A stretch of 64,000 nt of DNA from Raillietiella orientalis (lineage: Eukaryota). The DNA lies in the NCBI GenBank assembly GCA_036172245.1, contig JAYWIR010000009.1:62001-126000 (forward strand). Reading direction: 5' to 3'. The notes under the pieces were generated by a model, which did not search any database, was not told the DNA's origin, and worked only from the letters and a program-made list of their open reading frames with translations. Both the position numbers and the translations under genes were made by a program. This document shows positions 1-64,000 of the stretch, in pieces (within the stretch, counting starts at the first letter, position 1; every line of letters begins with the position of its first letter).

Positions 1-129
1 ACCAGTGGTCCTTTCTGGACTGTAATCGAAGAAATAATTCCACAACGAATGAACACTGTTTTCTAGTGACTGCTTTTCTAATGACCTTACAATAAATGCC
101 CCGGCGTGACTCACTGGACATAAAACTCG

Positions 130-2300
130 TTGTTAGTAGGTATATTTAGTGCACACTACTATCAAGCCATCTTCATTTTCTGGTGCATCAATTCTGAATA
201 ACCCTCCCTGAAAAATTCCCGTATCGAATGGTACACCTAGCCTCAGTGATCATAGGATAAAAGCTCGAACTCAGAAACGAAAATAAAGCAATACAAGCAA
301 TGTATGAAAAGGTGCATCACTCAAAGAAAGGTGCACGAATGAGTGGAGGAGTTTACGAATGACACAATGAGTGCATCCGACGCAGACAATCCAGACCTGA
401 CTGTGGCAACAGCAAACCATGTCGAAAAAGTAAATCCCCTCGTTGAATGCAACAGACGTACGCTACCACTATTGAAGCAGTCTACATAGTCTACATATTG
501 CACATAATGCGCACCACCATAGAGAACACTGGTGGAGAACCTATGGCACGCGTGCCAGTAGTTCCACGGACGAAAATTTTCGCGGCATGCCATTAAGTAA
601 AAAAAAAAAGTTAATCACAAAACTAATTTGAATCCTATCAGTCGACCAATTTGCTTAGAATTCCAGGACTTCCCCTTGTGGAATCACACGTGTTTGTCAT
701 GCATTTTCGACTGTACAATCGCCAGTGTGCACAAATAAAGTACGGCACTTGTATTATTGTTGTGAATGCGACGACTTTCTGAAGATAAAGTTTTTAGTGA
801 AGGTGTGTATTATTCTTTGATATTTCTTCTTACCGTACTAAATAACATGGATGTTCAACATATAAAACAAAAACTATCGGAATCCAGCAATTTTGACTTC
901 CAAACCAGGTGGACTGCAAATTATGGCATGACCAACAAAGATAATACAGCTGTATGTGTCGTACGTTCAGAAACAGTTGCATGTAGGACGTCGTAAGTAA
1001 ATCGGCATTATAAGAGGAAGGAAGCGTAAATCGCTCCTTGAGATAAGACGAACAGAAAAAATTCATTACTCAGGCAATTGAAAACAGAAACATTCAATTA
1101 AACGCCTTGATAGAGTTTATCGGAAATCGTTCAAATATAACCCCCGCTACTTTTTTCGTTTCAAATGAAATTGCCAAACATGGAAAACCAGAACAGGGAA
1201 AACATCATTCCAAGAATGAAAGATATGCCATTGGCCAGAAACACTTTGAAAGACAGAATATTGGAAATGGCGAAAATACGACGTATAAGCAAAAAATTGA
1301 TATAAAAATCTTCCGCTTGAATTTCTCTTTGCCTTGAAAAAAGTACCAGCGTGGTAAGGATGGCAGCAGGGAACCCTTTGCACGATATGTATTGGCATAG
1401 CAATTTTCCGCTACCTCACGAATGTTTCTTTGCCAAGTTGATATTTCCCTCTCCGGAGAAGCATTGATAAGACTTTTCATCACAATTGATTCGATTCTGT
1501 AAAATGCATAGTGATATGCAACTCTTGTCTTCATGCAGGATTGTCACCCACAAATATTTCCTTACTAATACATCACTAAACATTAGTAAGCTATGGCAAC
1601 CGTATGGCTGTAGAGTCGGGTAGCCGCTATCTCCAGGTATCGGCGGAACGACACAACCGGGAGATGCACTCTTTGAACGGTAATATACGGTTCTACACTG
1701 AGGAAGGGTGGAGTCGTTTAGAAACCGCTCAAGAGTTGCACCACTATGCCTGGGGCACCGAGGCGGTAAAAAACACATAAATGTGAGTGTTCATTTCGTG
1801 CTACTCGCTGTGGTTACCGGTTGCTCCACAATGTAAGTGCAGCAATGGGCTTCTGAGAAGCTTCAGGGTGATGAAATTTGATGGTGGAAGCACTTGCAAG
1901 TTAATACATAATAAAAATGCGTAAATTTCATTTGAAATGGTAAAATAGCAATTCCAACCAGGCTCAACACTGTTTAAGTTCCTTCATGGACACAAAATAA
2001 CCATGGAACCAGATATCCTCTAAGGAATAAGTCTACTGAAATTTTTGCCTCATTTTGTGCTACAGTATCAAATTTTCCATTGTTTTCTTATTCCATACTG
2101 CTTCAAGAGCTCTCTAATGGCACTGTTTACCTGTAAGGCTTGCATTATTCCCTAGAAGAAGGATACCAACAGGGTACTCAATAGAATTCGCAGTTCAGTA
2201 GGATAACTAAGCAACAGCTTTCCAACTTATGATTAGAAGCACAATGCTTAGCAAGAAGGAAATATTGGCTTTACTGCATGGAAATAAATGTGCGCTCAAC
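130..2300 (-). pseudogene. Degenerate wolframin (WFS1)-like multipass membrane protein gene
   Basis: Minus-strand fragments in switching frames echo WFS1 in collinear order: VGKLLL (~VGKHYL), EISTWQRNIREVAENCY (~ETDLERAVRKAALVMY), CFPCSG (~CIPCSE), TTSYMQL/TAVLSLLVMP (~VTSYLSL/TAGLLSLLPSMP), VFVLYVEHPCYL (~LVVLNVSVPCLL), MACRENFR (~MAQLRNFK). GTAAG donors near 830 and 1561. Stops and frameshifts are present. Confidence 0.45.
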
Positions 2301-2794
2301 TTTCAAAGTGCAAAGTATGTCACAAAACACCACGAAGAAAAGATATTAAATCAGCATAGATACAACACATCATGTTCAAAAGGATGCACTTTAAGAGCAA
2401 AAGACTTTGATTTTGCTTCAAATATTCAACAACTGCAGTCTTTCTACCATCATAAGAATCATGAGAATAATTTCAATAATTACCAGCAATCAATTGAAAA
2501 CTTGCAATTTGAAATTTTTTTGTGCAACAATCTTACAGTACACTTGTTTCTTCAATGCATCAAATTCTACTCAAAACTATAGTGCTGCATAAAATGCTGT
2601 ACTGAGATACAATCATGGAAAACTCCGTAGTACTCTCTTGTTTCCAAACTATCCAGAGAGCAGTGGAAACAACAGAATAAGAGCAATGCAATCGTTAAAG
2701 AAATCGTCGAAATCAGAAACCATAGAAGTACTTCAGTGATATCAATTTCAATAAAAAAACGCATTTAATTTTCAAACTGAAGATGTTTAGATGC

Positions 2795-2804
2795 ACACAC
2801 AAAG
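2795..2804 (+). other. Phenuivirus-type segment 5' terminus (ACACAAAG, preceded by an extra AC)
   Basis: ACACAAAG at 2797-2804 begins 53 nt upstream of the nucleocapsid ATG (2850) and matches the conserved Phenuiviridae terminal octamer. Confidence 0.65.
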
Positions 2805-2849
2805 ATCTCTCAGTTTTGAAATATTGCAGAGACTGAATTATTAAGAAAA

Positions 2850-3584
2850 ATGGACAAATTGAACAAGGAGGAAGTAGAAAAATTAGTCAAAGAAATTCAA
2901 TCAACTTTGGTGTTTAATGATGAAATGGTAACTTCCATCAGACAAAATATAAATGATTTTGTTTATGAAAGTTTTGAGCCTAAAAGAATGGCTGTTATGA
3001 TATGGCACACGATTCAGGGGTATGCTCTTAAATCTAAAAAAGAGGATATCTTGATAATGATTATGTTAGCTTTGGAAAGAGGGAATAATTTAGACAGCAT
3101 GAGAGAAAAGATTAGTGAGCTGGTCTTGATGCTCTTTTTAAAACATACAAGTTCGTGTCTAACCCCGGTAAGAGCAAGGATGCAACAATGCTTTCAAGAG
3201 TGTCATTGTTCTTTCCTTGGTTGACTTGTGAGATGTGTTCTCACATATTATCACATACAGTTTCTCCCTCTCTTAGACACCTTAATATCTGCCATTTACC
3301 CTAGGCAAATGATGACAAGTGCATTTGCAAATAGGATACCCATAGAAACTGACAATGCAGAAAAGAGCACTGGAATTGATAAGATAAGATCTGCTTATCT
3401 TTTACATCAGTTTGAATTTACCAAGACAGTTTCAAAGATATCCCCAAATACAACCAACAGAAATGTAATCTCTAAAATTCGGGTTTATACAGATGCAGGT
3501 CAAGCAAATAATTACATTCACAATGCTGACGGAGTACACTATATGATTAAGTGGGGTATGTTTGACAAAAATTGGACATTCTGA
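2850..3584 (+). pseudogene. N: Endogenous viral element: Phlebovirus/Tenuivirus-family nucleocapsid (N) protein
   Basis: FVYESFEPKRM (~FAYQGFDARRV) and MIMLALERGNN (~MIVLALTRGNK). After a frameshift at ~3118: DALFKTYKFVSNPGKSKDATMLSRVSLFFPWLTC (~[33 protein letters not shown]). After a compensating shift at ~3272: YPRQMMTSAFA (~YPRHMMHPSFA), AYLLHQFEFTKTVS and KWGMFDKN. Intronless, ~245 codons. Confidence 0.9.
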
Positions 3585-3872
3585 ACAAAGATGACTAGGT
3601 TTTCATGCCTTCTTGTATTCTGATTGTTTAGAGTGATAAAAAACAATCGATGAAAGTTCTAGAAAATAAAACCATGCCACATCATTACCAATTCCAAATT
3701 CGAATTTCTAAGCACTTTCTTTGCCTTGGCATCTTCAAAACAGGCAGTCACTCTTAATAATAATAAACCTGCTGCATTATAGATCAACCTAACATGAATA
3801 TCAGAATGTCAAAAGTAAATTACAAGTACCAGAATTTAAATTTTCACATTTTTTCACAAAAAACATTAGTAC

Positions 3873-4417
3873 TTAGTCTGTACAGAGTTCATTGAGCATG
3901 TCAGTTTCCCATTGTGTTACCCTCTCATCTTTTAGCTTTTACCCTTTTAAGACTCTTCCTAACTGTACTTCCACCTCAGGAGGAACTGAGTCTCCAGATT
4001 TAAAGAGAATTTCTCACTTCCATAAATCCTCGTGTAATTCAATCTTAATCGTTTTGAGATTTTACTTTTTTTTATATAGATCTTATCAAAATGCACTGAA
4101 GCAATTCTGGGGCTATCAGGCAGAAAACCAGCAACCTATCAAAGTATACAAAAATTCTGTGTTGAATAGTGTTTTGCATAGATTTTTGTAACCATAATCC
4201 AGATATAGAAGGGTACGGGTTGACAAAATCCATGGGAAAAAAATTGAATAAAACTCCTAAAACGACACAACCCATCTTAGGAGCGCATTCTTTCAGGAGA
4301 TACTAATCAAAAGCACTAAATCAAGTAATTCCCTTGTAACCAATTATGCAATAAATTAGCAACATTAACATGTATGGTGCACAGGGCACATTTCTTGTTA
4401 TCTACTGTCAATCCCAT
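3873..4417 (-). pseudogene. Decayed ORF convergent on N; candidate ambisense non-structural (NSs-like) gene
   Basis: Protein-like text across frames, from MGLTVDNKKCALCTIH to ...EILFKSGDSVPPEVEVQLGRVLKG*KLKDERVTQWETDMLNELCTD*. Separated from the N stop by an AT-rich ~290 nt spacer. No recognisable motif. Confidence 0.3.
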
Positions 4418-5599
4418 TGATTCATTTTAAAATACGGAATATCATGAAATTACGTGCCCTTTTCACAAACCTGCGAGTCTTCATCAGATTCTTCCACTGC
4501 CACACTCATAAGGGTTTTTTTTTTTTCCTCTCTCCCGTTCTGACTTGCGAATACGCATGCTTGAAGTTTCTCACTAATCGAAAGGATGCACAGCCCATAT
4601 TGTGCAATTACAATATCAGACACTCGCAGAGCACTAATGTCACTAAGTGACCCAATCCCACAAAATCGATTTGCTACTAAACGGTGGGAAACACCCAATT
4701 TACACGGCATATGGACGATGGTATACTTCCAAAGGAGAAATCCGAAGCACTCTGAAACGCGCCTTCGCGTGGCAAAAATCGTTTTATCCGCTCTCTCAAA
4801 AAAAATGGCGAACTCTCACTCGAGCACGCAGGATTGCCAACAATGGTTAATGGAATCCCGCTAGATGCCTTCCAAAATCGACCATTTTTCAAGAAAAGGG
4901 ATTCCTGATTTCAACACCTAGGAATTTATTATTACTATTATGGAATCATTTAATGTCACTCAATCTAGAATCCCACAGTACAAACATGAAATGCAAGCTG
5001 ACAATTAATTGCTGATCACGTGAGATTTCTGTTATTCAGCTACTGCTATTTTTTCACGTGTTCGTTACGTTTGTAACGAGACCGCCGCACTGCCGGTTTT
5101 ATTACCTATACTTTAAAGACCACGTTAGAATAGTCGGTGAATTGTAATCAAATACTCAAACCAGTAGCTGCTGCACTTCAGCAATCGCAATTTCAATATC
5201 GAAATATTTGAACGATGAGAAACTCGTTTTCCTCGACAATCTTCGTCAATGATGCAATCATTGAATAATGTATCCAGATCCTCCAAGACTGGAACAGGAG
5301 TGAACAAAATATCCGAAATTTTATTGAAGACTATTTACAATATCCGTAATTGAAAATTCTCTTTGCAGTCACGAATAACTCGTAAACTTCGTCAGCCGGC
5401 GATTTCAAAACCTCTAAGATCCCTTCTTTGGTGAGAATGAATTCTTCGAATTTTTGCAGAATGAAATAGGAGCCACTGTTTCTGATGGATTCGGGAATTT
5501 TTCTTATTAGAATGCTTTCTTCTTCTTGCTCGATAGAATAAAAAGAAACTCAACTTCCCAATTTGAAGATTGCTCCGGCTAGTGCATCGGGGATGATTA

Positions 5600-8500
5600 C
5601 GATTACATGTTGCCCTGCTATCTGTTTCTCCTAGAAGCAAAACAGAGTTCTTCTAAAAGCGGAAAGCCTAAAAGGATGGAATTCTTTCCATGGAAAACAT
5701 CGTCTGGATTTTCCCGCCAGCAAGAGGTATGCCTGTGAAACAACGGAAATGCGTTGTGGGGCAGAGCTCCATGGAAGCAAAACACTGGTTTGCAGGATGA
5801 AAGCAAGAATATGAAAGGGAAGAAGCACGCAAAGTGTTCTCAGATTTTCATAATGATGTCATTAATTCTCATTATCTTCATTACTTGCATTCGTGCTGAA
5901 ACATGAAGATGGGAAGTATGGAACTGTTTGCTTCCAGAATTCACAACGCACCTCTGTTCACATTCATTACGTGCTTTCCCATTTGCATTAAACTTCACGT
6001 AATATAATGAGGAGCTCTGTTGCTGTAACTCAGTTACTAGCAAACGAAACTTTCTTCTTTCATGTCTTCATCAATATGGAGGTAGTAATAATGTCTACAC
6101 CCTTTAACCTTCCGTATTAGGATCGCAATTTTCTTCTTTAATTCTATCACACTCATACCCCACCCTGCCGAGCGACATATCGAGCTGGTTGCGAGTGAGA
6201 AATGAGGTCAGAAAACTATTGACGCCAAAAGAGAAAGATGCATGTTTGGCGAGGTTCCTGGCTCCAAAATTTGCATCCGCAACCAGGATTGGCCACCTGA
6301 TAACTAAGACACGAGTGATGCGCTACACTTTCTTTTATGAATGGTGTGCCTTTCTATGGTTACTGTACTACGTTCAGCAGCATTATATGAACTGATAATT
6401 CAAAGAAAGAACTTTATTCTTATATGTACACACAGTCTGCTTGCATATCAAGTTTTTTGTATAATAATTCATAGCATTTGTTTCAAGAAATAATTTCATC
6501 TATTTATGTGTGCCAATTTCCTTTTCTTTCTCAGAAATGTGCTCCTAGCCACAAAATCAATGAAAATGCAGTCTCATGATTGGTTTCTTGATAAGTATAC
6601 AAATATAGATTAACTGGGTAATTTACAGTCATTTCTCTCAATCCACCTTTTCCAGGGTTGGGTTTCTCTGAATAAGAATTTCCGGTGTTTACCGAACGAA
6701 TGTAGAGATGACATCAAACATTACAATTTAAATGCAAACACAAAAATCCTTGATTTTAAATGGCATTCAGCCACAGTACGTTTTCGCCATAAACTGTCTC
6801 CAACGTATCCACCGATTGTCTTTATTAAAAGTTTATAAATTTTGAGGATGTCTCGTATGAGGATTCAAAAGTCAGCGTGAAGTTCGTAGAAAACCTCTCA
6901 CACATTGTTTGAATTTTTCAGGCTTTACTGCTTCCTTGTTAGGAAAGATTGATTTCTCAATCATGAGCATTAGGAAAAAATTGGCAGGATTTAATCACCC
7001 TTTACATCTTCAACAATCTTTTTCTTCAAAAATACGTTGATGATCAGATGGTTCGCTAAGTACTCCAAGAGCCGGTCGCGTGCCTCGTGGCGCACGTGGC
7101 TCTTTAACAGTGTTCCACCCTACCCCCGGAGGGCGCGTGTTATTCTTCAAGATAGAGGGCACACTTTCCCTGGTTTTCCCCCTACGAGTTGCTGGTAATC
7201 AGCATGCACAGGAGCACGTCGTCTTGCACTACCGGCTATCCGAAGATCGCCACAAGCAAGTTGAGGCCACACTTCACTCCATGAGACCGTCATCCAATCC
7301 CTAACGACTGCTGCAAGCATAGTGACAGCACCTCCTGCACAAGTTTCTCCTTAGATCTCATGCAACATCAGAGAGTTGAAAATATTCTGACACAAGGGCG
7401 TGTCTTCTAGCTTACAGTATGCAAGGAGTTGTCCTTTCTTCAGTCACTCCACCGCCATCGAAGAGATTTCGGGAAATCGGCGGTAGGTCGCATAAGCGTC
7501 CACCTTTGCGGTCCAGCTGAACGTTTTCCGCATGCAACATCCTGTAGAAGTTGAATTCAGGAAGCAGGCACCCCTCGCCTTCGTGTAACACGATCTGCAT
7601 CCTCGGACCCACGGCTCGCAACGTCAGACGCACCTTCCGAAGACACACAGACAGACATCTCTCGTACAAAGTACGCAACTTCCGTACACAGAGTGCGACT
7701 GCGCGCAGCTGCTTGCTTCGCGCGAATGTCATACGAGCGGACTTTGAGCGGAGCTGCGCAGGCGCTTAGCGAGGGAGATGGACCCTTTGGAACATGCGCT
7801 TTCTTGATTGAAGCACGAAAAGCGCTAAAGAGCCCTCAATCACCCATTCGAGCTCTATCCCCCGGTCACAGTTGCACACAAGAACGTCTGGTTGCTGTTT
7901 TCAATCGATTTCAATAGCGGCCCGTGTTGTTCGCAGGAGAGCGGGTGAACAACCATCGTTGCATCGTAGAAGTGAACGTCTTGTGCTGAGGAATCGACAG
8001 AAGACGTGTCCTGCATTTCGCACGTCAGGCACCTCCTACCTAAAATCGGAGGCACGTGATCTTAGGGTACGAACAGTCCGCGCGTATGCCGCAGCCACCC
8101 TCTTGCCGCATCCGCTTCAACCGCTGTCGGTTCCGGCAGAAGTGTGCCACGCATAGCTGCCACGAGCAGCTTAGGGACAGCGGCTCGCGCTGCAGCATTT
8201 TCGCCACCCAGAGATCGCAGTTGCAGCACTTTTTCCGGAGAAGAGCTCCGACATCTTGGAGACAGCGACCGCCTCTCAGCCTGCCCGACACATGCCCCTG
8301 GGCACCGGTCGCGGCAGCCTGTGCGGGTGACCATCGGAAACACTTCTGTCGCCACCTTCCTTCAATCTGTGGCATTCCTTTCCTTGTTCAGATTTGTGAC
8401 CTTGCGGTAGCGCGCCACACGATGGACTCGACCTGCTGGCACGGGAGTCAACAGTTCATCTCATTCATCCTTTGCTTTATGAGCCGCCGGCTGAGTTTCG

Positions 8501-9065
8501 TTCGAAATTCCGTATGCGGGAGTTGCGTGAGATCGGAAAAACGAAACCTACGCGCTTTCGGTAGAAGATATACACAAATCCATTTTATCATGAGACATTT
8601 ATTAATATTTATTAACAAACACAAATTCATAGAATCAATGTATACGTTGAGAATGCTAAAAAATGAAGATGTATATGTTGATTCTATAGATGAAGATATC
8701 CTTATACACATAACAAATACACATGAAATCAAGATGGAAACCAGGAAATCTGAACACGTGCATCCATCATGGACTCACAATCCCGGAAGTAGAGTTCATC
8801 ATTTACCAGAAAAAGTTCCTATTCAGAGATATGACTAGACTATTGGGAAAAAGAAATGCAAGGGTCTTCTTCTATTTGTTAAATAACATTGCCTTTTCCC
8901 CTCATTTTTGATACCAGTTTCGTTCTCCATAAGACGGTATTCATGCAGTCCTTTCATAAACATTCATTTTACATATACACACATATATATGTTTATAAAG
9001 ATCGATACAATTTGGTGCGTACAAGGTGCATATATCTTTATTGTTTCTAAACTTTCTCCATGTTG
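5600..9065 (-). pseudogene. Decayed pepsin-like (A1) aspartic protease, copy A, split by a retroelement at ~7050-8560
   Basis: Collinear A1-like remnants: IGTFSG..DGCTCSDFLV..SSSIESTY (N-lobe, ~8.7-8.85 kb), GYVGDS, SIFVYLSRN (~6.6 kb), YYVKFNANG..C...CVVNSGS (~5.95 kb), ILLGFPLL (~5.67 kb). Many stops. Confidence 0.4.
7049..8560 (-). mobile_element. Degenerate REL non-LTR retrotransposon fragment with 3' terminal stem-loop
   Basis: GC-rich block. 7410-7500 is homologous to 51620-51720 and 20620-20720. The terminal motif 7049-7107 is nearly identical to 54975-55034. Confidence 0.55.
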
Positions 9066-9069
9066 AAGA

Positions 9070-12000
9070 CGTACCGCCTCTCGTACCGATTGCTATACTT
9101 AAAGAGGGAGCGGTCTTCAATGTCCTGCCTCATCTTCCAGCCACCGTGTTGCATGTTGCAGAGTAGGTGGATGGTGCAATTCAACTTGTCCCAATCGTCG
9201 ACCCCGCAGGATCGTTTCGACGAGTTGCTGGTGACAGGGAAGCGCCTGAAACCAGGAGAGCATGCATGCGAGCGCTGCCCTCGTCTTCTTCTTCCGAGGA
9301 TTCTTGATCCTGAGGGTAAGACGCACCAGCGGGTGGTCCGGCACAAGGTTCCGCGTTTCGCGAGATCCTTAGATGTGTTGTAGAGGACGTGGTCGATCGA
9401 CTTGTGGCTGACTGTTAGCCACAGCATTCCGAACCCATCACACGGCTGCCGATATGCCGTTTTTTGGATATGCCTGCAGAGATGTAGCCCAAAGACCTGC
9501 CAGAAAGGTTGAATTTCTCGTCGTCTCTCGCGAAAACTCCAAGAACCCGGTATTCCTGGTGGGAGCTGTTTCCGTTCTTCCTCTCGGCCTGCAGCTGATC
9601 AACATCTTGGCACCTCGGGCTCCACTTCTCAATTAAGAGCAGGACCACGACTCAGAGGAGAGAGAGCCCAACGAATGGAAGCTCTGCCGCACGCGCTGTT
9701 TGACGCGGAAGACTGCTCCAATCGCAGAAGCGCATCGCTGAGGGCACTTCACTTCCCCAACGCTGCCCCGCAGAACGCCATTGAACGGATGTTCAATGCC
9801 CAGGCTCACCAATTGCCTCTTCGATGGAAATCCTCTGTCTCGTGCGGACAGCAGTGATCGCCGAGATGGAAAACGGGCGTGGCTGCATCGGGCATGATAT
9901 CCCTGGGAGAATCTGCTGCGATTGCCATCTCTTGGATGAAAGCAGCAGCGAATGGCTCCACTCCGGGATGTGAGGCTCAAGGGAATCACTGGAAGACTAT
10001 GGGCAGGCTCACTCGATGACTTCGCCCGACTCGGACTCTCAGGAATCAGGTTAGCTCTTGTGGGTATGGTATATCCCATCTTCCATTGACCTTCCTAGCC
10101 CTCCTTTTTCTCCCTGCTCTCCTTCCTAATCATGTGCCCTTCTCTTCAAGCTCTAACGCGTCGCTCCTCCTATAAGTGCGCACATTTTCTTTCTTCATGT
10201 TGAATTAATAACACTCCTGCATGTTGAGGGTCTGAACATCTAGAGGTGTGAGGATCATGCGGAGAAGTTGATTTTCTATCAGCGAACAGGAAAGGAGGTT
10301 ACTATGTCGCAATCGCAGCTGAAGGTGGGATGGGAGCCACCGATCTGCAGATCGGAACGCGACAGCTGAAGTAACTTGGCAATAGAAAAAAATCAATAAA
10401 CAGCGACGCCAAGGAACGCGATCTTCATTCATCCGCGCCGTGTCTTCAGAAGCCCTTTGTGTGCATCTCTTGCATCTTCCTCTTCAGCTTCAAGGCGTGT
10501 CCCAAGATCTCATGCGCTGCTTCATCGCGTAGCAGGTAACCTCCGCACTTCTGAAACCATGCCGAATGGCAATCGAGGCGGCAGGAGAATGTCCGCCGCC
10601 GAGCAAGCAGTAGCGCTTTGGAGGGCGACCACAGCGAAACAGCAAATCCTTCCCAACTGATCCAATGAGTCGAAGTAATTGGTCCTGGAAATGGATGGCG
10701 CTCAAGCGTCGAGCCTATACCCAACCGCCGGGACATAGCCGTTCCTGCCTTCCAGGCGCGTTCCGGAGGACGGCAGGTTCCTCAGGTTCCGGCGAGTAGG
10801 AGGGTCGCGACGGTGCGCGCAGAAGAGTTTGGGCGCGAGCTCGCCTGGAGCCGCCGTCGGCGCAGATCTTGGTGGTAGTAGCAAATACTCCAGTGAGATC
10901 CTGGAGGTCTGATGTGGAGAAGGGTTCCATGCGAACAGCCTTTGAGCATGGTTCAGTCGATCCTAAGTCCCCGAAGAAATCCGTGGGACGTGGCCAAAGT
11001 CCTCGTGCTCCTGTCGCAGTTGAAAAAGCTGCAAAACCTTCCCAGCTGCCTGGGTACGCTGTAGTCAGTTGCGCGGGAAGCCGTGGTGCAAGTCGAGCAA
11101 GGTCACTCGGAGGATAGCACTTAGTTGACGGACGACATGGGAAGAGCCAGAAAGTTCATTGTGAAATCTCAGAAGCTCAGCATAAAAGACAGACCTTTCC
11201 GTGCGGAAGCTGAAGGCTGCTACATTCACCCCCACCATCCAGAATGTAAGGAAAACTCCTCTGCTTGGCAACAGTCACTTCTCTCCTTCGGAGAGGGCAG
11301 GAGCACTGGGGTAAAACGAACCTCCTCAGGTCGCATTGTAGTTCCACCATGTAGACCATTCCTACGCGCCCGATAGAACGCATCAACCTCAGGATTGCCA
11401 TGCATTTAGTAATGCAAGTCTAGGTGTTGGCTTCCTCCATGCATCTTTGTCCCCAGAGTATAGGAAGATACAAGGCTGCTCTCCCGAAAGTTGGCCTTCT
11501 TGACAGTGTTCATTCTCTCCCTCTCACGTGGCGGTTCCTCCACGTCTACTACTTCGCTGTCATGGCCATTTTTGATAAACGATGGAGCTCAAGTTCCATC
11601 TTCTGTGGCCTTCGAATGCAGTCGTGCATCTCCTCTCGAGACAGCGATGACTCGCGGTGCACGGCATCGCGTGTCTCCCGAGAGTTTGCCGGTGTTTTGT
11701 CCTGATAAAAAGGGAAGAAAAATGCAAAAATAAGGGGCCACAAAGTACAGCAAATGTACCACCTGGAAGTATCTGCCTATATTGAACCGAACCAGAGGGA
11801 CTACCACAGCGTGGAAGCAGCACATCTAAAGGTGCTAGGCGCACAAACCCCCCATGAGCTCGCCAAGATAATTCGTTGCACCGCTTAGAGGAAATTTTAA
11901 TGACCTTCATGAAGGAGGCCAGCTCTCACTCGAGGATGGTTGGTCTGCCCCCTTGCCTGCTCTCGCGACGCCAATGCACACAGACCGATGAAAACTCGAA

Positions 12001-13400
12001 TCACTTTGTCGCTACGGAAAAACAGGAAGGAAATAGAGTGAAAGGGAGAGAAGAAATCCAAAGAAGGCGTGGCGTCACCCCAGCCTTTTTCTTTTGACGA
12101 GAACGACGTCCATGCTTCCGGTGCCGCAGCTGAAATCGCGGCGCGACAAACGGAGGCTCTTTGGGAGCCTCCGCCTCCCGACCCAAGGGGCAACACTCGA
12201 GACGCTCTTCACCGTGTCGGTGGCATCCAAACTGGCTGCCGTATGCCTGGCACCGTGGTCTAAAAGGGTCACGTGGGGTTGGGGCGATGGCACTGCTTTG
12301 ACCTCACGTGTGTTGCAGCGCAGCCCGGAAGGCAGAGAGCCCCAAGCGAAAAAAGCGCGAAAGACTGCAGTCGATAAGGGAGTTGCAAGCGAATCGCAAA
12401 CGTGCGCCTGCGCAGCCTGGAGTTCCAGTGCTTGGAGATAGCCACGCAGCCGTGCGCTTCCAAAGGGCCGCAAGGAATGCAAACGCTTCCAGTAAAAATA
12501 TCCTGATAAGCTTGCCCAACCCGCGACAGAGCGCCAGCTAACAGGTTTGGATTTCTGACCCCTGAAAGTGACTTCCCAACGAATCCGCGGGGACGAGTGC
12601 GCAGCATTCGTGATTGGCTGCCCTTTCAGAAGGATCGCCAAGCGATGAAGCAGCACCCAGAGTGAGCAGCAGCGTTCCCATCTCGCACCATCTCTTTCGG
12701 GAGGAGGTTCGATGCGGGAGGCGCGTATCGGCGCCGCCTTGGGCCAACGCTGCTCATCCCAACATCATTTCCTTCGGCAGAGCGAGCGCGGAGACCGACA
12801 GTTTCTCCGAGAACGCCGCACGTGTGCATCAGTCGTCCCGAGATGGGAAACAGGATGCTGCTGCACCGTGGGACAAGTGACCGGGTGTTTCACCAGGTGG
12901 CGCCTTCCGCATTCGTGCCAGCAAGTCCACACTTCGGGTCACCAGCAGGAGGAAACCGGAAGAGCTGGTTCGACCGACGCACCTCCATCGATGCGAACGA
13001 GAGCAGCAAGATCGCGGCTGATGGACGACTCCCAGCTTCAACATCCCCAAGGAATCCCCATCGACGATCCGAGTTGATGGACTCGAGAGCTCGGACGAGT
13101 GCGCAATTCGCTATATGGGAGGAGGAGGATGGTATGTTGCGGTAGGACAGCATCCGGTCTGCTCGTGTACGACGTACACGCCGAAGAGAGAACTCTTATT
13201 TCCGCCTTTTTCCGTTCGAAGCTTTTCTGATGGCCTCCAGGTTTCGCGCTTTTTGCGCGGCCACGGGTGAAAGAAGAATACGGAACAGGTACAGCGCTTC
13301 CCGTATTGCACGTGGAGATAACCATCTTGCAGAGGGGAATAGCCGAAGTATTCCGATCTGCCCGAAAGTGACAAGTTGGACGGATTTTAAGCGGTACAGG
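9070..13400 (-). mobile_element. Heavily degenerate R2-like REL non-LTR retrotransposon (RT + CCHC + downstream region)
   Basis: RT remnants ASLDATDTVKSVS (~12.2 kb), GSMDVVLVKRK (~12.1 kb), DAFYRARRNG (~11.37 kb). CCHC-like KCGG..EAAHEILGHALKLKRKMQEMH (~10.5 kb). Downstream block homologous to 51.7-52.8 kb. Confidence 0.6.
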
Positions 13401-13449
13401 AACAAGGATCGAAGGTCCGCCAGCTTATCGAAAGGTGTGTGGAGAGAAC

Positions 13450-14864
13450 TTGGTCCGTTCTGAACTCCGTTTGCTGTTGACAGCCGAGGAAAAGGGGGAG
13501 AATGCAGTAACTGGCTGAAAGAGGAAGGATGACAGATGCGGATTCAACATCCCACATTGTTCTATGAACGAAACGAAAGCCTTGAACATTGAATGTATGG
13601 TACAATCACAATACGAATTCGAAACAGAAATCGAAAGAGCAAAGGAAAGCTTTGAAAGAAGAGCATGACGGGCTACAGAATCAAGATCCTGGAAAATGCA
13701 GCATCTCCATGAATACGTATTAAGGCATCATTCGCTTACAATTGACTGAAGCTACAGTTGTGGCGAAAGGAATTACAGAGCAACTGTGTTGTAAAAGGTT
13801 CCCATCCATGGGTAGGTTGAGCATAAGATTCCACCACGGACTTGCAGTTCATTTTGGAAGAGCATTTACACACAGCGGAATGCGTCAGAAAACCAAAGGA
13901 GGCATCAGTCCTCTCCATGAAGAGTTATCCGATTAAAAGAAGAGCTTCCTGATCGAGAATATGCTCAACTTTGGAAACGACTAGCTGCTAAAATGTGAAC
14001 CAAAGAGGAGATGAGAGCTCAGGAAGCTGCATGATTGCCCACTCGACAGCCTGAAGGGGGCGTGGAGTATTTCCTGCTGCACAAAGCTTCAAAACACTGA
14101 GACAAGACAAGACACTGAGAAACCAAGAAAAGAATGACCGAAAAGAATACAAAAAATGATCCCACTGAGAGGAAGAAACAAGACATCACTCAGAGATGGG
14201 AGAGTCGTACAAAACAAGGTGAACTGGAGATCATTTGTTCCGCCGATTCTGTATCGGAATCAATGATCATCAAGAAGCCGAAGGAAATTCGAAAACAGAT
14301 GATCATTCGATCACAGCATAAGGAGCTGCCTGAATGATCTGAATGCAGAAGCGGAAGGCTCCACTTCACTGTCCATTAGAGAATGAGATTCTCAACTTTT
14401 TAGAATGAGATGAGTTTCTACAGACGGAGGCGGAAAATAGGAAATACTGCGTTTTTTGAATAGAGAGAAATGAGTCTGGCATCGAGGCTGAGGAGAAGAC
14501 ATTAAAGTCTCCTAGAAGCCAGTGCGTTGTAATGGACCAGCAAAATGTCCAAACAGAGGACACAGCGTAATCTGATTCTTTATCAGACGGTATTAATACA
14601 GTCATTTCATCAACATTCAGTATATACACACACATATATATGTGTTTCTCTACATCAATACAATTTGATGCCAACAATATGCATGTGTCTTCCTTGTTTC
14701 TAAACTTTCTCTATGTATTCACGATAGATTAATGCGCATCACTCGTTAGATTACTAAAATCTAAGTTCAGAAATATCAATGCGAACACATGAATTGATAA
14801 GAATAAATATCAATCCTATAAGTATGAAAAACACGGACGTTAAAATGAATTTAAAACGAAGCAT
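13450..14864 (-). pseudogene. Decayed pepsin-like aspartic protease, copy B (5' half)
   Basis: Hydrophobic start MLRFKFILTSVFFILIGLIFILINSC at 14864. 14590-14725 is visibly homologous to 8940-9065. Remnants SQCFEALCSRKYSTPPS, TDASFGFLTHSAV (~FDGILGLAYPSI), SPWWNLM. Confidence 0.35.
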
Positions 14865-14899
14865 GTACTCATGTACTTAAAAAGCACAAGTACTACTTA

Positions 14900-15700
14900 A
14901 TGAGAATCTTTACAATATGCATCCGCACGCTTCCTCTCCTATATACGAACATGTGCACTTTGATTTCGTCTGAGCTTCCGGAACTTTCCATTTCGGCGCT
15001 CACGATTTTGAAACCATTCCTCATGGACCAAGTGGATCGATTTCCCACTCCAGCCAGGGCAGAAATCCATTCTTTGCAACCATAGCTGGGACATTAAGCG
15101 GACCAAGGAGATCGAGGACAGCAGCCACCAGAGGGCTGCGAGCGCATCAGCAAAGTTCGAGTGACCTTTCGCGTGAGAAATCCCGAGTGTCTCGCGATTC
15201 CCAGTCGGCTGGAATGTGCGATCATTGGAACACACATTCCGGCCGCCCTAATGAGAACGCGCAAGGGAAGAATTCCCTGAAGACCACATCTTGATCAAGG
15301 TAAGGAAACGCTGCACCACGGGTGCCATCCTAGTTGCAGTCATTCCGCAGCATCCGGAAATCACCTGCGGTTCGTCGACTGTCGTTTCATCTGTGCGGCA
15401 AGACCGAGTCGTTGCGACTCAGTCTTGCAACGTGGACCAGAGAGGAGGACAACGGCGAGATGGCGCGTGTCACAGCGATGGACTGTGGAATGAGACGCCG
15501 CATCACTTGGGGAACCACAGCACTAGAGGCTTTGCTCACCACGCTGACGATCACGGTGCCGTCGCAGCAATTTCATTGCAACGTCCCAACCAACACTGCG
15601 GAAGGAAGAGGATCTCTCAGCAAAGCAGCGCGTTGCCAGTGCAGATTCAAACTTACTCCCTCTCGAAAAGGATTCGAAATGAAGGTGGTCGGTAGAAGTT
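14900..15700 (-). mobile_element. Degenerate REL endonuclease-region fragment
   Basis: VHVARLS (~FIHxARLN) and DRTFQPTGNRETLGISHAKGHSNFADAL (~DVTxPFEN..L..A...K..KY..L). Confidence 0.4.
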
Positions 15701-15949
15701 GTTGGTAGCGGTGTGCCAGCGGCTGCGATCCAACTCGGGACTTCAGAGCCCGGATTGATGCGTTCGCAATCCATGGATGCGAGCGACAGGAAACCTGGAG
15801 GTTGCGCGACCCCAGAGAAACGGCATCGCTCCCCGCTGCGCTCTCGACCACAGCTCGTTGCACAACCCCCCAAGCGACATAAGGCAGAAAGCAGCAACTC
15901 TTGGAAAGTTCACATTCAAATTTATTTGAGCAAAAAAGTCCAGGTTAGG

Positions 15950-16200
15950 CCTGAGCCTCAGGGCGGCACCCTGAATGCGGGATGCACGGCCGGGATACGA
16001 TCACCGCGATGCGGAGCCATCTTCGCAAGGTGGCAGACTGCGGGACGAAATCCGCTCTCTTTGCTTTCCTCGATCTTCCTTGCCACCTCTCCCTCAATGG
16101 CGTCGCTCCGGATGCAGCTCGTCGCAACGAGCGCGTGGCGACGGGTGGGTGTCTCGCGAGACCTCCGACGGAATGGACCTCGAAGGGCGCATTAGCGAAA
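15950..16200 (+). mobile_element. Non-LTR RT thumb-region fragment
   Basis: DCGTKSALFAFLDLPCHLS.....GG resembles the D..I...L..WL.LP......GGLG motif. Confidence 0.3.
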
Positions 16201-16669
16201 TTCGCCGGAGGCAAACCCACTGCAAGGGTGGTTCCAGCGCTGCAGGAGCATCCTCCGTTCCTACCGCATCTTTCCATCCTACAACCGCTCCACAGCAAGG
16301 CACGCCCCAACACCCCAAGCAGTTTACAGCCTGAGGGGAAAAACACACCGATTCTCTGGGGTGTTCGCAACCCACGGCCTCGAAAGCCGACCCCAGCCCC
16401 CCAACCCACGCGCACCACTCGCCTAACGTAGGAATCGCCGGACTCATCTCCACAACCTCAAGACAAATCCGCAGCTTCCACCAACAAGGTGACATTTTCG
16501 TGCTGTAGGTCCAACCATCTGTGAACGAAATGGGACGGTAAGAATGTACTCCGCAAAGATGGGGGAAAGAAGGAGGTTTGCCAAATACAGGGAGAGGGGG
16601 AATGGGGAACAACTCAAAAATCGGCAGCAAAAAGAAAGCATCATGCAAATACAAAGCACAGGCGCCACC

Positions 16670-18120
16670 ATTTTTGCTTACTTTTCATGTTACGATTTTT
16701 AGTTTCCTTTTCTGCATTTTCTTTTCTTTATTTTTTCCATTTCTCTTTTTTATCGCTTTCCATTTTACCCTCTTTTCTAAGCTTTTCGTTTTTTTTTTTT
16801 TCAATTGCATCATTCTCTTTCATTATTTTGTTTTCCTTCGTTTTCCCCCCATCTTGATTTCCCCTATTCTTTGTTTTTCTCTTATTCTTTTCTTTCTTTC
16901 CCATTTTTCACTAATTTGACTTCTTTACCTTTCTTTTTTCCTTTCTCCCTTTTTTCTTCTTCCTTCCCTTTTCCTTTCATTTCTTCTTTTCTCCTTTTTT
17001 AGATTTTCTTCCTACTCTTGTTCTTTCTTCATTTTTACCATTTTAATGTATTTTCTTTTATTTTCTTAATTCCTTCGATATGATTTGTCCATTTCTATTC
17101 ATTTCCTTTTATCTTTTTATTTCAACTTTCTCCTTTTTTTTTTTTTTCCTTTCACTTCCGACTGTTATCTTCTTTCTTTTTGCTGCTCTGTCTTCTTAGT
17201 GTTCTTTTTGTTTTCTCCTTTTTTTGTATCTTTTCGTTTCTTCTTTGCTCCATTCTGCTGCTGATGTTCTTTTTTTTTTTTTCTCCATCTTTTCCTTTTT
17301 TATGTAGTTTTCATCTTCTTTACTTTCTCCTTTCTCCCCTTTGTTCCTTATTTTTGTAGTTTTCGTCCTTTTTTGTTTCTCCGTTCTCCTATAATGTTCC
17401 TTATTTTTGTAGTTTTCATCTTCTTTTGTCTGTCTTGGTTTCTTGTTTTTTGGCTTCCTTGTCCTGGTAGTGTTCTTTTTTTTGTTTTCACGTTTTTTTG
17501 GTCTCTTTTCTCTTTCTTTTTCTTCTCTTTTCTGTGCTAATGTTCTTTATTTTTATAATTTTCTTGTTATTTTCTTTCTCTTGGTTTCTTGTTTTATTTT
17601 CCTGTTCATCTTTTGTTCACCATTTTCTGTTCTGATTTGCTTTTCTGTTTTTTCTCTCATTTCTGTCTTTTGTATCTTCTTTTTCTACCTTTTTATTTTT
17701 CTCTGCTTTCTCTTCTTAGTTAATAGGAAGAGTAATGGCCTTTTTTTTAGTGACCTTCTTGTTCTTGTTTTTTTCTCTCCTTTCTATTCTGTTTTCACAT
17801 CTCTGAGTTCTCTCCTTAGTTTCTTGGTTTTTTTTTTTCTTGGTTTTTCCTCTTTCCTTGCACCTTTTTTCCTTTCCTCTTTTGTCCATTTCTTTGTTCC
17901 GTTTTTGTCCTCCCTTTTTCCTTCCTTTTTTCCTTTTTTCTCTGAGTCTGTTTTTTTTCTGTTTTCCTCTTTTGTTTGTTGTTTTCAATTATGTCGTCCC
18001 TATTGTCTTCTTTTCCTTCCCTTCTTTTCTTTTCTCTCCTTTCCTCCTTTGTTCTTCTTGGGAATGTTTTCTCTTTCCTTTTTGATTCATTTCCTTCCTT
18101 CCTTGCTTTTTTCTTCCTCC
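16670..18120. repeat. ~1.45 kb pyrimidine-rich low-complexity tract (purine-rich, K/E/R-coding on minus strand)
   Basis: Almost entirely T/C on the + strand. Internal imperfect repeats TTATTTTTGTAGTTTTC(A/G)TC at ~17300, ~17348 and ~17401. Confidence 0.9.
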
Positions 18121-19199
18121 GCAGACCTCCAGAAATGGCACGACAAGAACTTCAGCATTCCGAGGACCAGAAAAAGCCTCCGTGGCGCACGAAGCGCTCG
18201 CAGTGGCACCGAGAGAAAGCGACACAGCTCGAGTGACGTCACCACCACTGCTCATGACGAAAGGGACAGAAGTCACTCACGCCGACAGAAGGAGACGAAC
18301 GCAAGGGTGGCGCCAGGGGACGCGGTGCCTCCCCGGCGGTAGGATAGCAGCGCCGCCCGCAAGGTCCTCCCTGCACAGGTGGGCGGGACGGAATTCGCTC
18401 GCGCCCTAGCGAAATCCCATCGCATCAAGGGGTCGATGCCGACGATTCACGGCCCTCGGTTCCCGGGACAGCCCGCGAGCCGAGGCGACCCCGGTGGCTA
18501 CGGGGGAATGGCCAGGGGCTACTCGACTGCAAGGACTCCGCGTTACCTGGACTCTGGGCACACAAATCGCGCATCTTCCGGAAACGAAGCCGCACTCGCG
18601 CGTGCAACCATTCACACGTGTTCTCATTCACGCGTGCAACCGTGGATACCCATTCGCTCAAGTACGAGGAGAAGTTTTCCTGAAAACACAGGCGGCCTCC
18701 TTTCAGGAGGCCCGCCGGGCGGAGCGAACACTCCCTTTAGAAGGCCTGATACCCCACTGCCGGGGGGAACAGTGGGGCGCGGAAGAGTAGGACGCATCTG
18801 CAATGCCAGGAAGACGTCCCCGCGTTCTGAGACGCCAGGAAAGCAAAGGGGGAGGGGAGAAGCTGCTGTTCGGGTGACGTCATCCTAGCTGTCAACGGAA
18901 GCCATGCGCAGTTGCAGCGGTTGGATTGCAACGGGAATCCTGGACTGCGGTGTTCGACTCCACATTTGGGTTCCCTTTCCGCTTGCCTGACTTGTGAGCC
19001 ACGCCTGTTGGTCGCATGTGGGCTTCGGGAAACCTTCCTGTTCCTGGTCTGCCTATTCAAGGGGCTGATTGCGACGTCGGAATCGCTATCCACGCAGCCA
19101 CCTCGCAGAGCCAATGCCTGCTGCCAGAAGTGTTCGTGAGGGGCAGATATCCAGGGGACCTCGGTTGGCCAGGATGGCCACTTTGTTTCGTGCTGTAAG

Positions 19200-20880
19200 C
19201 GAAAAGCATAGGAAGAAATATAAGAAATAAGGACAGGATGGAAGGGAGAAAGAATGTTTTAGGGATGGCAGGGTTATGGGAAATGGAGCAAAGTGTAGTA
19301 CTGCGTCGCTTGTTCTTCTTTTATCGGATAGGTCGTGCAGCGCACCGAGGATGGTATCTGCGATTCCTGGACCAAAGGACGAATGGAGGGGGTGGAGCTA
19401 CCGAGGCGAGGGACGGCTACGGATCACCTCCTGATGTCCTGGCGAGGGAATCCGGTGCTCCTGGAAGAGATGGTTGCCAGCGGGAGGGAGCGGTTCGGCC
19501 TTCGCGTTCGAGCGGCCGCATGCCGTTTGTTCCGCGTGCTCGCCAACGGCCTTTCCGCTTTTTCCTCTCAATCGGTTTTCGGCCGATCTGCGAGCGCTTT
19601 CGTGGAGGTCGAGCTTCTCGTCGGCGTGAATGGGCAGAGTGTGGTCGGCTTTCGCCCGGCGCCGGCCCTTCAGCTCGCGCGATAGGCGGCTTAACGACGG
19701 CTGCCCCTGGGATGCCGGTCTCGCTGCTAAGCAGCTCATGTGGGCGGCGGACGTGCTTGTGGGGAACACGGGTCATACCCTGAGTCGGGATGCGGTGCTC
19801 CTGGGGACGACGGATGGTTGTTTCCTCCTGGGGACTTGTTCCATCCGTGGAAGCAGCTGACCTTTCGACTGCAGCATGGGTGTCCACCTGGGCGCGCGAG
19901 TTGGGGAGGCGGCGGCGTTCCGCTGTTCCTTTTGCGTTGCCTGGAGCAGCTCATCTCCTCCAGGCCCGAATCCCACCACGTTCCATCCCATCTTCCCCAT
20001 TCGTGGATCCAAGGACACGTTCCGACGCAAGCGTTCCGGAGGCGGAGAAATGACTCGAAACGAGAAGGTCGGCGCCGATGCTTAAAGATTGCGTGACTCC
20101 CCTGGAAAAAACGCGCACGCGAAACGGCGATTTCTCATCGAAAAGGGAAAAAAGGAAAACGCGGAATTCAGTTTGCTGAGCGCACCGGCTTGAAGACATG
20201 GAGATTTACCGCGCAACACCGCGTCCTGGTTTCCTCGGGCGCGATTCCGCGTCGCTCACCTTGCACGCTCCCGTGCCTGAAATGGTGTTAGCTCTCGGCT
20301 CCCGTGCGTTCCACGTGTTGTCGGGACAGCTCCCTCTTCTCCTTGGTCCACGCCCAGCAGCAGCAGTTCTACCGCGTATGTCCATTCCGCGTCTCCGGCG
20401 ACGTTCGTGCTGGCGCCGGCGGCGGCCTGTTGCGGGAGCACTGGTATCGCCGATGCTTCCTACCGCTACCCACCCCAGCCACGTTGGGGTGGGTGCGGCC
20501 CCCGCGCCTCGAAAGGCACGTCCGCTCCTCTTGACTATCTTGGGGGGGATGAGAGAGAAGAATCGCCGGATAATCCGTTTCCATGGATGTCGAATTCTTG
20601 GCCCGCCCCACCCGCGCATGCTGGAGGTTACGATTGTTACCTTGCCGGTCAGAAGAACACGAAGGAGTGTCACCCGTGGCAACCGCCTTCCGCAGCTTCG
20701 AAGCAGGAATGGCCTGAGACGGTCGTTCCTTCCTCGCTCCCGTGGACCGTTAGCCCGGGTTTCTCGCCTGCGCGGGAACGTGCGGGCGCGTCTATCCATC
20801 CCGACAGGGTCGCGTCTTCGCGGCGGCCCTTACCTTGTTCTCTCCCACTTGACGAGGACTAGGGGCTCAAGAAAACACAT
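19200..20880 (-). mobile_element. 3' portion (downstream ORF + 3' UTR) of the same REL retrotransposon family
   Basis: GWNVVGFGPGGDELL...PTRAPR...LL...SVVP aligns with GWEFSCTIAGKTKLL...TPRAM...LLSVVP at ~52.2 kb. A pyrimidine-rich UTR follows on the minus strand. Confidence 0.55.
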
Positions 20881-21199
20881 GTAACTTCCAGACGAACAGA
20901 AAAACGGGTAATGGGACCGGAGATTGCATGCGTCTATCTAGGGAAATTCCAGTTCTAGTTATGGTGCAGCTGATCAAGCCTTCACTTGGAATGCGTCACT
21001 TTTGTGGGTAAATTTGCCAGTGAGTTCATCGCAAGATGGCAGCTATTGTGTGAATATGGAGTTCCCATTGTATACAGAGTTTTTTGAAGTTGATCAGAGC
21101 TGCCACACTGTATTGGTCCATATGAGTTTGAGGAAATGGAGAACGATTTTCAGCACGCTTATCTTCATGACATGCCTTTGCGGCATAGGCTTTAGAGGA

Positions 21200-24100
21200 A
21201 CCCGCTAATTTCTTTTAGGAACATTACGCATACACCATGTGTTTCCTCATTTGCATTTTGGAAGCTGTCCGCAAGTTGGAGGTGTTGCATAAAGGTTTGC
21301 AGTTGATGCACATCAAATGAAGAAAAATCTCAATGAGAAGCGTGCGTTTCCAGATGCACAATACCGGTAGGGTGTTTCGAAATGGGTGAAAAATCTGAAT
21401 ACTAGAAGGACACAACCATGGCGTCTGGAAAAGAATCAAACATTTTGAGTGGAAATCTTCTCGGTAAACACGGAAGAAGTCTCTTCAGGATTCAAGATCT
21501 TCAATTAACATCAAAATTAGCAGAGTTCCTTTTCATGACTTTGCCACACACTCCGTGTGTTCGTGGCATATTCGATGTTTTCGTAAAGTTGCTTTGATCA
21601 AACAGCAAGAAACTTATCTTGCTCGTGCCTGCCTATGCATGTGGAGAAATCAGTAGTATACGGAACAGATTGCTTTCTGGAGGTGCTTCCTTTCCTCAAC
21701 AGTGTCCAGCTTGGCCGCCAGCTCCCACATTCATTGATGTGCAGTGTTATTTGATTTCGAAAATTAGAAAATTGGATCAAAGTTTTCTCACCTAAAGATC
21801 TTGTAAAGAATATTTCCGTGCTGTGGGTCCCTGCAAAAGATGGGCACTGATCGTGCTGATTTTCCATATTCCATCCAAAGTGTTCTGAGAAAGAGAACTT
21901 CCCGTCATGGAGTATGAGGACAGCACAGCATGGGATGCGCGTAACATTTGCATGCCGGGGTCTCATTGACACACCGCATGTAGAAAACACCAGGGAGCAA
22001 CTTTCCTGCGTATCCCTTTCCACGGAAAGGATGAAGCATTCCGTTTCTGGCATCGCGATACATTCCGCAAAACCACAAGAGGTAATCCGTGCGGCACCCC
22101 TGCAATTAGGAAGCACCTCTTTTTGCTGATTTTTCCGATTCCCTCCGAATACTCTTTCTTTTTTGTTCCTCCTGAGACAAAAAAAAGAAATGGTTTTCCC
22201 GCAAAAAGGGACGATGGAATGACTGAAAAATTTCCATACACGTTTCTCGAGGAAATCCTTTACGTTTGCAGTGCGTTCGCTCTCTCCGGGGGCTCCAGTA
22301 CAAGAAAAGTCCCTTACATGGGTCAACAGGAATGCAAAGCATTTGCAACATTCCCAGCCCATCCAATGTCTGCAACATCTGCACAAGGGTGCACCACTCC
22401 GTTTTTTTTGCAAACTCTGTTGATGTATGCAAGCTGGGAAATTTGTGACAGGATAGCAAAAGACAAGACAGCATTTTCAGAAACTTTATTCCTTCCTTCC
22501 CATCGTCCCAGACACTGTGCAACCTGCTCCTCCGTCATATATGCCTGGAGGCTTCACTGGTTTTCCGCCAGCGAAGATAGGCAGTGAGCCTAGCAAGCGG
22601 CCATGAAACCACTCTGAAATGCTGCTTGTGCCTCCTCCTTGCAGTTTGTCCGACCCTTCTGGTTTCGTTCCTTGGTTCCTTCTCGATGAGGACAGGACCA
22701 CATCTTCCACCATTTTCTTCTGCACGCAAAATGGGAAGCAAGCCGTACTTCTTCGTGATCCGACCTTTTCGTTTAGGGCCTTGCTTTCTTCAGCATCTTT
22801 ATGTCCTTCCTTAAAAGCACTGGTTCCTGCAGCTCCTTGCTAGCAACTCATACCCGCCTTGGTTTGCAGTCAAAAAGTGCGATGGGTTTGACCTATTCTG
22901 ACTTTTGGGAGGTTCGCCTCCATGAAACGCAGCGGCATTTCAGCTCAGCAGAATTCAAGGATAGAAGTGGCTCAACCTGAAAAACGTGTACAAACCATTG
23001 ATTACTATTTGTGAACACATCTGCATCACACAGTTTAACAAGTTCTTGAAAACGTTGCATCCATCCTACTGCTGCTTGGCTTTCCTTGTGGATACGCTTT
23101 GCTGCCCAACTTTCTATTCAAGTTGATGATACCGAAACACTTCGGAAATTCCTTTGGGGTACGATAGTGTGTGTTTCGAATGCACAAAAAATCAGAATCG
23201 CTTTGGGATTCCGAAGCGAATCCCGAGTTCCGGATTCACAGGGATACGAGTCACTTCCGGATTGGTTTCCGTATCCCGTAGGAGGTTCCCCATTCACAAG
23301 CAATGCAAGCAAGTGTTTTCGGAATGGATTGCAGAGCGGTACGATACTTCGGGTTGCGATTCTCTCGACGAAGTCCGCGGGTTAACCGACTACACTTCAG
23401 CACAGCTTCCTTCGTGAGAACAAATGTCAGTTGCTACGCCTCACCTTCGACGACTGCAGCAGCGCTGGTAAGTTGGAGCGCTGAAGGTGGCAGCGTTGAC
23501 ATGCACATAACGAAACACCCTCCTTGCACCCATCACGACCTATCTCTGCCTGCCTCAGTCCCATCGGCAGATACGGCCGCATTCTTTGCCGATTCGAAGC
23601 GGAGCGGAGTAGGATTTTCCCTATTTCAGAGTTGGTTTACTGTTGTTCTCCAGGCTTCTGGAACTCGACGAAATGTGAAGCATTTTGGTGAGCAGCTCCT
23701 TCTCTGTATCTATACTTCTTCCAGCATCCATCTTCTGCAGAGGAGAGGTCTTCGGCACTCTACAGTATCTCCACTTCGTCCTCTTGAGTAACTGGAGATA
23801 GGTGTTTTGGAGATGCTGCTACCCTTCTCCTCAGAGGTACCTTCTAGGAAAGCTCTCTGTCGGATGTGTGTTCCACCTGCGAACTTCTTTTCCAAGTGCT
23901 CTTCTACCATCTCAACCACCAACTTCCAAGTTTGGTCCTACTGACCTCGAATCGCTCGAACTGCTCTTCTTCTTTTCATATTGTGCAATTTCTGGATTGA
24001 GGATTTGTCGTTCGGATCAATCCTTGCCTTCTTTCCTTTCATTTTTCCTGTTCTTACTTTGAGTATTTCTTGAATGTTCCTTTTGCTACGCTGATTTTCC

Positions 24101-24700
24101 TCCTCTTTCGCCTCATGCAGGTCCTCCTAACGAGGCGTGACCCCATTTAGCATCCTCTGAAGATGGATTGTCCCTTTCCTGAACTTGAAAGAATAGTTCC
24201 GTTTCCATATCCATTTTCCTTTTTCTACCTCTGGGTTCCTCTATGCTTTGTATTGCTCCGATTTCGCTCACGGCGTCCAGTGGTTGTTCTCTTTCTCTCT
24301 CCTCACCAGCCGTGTCTGGGTGATGACCACCCACAGGGAACGCGGAATCACGCCACTCTTTGCAGTCGATGTAAGTAGGCTGTAGTTGCTCATTTACCGT
24401 GTCTTCCTTTAGTTGATCTTCAATCCGAAGGTTTATAATTGCTTCTAGATCGCCAAAACATCCTCCTTACTCTCTTTTCTTTATTAGGAGCACCTTGCGT
24501 ACTATTGCTGCTAACGTGGTTGATTTCCTCTCCTCTTCCTTCTTCTCCGCTGCTTCTTGGGTATTTTTTCTTTGGATTCCTTTTCAAAGTATCCATGCAC
24601 GGGACGTCCACGGACGCCATGTTCTGTTTGTTGTCAGGTTGCAGCCTCTCAGCTCATTCATAGTAGCTGGGTGTACGCGGTGCTCCAGTCATATCTATTC
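21200..24700 (-). mobile_element. Degenerate non-LTR retrotransposon (RT core ~21.8-22.9 kb)
   Basis: Collinear RT remnants VLIEK, WAGNVANALHSC (~WLDLxNAFGSV), GVPHGLPL (~GVxQGCPL), CYAHPM (~AYADD), GWNMENQHDQC (~GL..N..KC). K/E-rich linker at 23.9-24.6 kb. Confidence 0.55.
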
Positions 24701-25619
24701 AGTCCACGTCGTGAAAAAACCCGACAGCCAGCCGAATGCAGACAATCTTCTCTCACCATACGAAAGTCAGGGAGTGAAGGAAGCTCCCTGAAGAAGAGCG
24801 AAGAGTGCTCCAAGTGGACACAAAAGTGTGGAGTATAGTGCAGAGTTTTCCTGCTGCGAGCTATGTGACTCCACGCATCAGAAATAACGCATAGATGTTG
24901 GAAGTGGTCAAACACTCATCGTTTTTCCATTCATTTACGGAAGCGTCATTCTCGTGAACGCAATCAGGGAAACCGTCGTTCCATGCACGGAAGAAGGAGC
25001 CCAAGGCAGTCTTTCCTCTTTCCGAACCAGCAGTGGCGCATCAAAGGTCACAAAAAAATATTCCTCTATTGTGTTGTATAACGGGTGGAAAGTGAGTTGT
25101 CTCAGTGAGTAAGTAAATGCCAAATGTAGTCGACTTTGAAGGTATAAACTGGGTTTCTTATGCGTGCATTACAATAACTGGTTGCCAGCAGCAATTCGAG
25201 TCAACTGTTGATGGTCTAGGAAAAGAATATGATACAGTGGTGCCTCCTCCTTCGAACTCTGCCAACTTCGAGCCTTGCAGAGCTCCTTGCTCTAAGATTG
25301 GATCCGGAGCTCGAACTATGGTTCGGATTCTGGAGGTTGACACAGATTGGCATGGGCAACAAATTAGATAACGTATATCACTTATATGCATGCACACAGC
25401 AGTGGCAAGCGCTGGTGGTACGGCGTAGACGCGTTGCATCTGCCTGCAAGTGAGGCCAAGTGAACGCGGGCTGCAATCCCCGCCTGCATATATAGAGATG
25501 ATGCAATGTACCTCTGCCGTACCTTCCCCACTTCTCACTGCAGTGTTCATCGCTCCTTGCATTACGCACCACGGTGATTGCGTAATACGTACTTCCCTTG
25601 ATTTTCGATATCTTTTTCT

Positions 25620-27230
25620 TCATTAACCATGGCATCCGAAAGAACGAAACGTGGAAGAAAGGTTGCAGCATCGGCAATTGGGATGGAAAAAAAAATCACC
25701 TTGAAACAAGAAAGTGGTACACGTTTCTTTCAAAATGTTTAGCAATGTTTAAAATGCCAAAGCCAACGATAAGATAAACATTCCCAAGAACAAGGGTGCA
25801 GCAAGAGCAAGGGTTGTGGCTGAAGGTGAGACACGCTTGACCTCGAGGAAATCACACGTTATTGAAGAGATGGAAAAATTCCTTTTGGTGTGGACACATG
25901 AGAAGAGAATAGCTAATGACATCATCACCGAGAGAATCAGATGTGAGGAAGCCCAGCATCTGCATGGTGAACTCAAGAAACGCACACTTGAAACCGGTAC
26001 TGAAAGTGAGGAGCTTAAACGAAGTGCAGGCTCATTCGATCAATTCCAAAAAGGATCAGCAGCGCAGTGATGCATTGCGAAGCTGCGAGGGCCAAATTTG
26101 AGGAAGCCAACTATTTTGCAAGATGATTTAAGGAGTTTCTATACAGTAAAGGATTTGCACCTCAACAAGATTGCAATCGTGATCAAACAGGTCTTATATG
26201 GAAAGGAATGCCCAGGAGGACCTATATTACAAAAGAAGAAAAGAGGGCACAGGGGCAAAAACCAAGATGAAAGATGCGTTCACCTTGTCTCTCTGTGGTA
26301 AAGCTAGTGGACCTTGCAAGATAGAGCCATTGCTCGTTCGCCATTTTAAAAATCCACGCACGTTTGGAAAGAGCAGTGTTGTGAAGAGCAGCTTGGAAGT
26401 TCCGTGGACGGCCTACCCGAAGGCGTGAGTAAACCGACAGTTTCCCACCAAGCGGATTCATGGAGAATTTCCTCCTGCGGCGAGTGCTTCGTCTTACTGA
26501 AAGAAATCTTCTTTTCAAAGTTCTTCGAGTGAGAGACAACGCTCCTTCTCATCCTCCAATTTTAGAACAGCATTCAGTGGATGAATCTAGTTTGATCAGC
26601 ATGAAGTTTTTGCTGGTCAATACCACTTGTACAGCTTATGGACCAGCAAGCCATTTCGAACTTGAAAAAACTGTTCGCTAAGGCCATGTTTTAAAGATGC
26701 TTGGAAAATAACCAGTAACGCAGAACTCGCTCTTAAGGAATTTCGTAAGGAGCATTACAGCACCTTTCATTGCTCGAGGATCATCGTTATGGCATGGAAG
26801 CAGTGGAATTTCTTGCTTGGAAAACATTCTGGTCAGATCGCATTTCATTCAGGGAAATAGAGAGTTTCGAAGAAGAGTCTATCGAAAATGAAATTTTGTA
26901 TATAAGTAGAGCTATGGGATTGCAGGTGAGGATGCACAGGAGATTAATTGATCACCACCATAGAGAACTCGGCACAGAACGACTTCAACATCTCCACGAT
27001 CAACAACAAAAAGAAGTGGGCGAAGAAATTTTTTTGCAAGAGGAGGGCGTCGAGGGATGCATTTTCAGTTCCGACCTTAAGGAATTGCTCTCTGTTTGGT
27101 CCAGAGCACAAGCCATTGTGGAAAATTGGCACTCTGATAAGACAGTGGTTACCAAGAAGATCAACTTGTTTGATGACAATTTGTTAGGAAAACATCGAAA
27201 AAAGTCCTCAGAGTCAAACAGCATCAGAGA
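25620..27230 (+). mobile_element. Tigger/pogo (TIGD1-like) DNA transposase pseudogene
   Basis: CENP-B HTH MEKFLLVWTHEK..IITERIRCEEA. DDE_1 motifs GFAPQQDCNRDQTGLIWKGMPRRTYITKEEK, MKDAFTLSLCGKASG..PLLV, DNAPSHPP. Several frameshifts. TIRs not identified. Confidence 0.92.
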
Positions 27231-27279
27231 AATTCTTCTCTGGAGACAAAAAAAAAGAGGGACCAACAAAAAAGGTACA

Positions 27280-27750
27280 TGAAAGAATATGTCGGCGTTG
27301 CGGAACGGAGGACGAGACACTATCCCACATGTTGAACAGATGTAAAAAGCACGTCCCTCTGAAGATGCAGCGCCATGATGCGAATCGAGAAATCGCGGAG
27401 TTCCAGGAAGCATCTCTATCCTAAAACCAGACCTGGTTTTAGAAAAACGTGACCGAATAAGTGTGCTGGACATCTCCTGCCCATTCGAAAATGGAAAGGA
27501 GACGTTCACAGCAGCCAGGAAGATCAAAGAGGCCAGATGCCAAGATGTCGCAATGGAACTCGGAAACACTGGAAAGCAAACCAAAGTCCATGCGATCCTT
27601 ATCGGCTCACTTGGAGCATGGGATCCTGGAAACGAAGAGGTACTCCAATACCTTGGAATTCCAAAACAGAAGCTTGTGAAACTAAGGCAACGGATGGTAG
27701 CCACCCACATCCGCTCTTCAAGTAGCATATAAGCAACGCATGTAAAAAGG
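27280..27750 (+). mobile_element. Utopia/NeSL-like REL retrotransposon 3' fragment (CCHC + PD-(D/E)xK endonuclease)
   Basis: CRRCGTEDETLSHMLNRC..RHD, then LKPDLV..LDISCPFENG..AARKIK..IGSLGAWDPGNEEVLQYLGI..MVATHIRSS. Confidence 0.9.
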
Positions 27751-27888
27751 AAAAACGCAGCCCAACCAGATGACCCTCCGGAAGACAGCACCGAAGAACC
27801 GTGAAAGACACGGAGAAAACAACAACCGCAGAAGATTCTCGAGAGCCATTCTTGTTGGTTGGAGTGCACGGGCTGGAGGAAGCAGAGT

Positions 27889-28268
27889 TTAATTCGAGCT
27901 CGTGTGCTTGGTCACTTCTTTCGTGCCCTACGAGACGGCGTGCTTGGCCAGTTCCCCGGGCAGTAGCAGCAGGCGCACCGCCGTCTGCATACCGCCGTCT
28001 CCCCGCTGGTGATGCTGGTGAGCTTGTAGTGCGACAGGCGGGACGCTTCTGCAACGATGTGCTCTGAGATGTCGCTCACGAAGCTGCTCATGATCGACAT
28101 CATCCTTGCTGGAGATGCCCGTGTCCGGGTACACCTGCTTCAACACTTTGTGGATGTAGATGGAGTAAGTCTCCTCCTTCCTCTTCCGCTTCTTCTTCTT
28201 GTCCCCCTTCGTGATGTTCTTCCCCGCCTTCCAGACCAGACTTCACCCCTACCAGACTTCGGAGCCAT
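27889..28268 (-). pseudogene. H2B: Histone H2B pseudogene
   Basis: [90 protein letters not shown]. Several frameshifts and a premature TAG. Confidence 0.95.
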
Positions 28269-29339
28269 CTCGAATCCACACGGCAGTGTGGATTCGAAAT
28301 GGCTGCACCCTTCAGACAGTGAAGAGAACAAAAAAAGAGCGAACCAACATCCTCCACTCCGGCTAAGATGCAGAAAGGAGGCGCCTAGAAACACATTTCC
28401 ATCTTTGTGATTTTCATTTTGGAAAATAATTCCCCATTTTTCCATTTACTTTTCCATAATACAAATTCCCAAAATAAATCGAAACTTATTCTGTTCAATT
28501 TTTTGAGGTTTCTGGAACGAATTCAATACGGAGTCGTAATTTAACAGAAATTCGATTCCTTCGTCCACAGATCAATTACACAAGGATGTAATTGCAACTT
28601 GAAAGGAATCGTTGGTAAAAGGGGGTGCAAAATGCCAAATAAAGTGCACAAACTGCATGATAAAGCTAAAGCTGAGCAAAATATTTATATTTTGCAAAAC
28701 ATTTAATCTGAGCAGCAGAGGAAATTTTGTACAGTCACAGCTGATGCAGATTTTACAGCAATGGGTTATGGAGTTATCTTGTAATCATTTTGTGTGACTT
28801 GTTTGCCAGCAAAATTGCAATTGGTGTATCAGCATCAAGTAATTGCCTGTTTAAAAGTAATGAGTCAAATGAAGTGGGAGGAATTGAATTTTGAACGGAC
28901 CTATTGCAATCCTATACAACACGTGATTACAAGATAATTTCGATGTTTTTATCAAAATCTCAGCATCACGGAGATTGAAAAGATGAATTGAAGAAATGAA
29001 TAAAGAAATGATTTCAAATCAACCAACTGAAGAGGCTGCAAGTCTTCAACCTTAATAAGAAATATTAGGTGATCATCGTGAACGAAAATCTAATGTTTTC
29101 AAAAAATCACTTGATGACGTCGGAAAAGTATCAACAAAAATTGAAACGTCAGCAAACTCAGGCAGTGTTCTTACTGATAGTGCAGGTGTATTTGATGACT
29201 GAGATCAAATCACTTGTATTTTTCAAAGTGGTGACCTTACTAATCTGGACGCTCTTCCATCAACGGGGGATATGCGTTTCGCATTAAAGTTCGCTTTTGA
29301 TCGTGCTGGGAAAAAAGCTGATCTTTCAGGGATTTTTTC

Positions 29340-30464
29340 CAGTATGAATTCATCAGGTGTTAAAGGATTCGAGATAGATGAGCAGTCCTCCGGTAGTGTT
29401 GGTGGTCCAGGTAGTTTAGCTATGCACCACGAGTAGCTAGTTTTGGTTCAAATATTGCTGAAATGTCTGGCCGTGGTTTTGGCCAAACTGGAGGAACAGT
29501 TGGCAAATGAGAAAGCTTTGAAGGTTTCCAAGTGGAAATTATTTTTCAAGCGTTTCAACGTGTTCTTCATAGAGTGAATGTTTCAATTAGGGCTCCATCA
29601 AGCAGTATTGTTCCAGTAAAGAAAAAGGTTTATGCCCTAAGAAGTGCTACTGCAACTGTGAACCCAATTCCATGAATTGCTGCAAGCATCCTGTGTAAGA
29701 AAATTGCCAGTGTAGTTAAGTCCAGGTGGGTAGTGAAGGAATTGTTTTCGATGCTCAGTGTGGAATGGTGCATTTACGAAATCAGTCTCTGAAGCAAAGC
29801 AACTAGATTACGTTATGCTTGGAATTGCAAAACATTTATATAAAAAAATTACAGCTCAAATTACTAATATGGATCAACCATTGGGTGGGGCAATTGGTAG
29901 CGCAATCGAAATCCAGGAAGTTGTGAAAACTTTGCAGAGGAGTGGATCTGAGGATTCCCATAGTATTGTGTGTGAATCAGCAGCACCAAGTTTGTGTTAG
30001 GGTGAAAAATAGAATGATTTGGATGAAGCATTTCAAGCATCTGAAGCTGGATGGAAAACAAAAGAACCACTAGAATATTTAATGGAGTTCCTTAAAGAAC
30101 AGGTTGGCGATTTATCTTTGATAGATCCTATGGATAATCTTGATTTCATGTTAAATACCAAAAAGAGAATTGAACTTCAAGGTAAAACAGCAGGTAATGT
30201 CGAAATAGTTGATGCGAGTGAAATTGGATTGTTAGCAGTTCGTTTATTGCTAACAGAAATACAAAAGAAGAGGTAATTGATGAGATGGCAGGAATCTAGC
30301 TAAATGGAAAAAATGGTGGAAAAGTTGAAGCCGGTGAAGTACTTATGGCATTATATGCCACTGGTTATAGAAGTGAACCACTTTATGAATGGACTGAAAA
30401 AACCTTCCAGATTTTATCAAATCCACCAAAACCTGTGAAATTACTATATGCAATAGTTCAATAA
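29340..30464 (+). pseudogene. pdp: Pyrimidine-nucleoside/thymidine phosphorylase pseudogene, intronless, lacking the normal N-terminus
   Basis: IDEQSSGSVG (~VDKHSTGGVG), MSGRGFGQTGGTVGK*ES, KKVYALRSATATV..IAASILCKKIA, GAFTK, ITNMDQPLGGAIGSAIEI, IDEMAGI.L..GGKVEAGE. Ends LLYAIVQ* at 30464. Confidence 0.93.
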
Positions 30465-30721
30465 ACTAATTAGTTTATTTATATCAAAATTTCAGTAACA
30501 TTAAATAGAGAGGGCAATGGGAGCAACAATCTGTCTGTTCACAGGGGCCACTGGATGGCCTGCGATGCAGGGGGTCTCCGGAAACGGAAGATTCCAAGGT
30601 TCGGCAGGCGAGGGTAGGGACTCCACACACCCCTCCCCTTGGCATGCCAATTGCAACTCGGGATTTCGGGTGGGGAGGGAAGGGTTTGGTGGGGAGGTTT
30701 GTTCTCTTTGGGGAGCCAACG

Positions 30722-30811
30722 GGAGGAAGGGGGAGATGGCATGCAACAGGTTGGCCCACCAGGAGGAAGGGGGAGATGGCATGCAACAGGTTGGCCCACC
30801 AGGAGGAAGGG
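30722..30811. repeat. Perfect 40-bp tandem duplication (2.25 copies)
   Basis: GGAGGAAGGGGGAGATGGCATGCAACAGGTTGGCCCACCA at 30722 and 30762, partial third copy at 30802. Confidence 0.95.
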
Positions 30812-31639
30812 AGTGCTCCTGTAGAAGAAAAATGCTTGAAATCATGCGCTGTCCAGCTGTCGGTTTTACGCATGCCCACTCCACCCACGAGGGCAGTGGA
30901 AGCAAAAACGGTGAAGTTACGTCAGCCTATGCATACAATTGCTGATCCAAAATTCAAGTGTACGTCTTCCACGAAAAAAGGGCTTCTGAAGGCATGACGG
31001 TGCTTTCTTTTTTTGTTGTTTCGCGATCAGAAATTTTTCGGACGAGGGTGTTTGAAAAAAAATTGCTTTGTTTCGCTTCAAAACCTACAGGGATGCTCAA
31101 TTGAGAATAAGATGAGCATGGTGGCTCAGTTGCAGATTTCACTTTTGTTCAACATCCCATTCGCACCCACCATCATTGGAAATCGACACAAAACGAAGAC
31201 ATGACGTTGATGACTGGAGATTAAAACGGCTTACGGGACATTGCGTTCCCCGGAGAAAAAAAAAGGACAAAAACAAAGGAAGCTGAGGCAAATGGGATGG
31301 CAATCCTTTGCGAACAAAATTGAGGTGCAGAAGAATGTAAATCTTTGAGGAAATCGACCGGAAAAAATTTCGAGACATCAACCTCGTTTTGGGAGGATGG
31401 AAAGTATTTGGGGGATGTTTATTTCCGAACGTTTTCGGTGGGAAGGATTGCTCCTGGAGAGAGCGGTGGGACGGAAACTGGTGGTCGAGGTGGTTGGATC
31501 GATGGATCGAGCAGTCTAACGACGGTTGCAACGGTTCGGAATCGCCTACTTCTCGACCGGTTGCTGTCCTCTTCCTGTCTCGAGGGATGCACTTGGATTC
31601 TTCAAGTTCCTTCAAATGGAAGGGAGGTTTTCTTTTTCT

Positions 31640-34600
31640 TCCTCACTTGGAAGCCATCTTTTCCAATGGACGGACTTCGTCTGTGGTTGTGCACAGCACT
31701 TTTCTTCAGCACGCAGCGCACTTCCTGCGAGGAAAGGGCAATGTTTTACGGAAAGATGGGGGAATGGAAGGGATCGCAGATCGCCGGAAGGGGTTCTCTG
31801 CATCCGACTTTGGATGCGGGCAAGTGCCGGTCGTAATGCTAATGCTGTGCATCAAATTTTCCAATTTCTCTTCTTTCCTTTGTGGAGCTTCAGGAAACGC
31901 GTTTTCCTTGCCTTCGGGTGGACAAGTCACGCCCACTTCGATCCACTTTCCTTGTTTTTCAAAGATGAGATTTGGCTTTAACCGAGAGTCCACTCCAGGC
32001 TCCCTTTGGTCCGCTGATACGAGCTTGCATCCTCCTACCTTTGTGGCGGCTGCTTGCAGTCTCAGCACGATCGCATCATGTCGGGAGATGTGGTAAATGC
32101 TTGACGCAACGATTTCATATGTGTGGTAATGTCTCTTTCCGACAGTTGGATCTTCAGCACAGGCGATCGGGTGGCAATTTTCTTGCTGCTCCTCTAATTG
32201 GCACGACGTTTAGCATTGGCGGAGTGGATGAAGCGATAATCCGCGAATCGAATGCGGTCACCTGAAGTGAGGAAGTGGATGGAATCCATGTGTGATCCAA
32301 CGTAGTTGATGGCTTTCCCTTGGTCCCGATGATTTTTTATTACGGAATGCCACATCTTTTCTCGTTGGACTGTTCGGAAGTTGGCCGCGAATTTCTTCCT
32401 AACCGTTGTATCTAACGCCATTCCAGGAATTTGCACTTTCGGTCCACTATCTTCGAAATCTTCTGTGGCCTTGGTGAGCTTGGGAGCTTGCCTGGCAGTA
32501 GTCCAGAAGCTCTTGATGTCTGCGCTGCTTCTTTCAAACTTCCCGTTGCATCCTCCTGAAAGGAATCGACCGGCTTCTTCGTCTGTGGGTGGTTGAAGTA
32601 TTTTCTTCGCCACCGCTTCACGCAAAGATTCTCCGGCGAGACTTCTTACAATTTTGTGTGGCGATGTTCAAAGCTTGAAACAACAAGCCACGATGAAGGT
32701 GTCGGATAGGCTCAAGAGCCTAAGGCAAGCTTTTTTCCTGTCACCGTAAATGTGTTCGTTTGCGGCAGTCGGAGGAAGGAGAAGTATTTCCTTGACTAGC
32801 AGTCTTATCTTGATGTCTGGATATTTCCGATCCGATTCGGTCCATCCCTAGCCTCCCGAAGTGGATGAGGCTAGGGAAGAAAAATACTCTAAGCGCATCC
32901 AACTTCTGCCACGGTGACAGTTCGGATGATAAAAAAATTTCTGCTTTTGTAAGGATGTCTTCTTTGGTTGTTTTCTTGTTGAAGATCTCGATTCCGAATG
33001 GCTTTCCACGGAACTTGTAGGCTTCCGGAGGTTCCGTGTTCTCAATGAGGCCCTTTTTGAGCTCAATCTCCATGTGTTTCAAGCCTTTTGGCGTTTTCCT
33101 TCCATAGAATGGTGTTACGCACTTTGTGGGGTTGATGGTGAGTCCGATTCTTTCTGATATTGATTCCATTTGACATATTCGCTTTTTCAATTCTTCTTCG
33201 GTGTCCGCAAAGATCACCAGGTCATCTACGGAGGCAAGTACGCTGTCTTCCCCGTAAGATTCTTCGAATGTTCTAATTACCGGCTCTAAGGACCATATGA
33301 AGACAAAGGAGCTCAGCGGGCATCCTTGCTTGACTCCTCTTCGTAGTTTTCGTAGTCTTGTGACCCCAGACTCCACTTGGATCAATGTCGTGCTGTCTTC
33401 ATATAGGTCTTGGCTGAGCGTAACGAACTGCTCACCTACTCCTGTTTCCCTAAGAGTTCTTAGCAGAAACTTGCGGGAGGTGTTTCCAAATGCGTTTATG
33501 AGATCAATGAAGACTTGTTTCAAGCTTTTGCGACATTTCGCGTGATCCAAACGTGTCTGTAGGATGAGGTTTTAATCAAGCACTCCATCTCCTTTCTGCT
33601 GAGGGCTCATAATTCATGGGTTATAAGGCATTCCTTAATTCCTGTAAGAAGGCATTTCGCGTACACTCCATAGATACTGTTGCCAATCGAGATCCATCAC
33701 CAATCTGCCATTTCCTGAAGTGCATTCCCTGGTTTCGGCAGCAGAATGGTTTTCGTACACTTCCAGGAGGGTATGTTTACTTCGTTCTTAATGGAATGTT
33801 GAATATGAGGGTAATCACTTCGCTGTTGGGATCCACTTTTCTCCATCCTGTGCATGTGAATCCATCCGTTTCTGGGCTGGAGTTTAGCTTTCTTCAGGAG
33901 ATTGGCCACCTCCTTAGTGGAGAAGAGAGTCATATTCTTAGGAGAGATCACTTGTTTTCTTCCTAATAGTGTTTACCATCAGTTTTCCATTTGCTGTTTG
34001 GGGAATTTCTAGTTCCTGATGAAAGCAGTGCTCTACTTTTTGATTGTCGAGTGAGCACATCGTGTTTTTGTATCCTATTATCGTTCTTATTGAGCTCCTT
34101 CTATTCATGTTGTATAATTTTTGAATTGCTTTTTTATTTAGGAGGTTTGTCACGAATTTCCTCTTCAACGGTTTCTGTTCTTTCACTTTTAGGATGGTTT
34201 TTACTTTGGATATCAGATTTTCGTATGACTCTTCAAAGTCATTCCTGCATGTGTTCTCCGATTGGTGCATGGTTGGAAAATGCTCTTTTTCTATTGGTGG
34301 TTTCACACAGGAGTTGGTTTCTTTCTTACCAATTGCGGTCTTAGTCCTTCGTACCTGCGCCATTTTGCGTATTTGATTTTCTACATTGTGTCGTGTTTGT
34401 TATCGAATGTGTACTTCATTTATCGACTTTTCCTCTTCAGTCAACTTGCATTCTTGTTCCACAGGATGATGAATTTCTTTGTAGAGGTATCCTTTTATTT
34501 CGTTATCCGGATCGTTTTGTGTTATCGTTTCGTTATCCTGGTTATCCTGATCTTTGTCTGATGCGAGGATTTCTTGGTGGTTAATTACGCATTGCCATTT

Positions 34601-35400
34601 GCGACAGACGCATGTCGCGTCAATGGATCGTGGAAGATGATCGGGATGTAGCTATTCTGAGCCAGTTCTTTTTCTTCTCTTCCGTGTTGTTCACTGTTTC
34701 GGATACCGGAAGTATCCTGAAGAACGGAGGATCTGCACCAGACTCTGTAGTTTGTCTATTAGGGATACGCATTTTCTTCTGCGATGTTGTCTTCCTCCTC
34801 AATGTGACTTCCAGCGAAATCATTTAAGTTGCCAAAGAATTCTTCATCATCACTTTCTTCTAGTGCTGGGATTTCTTCGGATGTTTCTCCTCGTAACGGT
34901 GTCTTTTCTTGGATTTCCTGCTCATTCGGTTCCAAATGATCCGCACTCTCAGCATCCTCGGCGTTGTCTTCGCTTGTTTGAGGTCTCCTCTCCGCTTCGC
35001 CGTACCACTTCTGATGATGGATTGGTCCTCGTTTGGAAAGGAAGGCCATTCCACAGTCAGGCTCGTTGCATCTGTGCAACATTGGCGTTTCCACTGCAGT
35101 TGGACATGTGGAGGATTTTGTCGGTGCTTTCGTGGATGTCTGATGCGAGGATTTCGTGGTGGTTAATTACGCATTGCCATTTGCGACAGACGCATTTCGC
35201 GTCAATGGATCGTGGAAGATGATGTTTGTACGGTCGATGCTGTATCCATATGATGATGGCCCATTCATCTTTGGTGTTGGTGTCCTGAGGGAATGGAAAG
35301 TGATTCTTTCGGAAAGTGATTTATACTTCTTTGAGGATGATCCCGTCAAATTGAATCCTCGGCTTGTTGTTGCTTCCTGAGTGATTGTGTTTTACTGCTG
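31640..35400 (-). mobile_element. Near full-length but inactivated Utopia/NeSL-like REL retrotransposon (ZnF-RT-CCHC-REL)
   Basis: C2H2 finger CNEPDCGMAFLSKRGPIHH (~35.05 kb). PSWKCTKTILLPK. RT ORF 32741-33550 with IDLINAFG, RRGVKQGCPLS, SVDD (dead YADD), GLTINPTKC, LSPWQKL. IRFADYRFIH. KETLPHI..RC..HDAIV. LKPNLI..VGVTCPPE. Confidence 0.92.
34555..35223. repeat. 87-bp direct repeat (34555-34641 and 35137-35223, 2 mismatches)
   Basis: TGTCTGATGCGAGGATTTC...GGATCGTGGAAGATGAT occurs twice, 582 bp apart. Confidence 0.95.
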
Positions 35401-36829
35401 GGCGTAGCTCTTTCATAAATCCAAGAGATGGGTTGAAATGTTTGGTTCGATCGATTTGCCTGCCAAGATGCCCACCGATTGCATCCGCTGTCTCATTCGC
35501 ATTGCAATCCGCTCAAGATTGGTATGGAGAGTGGAAGAAAATGGAAATTGGAACGCAGACAGCTAGTTCCATATCCGAATTCGAGAACGAAGAGCCGTGA
35601 GGAAAACTTGGATGCATCACGGGAAACATTTTGGAGACATTTTGGATTCATTCTCGCATTTCATAAGCAAAGGAAAGAGTGGCACTTTAGTTTTGCTGAG
35701 GAAAAAAAAATGTTCAAGCCACTATTGGGAGCTTCGAAGCTTTCGAATGCCTTTCATTAAATAGAGTAACCGATTCTATTATTCTTATGGATGAAAGCTT
35801 TTGTTTTGCTAGAAACATGTGTTATTATTTCAACTGTAATTTTGGTTGAGGTGATTGGGGATTTCTCTTTTGGGCTTTTGGATGACGGACGGCATTGGAT
35901 GAACGGACACATCTATTGATAACCTGAGGTGATCTGGGTGGTGTGGATAACGGAATGCATAGCAGTAGGCTAACCTCAAATCGCGGTTAGTTATTCCGTA
36001 AACATGATCTTATTGGATACTTTGAATTTATTGTGTCTTCTCTTACTCTAAGAGAATTGCTGTTTCTTGCTTAACAAGGGATTGTTTCTTTGTGTCATAT
36101 ATGCAGTTATAATAGTAGGAAGACGAGTAGGTGCACAATTTCCGTGAAGAGTGCACCTTGTGAACGTAAACAAAAACAAAGATCGTGGATGCGGGTGAGC
36201 AATGGAGTGAGAATTTGGAATGCAGAGAGTAAGCAGATGAGGACTATAGAATGCCGAGTGAACGAAAGAGGGAATCGAATTGGGAAGCATGCTAATGGAT
36301 AGGAGGCCAGTGGTTAGGGAAGTCGAGGGAGCAGAAAAATGTTAATTTTCTTTTTCTTTTTGAAAAAATGGGAGCAGCGTTTACATTTCCCTGGAGTTCC
36401 CGATCTTTAGGAAAGAACGGTGTGGAGGATCGGTGCTGCTTCGGTGGATGCTACGGTATGGTCGAAGGAGGGTGTAAGAGCAGTTGAATTGTGAGTGAAT
36501 CCAGAATCGCCCATGAAAGCAAATCGTCAGAAGAAGAAAGCAAGGAATACTTTTTCGTTGAAAATAAATGCAAAGATTGGAAATCTGGATGTGCTGATTA
36601 TTTTTTAGAAGCATACTTGGACATCTAGATGCTCGTTTCATGTCTGTCTCCTGCAGGAATCTATTTCCAGTTGTGGATACCCTAAAGAGTATAAACTGGG
36701 TGTGTTTCTTGTGCACAAAACAGGTTTGGCAGAGGGTTGTTCATGGTGCTTAGGCATACCCATGATCCATCGATCATGGGTATGCCTTGGTGAAAAAGAA
36801 ATGGTTGATGGATTACAGTTGTTGCACCG

Positions 36830-37230
36830 GGCCGACAGCATGCAACGCACCACTGGAGGAGGGGGAGTGCGGCCCCAGACTGTGCCAGGTGAGGAGAACG
36901 GGAAACCTTACAGCACCGGTTGTTGGATTGCGTTGCCCTCCTGCGCGTCCGGGAACGCTTCCCTGCGGCTGCCTCACTCCCGATGGACAATGGCAGGGTG
37001 GTTTTGAGGTGCCTCTTCGCGCGAATCGATGTCGCCAGCAGCTTCCCTTGCAGCCCTGTGCTGACTTCCGTGGGATGGAGACGGAGAGAAGCCTCGCCGA
37101 AAGCGGCCAGTCGTGGGGAGGTCATCCCGATCGCCTGCTCCTTCGTGATGAAGGTGACACATCCCTGTGACGGACGCATCCCTGTGAACAACAGCAGGAA
37201 ACTACCAACATCCTCCGAAGTATGCTGAGG
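36830..37230 (-). mobile_element. R2-like pre-CCHC/CCHC fragment
   Basis: LQGKLL...LKTTLP...RCCKVSRSPHLAQS resembles the R2 LP...GC...ETL.HI.Q.C region. Confidence 0.35.
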
Positions 37231-38439
37231 ACTCCAGGAAGAAGTCTGTCACCAACACATTTTCTTGGACTGAACTTTTGTGCGCCTTTTTTTGGGGGGG
37301 AAATTACCCCTTCCCCACTTGTGTTGTGCGGAACTCGTTAAAGAAGGTGATCACGTGGAGCAGAGCCTCCGAGTTGAGAAGACCTTTTTATATTTCATGT
37401 GTTCGTTTTTTTTTTGTTAAATGTTCTGGACCCTCTTGACTGGACGGAGGCGACCAACATGGCGACAGTCTCCATAAGGGGAGCTGCAAGGCTACTTCAT
37501 CTGCCACAGGAAGTCTCCAGGGAGATGACTACCATCCAGGGCCGCTTCTTGGAAGGAAGGAGCAAATCATACCAAAGTCCCCTATTCCCGTCCTCCCGTC
37601 TTTTTTTTCATTTGTTAATGGTTCTCTCCCTCCGTTGCCTGCCTTTTAGAAGCCCGCCTGCCTACTGGTACTCATTCCAACTGAACTCCTTCATCCCTGT
37701 GGAATCTCTTGTGTTGAGGGGACTCCCTCTCTTTTCGGACTTTTAGTTTTTTATTGTGTGTGAATGTCCCGGCACCGCCGTGCAAGAACCTCTTAGCTGG
37801 AGAGATGAACCAGGACGCATCGCTGGAAACCCTTCTTGCAAAATCGATGTGAAGGCGTTCCTGCCGTGAGAACAGCTGCCCGCAGCCACTTCCTGCCCGA
37901 TACAGGCACGGCGCATTGCTGCATGAACGTGGGCATGCGGGTGCGGATGATGACCTCCAGCGTGTTGGCCAGAGAAAAAGAAACGTTTCCTGGGACGTCG
38001 GAGAAGTCAGCGGCAGTCTCCGCGTGAGGAGCTCTTTCGTTCCTTGAATGGGGGTTCGGTAGTGCCTCCTGGTAGTCAGGCAGCTCAGCGGAGCAGTCCG
38101 TTCTTGGGAATCCGATCTCCTCAAATGCTCGCGTCTGTTCTGGGAAGTTCTCTACCTCTCTGACTCGAAGCTGAGACGGGAAACGCCAGGAAGCGGTAAC
38201 GCATCTGCAGGGAAGCGGGACAGGGATGTGAAACAGCTGCCGTCGCTCTGAGAACTGGGAAGGACGGTGCGACCAATCCGGAGATTGCGGAACGCGCGCG
38301 CCCGAGATCGCTCGGAGGAGATCGTTTGTGGACCGAAGGGCAAGTCGCCGGGCAAGACGGAGAAATCGTTCCTCCGCCTCTCTTCCTTGGAATTCTTAGA
38401 AAGTGCTCCAAGGAAACTTCTTGACGCTGATATCCGAGA

Positions 38440-38828
38440 GCAGGATTGGACTGCCACGCGCAGCTTCAGCAGCCGGAATTTCAGCGGTGCTACCACAGCT
38501 TGCGGATGTAGCTCACTGTGGAGATCCCGGACACTCTCCACCTGTTGTTGTTGTTGTTGTAGTAGAAGATGTTCATGGCTTTCCAGGCGTCAGATTTCCT
38601 TTTGATGTCTTTGTCTTCAGTCAGCAGGCATTTCACGGTCATGTTGTCGCCAGGTGGAAGATTTTGCCCAGTTGGTTCAAATGAGAGAAATTCTCCTTTG
38701 CGAAAATCAACCAGGGGTAAGCAAATGTGGATCCACTTACTAATCTTTGAGGACTGCTGGAAAGAGAAAACAAAAAACTCCTGTTCAAAAAGAGCTTGCA
38801 GTTGTTCCGAAGGATTCATCCGAACCAT
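38440..38828 (-). pseudogene. Possible MSP (major sperm protein)-domain remnant
   Basis: VRMNPSEQL (~L.I.P..EL), FEPTGQNLPPGDNMTVKC (~V.P..G.L.PG....V.V), and LLKLRVAV in a shifted frame. Confidence 0.3.
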
Positions 38829-38849
38829 TGACTCGGGCGGTTACTGAAA

Positions 38850-39630
38850 AATAGATGTCCCGCGTTCGCGGCCCCGAGGCTGCGGAGTCCTCCGAGAACA
38901 TGACGTCAAGCGTCGCGGGTTCGAATCCCCCCGGGGGAGGATCGACCCCGAGAATGGGGAGTGCGTCTTGGGTTTACGAGTGTTCCCTCCCTCCCTCAGG
39001 ATGGAGCTGGTCGGCCTGCAGCCTTCAGGCACAAACCGATTCTGGCCATTCAGGGAGCCCTCCTGAATCGCCAGAATTGAGAGTCGACCCTCCGGGATCC
39101 TTCCAGCAACAGCGAGAGGTTCCCATTGGAGTTACCCTCCGATTGCCCAAATGGAGCCTTCTCCCCTCCGAGAGGACCCTTCATCGCGTTCCATGGAGCT
39201 GGTTTATACCCCCCCTGGGAGGGTTGCCGAATGTGAGATGCGCTCTATTTGGGAAGGGGCCCTTCAGTGAGAATTCAGGAAACATCCCTTCAGGGTTCTC
39301 CTCACAGAAGGAAACAATGAGCGGTTACCTTGAAAGATTCCCTCCGGAGAGAAAATGAGAAGCATCGATCCCGGAAGTCCCTACCGGGAAAACGAGGAAG
39401 AGGCTCCTTTTAGGGTTCCCTTCAGAGACCATCAGGGAGGTTCTTCCCTCCCAAAAGTGAACACGGCCTGTTTCCTCCGGAGTCCTTCCTGGACTCGTAG
39501 GGTGGTCTCTACGGAGTTGTCCCTACAACCCGAAGAGTCATACGTATCCTCGGGTGGCGAGGACAGAGTTTGAGGTTTTAAGAGCTCGTGACCTTCCCAA
39601 GGAGGCGAACGGTTTTTCAGTACTGACCAA
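38850..39630 (+). mobile_element. 3' end of REL-family element with hairpin-array UTR
   Basis: Reverse complement shares CCCTACGAGTCCAGGAAGGACTC and repeated (C/G)GAAGGGAACC units with 55100-55560. Terminal stem-loop variant at 39577-39628. Confidence 0.65.
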
Positions 39631-40431
39631 AACCCCGAAATGCTCTAGGGGAAGCAACGAAAACTGAAGAACCCAAAACGCTTCTCATCATCCTGGCGAA
39701 TGGAAGTGTTGTTTGCTCGTTTCCTACTGGTGAGTATTTATTTAAACTACGAGTGTGGTGTGTGGATTCGGTGGTGGAGAAGGAAACAATGCCGGACTTC
39801 ACCACCTAGGAAGGCCAGGAAACAATGTCCGCATCACCCCTCCCAGGTTATGGAAGTAACGGTATCAACCTCCACAGAATCGTATCTACAATTTTGTCCT
39901 TCCAAATGGTGACTTTGAATTTGTTTGAACAGGAATCGGGAAGCATGACCAGAAGTTATGCAGAGTGTATTTGGTGGATGCTCTGTCTGTTGGAATGTTT
40001 CATGGCATATCAAAGTGAGCATTCCCTAGAAGTCCAACAGTTTGGGGCCATTTGCAGTCATCCTTAGAAAATGGCGTCGTACTGACTGGTTTCTTCGTTT
40101 CATTTCTGTTCTCTGTGAAATTCTGCGAGTATCAGAGGAGCTTTTTTTTTCTGGAAATGCTGAATCCATTGGTTTATGGAGAATTTGCAATTTCGAAATC
40201 TTTTTTCCTTGTTGTAATACAAAGGAACCTCTTTTTCTTGCATATTCTTTTATTTGTTTCGGTGAGAATCACTGGTTATACAGGCGGTCCTGATTCATGT
40301 TTAGGTGCAACATGGATAACGATGTGGTGTTCCGCATGTTGTTTGCCATCTTTCTTTCAGTTTTGGTTGCATTCTTCCTTCATGAGGCACATCCTTACAT
40401 AGCAGATGTTAGCATCCTGGAAACACCTTGT

Positions 40432-40489
40432 AAGTTTTCTACTTCTTGGGAGTTTGGATCCCCTAAAACTCCCAAGAAGTAGAAAACTT
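40432..40489. repeat. Perfect 24-bp inverted repeat with 10-nt loop
   Basis: AAGTTTTCTACTTCTTGGGAGTTT (40432-40455) pairs with AAACTCCCAAGAAGTAGAAAACTT (40466-40489). Confidence 0.97.
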
Positions 40490-42799
40490 CTTGTGAGTTG
40501 GATGTGCGAAAATTTGGATGTGTTCCTTCCTGACTCTTGCTAATTCTACATTTAGATTTAGTATGTTGTTTCTGATCCAGGAAGTGCATTCTGTTTCTCC
40601 CGTTTTTATTGGTTTCATAATTTAATACGAAGGCGTAATGACAACAAGAACAAGTAGTTTTGCAGAATACATTCATAAATTGCACACTCGTGTGTTTGCT
40701 TTGCCTTGTTTGGTTTTTCCATTTGTTGAATGTGGTTGATTTCTTCCGTTAAGTGGTTCCTCTCGTGGACTTTGACCTTGACCTCCCAGTGCTGCTATCA
40801 TGGGAGCACGTAGCTTACATGCAGTGACCTCGTTAGTACTATTGAAGAATTTGGTTGCGCAGTTGAGTTGTGGGCTTCTGTTTCTGTTTGTGCAAGAAAA
40901 GTTTCGCACTTTATAACCACCTTTGTTTTTGAATTCAATCCACAATATCCAACTGTTATTTCGGCCTTGTCATCTGTATTAGGCACTTTAGTTGCCTGGC
41001 ACTTTCCTTCAAGAAAAATCTGTCTTTCCAATCATGCCTACAAACAGTTTCATCAGTCTTCAATATTTACTGAGGGATGCAGCGGAACACTTTTGTCTGG
41101 TTTTTATTTGGAAACATATTTTTGGTTAATTTCGTGTTAGTCTTCTCGTCTAGCTCTCTCCTCACTTGACATCGAAGTGCGCAGGGGAAAGCATTCCTGT
41201 TTCTACGATCGGAATTCCCACTGCAAGATCGCTGAAGGGCAGTCCCTCTCAGATTGGTACAGGCACCTCGCATTCATCTGCCAGACATGATGGTTGCGTT
41301 GCTGCTCCGAGATGAAAGGCAGTGAAAATCCGTATCGTGGAGAAAGGGAACAGCACGTCGTTACCTGGACGCATAGCGGTGCGTGGCAGGACTGCAAGCA
41401 AGAGGACATTCATGTGCATCGATTCCCAATTCCCTTCCAGAGTTCGAAATGCGCGATACCAAATCAGCAAATGGCCCGCAAACTGCGATTTCGACAGTAC
41501 TTTCCAAACAGTGCTCTTTTTCGCTTTCTCTTCACCCAATTCCTCGAACTCCACTCCGTCCCACTCCACTCCATGGTACGTAGAACTTGGTTTCTCCACT
41601 GCATCGGTTCATCATCAGTTCTGCAAGGCGATGCAACTCCAACACATGTGAAACATTCATCTTCACCCCCGTCATCTTTGTCCAAACGACGATCCGATTC
41701 GACAACCACAGCACGCTGCTGAAGAAGGAACAGCTAAAGAAGAACTTTTGCCCCGCGTGTGTTGCTGGACCACATTATGTACCTCTGCAAAATGCATGGG
41801 ACGCTTATTTTCTATTCGGTTGTGAATTTCACAATCCAATTAGCAGATAAACCGAACTGATGGAATTGATTCGATTTTAATGAGCATCATCACACTTTCT
41901 CAAAGTGGAACGTGTTTCCTTCCCTTAGTTCTGGATCCGTCGGAAAGCGAGGACCTGGAATTTATGCATTCAAACTGAGCACTGCAGTCCGCCCAAATTC
42001 GTTTCCCATCTGCTTTCCTCTGTCAATAGTTGCTTCCATCAGCAACACGGAATACTTGCATGGCGAATTCTCAAATTCGTTCCAGAATGGACACGAGAAT
42101 CAACAGAAGCATTCAGGAGGCTGCTCGTTGATTGCATACACAAAAGTTTCATATTCCTCACATAAGGCGGTGAATGAGCTCTGTGAGACTCTGGATACAG
42201 TTCGTGGGATGATACCAGTTCAGCTGTTTTTGAAAAGAATACGAACACAGGATTTAAGTAGTTTGAATTCTATTTTCTTCAAATTTCCCAATAAAATAGC
42301 ACAAGTACGCTTTTATTTTTCAAAGGTATGTTTTCCAATGATGGAATTTTTAAATTGCTTAAATATCAACACAATTAGAAAATGGTGTCCTCATATAGTA
42401 AATCCCATATGTTAATACTTATTAATCATCTGTCGTTCACAATTTTTACTTTTGTGTTACTTTATAAACCTTATAAAAGGAATTATTTTAGATCATATAG
42501 GATGCATTTCTTTCAAGTATAGTGCATTGCTCTTTCTGCGCAGCGGCTACTCCAATAAGATAGAGTTCGTTAAGATCAACAAAATCTGCTAATGCGAGTT
42601 TATTTGGCATCACTGTAATTTCAAGCGTTCGAATTTCTTGCGGTTGGAACTTCGACGTTATTGCAATTTATAAATGTGAAGTGCAGTGGGTTGCATGGGT
42701 GAGAGTTGTGAAGTCTGCTGCGTTTGGAAAAGGTGGCAATGTAAGCATTTATGACCCTGGATAAAGTTTGTTTGTCAAGATAACGTTAATAATAAAGTT

Positions 42800-45700
42800 A
42801 TGAAGACGATTGATTTCAAGTCGATTTCAGCAGTTTATCTTATGAAAGATGTTCAGAATGATGTGTTTCTGCAGTTTTTGAAGGTAGCATTGCTTATGTA
42901 TTTTGAATGTTGTTTTTCATTTTAGTTTTGTGATTTCTCTTTGCAACTAGTTTTTGATATAAACATACCTCTGGTTTCTGAGTCAAATGCCAGGATTGTA
43001 TTTAAATGAATTTACAGGTGGTTTTAAAACATTTTTATGGAAACTTAGGGAATTTCTGCACACCTGCTAGGGGCAACGTTAGCTGTGTTGAAAACGTAAT
43101 ATGGAAAATTTTGCGTTACGATATGTTTACCCGTTTGCTCCCCTGTGAAACATCAGCTTGCCTAAGGCTACTTTGTTTAGATGTTCAAATTTAGAGAGCA
43201 GTAGTATCATGATTGTTTGGCCAAGTGGGGTCAAGTTGCATATTTGAATGGAAAACTGCAAGTTATTGAAGACCATATGGATAATTAACATTTATTGCAG
43301 CAAAGTAAAACAGTTGCTTTTGATGTGACTGTTTTTTCAACTGTTTGCATAATAGACATTTCATTTGAAAATAATTGGTATCAAACATCGGTTATTTATG
43401 ATTTTGCTCCAATAAACGGTTGTGGGATTGGTTAACATATTGTTTTGATGCACTTAGATTGTGGCATAATTTTTCACATTGGAGTTCGTAATTATTATTG
43501 CTATGTAGTATAAGTAGGAATTAGAATATTGCTGTTTTTTGTGCTGGCCAATTGGGATTTGGTAAACTGATGATACTGAGGATGGAGATCAGAGAGTCAG
43601 AGATACGGCTTACTTGGTTGTGAAAAAGCAAAGTATTGTAAATTCTATATCTCAAGTGGCGTTTTCGAGTTCACTGAAGACTTGGGGGATGGCTGAGTCA
43701 AGGTGAAGATTGCGTTAGGTTGTATCCTAACAACACAACTTTCGAAAACAAATATCTTGTTGTATAATTAGAAAATGTCAGACAGTCTTAGACATTATGT
43801 TAACTTATACTTGAGGAATTTAACTTATACTTTGAAAGAATTGTTTAAATAAAATCATGATTTCAGATCCATGAATGTTTAAAGCTCATACTTCTTTGTG
43901 ACAAGTCCATTTTATTTGGTTTTAGGTTTGCAGGACATTTGAGTAAAGGACTCACTTTTTTGTATTCTTTGTTCTCTTTTTAATATTTTTTCCGTCTTAC
44001 ACAAATTGTTGAATCCTTGTTTCCATTTTTCTTTTCAGTCTTTTTTTTAATCTATTCTCTCTATTTAGTTCTATTAAGTAATTGACATGCTTCTGTATAT
44101 TCAGAATGTCAAATATTTCTTTGCAATTTAAATTCACATCCAATTTTTCCAGACGTTGCCTGTGCAGATAAAGGTGTTGAAAGATGTGGAAGACATTTCA
44201 AAAGCATGTCTTAGTCACAGTATTTGCTTAACAGATGATTTTTTTTCGGAAGAATTTCAGTATTTGAAGATGAAGCAAGAAAGGTTTGTCTTGGGTCTTT
44301 TTGCATTTTTTGTTCTATAAAAAGTTTATATAAAAAGTGTAATCTAGCATTTACATAAAGACTTAAAAAGATGTAGAAACTTATGCCCTCAAGATGTAAA
44401 CTACAATTTTGTTTTTTATGTGAAAAATTCTATGAGTCATTTACTTAATGGGATTTACAAAATTTCGCTCTCTTGAACAATTCCAGTTTGAAATCGTTTT
44501 ATCATTTTTCAGCTTTGTCATAATGAGTTGCATACACTTTGGAGCACTTGCTGAAGCTTCCACTCAGGAAACTGATGACTTGTTTTTCCCTCTGCACCAT
44601 AAACCAAAAGCTGTTTATAGGAATATACTTGAAGGTATAAAGGTTGCATTTACAGGATTTTCTGATGTGCAAGCTGTGGTGAGCCTTGAATGACATGAAT
44701 TGTACTTGTTCATTATACATTACATCAGAATTCTCTGGGCCGACTTGTTCAGTACTTGGGTGGGAAACTCTCACAAGAAATGGTTTCTAGTGTGACACAT
44801 TTAGTAGCAGCTAAAGTAGTCACTGGGAAAGCAAGATATGCATTTTTATTCAGGTATGCTACCCTTTTTTAACAAGGATAATCTGCAGTCAAAGCAGGGT
44901 TCCTATAATGACTGATTCCTGGATACAAAAATTGTGGTCTCTGAGAAATGAAGACAATATTGATTTTCTTCGAATTGAAAAGGTTTGTTTCTTTTCTAAT
45001 TATACTTAGATAGTTTGTGAGCTTGATATATATGCCTTTTTACAATGTAAATGGTTGTTTGGTGTTTTGACTTTTAAGTACCCAGATCCAGTAGTGTTCA
45101 AATCACTATAATGAGAAAAGTTTTGAATTTTATGCCAACAATGTGAATATTATGCCTAGTACGTGATACAGATTGTTCTTGATAGAATCTGTTGTTTGTG
45201 ATGTGAACTTATGTAGGCGGGAGGACAACTGTTAAAAATGTAGTAAATTCGTAAACTGCTGCAGTTTGTTTACGAAATGTTGAAATTTCTTCTCATTTCT
45301 TTTTTTTTGATGAAAATTTAGATGCAAATGAAATGTTTTTGCATAAAAAGAATGCAATATGAACAGGAATGAGCATTCCTGTTCGCAATGCTTCTTCCTG
45401 TTCACAATAAGCATTAGTTAAAATACATATCTTGAATTGCCAATATTTAATACAAAGGATTATTTGTTTATTGGTGTTGTTTTTGCCTTTGGTTACAGGG
45501 GGATTTTCACAAGAATATTGTGGCCTTTTTCGGGTTTTTCAGTGTATAGTTACTTTCAAAATCAGCATTTGAAATAATTTTTGGTCAGTAAATAATCCTA
45601 ATTAGATCTTGAATTGCTTAATGATGGTGAGCAATGAATTTTTATAGACATGTATTGTTTATATAAGGAATTCCGTATCAAACCACTGCTGGGAATGCAT

Positions 45701-48120
45701 CTGCATTTTGTGGGATTTTCTGAATCAGAGGAATGTGATGTGAAGCGTAATGTGGCTGCTGTTGGAGCCCATTTTGTTGCTGTTGATGATAAGGAGCTGA
45801 CCTTAGTTGTGGTATCTAAGAATGAAGATGCCAGCATCCATCTTTTGGATGATTGCCCCCCACATGTAGATTGTGTCAGAGAAGAATGGTTCTGGAAGTG
45901 CATTGAAAAAAAGTATTTCGAAGAATGGAATGATTTCATTATTAAGGTGATGGGAGAAATGAGAAAATGCACAACTAATTCAGGTTCCTTAGGGAAATGA
46001 TCGGAAATCTTATGGCAACCGTTTCTCTCGTACGCCTCATAAAATACTTGATCAGTCTGAAATCGATATTCCGTTTACCCCATCTATTCAACTTTCACAA
46101 GAAGTTATAGGTCAGACCACTCCAGCAGCTGTAGCTGGTGAGTCAAAACGTATTTGTTGCATAATGTCTTTGTGCCTTAGATAATCAGCCAATCATTGAA
46201 AACGACAGTAAGCAGTTTGCTGTGTTCAAGGAGTTGCTGGAAACAGAAAGCAACTATGTGTCAGTGCTGTATGTTCTACACAATGTAAGTGTACATAATG
46301 TGATCAAAATGCTGACGTACTATAGAAAATGCGAAGCGAATTGAAAGTTCATGAAGACAACAATGATCCATTACTAAGTAAATTTGAAAATAATTATGTC
46401 TTTGGCGACTTAGAGGCGATTTATAAGGCACATAACAATATGTTGGACCAACTAAAGAAACTTTCCGAGAATTGGGCAACACAGGCACACAACATTGGCA
46501 TCATAATTTGTGATGTGGTGAGTATCATTGAGTATGTACTCTGATTGAATCTCTGGAAATTAGTTTGCTGATAAAGCTCTTAAAGTTGCATACGGGCGTT
46601 TTATACAAAGTTTTGAATCAATTAAAAGTCTCATATCGAAGCTTGATCAGACTAATCCTCGATTCCATGCATTCTTGAAGAGATGTCAATGCTGGGAAGA
46701 GTGCAAAAAGCAAAGTTTAGCAGAATTGTTAATCAGACCTGTCCAGCGATTACCAAGTGTCATATTACTACTTAAAGGTTCAGTGTACTCCAAGATTTGT
46801 TGTTTATAAAGGACTTTTAGACTTGATCAAAAAAACTGGAAATTCTCAGCCAGGATGCGGAAATCTGCAAAAGGCACTGCATTCTCTTCAAGTATTTTTG
46901 CAATGGATTAATGATGATAAACGACAGTTTGATGTGCAAGTTGATACATTAAGTATAGTTCATGAAGTTAAAGATGTTCCGGTAAGGCATTATCCTTGCA
47001 GTGAGCTGGAATGTTTTTCATTTTTTAGGTGAACATGACATCTTATCAGACACGATGTTTCATAAGCCGGTGTGAAGTGATTGATATTGAGGCAACGTTA
47101 AGTCGTAAAGATTTGGGGTTATTTTTGTTTACAGATATATTGATGGTGAGCACTGGCCTGATTACTTCTGGTTAGTTGGCTGAATTCCAGTGCAGATCGT
47201 TAAAAAACGTCATGTGCATTTTGTGACTTACCCTGTAAATAGCCCATCAGCAAGCAGCCTTCATTCTCAGCATAAGAAAGGCTGGTTGGGTTTAAGTAAA
47301 AGCACAAGGGAAAAACCCTACAAATTCCTTGGTATTATAGATTTGAAAAATATAGATCAGATTGCAGAACTTGTTGGGAACCCCAGAGAATCCGCCGAGG
47401 ATTTCTCAGAGAAAGAAAATGGTGAGTTCGAGCATGCACAAAGCTTTAATTTCAGATGTTTCAGAATCCACTGATACGTTCGCTATTGAAGTGAAGAATG
47501 ATAGCTTTAAAAAATGGTACGCCTTCAAGATTTTACCGTCGCCGGGTTCCGTCAAGGAGAAAAATTTCTTTCTGGAGATGCTTAAGCAGCAGATAGTATT
47601 GTATCAACCTAAAGCAGCAGTAAGTTTATGTAGTGTTCAGTTATGCAAACCTGAGTTTATTAAATAGTGTTTCACATGTGATATCAGCAGCTTGAATTTG
47701 AACCTTCGGAGTGATGCCTCTTTGTTCATGGGCCTATTGTAGGTTGTTTTTTACTCATTATTTTTATGCTACGTATATATGTAGCTCACGAACTCGAAAA
47801 CTAGGTCGGAACCCTAGTTTGAGGAGTTCAGCTGGGAGTTCACTCGAGCAGCTCCACATTGCTTCACTGAATTCGACCATTTCGCAAAGCGTGGATTGCT
47901 TGAACGTAATTATAGAAAGATTCCGGGAATCACCAAGTGATTCAGTAAATTTCTGTGTTCATTTCAGACGAGCATTTCCGGTTGTGGATCAGTTGCATTG
48001 GTCCCAAGTACTCCAAAAACGCTATGCAAGCTGATATCGTCTAATCGGAAATCGTTTTTGAAAAAATTGGAAACCCTGGGGCTACTGCAAGAGACAGCCC
48101 CGTTTCCCAGAATTCAGTAA
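42800..48120 (+). CDS. ECT2: ECT2/Pebble-like RhoGEF (tandem BRCT + DH + PH), multi-exon
   Basis: BRCT exons VAFTGF, LVQYLGGK..VTHLVA, IMTDSWIQKLW, EFRIKPL..FVGFS..VREEWFW. DH motifs FKELLETESNYV, RFHAFLK..SLAELLIRPVQRLPSVILLLK, INDDKR. PH motif LFLFTDILM. Canonical GT-AG introns. Putative first exon 42800-42883 (less certain); last exon 47968-48120. Confidence 0.92.
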
Positions 48121-48499
48121 CCACCACCATGACTGGAGGCAATGCGTCATATATTATTCCAGCATTACTTTTGTGGATTCCGAGACACTCAGTTGATTGT
48201 CACTTGGTATACGTGGAATCCAGTATTGAATTCTGCATATCGTGATTGTGATACTTTAAATTTAATTATTCTTATAGTATTTTTGTAAAAAAGAAAAAAA
48301 AAAGAAAAAAATGGTGGGAGGACCCACGCAACATGCGTGTAATACCGTGAAAACCTAATCACATATTTATCAATAAATGGCATTTTATACATTTTTGCGT
48401 CGTCGTCATTCTGTCTTATCTTTGAAAAAAGGACGCCCCTTTGCGTGCTCCGTGATACGGGCATACCCTGACCGGGGAAGTGCTTTCATCCTGCCCCAA

Positions 48500-51400
48500 A
48501 ACAGATTCGTTTTCTATGGTAAACTCCCGAACGCCGCCGCAAAGCGGTAGAATTTGTCAAGGGGTGGCAAAGAAGAAAACTTGCATTTGCAATGGGTTTG
48601 GTACCAAGAAACTCCTGGGATAACTTCAACAGCAGCATCTGAGTAGGGCTGCATCGTTCTGCAAAAAAATTTTGGCAGGAGAATGGGTACCAACCGCTTC
48701 CTGCCGAAACTACTGCTACTTCGGTGGAGGTTCATGTTTTCCGATCTCGTACGAGCTTTACATGCGCAGGCACGAAACAAATGAATAGGGGAAAGGGATC
48801 CCAAAGTGGAGTCCTGGATCCTGTCACCGCAACGAGGCTCCGCAACTGGCAAGAAACCAGGGAGAGTCGTTCACAACGTTGCGTGATGGAACTGCGGTTG
48901 TACCGAAGAGCTGCGGCTTAGGAATTTGGAATTCTCTTGCTTCTTCGACGACCTGCCATTTTTTCTCTTGAGCGCTAGGGGTACATCAGCATTTCGTATT
49001 CCCCGGATCATCTGAGGCAGTTTTCCGAAAGGTGACCTGTGGCTTCCAGTAGCAGCTGGCGGCTAGCCGTCAATTTTTTTTTTTTTTTCTTTGGGTGGGG
49101 GGGAGGGGGATTTTTTCACTATTTTAAAGACCAACAGCAGCTCATGAGAAGATGCAGTGAAGACGAGAGACCGCAAGTGAATTCCTACACGTTTAACATC
49201 TGCGTAGAAGAGCTAACCAGTGCGGTAGAACTCATCCGGCCGAACAGTTTGATGCTTGGCGGAAGTGAGTGCGACTCATTCCGCGTGTCGGGTGCTCCCG
49301 GCGATGGGAGCCTGAGGAAGGGCTGGCTCATTTCGATGTGCTTCCTTGTGCCACGCGAGTGCCGTGGGGCGGTAGAGTTTTGTTGCGCCCACCCATTCTG
49401 CTTGGGTTCGTTTGTGAAGAGTCGATGAAGGGAACGGGAGAGATGCGTATCAACTTTCTCTGAGGGACTCCAGGAAGAGGAGCTAAAGAGGCACTGCTCG
49501 TTGGACACCAGATGCATGCAAGCTGATCATTTGTATTCAAGTGAAAGGACGCGTTCTGGGTCCTCCATGTGCTCATCAGGGAGGGAGGGTCGCGGAATTT
49601 GCGAATGGTGGGACGCGGTTTCAGCGGAGGTGACAGTTCGTTCTTTTCCTCGCCGAGCTCGCAGACACGCTTCTTCCTTCTGGGCTCTCAGCCGCTGGAT
49701 GAGTTTATGGTATGCCTGCGAAAAAAGGGTGGAAGCTAGCGCGAAATCGTGGTGAATCCTCCCTCTTCTACTTCTGCGGGTTCCATCTTTTGAGGCCTTG
49801 TTGCTGCAAGGAATCTTCAGGTACTCAACCTTTTTGCCTTGTGTTGCCGGGGAAGGGGAACAAATGGCCAAGCATACAGAATCCTCCCGTGGAAAGGATC
49901 AGAGAAACCAAAGCGGAACTGAAATTTTCGAGTCCAAGATAAGAGGACTTGCACGAGCTACTGCACGTGAGCCAACTCGAACTCGGACCACAACTACGGA
50001 AAATGCTCGTGGATGTTCCACGGAGCTGATTCGCATGACATCCCTGGCCAGCAGCGGACCTCAAGGGCAAACAATGGCGGTCGACGTCCGGAGAGGCAAG
50101 TGTCTTTCTGAGCCACTACGGGAACGACAGCACTCCTTGGTGGCTGCAAGACGAGACAGAGAGCCGGTGGATGCTGCCGCCCAGTGAAGAGAACTCCTGG
50201 GTGCATCCTCGGAAGGATTCGAGGTTCTCTTCCCTGCATGTGAGCTCTTCGGCGTTTCCCTTAAACCGAAAGCATCAGGTGGCGCTCTTCCAGCACTGGG
50301 GCTTCCAGTTCAATCAGCGCCTGCGCTTCGTTCCCAAGGGATCTGTGTCCACGAACTGTTCCAGAAGCGGGACGATCAAACCGCCTCCCTCACCTGCTCC
50401 AAGACTGCGATGTCATCCAAGCACCACGGCAGAGTCTGGCGGCAGCAAAGCTTCCTCACCTGGAGAACACTGCCAAGCACTTGCTGCGGCGCTTCCTTGC
50501 GAGCGGCGGATTTCCCGCAAGAGCCGCGAGAGCCACGGACGAGGCGATGGGAAGTCGCCCGCGTTGCGGCCGCCTTCACGACGACTGCAACGAGATGGCC
50601 CCTCTGGGACAAAGAATGCCTCAAGGGAGGAAGCCTGCGTTCTGCACCGATTCATGGAAGGAAGAAGCATCCGAAACCGAAAGCACTCCCTTTCCGTTTT
50701 CAGCTCACTACCCCTTCCCTCCCGCTTCGGACTTTCCGCAAATTCCATGAGTGGGTGACCGCGGAGCGGACAGACCAAGGACCGCTGACTCCGAGGGGAA
50801 AAGCAGGGATCCGGGATGAGGGAGATACGGTGCGAAAGCACCTTGCAGCTCTACCCGACGCTTCCAGGCCAAGAAGGTGGTGGCGCTGCAAAGTAAGCGA
50901 ACTGGGGGAAGCAACCGAAACCCGTGTGACCCTTCCTCGATCCTGCAGCAAGGAAAACGGAAAAGCAACAGACTGCGACCATCGAGATGCTCGCCTAGGA
51001 AAGGGTACCTCCTGGAGACCCAGATGGGTGGACTTCCTAGGACAGTAGTCTGGTCAGCTACAGCCGATGGGTGGAGCCCTAATGAGCAAGCATCGCTTAC
51101 AGGATGTGGTCGGAACCCCTTAACGACTGGGTCCCACCTGCACCAGAACTCAGAGATGACCTCTTCCTCTTCCTTTTCAACGAGCGCGGGTTCCACGTCG
51201 CACGTAGAACACGCGGAGGGATCCGCCTCGCATCTTCCCCTGCCGAACTCCCCCATCCGCGACCAGAAAGTGACGTGACGGACAACAAGTCCGCAGGACG
51301 GCGGAGGGCTGAAAGCCCCAAAGAGATGAAACCCAGAGGGAGAGGGTGAACGCGGAAGAGTTAACAAATAAAAGTTTTGGCAATTCTGGGGGAGGAGGGC

Positions 51401-53182
51401 AAGAGAGGGGATTACAGTGATCTCTCTGGCGTCTTCGGCGTCCTCGTTTGGATGCTAGTGAGTTTCTCCGTGAGATGCGCGACGTGCTTCCACCTCGTTG
51501 ACCCTGAAGAAAGAGAAGGTTACAGGAGACACGATGCTTGCGTCGTCATTGCCGTTGCAGCCTCTGGCCGCCACGGAGGCAGCGCGAAGCTGCGACCGCC
51601 GCCGCAGGCAACGTGTCAGCACACGTGAGGAGGCATCTCAGCGATTCTTTCGAGGGTAGACTGTTGAGAGGCACACCCCTCCTACGCATCCCGGAGGGCA
51701 CTAGGCGGCGCACTCCTTAAGCAGCAGTTGCGAAGGGCAGGCGTCTCCCTTTCGCTACTCTGGGAGCATCCTGGGCCCGCCGCTGCCCACCGTCCGGCGG
51801 CGACAGTGCAAGCCGCATGGGACGACCCGCTGCAGCAACCGCAACTCCCTGCCTCTCCCGGAGGAAGCTGTCCGGAAACGCCGCAGGGATTTCGACGTCT
51901 TTCAAGCAGTATGAGAAGGGGGACAGGGCAGCGGGCGGGGATAGAGAGCCGAGGTGGGAGCGATCGGACAAGGGGGACGGAGCTGCGAAGGGGTCCGCAT
52001 TGAGGATCGAGGACTTCCAGACGGGGCCACTGAGACGGAGGCACACGTCTGGGAGGATGTGGCAGAATTCCTGCGGACGCACCACCTCGTCCTGAGCAAT
52101 GGACCGCCCGCGTTGCTGCCCAGCGCCCGCTGCCGGAAGCGGGTACCCACACCCCTCGCTCCAGCTCTGTCTGCCATCAGTGCAAGAGACAACAGTAGTC
52201 TACCGGTGGGGTGGGAGTTTTCCTGCACCATCGCTGGAAAAACAAAACTTCTTGGTAGCTAGAAGGTGTGGGAGCTGGCAGATACTGCCACTCCACGTGC
52301 TATGGCGACGGTACTCCTTCGGTGGAGCAAACTTTTGAGTGTTGTTCCTGAAGGACAGGTGGTCCTTCTTCATTAATTGGACGCTTCACTGTTCCCGCTC
52401 TCCCGGAAGCGGGACGTGCTGCACTTCCTCCACTGGGGATTCCAGTGCAACGAGCAGCGGCACCGAGTTTCCGCAGGGATTGTTTCCCCTAACTGTGCCA
52501 GGTGCACTCGGCGGAGTTGATCCCGCCTCACCTGCTTTTGAACTGCGGTGCCATCCAAGGAACTGTGGCGGAGACTGGCAGCACTCCTGCACCGGGAAAA
52601 CACTGCTCGAGATGAGCTGCGATGGTTCTTCGCACCGGGAGGACTCTCGAAAAGCGCAGTGATCGCAACCACGGTTTGCGTCCGTGCCATCGCTGCGGCC
52701 CGACAGGTACTGGAAACCACGCAGCAAAAGGTAGTTAGCAGGATGGCAGCCGCACACATCAGGACAGCTGCAGGGTGGCCTCACCGGGAAGAAGATGCAA
52801 AGGAGCAGATCGTCGGCAGCCACCGTCGATTGATGGACAGTTAGGAACTATGACCCTTGCCCCCTCCCACCCTTTATTTTTTTCTCTCATTACCATCCCC
52901 GTTCGCGTCGTAACTTTCCTGGTGCTCTTTATTTGATCCTGGTGCACACGTAGCGACCCAATGATCCCTGTCCCATCCCATCCTCTTTCTTTCATTATTA
53001 TTATTTTTTGTTTTTGTTTTCCCCTTGTCCCTCCCCCGTTCTGGACTGTCTGTTGTTCCGGCCTGCGTGGCAGTGGTCCCTCCCCTTGAACTTCTGTTGT
53101 CGTCGGTTGGGAGCTGGGTTCCCAACTGATTTATTTTTTAAAAAATAAACGCCCCGGCGTGAGCGGGTGAGAAAACTCATTC
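48500..53182 (+). mobile_element. Degenerate R2-like REL retrotransposon with ~1.2 kb downstream ORF region and 3' UTR
   Basis: RT remnant SGPQGQTMAVDVRRGK (~50.07 kb). GC-rich decayed coding. Downstream ORF ends at 52844, then pyrimidine-rich UTR and AATAAACGCCCCGGCGTGAGCGGGTGAGAAAACTC end. 5' boundary uncertain. Confidence 0.55.
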
Positions 53183-54974
53183 GAGTCGGCTTGGAGACGC
53201 ACCCCGTTTCTCCGCTCGCTTCCGACCTCTCTCTTCGGAGTTTCCGTGGTCGGTGGGGTCCTTCGCATCTTCGGGAGGAGCAGCCCCTCATTCGGATCGT
53301 CACCGCTGCAAACCGTCCGGCCCTTGCACTTTCATCACGGACTACGCTCACATGCTACCAGACTGGAAAGATTACACTCGACGGAAAGATTCCCTCTTGG
53401 AAGAATTCTTGTGTGTCTTGGATGCGCAAGATAATTCGCATGACTCTATCGGACCATTTCAATTACTTATTGTAAGACCTCGAGGGGGAGGGGGAAGAAT
53501 CAAATTAAAAAAGCAGCACGCAGCTTGGATTCAGCAAGCAGATAGTAAAATGATACATTGTAGCATCCGATCCGAAAGAGGCTCCACAGTCTCGTTATCA
53601 GCGAGGGTTATAATGTACGAGAATGCGGCGTGTCTGCACTGTGTGACGTCACACACTTCCTCTTCTCTCGGACGTCTTCGGTTGGCGATACCAGTCATCA
53701 CACGCCCGTTTGGTTGCGATAAAAACCGTCGAGGTGCTCTTTGGCTTTTCCAGTCGCTGGACTCGAAAGGAGTTTCTTGCTCGAAATTTCCCCTTTGAAG
53801 CTTTCTGTTACGATTTCTTCCATTTTTCGTCTGCATGCGGAGAGACTGGGCAAACCCAATGGAAATCTGAGGTTTTCGAAGACTCCCCCACGTTGCAGGC
53901 TGCAGAAAATCAGCGAGCAAAATCTTTCCCTTCTCTGCTTTCTCAGCTGATTTTGCAGTTTGCTCGTCTTTTTATCTTGGCTCGGATTGGAAAAGGTTGC
54001 TCTTTGAGCGTGAGAAGGAGGAAGACGAAAGCGAAAGATTGGGCGCACTCGATTGCACCTGCAATCCGGAACAACTGATGCAAATCTCCACGGATGCTCC
54101 GAGAGCGAGGGGAAAAGGCATTCTGTGCAAGCAAGTCAGTCACTTTGAACAGCAAACTTCGAAGGGGCTCCAAATCGAAACTTTCTCACGAAGATGTTAG
54201 CCCAACTCTCTAGTGGGCGTGTTGTGCACGGCTACGTGTCTGCTACCACAACAAGCCTTGCTGAAGAGCTTCAGCAAAAACGTCAGCAACCAAAGACAAC
54301 TGTGTCTTTTTTCGTCATTTCTTTCCTTTTTTTTTTTTTTTTTTCGTTTCCACTTTCTGCAGAACTTTTTTTGCCTGCTGGCCTTAATTTTTAACGTTGT
54401 TTTTTTGATGTTGCGGTTGCATTTCGTTTCTTCAAGAAGCGATAATCGCGAGCGGTACTCTTTCTTATCGTTTCAAAGAGCATTTTCATGAGATTGTGAA
54501 TGTCGCGTAGGGGAGATAAAGCCAAAACGAGATAAATCCATGGGCACACTAAAGCAATATGCGAATTACACAACTCATTTTGCGTGATCATTTGAGCGAT
54601 TTGCTGGTCATTCCATTCGTGTTGCTGCTTGCGACTCATCTTGAAGTGTCAGGTTCCAGTTTCATGAGTTCTTCCAAACTCGCACATTTGAAGTCATCGT
54701 GCTGCAGCATCGAGGGTTTATCTGGTCGGAGCGTCGGTTATCAGAATTGGAGAATGAAAACGATGCTGCAGGAGTTCAGTGTCGGAATCACGCAAGAAGC
54801 GTACATCATAGTGTTCTTTTTTTTTTTTTTTTAAAGGCCAGTAGCGACCCCCACGAGGAGATCGTTACTATTGGCCTAGGACGATGGAAATCCTTGGGTT
54901 CTTCTTTTTTCTTCTGTATGCTGTTTTTCTTTCAGCTTTTTTTTTTTTTTTTTTTAAGAGTTTTCTTTTTTTTT

Positions 54975-55900
54975 GGTTCGCTAAGTACCTCAGAGCCGGT
55001 CGCGTGCCTCGCGGCGCACGTGGCTCTTTTTAAACACACTGTTTTGTTTCCACGCCCCTCCGCCCGCGGCAACCCGCAAGGGGACGTGTAATCCTTCAGA
55101 ATAGGGGGCACCCCGGGATGGGGGTCCGCCCTATGAATCCAGGAAGGACTCGGAGTCTGTTCCTCTCACACTTGGGGAGGGATCCCCCCGGACAGGGGGG
55201 ATCGCACCTCCCACCCTGGTTGTCTCCGAAGGGGAACCCCGAAGGGAATCTCCCCTTCATCATTCTCTCCGGAGGGACACCCCCTGGGAGAGGGGTGGTC
55301 CTCTCCATTTCAACTTCTCCGAAGGGAACCCGGAAAGGATCCGCTTGTAGGAATTTCTTCTCCGGAGGGAACCCGCAAGGGAACTGCTCCTGTTCACTCC
55401 TCTGAAGAGAACTCCGAAGGGACGCTTCCGAAACTCAGAAGGGGCTCTGCAGCTTTCCGCAGGGAATCGCTCTCGCTGGCTTCCTTGCACTTTTCTGGAG
55501 AGAGAGCGACTCGGAGGGTCCCCCCCGCAACAGAGGGAGGTACGCTCCTTTAAGCAACTGTAGAGGTGCCCGTGAGGGCTCCTGCTCCATCTTGAAACGG
55601 GAAGGGTCCCCACGGTGTGGGGGTTCGCTCTCCGTTGCACGACAGGAGGGGGAACTCCCCACTCCTTTATTCCTGGGAGGACCCGCAGGTCGACTCCCAT
55701 TGTTCCGGCCTTCATCGGTGGCCTCCGGTTTAAACCACCACCGGCGCCACGCCCGAATGTCTCGGCCAACCACGCCATTGCAGGAGAAACTCGGAACCCA
55801 ACGACGCAGTGGCGTCAGAGTTTCTGCCGAAGTATTCGAACCCGCGAGGCACGGTGCCACACACGGAAGCCTTAACCACAAAGCCTCCGACTCGGGCGAA
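54975..55900 (-). mobile_element. 3' end of REL-family element: downstream-ORF C-terminus, hairpin-array UTR, terminal stem-loop, A-rich tail
   Basis: ASLGSEFLLQWRGWPRH resembles the downstream-ORF C-terminus. Terminal motif shared with 7049-7107. Poly(T) on the + strand abuts 54975. Confidence 0.65.
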
Positions 55901-56777
55901 GTGTTCTTTTGAGGCTTGCTCTTGGTCCACAGAGTTCATCGCGCTGCCAACAGCACAGTTATGCTGCTGCAAACTGTTTGTCCAAAATACGATGCACTGA
56001 ATTTTCATTGTGTGTTGGTGCTGCAAGGTGGATGATGCACGGATGGCTGTGTGAGGAATTGCATTACATTGTGACCATCCATTGCACTGAACTTTGCATA
56101 TCCTTTCGAAATGAAGCAAATGAAAAATTTCTCTGCTGCACTCCAAAGGCGGATTACATGGATTTAGTTTTCGGAAGGGATGTGCCTGATTAGGAAAAGA
56201 AAGGCAATGTGCATCGTCGGAATCGAGTTTCCACTGGCTTCGACTTTAGAACAGCCGCAGCACTCTCCATGCAGACAAATCTGAAGAACAGGCATCACAG
56301 TGTGTTCACCCACTCTGGTATTTTGAGTGAAGTGGTTCTAAAACGATTTTGCTTTTTCATCTGATTTTGCAAGATCGTCGTCTTTTTTCTCAAATTATCC
56401 ATCACACTGGAAATGAGAATCTTTCGGCCGTCGGCAATTAAGTTAGTCTGATAGACGGAAGTTAGCGCATCACGTTTTCTCGAGGGTTCAGGATGGTTAT
56501 GACAACCAAGTTTTTGCTATTGACCTTCAGAGGCGCGATAAATACAATCAGAAGTACTTTCGACTTTTTACTTATTTTTATCATCGAAGAATTAATCCAC
56601 CCTACCTAATGTACTCTTCTTTCGGGGTGTCTGTTTTTCGAAATGCCATCATTTAATGACGCCTTCTTCCCGTATCATTGAAAGGCTCGCTGAAGATCAC
56701 TGTGCTCAAGGCTAGAGGAAGTTTTCCATCTATGAGACTTGTGCTGAGCTCGTCTTCTGGTTACGAACACACTTCGT

Positions 56778-57060
56778 AAGTTTGCTTATCACCCGGATAT
56801 GCCGGGGGGCATTTTTTATTAAAAAAAAAATTTACAAACATTCTATAATAAAGTCTATGAATTAATATCAGGCAGAACTCGTGGTTCTGCTTGTCTTGGG
56901 ACACTTGCCGTTACCGGCCCGCAGGCCGGTGCGGTCCTCTCTGTTGGCGATGGGAAAGGGAAAACCACAAAAAGAAAATTAAACAAAAACAAGAGGGGAG
57001 GGCGGGAGAGGGATCACCGCTCGCCGCGAGTGGTCCTCTGCACCCGGTTATGGATCCGGA
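56778..57060 (-). mobile_element. Solo 3' UTR copy of the 52.96-53.18 kb element end
   Basis: Reverse complement shares TGATCCCT.TCCC, GTTTTCCC, CCGGCCTGCG and AATAAA..GCCCC(CC)GGC-N5-C.GGGTGA..AAAC with 52960-53180. Confidence 0.7.
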
Positions 57061-58975
57061 CAAGTGCTGGTCGTAAAGTCCGTAGCCGGCTCCATCGGGA
57101 AGCCATCGGAAGTTTGCTACGAGTCTTTCTCTGACTTTTGTTCCTGATTGTTATCAGTTGACATTAGGTTGGGATTCATCGGCAAGCCAAGCACAAACCA
57201 ATATAACTCATGAAACAGCTGCCTATCGACAGAGTTCTCCCAATCTCCCTAAACAGTTATGAGCCCCCGTTTGGGTGTATTTCCAAATGAACTTTTGAAG
57301 TTAAATGATTATATCAGCTATTTCTCAGGGAGGACTTTTGTTTTAATTCGAAATGATTAATTTAACTGATATTGAGAAATCCTTATCGAAATGCGTAGGC
57401 ACATTTCGTGATTATTCAGAGATAGAATGTGAGTGCAGAACTAATTTGACTGCAGTTAGAAGCCATTGTGCAACCGAACGAATCCCTCTAATGGATGGTG
57501 TTGGAAGGCACGAGCAAGGGTACCTGGATGGCAGGTCTTCATTTCAACCACCGATCACTAAACAGCATACGAAACACCAATACAAACTCTTCTTGAGGGG
57601 TGCTGCACTCCCTTGCGGTAAATGCAAAAATAAAGTGTTCCTCTGAAAGGCTAGAGTCGACATATTTTTGCTTTCTTCACTGTTCGTGCAATCCGGTCAC
57701 AAAATGCTTGTCTGAATAGCACTATGAAATGCTCTTCTGAGGATGATTTGAAATGACGCACAATGCAGTTAAGCTTTCCGTAATTTCAGCGTTTTAGAGG
57801 AGACTAATCTGAATCCGTATCATGCACCAGACACGTATACAAAGGTAATCATAAACGTACAGTTTAATTTGCAAGCTGTGGAAACATTGAACCTTCCAAC
57901 TGTTTGCAGAATCGGGTTTAGTTGCCAACAGAATAACCATTGTTTGGAGTGTCTGAAATGAAACCCATGCAAAAGGCTGACCCTGACTTTCTTCGAGGGT
58001 AGCTCAAGAGTGCACTGTAAACATGCTCTTGCAAACCTGCACGTGTTAAAGATTTCTAATATGCTCCTACGTAACGTGGATTTCCTGCAAATGATCTGTG
58101 GCTGGTGAAACTTTCGGTCGGAAAACCATCACGCGCCCAGTTGAGGTAGCCTGAGGAGGGAAGATGTATGATTTCATGTCCGCGGTCTGTATATGCAGGA
58201 AATGCATTTAAGGAATCTGAGGGCCGTCAGAAAGCAGCCGCCGCACCAAAACTAAGAGCAGATATATGGTTTCGAATAGTCGTTGCAACGCAGTAGCCAC
58301 CTCGCCAAAATGAGAAGTTTCAAAACTTTGTACTTAGGCCTACGTCGTTTTCGCGGTTTTGTGCGCTCCAATGCCATCTTTAAGTTGGCGTTTGAAAACT
58401 GGCGCTTGCCTCCCCCCTTCGAAAAACGAAAAAAAACAAAATGCCTCACAAGGAAACGGTATGAGAAGGTGTTATGGAAAATCGTTTGTAAAGTGTCTCA
58501 GATCAGCGGATCAGGGCGTATCATCAGAATACCGCTTCATTCTTGGCGATATCCCTCGTTTGAAAAATTTCGGGGCAAGAATTAGATGAAAAGTGCTGCA
58601 GCTGTGGTTAAGCAAAAAACCCTCTTTTTACTCTGTCAAGTAACACGTAGTGAATTGTGCTTACACTTTGGGTTGAAGTGCTGTAAATTATCGAGTGTCG
58701 CGTCTGTTGCATTTGAGAAATCACTTATGTGGTTTTATGTTGAATTTCTTATACATTTTGAGTTTTATATAAGAAACACTTGCAAATTGTTGATAATTGT
58801 CTTCTGATTGAGTTCCTTACCAAAAGCATTTCAGAAATGAAGAAAGCATTAACGTGCAAAGGGATGTTTATATACATGTTTTTTAAGTGGCAATCAATGA
58901 CAATGTAAGCACAATTTGTATTGCAAGTATTTTCAAGGGACCTCCTTGTCAGTGAGAAAATCACCAAGAACTAAC

Positions 58976-60492
58976 ATGTCTACACTGATGAATGATTTGA
59001 ATGTGTCCCTAATCACAAAGCTTCAGGGTCATGAGGCAGCAATTACTTCCATTTCCTTTAACCCCATCCTTGGCTTGAAACAGATTGCCACTGCCAGTCA
59101 AGATAAGAGTATCATGCTTTGTAACATTGACAATGTGCGAGCCTATAAATTTTCTGGCCATAAAGATCAGGTTTTGGATGTGTGTTTCTCACCTGGAGGG
59201 AAATTGTTTGCCTCAGCTTCATTAGACAAAACTGTTCGTTTATGGTGCCCAGACTACAAGGTGCTATATCCTTGCTCTAGTGTAGTTACTTGTTTGCCTT
59301 GCTGATTGATGTGATGTTTTTAGAAAGATGTTAGCTCTACAGAGTTCCGGGCTCACAGTGCAGCGGTGCGTTCTGTGTCATTTTCTCCTGATGGACAGAA
59401 GATGATTACATGCTCAGATGACAAAACTGTCAAGGCATGGGTGGTGTGCAAGCAGAAGTTTTTGTTTTCTTTCAATGATCACACCAACTGGGTGCGATGT
59501 GCCAGAATCTCACCAGATGAAAAATTGCTGGCATCAGCTTCAGATGACAAAAGTGTGCGTGTATATGATCTGAATTCACGTGTTGCTCTTGCAAAATTCT
59601 GTGATCTCAAAGCAGCTGTCCTGCATGCAGAGTTCCACCCACACAGTGTATACATAGCAGCTGCATATACCGATGGTACAGTAAAACTATTTGATATGCG
59701 TATGCGCAAGCTTCTTCAGCTGTACGCAGAGCATGAAAAGAAAGTGCAAAGATTAGCTTTCCACCCAAGTGGAAACATTCTATTGTCATGTTCTGATGAT
59801 GCAAAGATTAATGCAATGGACTTACGAGAAGCCACAAAGATCTGCAGCATTCTAGATCACAAGGCTGCTGTGCTTGGATTAGCATTCTCAAAAGATGGAA
59901 ATTATTTTGCTTCAGGAGGTGCAGAGAAACATCTTTTTGTGTTTGAACATAATCTGCATGAATTGCCCTCTGACTGTGTGGATGTACCTCAGGATGCAAG
60001 CTTAAATATCGCCACTACAAAACCTGATGCTAAAGAGAAAAGTACTCAAAATATTGTGAATACTGAGACTCAGAGTAAGTAAGCTCATTTTTATTTTGGA
60101 GGACAAGTTCCAACCATCAGTTTTTTAGCTGCATTTCCTAGTGGTCCTGAAGAATTTGTGCTGCATGAACATGAAACAGATAGTAGCTTCTGTAGTATTG
60201 GTAATGTGAATATGGAATCTGCTGCTCACCACTGTAATCTTCATCCAGTAGTGGATGCTTTAGTTTCTGAGGCAAGGAGGCCCTTTTTTTTCTCTCTATC
60301 TCCCTCGTTTTCCGTTCAACAGCATTTTTGTTTTAGGTGGACATGCTCACACAGACACTTCTCATGCTGGAAAAGAGACTTTCTATTGCAGAATCAAAGT
60401 TACAGGCTATGCAGCAAACATCATTGCCACATAATGAAGGATGCAATCACCACAGCCATAAACAAGTGCCATTGTCACCACATAAAGAATAA
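58976..60492 (+). CDS. POC1: POC1 centriolar WD40 protein with C-terminal Poc1 coiled-coil
   Basis: WD40 repeats (RAYKFSGHKD, FRAHSAAVRSV, FSFNDHTNWVRCARISPD, LFDMRMRKLLQLY, FHPSGN) and Poc1 motif VDMLTQTLLMLEKRLSIAESKL. Exons ~58976-59260, 59324-60074, 60129-60271, 60337-60492. AATAAA at 60491. Confidence 0.93.
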
Positions 60493-63449
60493 TAAATCAA
60501 ATTCTATTTTGGCTTTCAAATTAATCAAATACACCATGACTGGTGTATTTACTATATGGGTGTATTACTTGAAATCCGTGATGTTTGAAAATCCGAAAAC
60601 TGAGATGACAAATTGGTTTTATTTTGAAAAGCTGAAGCAACCACTCCATTGCTTACTATGTTAGCAATATTTGGGTCATGAGCATTATGTCTTGAAGGTA
60701 CCCTTTTTATTCCCTTTAATGCATTGCCTTGAATACTTCAACGATCATCTCTAATGCCAACCCCTAACTGGCTGCTTAATTACCTGTACTTCCTGATGGC
60801 TTGTGCATAGATTAGTCAGATCTTCGGGGCACTAGTGATGGTTGCCCGATATTGCAGGAGCGCGTTCTCGTTTTTCTTCCTCAAAAAGAGCGGAATAGCG
60901 ACGAGGAATTCAGGCAGCGGGGCAACTAGACCAGGATTGAGCGTACGCAATGCACTAGGGATTAATCGTGGAGACGAGGCTTCCTTGGCATGGTGCAGGC
61001 AATCGGACGGAAGCCATGTGTTGGTGAAGGCCTGGGAACTTCGCTGACCGGAGTCGAACGGCAGTTGATGCGTGGAATTTGCCTCCACGAGATGCGGTAC
61101 AAATGAAGCTTTTTGCCAAATTGTTTTCTTACGTCACTTTTCCAGTTGGAATTGCGCAATCATATTCTCGTATAAAGTTTTTTTCAGGGGTGGGGTGGGG
61201 TGGACGAGTAGAATTTTAGAGGGCATGAGCCAGTCAGGGCATTGTCTGCAGCTGTGAAACCTGCTTCCGGGTCTATTCGCACCTATCCGTCAAATGAATC
61301 ATTGGTGATTTCTGAAACGGCTGGAGAGAGTAGTTGCTGCAACCCACAGAATAGGAAACGGCAAGAACTCAACTTTCCAGGGTTTTTATAATCACGTGAT
61401 CCAGATTCAGGGGCTACGCTTCGGTGGACGATTTGCTTAGTGCCGAGATGAGGTTTTCATGTTTGTGAAACACACATTGTCTTCAGAGGAATGTATATTC
61501 TAGAACAAACACAGAAATATTCGTTTCGAATATATTCCTCTGAAAGATTCGAAGAAGAAAAAAAAACTTCGCAATGCTCTCGAAAGCTGGTTTCACCCAA
61601 GAAAAGTGTCATGGAAAAAATCTCGTCGCCAAGACTTCGAATCTCTCCTAAAGAAATCTGTAATTTCGTGACATCCCAAAAAGAACTCTTGAATCAAGCA
61701 TAACAAGGGTTTGGAAACATCAACATTAACAGCGGAACGTTAATTCCCACATATGTTAGCCAGCGCACGTCATGAAAGAGTCCATCCATGAGGAAACATC
61801 AAACTGTACACTACAACTCTCTTCACCCCCTTTATCCACTGCCCTGGACAAGCTTGGAAAAAGTGCTGATTTCGATAAGTACAGCAATCCACCGCCTGTG
61901 AAAACTGCATGTTAGCCCCTATAACTATAATTGCTTCAAGGGTTCTTATCCTTTTGCACTCCACTGGCTCCTCTGAGGGGACATTCAAAATGGCACCACA
62001 TCCGCTGAAGGGACTGCATTGTGTTGATGCGTTAGAATGGGGTCCAGAGTTGTGGATTCTTTACCTTGCATACCAAAAATGTGCAACCCGTCCGTCGGCA
62101 TGCAGAGCGCCAACAAGCGCCGTGATGGTTCGCGGTTTCCTCATACAGATCACTGCTCTGCAAGCATTACACAGCGTAAAGTTGCCACCATGATTTCTTA
62201 AAGTTTGCTTCCTTTCGAACAGGACCTCGACTTTTCTATAAAAGTCGGTCTCTAATTGCCATCAATCAGTTGCAAAGCAATTTGCTGAAGATGGATAAAG
62301 AGGAAAGGGATTTGCAGTATTATGTACGGAAAGAAGCTCAACCAGTGAATAAAAATAGAATGGAAGAGTTAGGTATGCGCGATCCTCCCAACTCACCTCA
62401 GTCTGGTTTAAAGACAACGGTGGAATACGAATTCAGCGACTTCTGCCTCGGAATTGCAGACTCAAAGAGCTGATGTTGTCACTCCTCTTTGATGATGAAT
62501 TCGAAACGGCCGTTGACCTCTGATTTTGCAAAGTGACTTTGGAAACTCAGAGATCTACACGTGTGTGCTCCTGTTTCGTCATCATCCAACCCTTTTTTGC
62601 ACTGCGCCGGAACCGAGCAGAATTTTCAAGATGAACTGCTTCTTGGAACTCCAGAACGTGGTGCAGGTTTGCAACCATCCATTTCTATGTGGCAATCAGA
62701 TGAATGATTTCACTGGGATAGTTAATGATTTCGTTTTCAACTTTGCAGTTGAGCTGAACACCTGTCTTGCTTATTCTCCATCATTTCGCTTACCTCACTC
62801 GCTGACACTTTCTTGCTGACGACCTGTGGCTGTTGCAACCACGATTTTCAATGCATCAGCACTCACCGAATCCATGGGGGGAATTTTTTCTGAATTTTCG
62901 CAGATCACGTCGATCGGATGGGCAAAACGACGAGCGAAAAGCCAACCGACCAACACAGTTGATGTGATAACAGGGTCAAGTTTTGGAGTGTGCGAACGGG
63001 AAAGAAGTCTCATACATGCAAGGATGCGGCTCCCCGATGGAGAAATTTCCTAACACCTCCCTCGGAGAGATCGAATTCCAGTTCATCCCGTCTCCTCACA
63101 ACCACTGCCATTGTACAGGGCGAGCGACCTGACAGCTGCCTGTCTCCAAGTCCGGCCTCGAAGAGTGACGCGCCAAGACTGGAGGCGGGCCGGTTTTAAG
63201 CTGCTCATGTGTGTTTGCCGAAAGCAGACAAGTAAATAAACATCCGTCATTCGGAAAGGTCAGGGATCAAACAAAAAGTGTCTCGTAGCCTATCCAGCAA
63301 AATCACTGTGGAGAAGGCTCTCCACAACTCTTTGGCCAAACTAATGATGAACAAAGAACACCTAAGAATAGACACGCGACGGCATGCAGAGAAAAGAAGT
63401 GTCCTTTTTCGTGGAGGACCACAGGTCTGTGTGACGACACGGCGCGGAG

Positions 63450-64000
63450 GAAGGAAGGAGTGACTCTTGCTGAAAGGATCAGGCTGCCCATTGCCATCTC
63501 CTGTCTCTGAGTCAGGCCCTGAATGATGATGAATGATTCATGCAGCTCGTCCCACTAGATGTCAGACTTTGCCTGAGAAGTCTTACGTCCCAGGAGTATC
63601 CTGTCTGGTTGCCTTGTCAACTCATCGGAGTGCTGCATGCAGGTCACAGTCTGCGCAGTTTCCACTGGGGGAAACGGAAGGACCGAAAGTACTCCTTGCA
63701 ACGGAAGCACTCCTTGGAAACGAAATCCTCGAGAGGATGAAAGGCATGACAACCTGATGGAGGCATTCTTAAAAAGCATTAGAGAAACAAAAGCCGATCG
63801 AAGGAGAGTTAGCAAACAGCCGATATTCGAGCAAAGGTGGGAAGGGGAACTGAAAACACTCGCCTGTGGGACTGGGAGAGGTTCGCGAAAGGGCGTTCAC
63901 ATGACGACACCAAGAACCGGGCAACCACAAAGGTGGCGGCGTTCGGTTCTACCTCTGTAAGAGTCCGCTTCACTGCCTACTCGGACATCCACCCTTCAGG
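63450..64000 (+). mobile_element. Possible N-terminal region of another R2-like element, running off the window
   Basis: GETEGPKVLLATEALL loosely resembles the R2 Myb-like W..EE..LLA..EA.L motif. Decayed GC-richer coding. Confidence 0.2.

Follow-up and report, generated by a model that had tools for sequence, protein, structure and literature searches.

What RNA was copied when a viral gene became fixed in a host chromosome? For viruses that carry one gene per segment, a fossil gene normally cannot tell an mRNA template from an antigenome template. The question is raised here by a decayed nucleoprotein (N) gene in the window, by which we mean the whole 64-kb stretch of DNA analysed, and by the few bases that precede its untranslated region. 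The gene itself is placed as follows.

2850-3584, plus strand: broken phenuivirid nucleoprotein gene (Pfam PF05733, Tenui_N; profile of relatives)

PF05733 was matched in three frame pieces (E 5.5e-6, 6.7e-4 and 9.6e-4) that span positions 2-76, 84-127 and 135-223 of the 224 in the profile; the first piece alone reaches the gathering score (26.6 vs 25). With the breaks written as X, the copy scored 188.6 bits against a profile of 22 relatives (positions 7-239 of 266), and this profile found only one N gene in the window. The copy also matched solved nucleoproteins in the PDB (E 2e-7). The reading frame changes near 3100-3120 and again near 3270-3290, and an early stop at 3582-3584 falls 9 codons past the C-terminal Trp. 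As all 22 aligned relatives have at least 24 residues past the column of that Trp, the end of the gene is also damaged or cut. Candidates for a frame continuing N past the early stop scored 188.1-188.8, compared to a null median of 188.7. There are at least three lesions in 735 nt, showing that small changes have built up in the copy. What was found is therefore one viral gene, decayed, in host chromosomal DNA, as expected of an endogenous viral element (EVE). We also considered, and rejected, an older additional N copy in the left flank: a gappy match there (score 68, the top of 1012 tiles) was lost under stricter scoring, with nhmmer and with the protein profile.

The host origin of the window is clear from its other contents, which are those of animal chromosomal DNA: a BRCT and RhoGEF gene, a WD40 gene, a reverse transcriptase and a decayed nucleoside phosphorylase gene. 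The last of these (28900-30400, plus strand) is a nucleoside (thymidine) phosphorylase-like gene, apparently intron-less, with many stops and frame changes and a coding z of 6.1; Pfam places Glycos_transf_3 at about 29424-29729 and PYNP_C at about 30255-30362. At 44700-46800 (plus strand), BRCT, BRCT and RhoGEF pieces lie in different frames with short introns, a layout that we take to be ECT2-like. The WD40 frame (59324-60082, plus strand) is intron-less, has 252 codons and presumably resembles POC1. A broken non-LTR retrotransposon occupies 32194-34399 on the minus strand, with RVT_1 at 32741-33568, and an 87-nt direct repeat lies just upstream of it, at 34555 and 35137. Two repetitive tracts were also seen. 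One is a short high-copy repeat at 519-570, with many loose ends in the public run X1 and a depth of 984 in the first bin, compared to 1-5 elsewhere; the other is a 1.4-kb pyrimidine-rich low-complexity tract at 16700-18120 with a 52-nt tandem unit.

A protein search of 1.84 billion representatives returned 27 matches to the N copy, at 23-34% identity. Of 28 relatives, 21 were looked up and four of these bear names: Aphis citricidus bunyavirus, Hymenopteran phenui-related virus OKIAV306, an Armadillidium vulgare record and a sandfly record. In a tree of N, the copy sits on a long branch in an open fork. No relative was found in viral contigs scanned with the N-terminal piece, with one relative and with an alignment; a 17-nt pattern taken from the terminus described below had three matches in these contigs, all mid-contig and taken as chance. 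A metagenome scan for N yielded two loci from 159 candidates. One of the metagenome contigs (L001, 1-1242) holds a single 319-aa phenui-like nucleoprotein frame with a long low-complexity C-terminal tail. It is distant, has 39 nt before its ATG and carries no terminal octamer, and its ends are probably missing.

Upstream of the ATG, two further features can be assigned to the virus.

2797-2805, plus strand: phenuivirid-type 5' terminus of N-sense RNA, ACACAAAGA (from the sequence; positional chance 0.007-0.011)
2797-2849, plus strand: viral 5' untranslated region, 53 nt, no ATG inside

The sequence-only reading had proposed that a Phenuiviridae terminus is preserved where the 5' end of a segment belongs, and both positional statistics and the family-wide occurrence of this terminus in the literature uphold that proposal. 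The octamer ACACAAAG occupies 2797-2804 on the plus (N-coding) strand, is followed by A at 2805 and starts 53 nt before the ATG at 2850. Octamers of this sequence are no rarity in the window as a whole, where three were seen and 3.04 expected (57 of 100 shuffles reach three), and this is the argument for reading it as a chance match in host DNA or inside an untranslated region. Its position speaks against that reading. When the 150 nt preceding the ATG were shuffled, the octamer arose with a probability of 0.011, the 9-mer ACACAAAGA with 0.007 and the 10-mer ACACACAAAG (2795-2804, plus strand) with 0.0007. The octamer lies within 150 nt upstream of just 8 of the 2290 ATGs in the window, and the 10-mer has one copy in the window, compared to 0.14 expected (14 of 100 shuffles). 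Furthermore, the octamer is on the correct strand and at a plausible distance from the start of N. Given a chance of about 1% at this position before the N ATG, we conclude that the octamer is almost certainly the genuine viral 5' terminus, and a chance match is very unlikely.

The same end is found across the family. The terminus agrees at nine of ten bases with the wenrivirus/uukuvirus decamer ACACAAAGAC, which is the terminal decamer reported for shrimp wenriviruses (PMC8652140). The same terminal motif is reported for tenuiviruses (PMC8148189), for the coguvirus-like watermelon crinkle leaf-associated viruses (PMC5552725) and for a fire-ant virus (10.1101/2020.08.11.245274). A PF05733 nucleoprotein and a terminal ACACAAAG on the N-coding strand together place the source virus in the Phenuiviridae, as far as sequence can assign it. 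Within the family it would be an unclassified phenuivirid, which the N tree places in no genus. Even without a leader, the locus shows that a lineage sharing only about 30% identity with known phenuivirids already used the ACACAAAG promoter end.

The alternation of A and C does not stop at the terminus.

2794-2796, plus strand: register-matched extension C-AC, candidate mark of primer pairing and prime-and-realign (chance 0.013-0.027 for CAC)

An extra AC directly 5' of the octamer had been noted before, and it is indeed read at 2795-2796. The first reading overlooked C2794, which adds a third base to the alternation. The junction is TGC-AC-ACACAAAG, with C2794, A2795 and C2796 ahead of the octamer, so that the alternation extends three bases beyond the terminus. 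An extra dinucleotide between candidate leader and terminus, the pattern needed for a copy of a cap-snatched mRNA, is therefore present as C-AC. In phenuivirus mRNA, realignment is described as adding dinucleotides, more often after short leaders (PMC9836281). The chance of AC before such a motif in the window is 0.047-0.081, and that of CAC is 0.013-0.027.

We compared the junction with 70 sequenced mRNA ends of the rice stripe virus NCP gene (PMC5735111, Supplementary Table 1, counted by hand), of which 40 come from one cap donor (with four duplicates) and 30 from another; the leaders stem from two co-infecting viruses only. The full octamer is present in 56 of the 70 rows. It is directly preceded by AC in 21 of these 56 ends and by CAC in 10 (18%); with duplicates removed, the counts are 19 and 10 of 52 (PMC5735111). 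In row 24 of the table the leader ends in GC, followed by AC and the octamer, which is the junction seen in the window. According to section 6 of the same paper, a C-ending leader followed by a single extra AC results from priming and realigning twice (PMC5735111). Relative to plain chance, this gives likelihood ratios of about 5-8 (AC) and 7-14 (CAC), which need to be discounted, because they rest on a single comparison virus that is perhaps extra-prone to stutter, and because chance is not the sole null. Rice stripe virus may, as the title of one paper suggests, realign more than other phenuivirids do. The C-AC thus looks like an unusual mechanistic mark, to be treated as a candidate only, as three bases alone are no proof of prime-and-realign.

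The extra bases could also have been part of the viral RNA itself, if the source virus had a longer terminal repeat or if the AC arose by realignment during replication. Either origin would be silent on capping. In favour, the lineage is far from every named virus, and replication also starts by prime-and-realign (PMC9836281). However, the termini quoted in the accessible parts of the literature compared have two AC units only, and replicative realignment is described as restoring the exact end (PMC9836281). We therefore give these origins very little weight.

If C-AC is a mark of priming, some of the bases before it may be the primer.

2781-2794, plus strand: candidate remnant of a snatched host leader, 10-14 nt, starting at 2781-2785 (from rice stripe virus leader lengths)

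Leaders are 10-14 nt long in all rows of the rice stripe virus table that have an extra AC (PMC5735111). The stretch 2775-2794, singled out earlier for comparison with host transcript 5' ends, is 20 nt long and exceeds this range. By analogy with these rows, a surviving leader should begin at 2781-2785 and not at 2775. Leader lengths in general are given as 12-14, 12-18, 10-20 and 10-23 nt (PMC11162785, PMC8916216, PMC4174810). Were 10-14 nt of an ancient host transcript preserved intact as a leader (approximately 2781-2794), they would form a complete cap-snatching fossil with the realignment stutter and the terminus, a proposal that we put forward tentatively and regard as somewhat doubtful. 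If true, the sequence itself would directly prove that a bunyavirus EVE was copied from a capped mRNA, the leader would name the host transcript that was robbed of its cap, and prime-and-realign would be shown in a deep, unclassified phenuivirid lineage. It would also offer a general test, to be applied wherever an EVE from a segmented negative-strand virus has retained the 5' end.

How much host sequence could belong to a leader depends on where the insertion begins, for which there are two candidates.

2784-2791 and 3625-3632, plus strand: candidate target-site duplication 1, exact 8-mer (chance level)
2763-2774 and 3834-3846, plus strand: candidate target-site duplication 2, 12 of 13 with one gap (chance level)

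Shuffling of the full duplication search space yields an exact 8-mer 48% of the time (P 0.48), and the chance for duplication 1 falls to 0.018 only when that space is narrowed post hoc. Duplication 2 has P = 0.17 in shuffles, and 8 of 44 comparable tiles of the window score equally high. The two candidates disagree on the leader. Duplication 1 leaves only TGC before the extra AC, in which case there is no intact leader, whereas duplication 2 would leave 20 nt.

These boundaries bear on the main competitor for the origin of the extra bases. Here the terminus would be real and C-AC would come from the integration junction or from later decay, the template being either antigenome RNA or an mRNA on which copying stopped at the terminus. 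The bases could have arisen by microhomology of the host target with the ACAC end, reverse-transcriptase slippage, untemplated additions or later slippage within the repeat. Microhomology at LINE 5' junctions is established. Composition alone would put an AC before such a motif 5-8% of the time, the lesions in N attest to accumulated small changes, and duplication 1 ends three bases before the extra AC, with the chance of 0.018 in the narrowest, after-the-fact space. Set against this, CAC is expected in 1-3% by plain chance, compared to the 18% (10/56) of mRNA ends in the rice stripe virus table, neither duplication candidate rises above chance in the full search space (P 0.48 and 0.17), and microhomology would be expected to overlap bases rather than add them. 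A junctional origin of C-AC deserves serious consideration as the second most likely reading.

Several observations on the flanks should also be noted. Public run X1 contains 0.14 of the words searched, and no RNA run was among those listed; over 500-7500, X1 shows no joint and leaves the bin 2606-2839 uncovered, and is hence silent on the junction. A contig from this run over 3677-3891 (depth 3.8, roughly 92% alike) differs by 18 letters and 3 gaps and crosses the right copy of duplication 2, which suggests a second copy of that flank. Contigs of the run that are 8-18% different, on 3677-3891, 2325-2419, 1979-2028 and 1201-1271, hint at other genomic copies. Hairpins in 3630-3900 were no better than random, and an Rfam search of 1-8000 gave one match, at chance level. 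Two further ideas were not accepted. A 24-nt likeness between 2730-2753 and 5175-5198 (20/24) scored 28, compared to 27 for the next-best unrelated match among 1012 tiles, and was not taken as a boundary; flanks as the two halves of an interrupted host pseudogene found no matches and had coding z of 0.2-0.5.

At the other end of the insertion, a full-length copy of the antigenome would be expected to differ from a copy of an mRNA. The sequence-only reading had seen a conflict between an mRNA template and a putative ambisense gene downstream of N. We found no evidence for such a gene: its coding score is weak, it has no family or relative, and there is no complementary terminus. Since the gene is without evidence, the conflict is unsupported. 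On the minus strand, 3878-4430 has a coding z of 0.5 under a second-order null, compared to 4.9 for the N gene and 6.1 for the host pseudogene, in a model whose amino-acid frequencies are taken from N relatives and which is therefore biased toward N. Under a first-order null the same stretch reaches z 1.0-1.5 (p 0.07-0.16), and it contains an open frame of 76 codons (4072-4302, minus strand). A search of Pfam, NCBIfam, PDB, Atlas and a word index found no family or relative for a second, minus-strand gene. Given how rapidly non-structural proteins diverge, this negative outcome counts for little.

The complementary 3' terminus was not found either. The nearest exact CTTTGTGT on the plus strand lies at 10455. 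Within 3560-6500, the 22 nt of the 5' end pair at best with -13.2 kcal/mol, compared to -34.0 kcal/mol for a perfect panhandle. The best complementary candidate is a one-mismatch 8-mer at 3910-3917, where the pairing stops; such one-mismatch matches number 84 in the window, compared to 70.6 expected. There is no A run longer than 7 nt in 3585-4600. Phenuivirid mRNAs are capped, 3'-truncated and without poly(A) (PMC12641553), and the absence of both the far end and poly(A) is consistent with such an mRNA, and equally with a broken-off copy of the antigenome.

Base composition adds little. A CpG-poor block extends from 1820 to 4430 (observed/expected 0.2-0.5, compared to about 1.0 on either side) and holds the viral copy with about 1 kb of each flank. 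Its end near 4430 is approximately that of the proposed second-gene region. However, it begins about 1 kb upstream of the terminus, at 1820, and is therefore no marker of viral DNA. CpG is depleted alike over the host genes at 43.5 and 58.5 kb.

Together, these data weigh on the possibility that the insert is a full-length copy of an ambisense antigenome, with a minus-strand gene at about 3878-4300, no leader and a junctional AC. The 76-codon frame, the weak first-order signal, the end of the CpG-poor block and the fast divergence of non-structural proteins are what can be said for it. The second-order score, the blank searches, the missing complementary terminus and the start of the CpG-poor block at 1820 count against it, as do the relatives: 11 of the 20 with a size on record are on contigs of at most 1.42 kb, which may be incomplete, and Aphis citricidus bunyavirus is reported to have a single ORF on an S segment of 1163 nt (PMC10926426). 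We consider a full-length ambisense copy highly improbable.

The locus thus presents an N pseudogene, an octamer 53 nt before its ATG and C-AC ahead of that, with no complementary far end or second gene found. We lean, with confidence only a little above even, to the view that the template was a capped N mRNA, that copying ran through its 5' end and that C-AC records primer pairing and realignment. The earlier proposal of a capped-mRNA template with a realignment mark is thus favoured, as the same junction is common among rice stripe virus mRNA ends, but processes at the integration junction may have left the same bases. A snatched host leader would have primed the viral polymerase, its final base or bases pairing with the template end 3'-UGUG. 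Realignment would then have left C-AC before the terminus, and some or all of the 10-14 nt before C-AC may be leader. A host reverse transcriptase, probably of a LINE, would have copied the capped N mRNA to its 5' end, a retrotransposon route that we infer, and the copy would have been fixed in the germ line and then have decayed.

The capped-mRNA template is favoured by the positional probability of the octamer (0.011), by the frequencies of CAC and AC in rice stripe virus ends relative to chance, by the lack of support for an ambisense gene, and by the absence of poly(A) and of a far end, as in phenuivirid mRNA. RNA-virus EVEs generally span single transcripts, and an mRNA origin has been argued from that extent (PMC2987831). 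Against the capped-mRNA template, the signal is three bases long, the missing far end suits a broken-off antigenome copy equally well, duplication 1 would leave no intact leader, and microhomology, reverse-transcriptase slippage or later slippage would yield the same bases. In addition, the best relatives are 23-34% identical, so the terminus of the source virus is taken by analogy. A kept terminus with a primer stutter would settle the template for this locus, and would open the same question to testing in many other genomes.

Bunyavirus and phenui-like EVEs are known in ticks, mosquitoes, water fleas and woodlice (PMC2987831, PMC4231630, PMC6580184). The phenui- and phlebo-like nucleoprotein EVEs of Ixodes scapularis, Armadillidium vulgare and Daphnia resemble the present element in being a single decayed gene with no clear target-site duplication and no poly(A). 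They differ in that the accessible parts of these papers describe coding remnants and mention neither a kept terminus nor a leader (PMC2987831, PMC4231630, PMC6580184). One of the nearest matches to the N copy, at 35% over 166 aa, is the Armadillidium vulgare record P0012, which its source flags as UNVERIFIED_CONTAM. The literature searched, outside of which lay subscription journals and bioRxiv supplements, held no report of an EVE with a kept terminus and a snatched leader.

Among viruses, Aphis citricidus bunyavirus (P0009, 1163 nt) and OKIAV306 (P0019) have monosense S segments and, like the element described here, an N of the Tenui_N family, at only about 27-31% amino-acid identity. The S1 segment of oriental wenrivirus 1 (1164 nt, monosense, with ACACAAAGAC) matches at 9 of 10 terminal bases. 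The mRNA ends of rice stripe tenuivirus are alike in a leader ending in C or A, extra AC units and ACACAAAG (PMC5735111); they are sequenced RNAs with known cap donors, whereas the junction described here survives in a single old copy in DNA. Endogenous bornavirus-like nucleoprotein elements of mammals, which are LINE-made, are likewise retro-copies of a viral nucleoprotein transcript. These carry poly(A) and clear duplications (PMC2987831), whereas phenuivirid mRNA is without poly(A) and begins with host RNA. The element therefore belongs to a known class of viral fossil; should its junction prove to be what it looks like, the junction would bring a new kind of evidence to that class.

Follow-up and report, generated by a model that had tools for sequence, protein, structure and literature searches.

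Does the DNA at positions 2850-3584 of this 64,000-nucleotide stretch (the window, as the whole stretch that was analyzed is called below) preserve a gene of a negative-strand RNA virus, and if so, how did it come to lie in an invertebrate genome? Our analysis makes it very probable that the locus is a non-retroviral endogenous viral element (EVE), now a pseudogene, that was copied into DNA from the small (S) segment of a negative-strand RNA virus resembling phenuiviruses and comprises the N-gene end of that segment. The route by which the copy was made is addressed below with graded confidence.

The plus strand of the locus encodes a homolog of the nucleocapsid (N) protein of the Tenui_N family (PF05733) in three collinear pieces that are read in frame 0, frame 2 and again frame 0 (Table 1). 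The first open stretch (2850-3221) matches positions 2-76 of the 224 positions of the Pfam model with an E-value of 5.5e-6 and 26.6 bits, above the cut-off of 25. The second (3119-3301; positions 84-127, E 6.7e-4, 19.8 bits) and the third (3225-3581; positions 135-223, E 9.6e-4, 19.2 bits) are each below the cut-off when taken alone. All three match Tenui_N in the order in which they occur in the DNA, and their cover reaches 223 of the 224 positions. Membership in Tenui_N is thus indicated by the curated score of the first piece, the collinear cover of the whole domain, and homology to N proteins of solved structure.

The assignment was assessed further with a profile of 271 positions made from 36 related proteins (those of P0002-P0039 with at least 180 aa; two shorter ones were omitted). 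This relatives' profile matches 2850-3128 in frame 0 (positions 1-93, 3e-17), 3125-3274 in frame 2 (positions 96-145, 1.6e-14) and 3285-3569 in frame 0 (positions 149-238, 5e-27), and the next best fragment within 2400-4300 has an E-value of 0.39. In tblastn searches, this locus was the only one in the window matched by the relatives (29 of 29), with 14 HSPs elsewhere that all had an E-value of at least 0.049. A sequence search of the PDB returned N chains in all of the first ten rows, with E-values from 4.3e-12 to 4.7e-5 over query residues 20-240. We take PDB entries 4j4x, 4csf/4csg/4h5l, 5fva, 3lyf and 3ouo to be N of sandfly-fever-group, Toscana and Rift Valley fever viruses. Because the homology to solved N chains extends over residues 20-240, the encoded sequence would be expected to adopt the two-lobed phlebovirus N fold. 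Together, the Pfam, profile and PDB matches bear out the phenuivirus-type N homolog proposed in the preliminary description, and the check that it had suggested, HMMER against the Tenui/Phlebo N family, gave N-family matches for all three pieces.

Table 1. Features of the N-derived element, in window positions.
Feature	Position	Strand	Basis or remark
5' untranslated leader of viral S segment, N-coding sense	2797..2849	+	starts with segment terminus ACACAAAGA (2797-2805)
N piece 1 (frame 0): ATG, N-terminal arm, ERGNN motif	2850..3119	+	Tenui_N 2-76; relatives' profile 1-93
Frame change 1 (frame 0 to 2), bracketed position	3119..3128	+	overlap of profile matches; alignment to relative P0002
N piece 2 (frame 2)	3125..3274	+	Tenui_N 84-127; relatives' profile 96-145
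TGA closing the frame from ATG 2850, inside the out-of-frame stretch	3222..3224	+	ORF reading
Frame change 2 (frame 2 to 0), bracketed position	3272..3285	+	profile matches and alignment
N piece 3 (frame 0): YPxxMMTSAFA and LHQFEF motifs	3285..3581	+	Tenui_N 135-223; relatives' profile 149-238; alignments
Stop TGA, early relative to homologs	3582..3584	+	homology ends at the TGA or a few bases off

The frame that starts at the ATG runs for 124 codons before it closes; the second frame is open from 3119 to 3301, and the first reopens from 3225 to 3584. When the three pieces are joined, the 241 codons contain no stop, compared with 25 and 23 stops in the other two forward frames and 10-15 in the reverse frames, which is far beyond chance. 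The positions of the relatives' profile are continuous over both breaks on unbroken DNA, and the N copy therefore has no introns, as had been claimed; the break points originally placed at about 3118 and 3272 are correct to within about 10 nt (Table 1). Both frame changes lie outside homopolymers of more than three bases, which speaks against the commonest assembly error, while leaving room for one, and as placed on the assembly sequence they are opposite in sign. A single ORF able to make N, as expected of a member of the Phenuiviridae, is not what we find, given the two frame changes and the closure inside the out-of-frame stretch. As its reading frames stand, the locus can no longer make N protein, since the ATG frame closes so early. 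About 88% of the N coding sequence and the 53-nt leader are retained.

The copy was originally described as full-length, with only two compensating frameshifts. This holds for the shifts, which are two and of opposite sign, and for the Pfam model, which is covered nearly to its last position, but the C-terminal end of N is missing. Positions 239-271 of the relatives' profile (the last 33 or so) occur in no frame up to 4300, and relatives in the alignment have about 25 extra residues after a shared WG..DKN motif. Solved phlebovirus N chains, by contrast, continue for 18-21 residues beyond the region matched in the PDB search; the element stops there, and it is out of frame in mid-protein. Because these profile positions are missing and the solved chains are longer, we conclude that the copy does not include the C-terminal end of N, and measured against a complete N that includes this end it is incomplete. 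Also lacking are the complementary terminus and the remainder of the segment. The viral part starts at 2797, and its 3' edge falls between about 3570 and 3677, where host repeat begins to be recognizable (see below).

A tandem second N copy was considered, because direct repeats near the stop look like the N start or like the terminus, but it was rejected, as the repeats are at chance level and no N homology follows them; repeats of 27 nt and 19 nt near the stop were equaled or exceeded in 16 of 300 shuffles and in 2 of 38 real AT-rich segments. No tandem repeats were detected in 1-9000, and Rfam gave nothing in the window. Elsewhere in the window, a perfect 40-nt tandem duplication (2.2 copies, 100% match) lies at 30722-30811. 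Self-BLAST of 1-8000 against the window returned a single repeat, a 57-nt direct match between 7049-7105 and 54974-55029 with 93% identity, and no flanking LTRs.

The 5' boundary of the element is defined by a phenuivirus segment terminus, which is located 53 nt upstream of the ATG. Accounts of uukuviruses, wenriviruses and a tick phlebovirus give ACACAAAGAC as their terminus, with N starting at base 36 in the tick phlebovirus (PMC8652140, PMC6001614). S segments of the Phenuiviridae would be expected to have ACACAAAG(A/AC) as their 5' terminus, a short way ahead of the start of N, and this is what is found at 2797-2805. The 8-mer of the terminus occurs three times in the window on both strands together, as shuffles predict (mean 3.04); arithmetic from these shuffles puts the chance of meeting it within a particular 100-nt stretch of a single strand at about 0.002.

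A complete ambisense S segment of 1868 nt (L001), found in IMG/VR with a 6-row alignment of the relatives, offers a comparison. It begins with ACACAAAGACCCCT, has the ATG of N at position 27 and ends with GGGGTCTTTGTGT. Like the element, it starts with ACACAAAGA (12 of its first 14 bases are present in the window), followed by a short leader and then N. In contrast to the window, its 3' end is complementary (…GTCTTTGTGT) and its opposite strand carries an ORF of 291 aa, and its N is much closer to solved phlebovirus N than the element is (133 vs. 49.5 bits). The best match of the 291-aa ORF in the window has an E-value of 1.9, so that no counterpart is detectable, which is weak evidence of absence as NSs proteins are very variable. 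The complementary 3' terminus (…CTTTGTGT) occurs on the plus strand of the window only at 10455 and 36088, where the context is unfitting. Two candidates for such an end were dropped. The site at 10455, taken as the end of a 6-kb L-like insert, has no RdRp or other viral domain between it and the element, and CATTGTGT at 3910, taken as a 3' segment end, is a one-mismatch site without an extended panhandle and at chance level (estimated p about 0.2).

Several of the relatives sit on short contigs of 0.9-1.4 kb. In one 1225-nt metagenome contig (L002), N (identical to P0005, the third-best relative) is the only ORF of 80 aa or more. The ends of this contig are complementary and of another kind, TTAAACTA… and …TAGTTTAAT, instead of ACACAAAG, and terminal motifs therefore vary among the relatives of the element.

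To which viruses is the element related? We searched 1.84 billion representative proteins with HMMER, using as query (P0001) a straight frame-0 reading in which the one stop was written as X. This search found 27 proteins with an E-value of at most 1e-3, of which five were at or below 1e-10 and none at or below 1e-30; the best value was 3.4e-15, and identities were 23-34%. No near-identical protein was found among about 15 billion public proteins. A word-indexed protein search was too coarse for the N family, yielding one match among 194 candidates with a single query and two among 6755 with a 28-row profile.

Of the 28 cluster representatives that were looked up, six bear names. The named viral relatives are Aphis citricidus bunyavirus (Citricivirus), Hymenopteran phenui-related virus OKIAV306, Wenling crustacean virus 7 and Landhopper phenui-like virus 2, and the two other names belong to annotated proteins, one from the genome of the woodlouse Armadillidium vulgare and one from that of the sand fly Sergentomyia squamirostris. 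Most of the other representatives come on short contigs whose length, about 0.9-2.3 kb, is that expected of a viral S segment. Four of the 28 are on contigs of 5-366 kb, two of them labeled with arthropod genomes; these four are probably endogenous copies in other arthropods. The element shares with exogenous phenui-like viruses the N family and the motifs ERGNN, YPxxMM(T/S)AFA and LHQxEF. The N proteins of these viruses measure about 240-320 aa, and several of them are encoded on contigs of approximately 1-1.4 kb with N alone. In contrast to the element, these viruses have intact N genes with a longer C-terminus, and the identity of the element to them is limited to the range given above.

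A maximum-likelihood tree was made from 31 rows, comprising the element with an X at each break, P0002-P0029, P0031 and the N of L001 (P0030 and P0032-P0039 were omitted as close cluster mates). No supported clade includes the element, whose end branch measures 1.45; its best identity is 35% over 175 columns, and the bootstraps are incompletely settled. A quick tree agrees in leaving it unplaced. As the tree draws its references from six named rows and one proxy, L001, this position means "unplaced among the relatives found" rather than "outside all genera". The low identity in both the library search and the tree alignment, together with the unplaced position, is in line with the undescribed virus lineage that had been suggested, and the sequence comparisons support the view that the element represents a virus lineage without a close known relative.

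The surroundings of the element bear on how it was acquired. Our Pfam scan covered every stop-to-stop ORF of the window that reaches 90 aa (234 ORFs) and, in addition, 87 ORFs of 45-89 aa in positions 1-10000. Besides the N pieces, the matches in the window are one RVT_1 fragment, one BRCT domain and one WD40 array. In the assembly, the element is contiguous with DNA that carries these eukaryotic domains in the same 64 kb, and its integration is read from this assembly. The only reverse transcriptase (RT) ORF, at 32744-33571 on the minus strand (RVT_1, E 2.6e-16), is 29 kb from the element. Its best matches, at 32-36% identity, are polyproteins from spiders that their sources name as R2-type retrotransposons, and an uncharacterized scorpion protein; because of these named matches we assign the fragment to the non-LTR type. 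At such a distance, they give no more than a hint of a chelicerate or other arthropod host. The 87 short ORFs gave nothing credible, and no retroelement domain was detected within 10 kb. A TRAP-delta match at 1580-1777 (E 0.0075) was dropped, the best PDB hit having an E-value of 0.18 and the chains being unrelated. As to a piRNA-cluster-type setting, the window contains a single RT fragment in 64 kb, and the flanks of the element are repeated in an independent-looking DNA run that is described below.

The other domains of the window are observations in their own right. The WD40 repeats (Pfam E 1.5e-43 and 4.5e-18; array 58901-60079) belong to a single intronless frame of about 590 codons at 58901-60664 on the plus strand. 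This frame has three in-frame stops (59303-59305, 59321-59323 and 60080-60082), its last 193 codons are without a Pfam match, and it looks like a processed or decaying gene copy. The BRCT domain is an isolated ORF at 45638-45997 on the plus strand (E 2.9e-5, above the cut-off) and is probably an exon of a host gene.

The strongest competitor to the proposed origin concerns the machinery. A non-LTR (LINE-type) element could have retro-copied viral N mRNA by target-primed reverse transcription, in the way that processed pseudogenes arise. The non-LTR-type RT fragment in the window would fit such an event, and the AC dinucleotide of the terminus is present once more in the two bases just ahead of it, perhaps as the remnant of a capped leader; the latter reading is our assumption from bunyavirus biology. 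However, this fragment is the one RT-bearing ORF among 234, and the 3' edge of the element does not have the marks of a LINE product. No poly(A) tail is present there: a run of five A at 3567 and one of six at 3638 are both short and internal, and the longest nearby A-runs, of 6-7 nt, lie away from the edge. Nor did we detect a target-site duplication, as the 8-mers shared by both edges (3 seen, about 1.3 expected) do not go beyond chance, and the candidate TGTTTAGA, at 2784 and 3625, was accordingly rejected. An exact 5' end combined with a missing 3' part is, moreover, the opposite of the polarity of an mRNA retrocopy made by a LINE. Thus, a 3' poly(A), a target-site duplication and a complete 3' end, the three features of a LINE-processed retrocopy, are all absent. 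Mammalian endogenous bornavirus-like N elements are described as having been made from viral mRNA by LINE-1 and as bearing A-tails and target-site duplications. The present element likewise is the N gene of a negative-strand RNA virus in an animal genome, but it has neither mark. We therefore regard LINE retrocopying of N mRNA as unlikely, and the earlier proposal that the gene was captured by abundant non-LTR RTs nearby finds no backing in the single, distant fragment or at the edges of the element.

For the EVE derived from the end of an S segment, a different course can be proposed. Within a germline cell, RNA of the virus would have been reverse transcribed by the RT of a host retroelement, and the viral cDNA would have been joined to the chromosome; that some host RT must have made the cDNA is established for this class of element, and PMC6580184 says so too. 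The template may have been a viral RNA with its full end rather than a polyadenylated mRNA; the cDNA would then have started from the 3' end of the genomic (negative) strand and broken off early. A genomic-strand template would be more likely than a polyadenylated mRNA because one end of the element is the exact terminus and the far end is lost. We put the genomic strand forward tentatively, at appreciably less than an even chance, because a later deletion would look alike: the 3' loss could be such a deletion, which would void the reasoning on the template strand. After integration, the copy may have drifted neutrally for a short time.

How short this time was can be estimated from the pieced frame. 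Among the 2169 single-base changes that are possible in it, 104 would create a stop. Under an equal-rate model, with neutrality (no selection) assumed, the probability of finding no stops drops below 5% above about 0.09 substitutions per site, or about 0.14 when the TGA at the end of the frame is taken as one such stop. Because the pieced frame has no stops, neutral decay would be limited to about d<0.09. With neutral decay so low, the divergence of the element (roughly 70% at the protein level, against every known N) would mostly predate integration. Marks of decay as host DNA are present, namely the frame changes, the truncation and a GC content (0.344) that is near, and slightly lower than, that of the flanks (0.386 and 0.377). 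Further away, two GC-rich blocks (17400-20900 and 50000-52200, with 0.59-0.60 compared with 0.34 around the element) contain many ORFs of 150-300 aa on both strands, none with a Pfam match.

The same pieced frame could also be read as that of a live, co-opted host gene, in which both frame changes would be assembly errors and a working, C-terminally shortened N-like protein would be made. The uninterrupted codons, the preserved start codon and family motifs, and the fact that the two shifts cancel out are all consistent with this. However, opposite single-step shifts are estimated to cancel by chance about half of the time, neither shift is in a long homopolymer, and the C-terminal positions present in the relatives and in solved N chains are missing. 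In addition, the public proteins offer nothing nearly identical, so that no annotated ortholog or paralog is seen. Co-option is thus very improbable, and a silent or merely transcribed fossil is the most likely present state of the locus. If the EVE has any present role, it would be that of a template for antisense small RNAs, as a candidate role only.

The evidence for integration can be compared with an independent-looking DNA run, X1 (share 0.18), the one run listed for this DNA, which covers both flanks, in part as diverged repeat copies. Its seven contig pieces cover 2078-2566, 3677-3964 and two chance bits of 18 nt; 2567-3676 is uncovered. X1 has second, diverged copies of the flank stretches 2325-2419 (13 differences) and 3677-3891 (18 differences), and these flanks are therefore host repeat, which does not recur inside the window in the self-BLAST of 1-8000. 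That there was no germline insertion at all, and that the viral DNA is an assembly chimera or episomal or somatic DNA carried along with host DNA, would agree with junctions that no X1 contig bridges, but it is hardly credible for a copy with disabling frame changes, a truncation and a GC content close to both flanks, and an RNA virus would enter a DNA assembly only if reverse transcribed.

A germline EVE would place the locus in a class that has been described before. Elements derived from N of the Phenuiviridae are known in ticks and sand flies, and the accounts cited here propose for N-derived elements of arthropods an involvement of host retroelement RTs and the production of piRNAs (PMC10675110, PMC6580184). 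They also describe a role as small-RNA template for such elements in ticks and mosquitoes (PMC10675110, PMC6580184). As far as these accounts describe them, arthropod phenuivirus N EVEs (NIRVS) are, like the element, DNA copies of a phlebovirus-like N that are fragmentary and have disrupted frames. In contrast to them, the element has at most 35% identity to any N found, keeps an exact terminus and leader, and was seen without a retroelement neighborhood. Phenuivirus N EVEs are thus well documented as a kind in arthropods, while the lineage represented here is without a close known relative.

The element has three uses. First, it gives a dated sample of a lineage whose identity to anything among about 15 billion public proteins is 35% at most; this widens the known diversity of the family and directs attention to a virus that might yet be discovered in the host. 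Second, with its segment end preserved, the element is among the cleaner examples in which to ask what species of viral RNA is reverse transcribed. Third, its low decay makes it a reasonable candidate for tests of antiviral small RNAs. None of these three uses would greatly surprise specialists. A more far-reaching reading combines a deep, undescribed phenuivirus lineage with canonical ACACAAAGA termini, a recent entry into the germline (d below about 0.09) and cDNA made from the 3' end of the genomic strand; as a whole, this combination is doubtful. If it were true, the virus may still circulate in the host, and the start of cDNA synthesis on the genomic negative strand would be a route to EVEs that is not usually considered for bunyaviruses.
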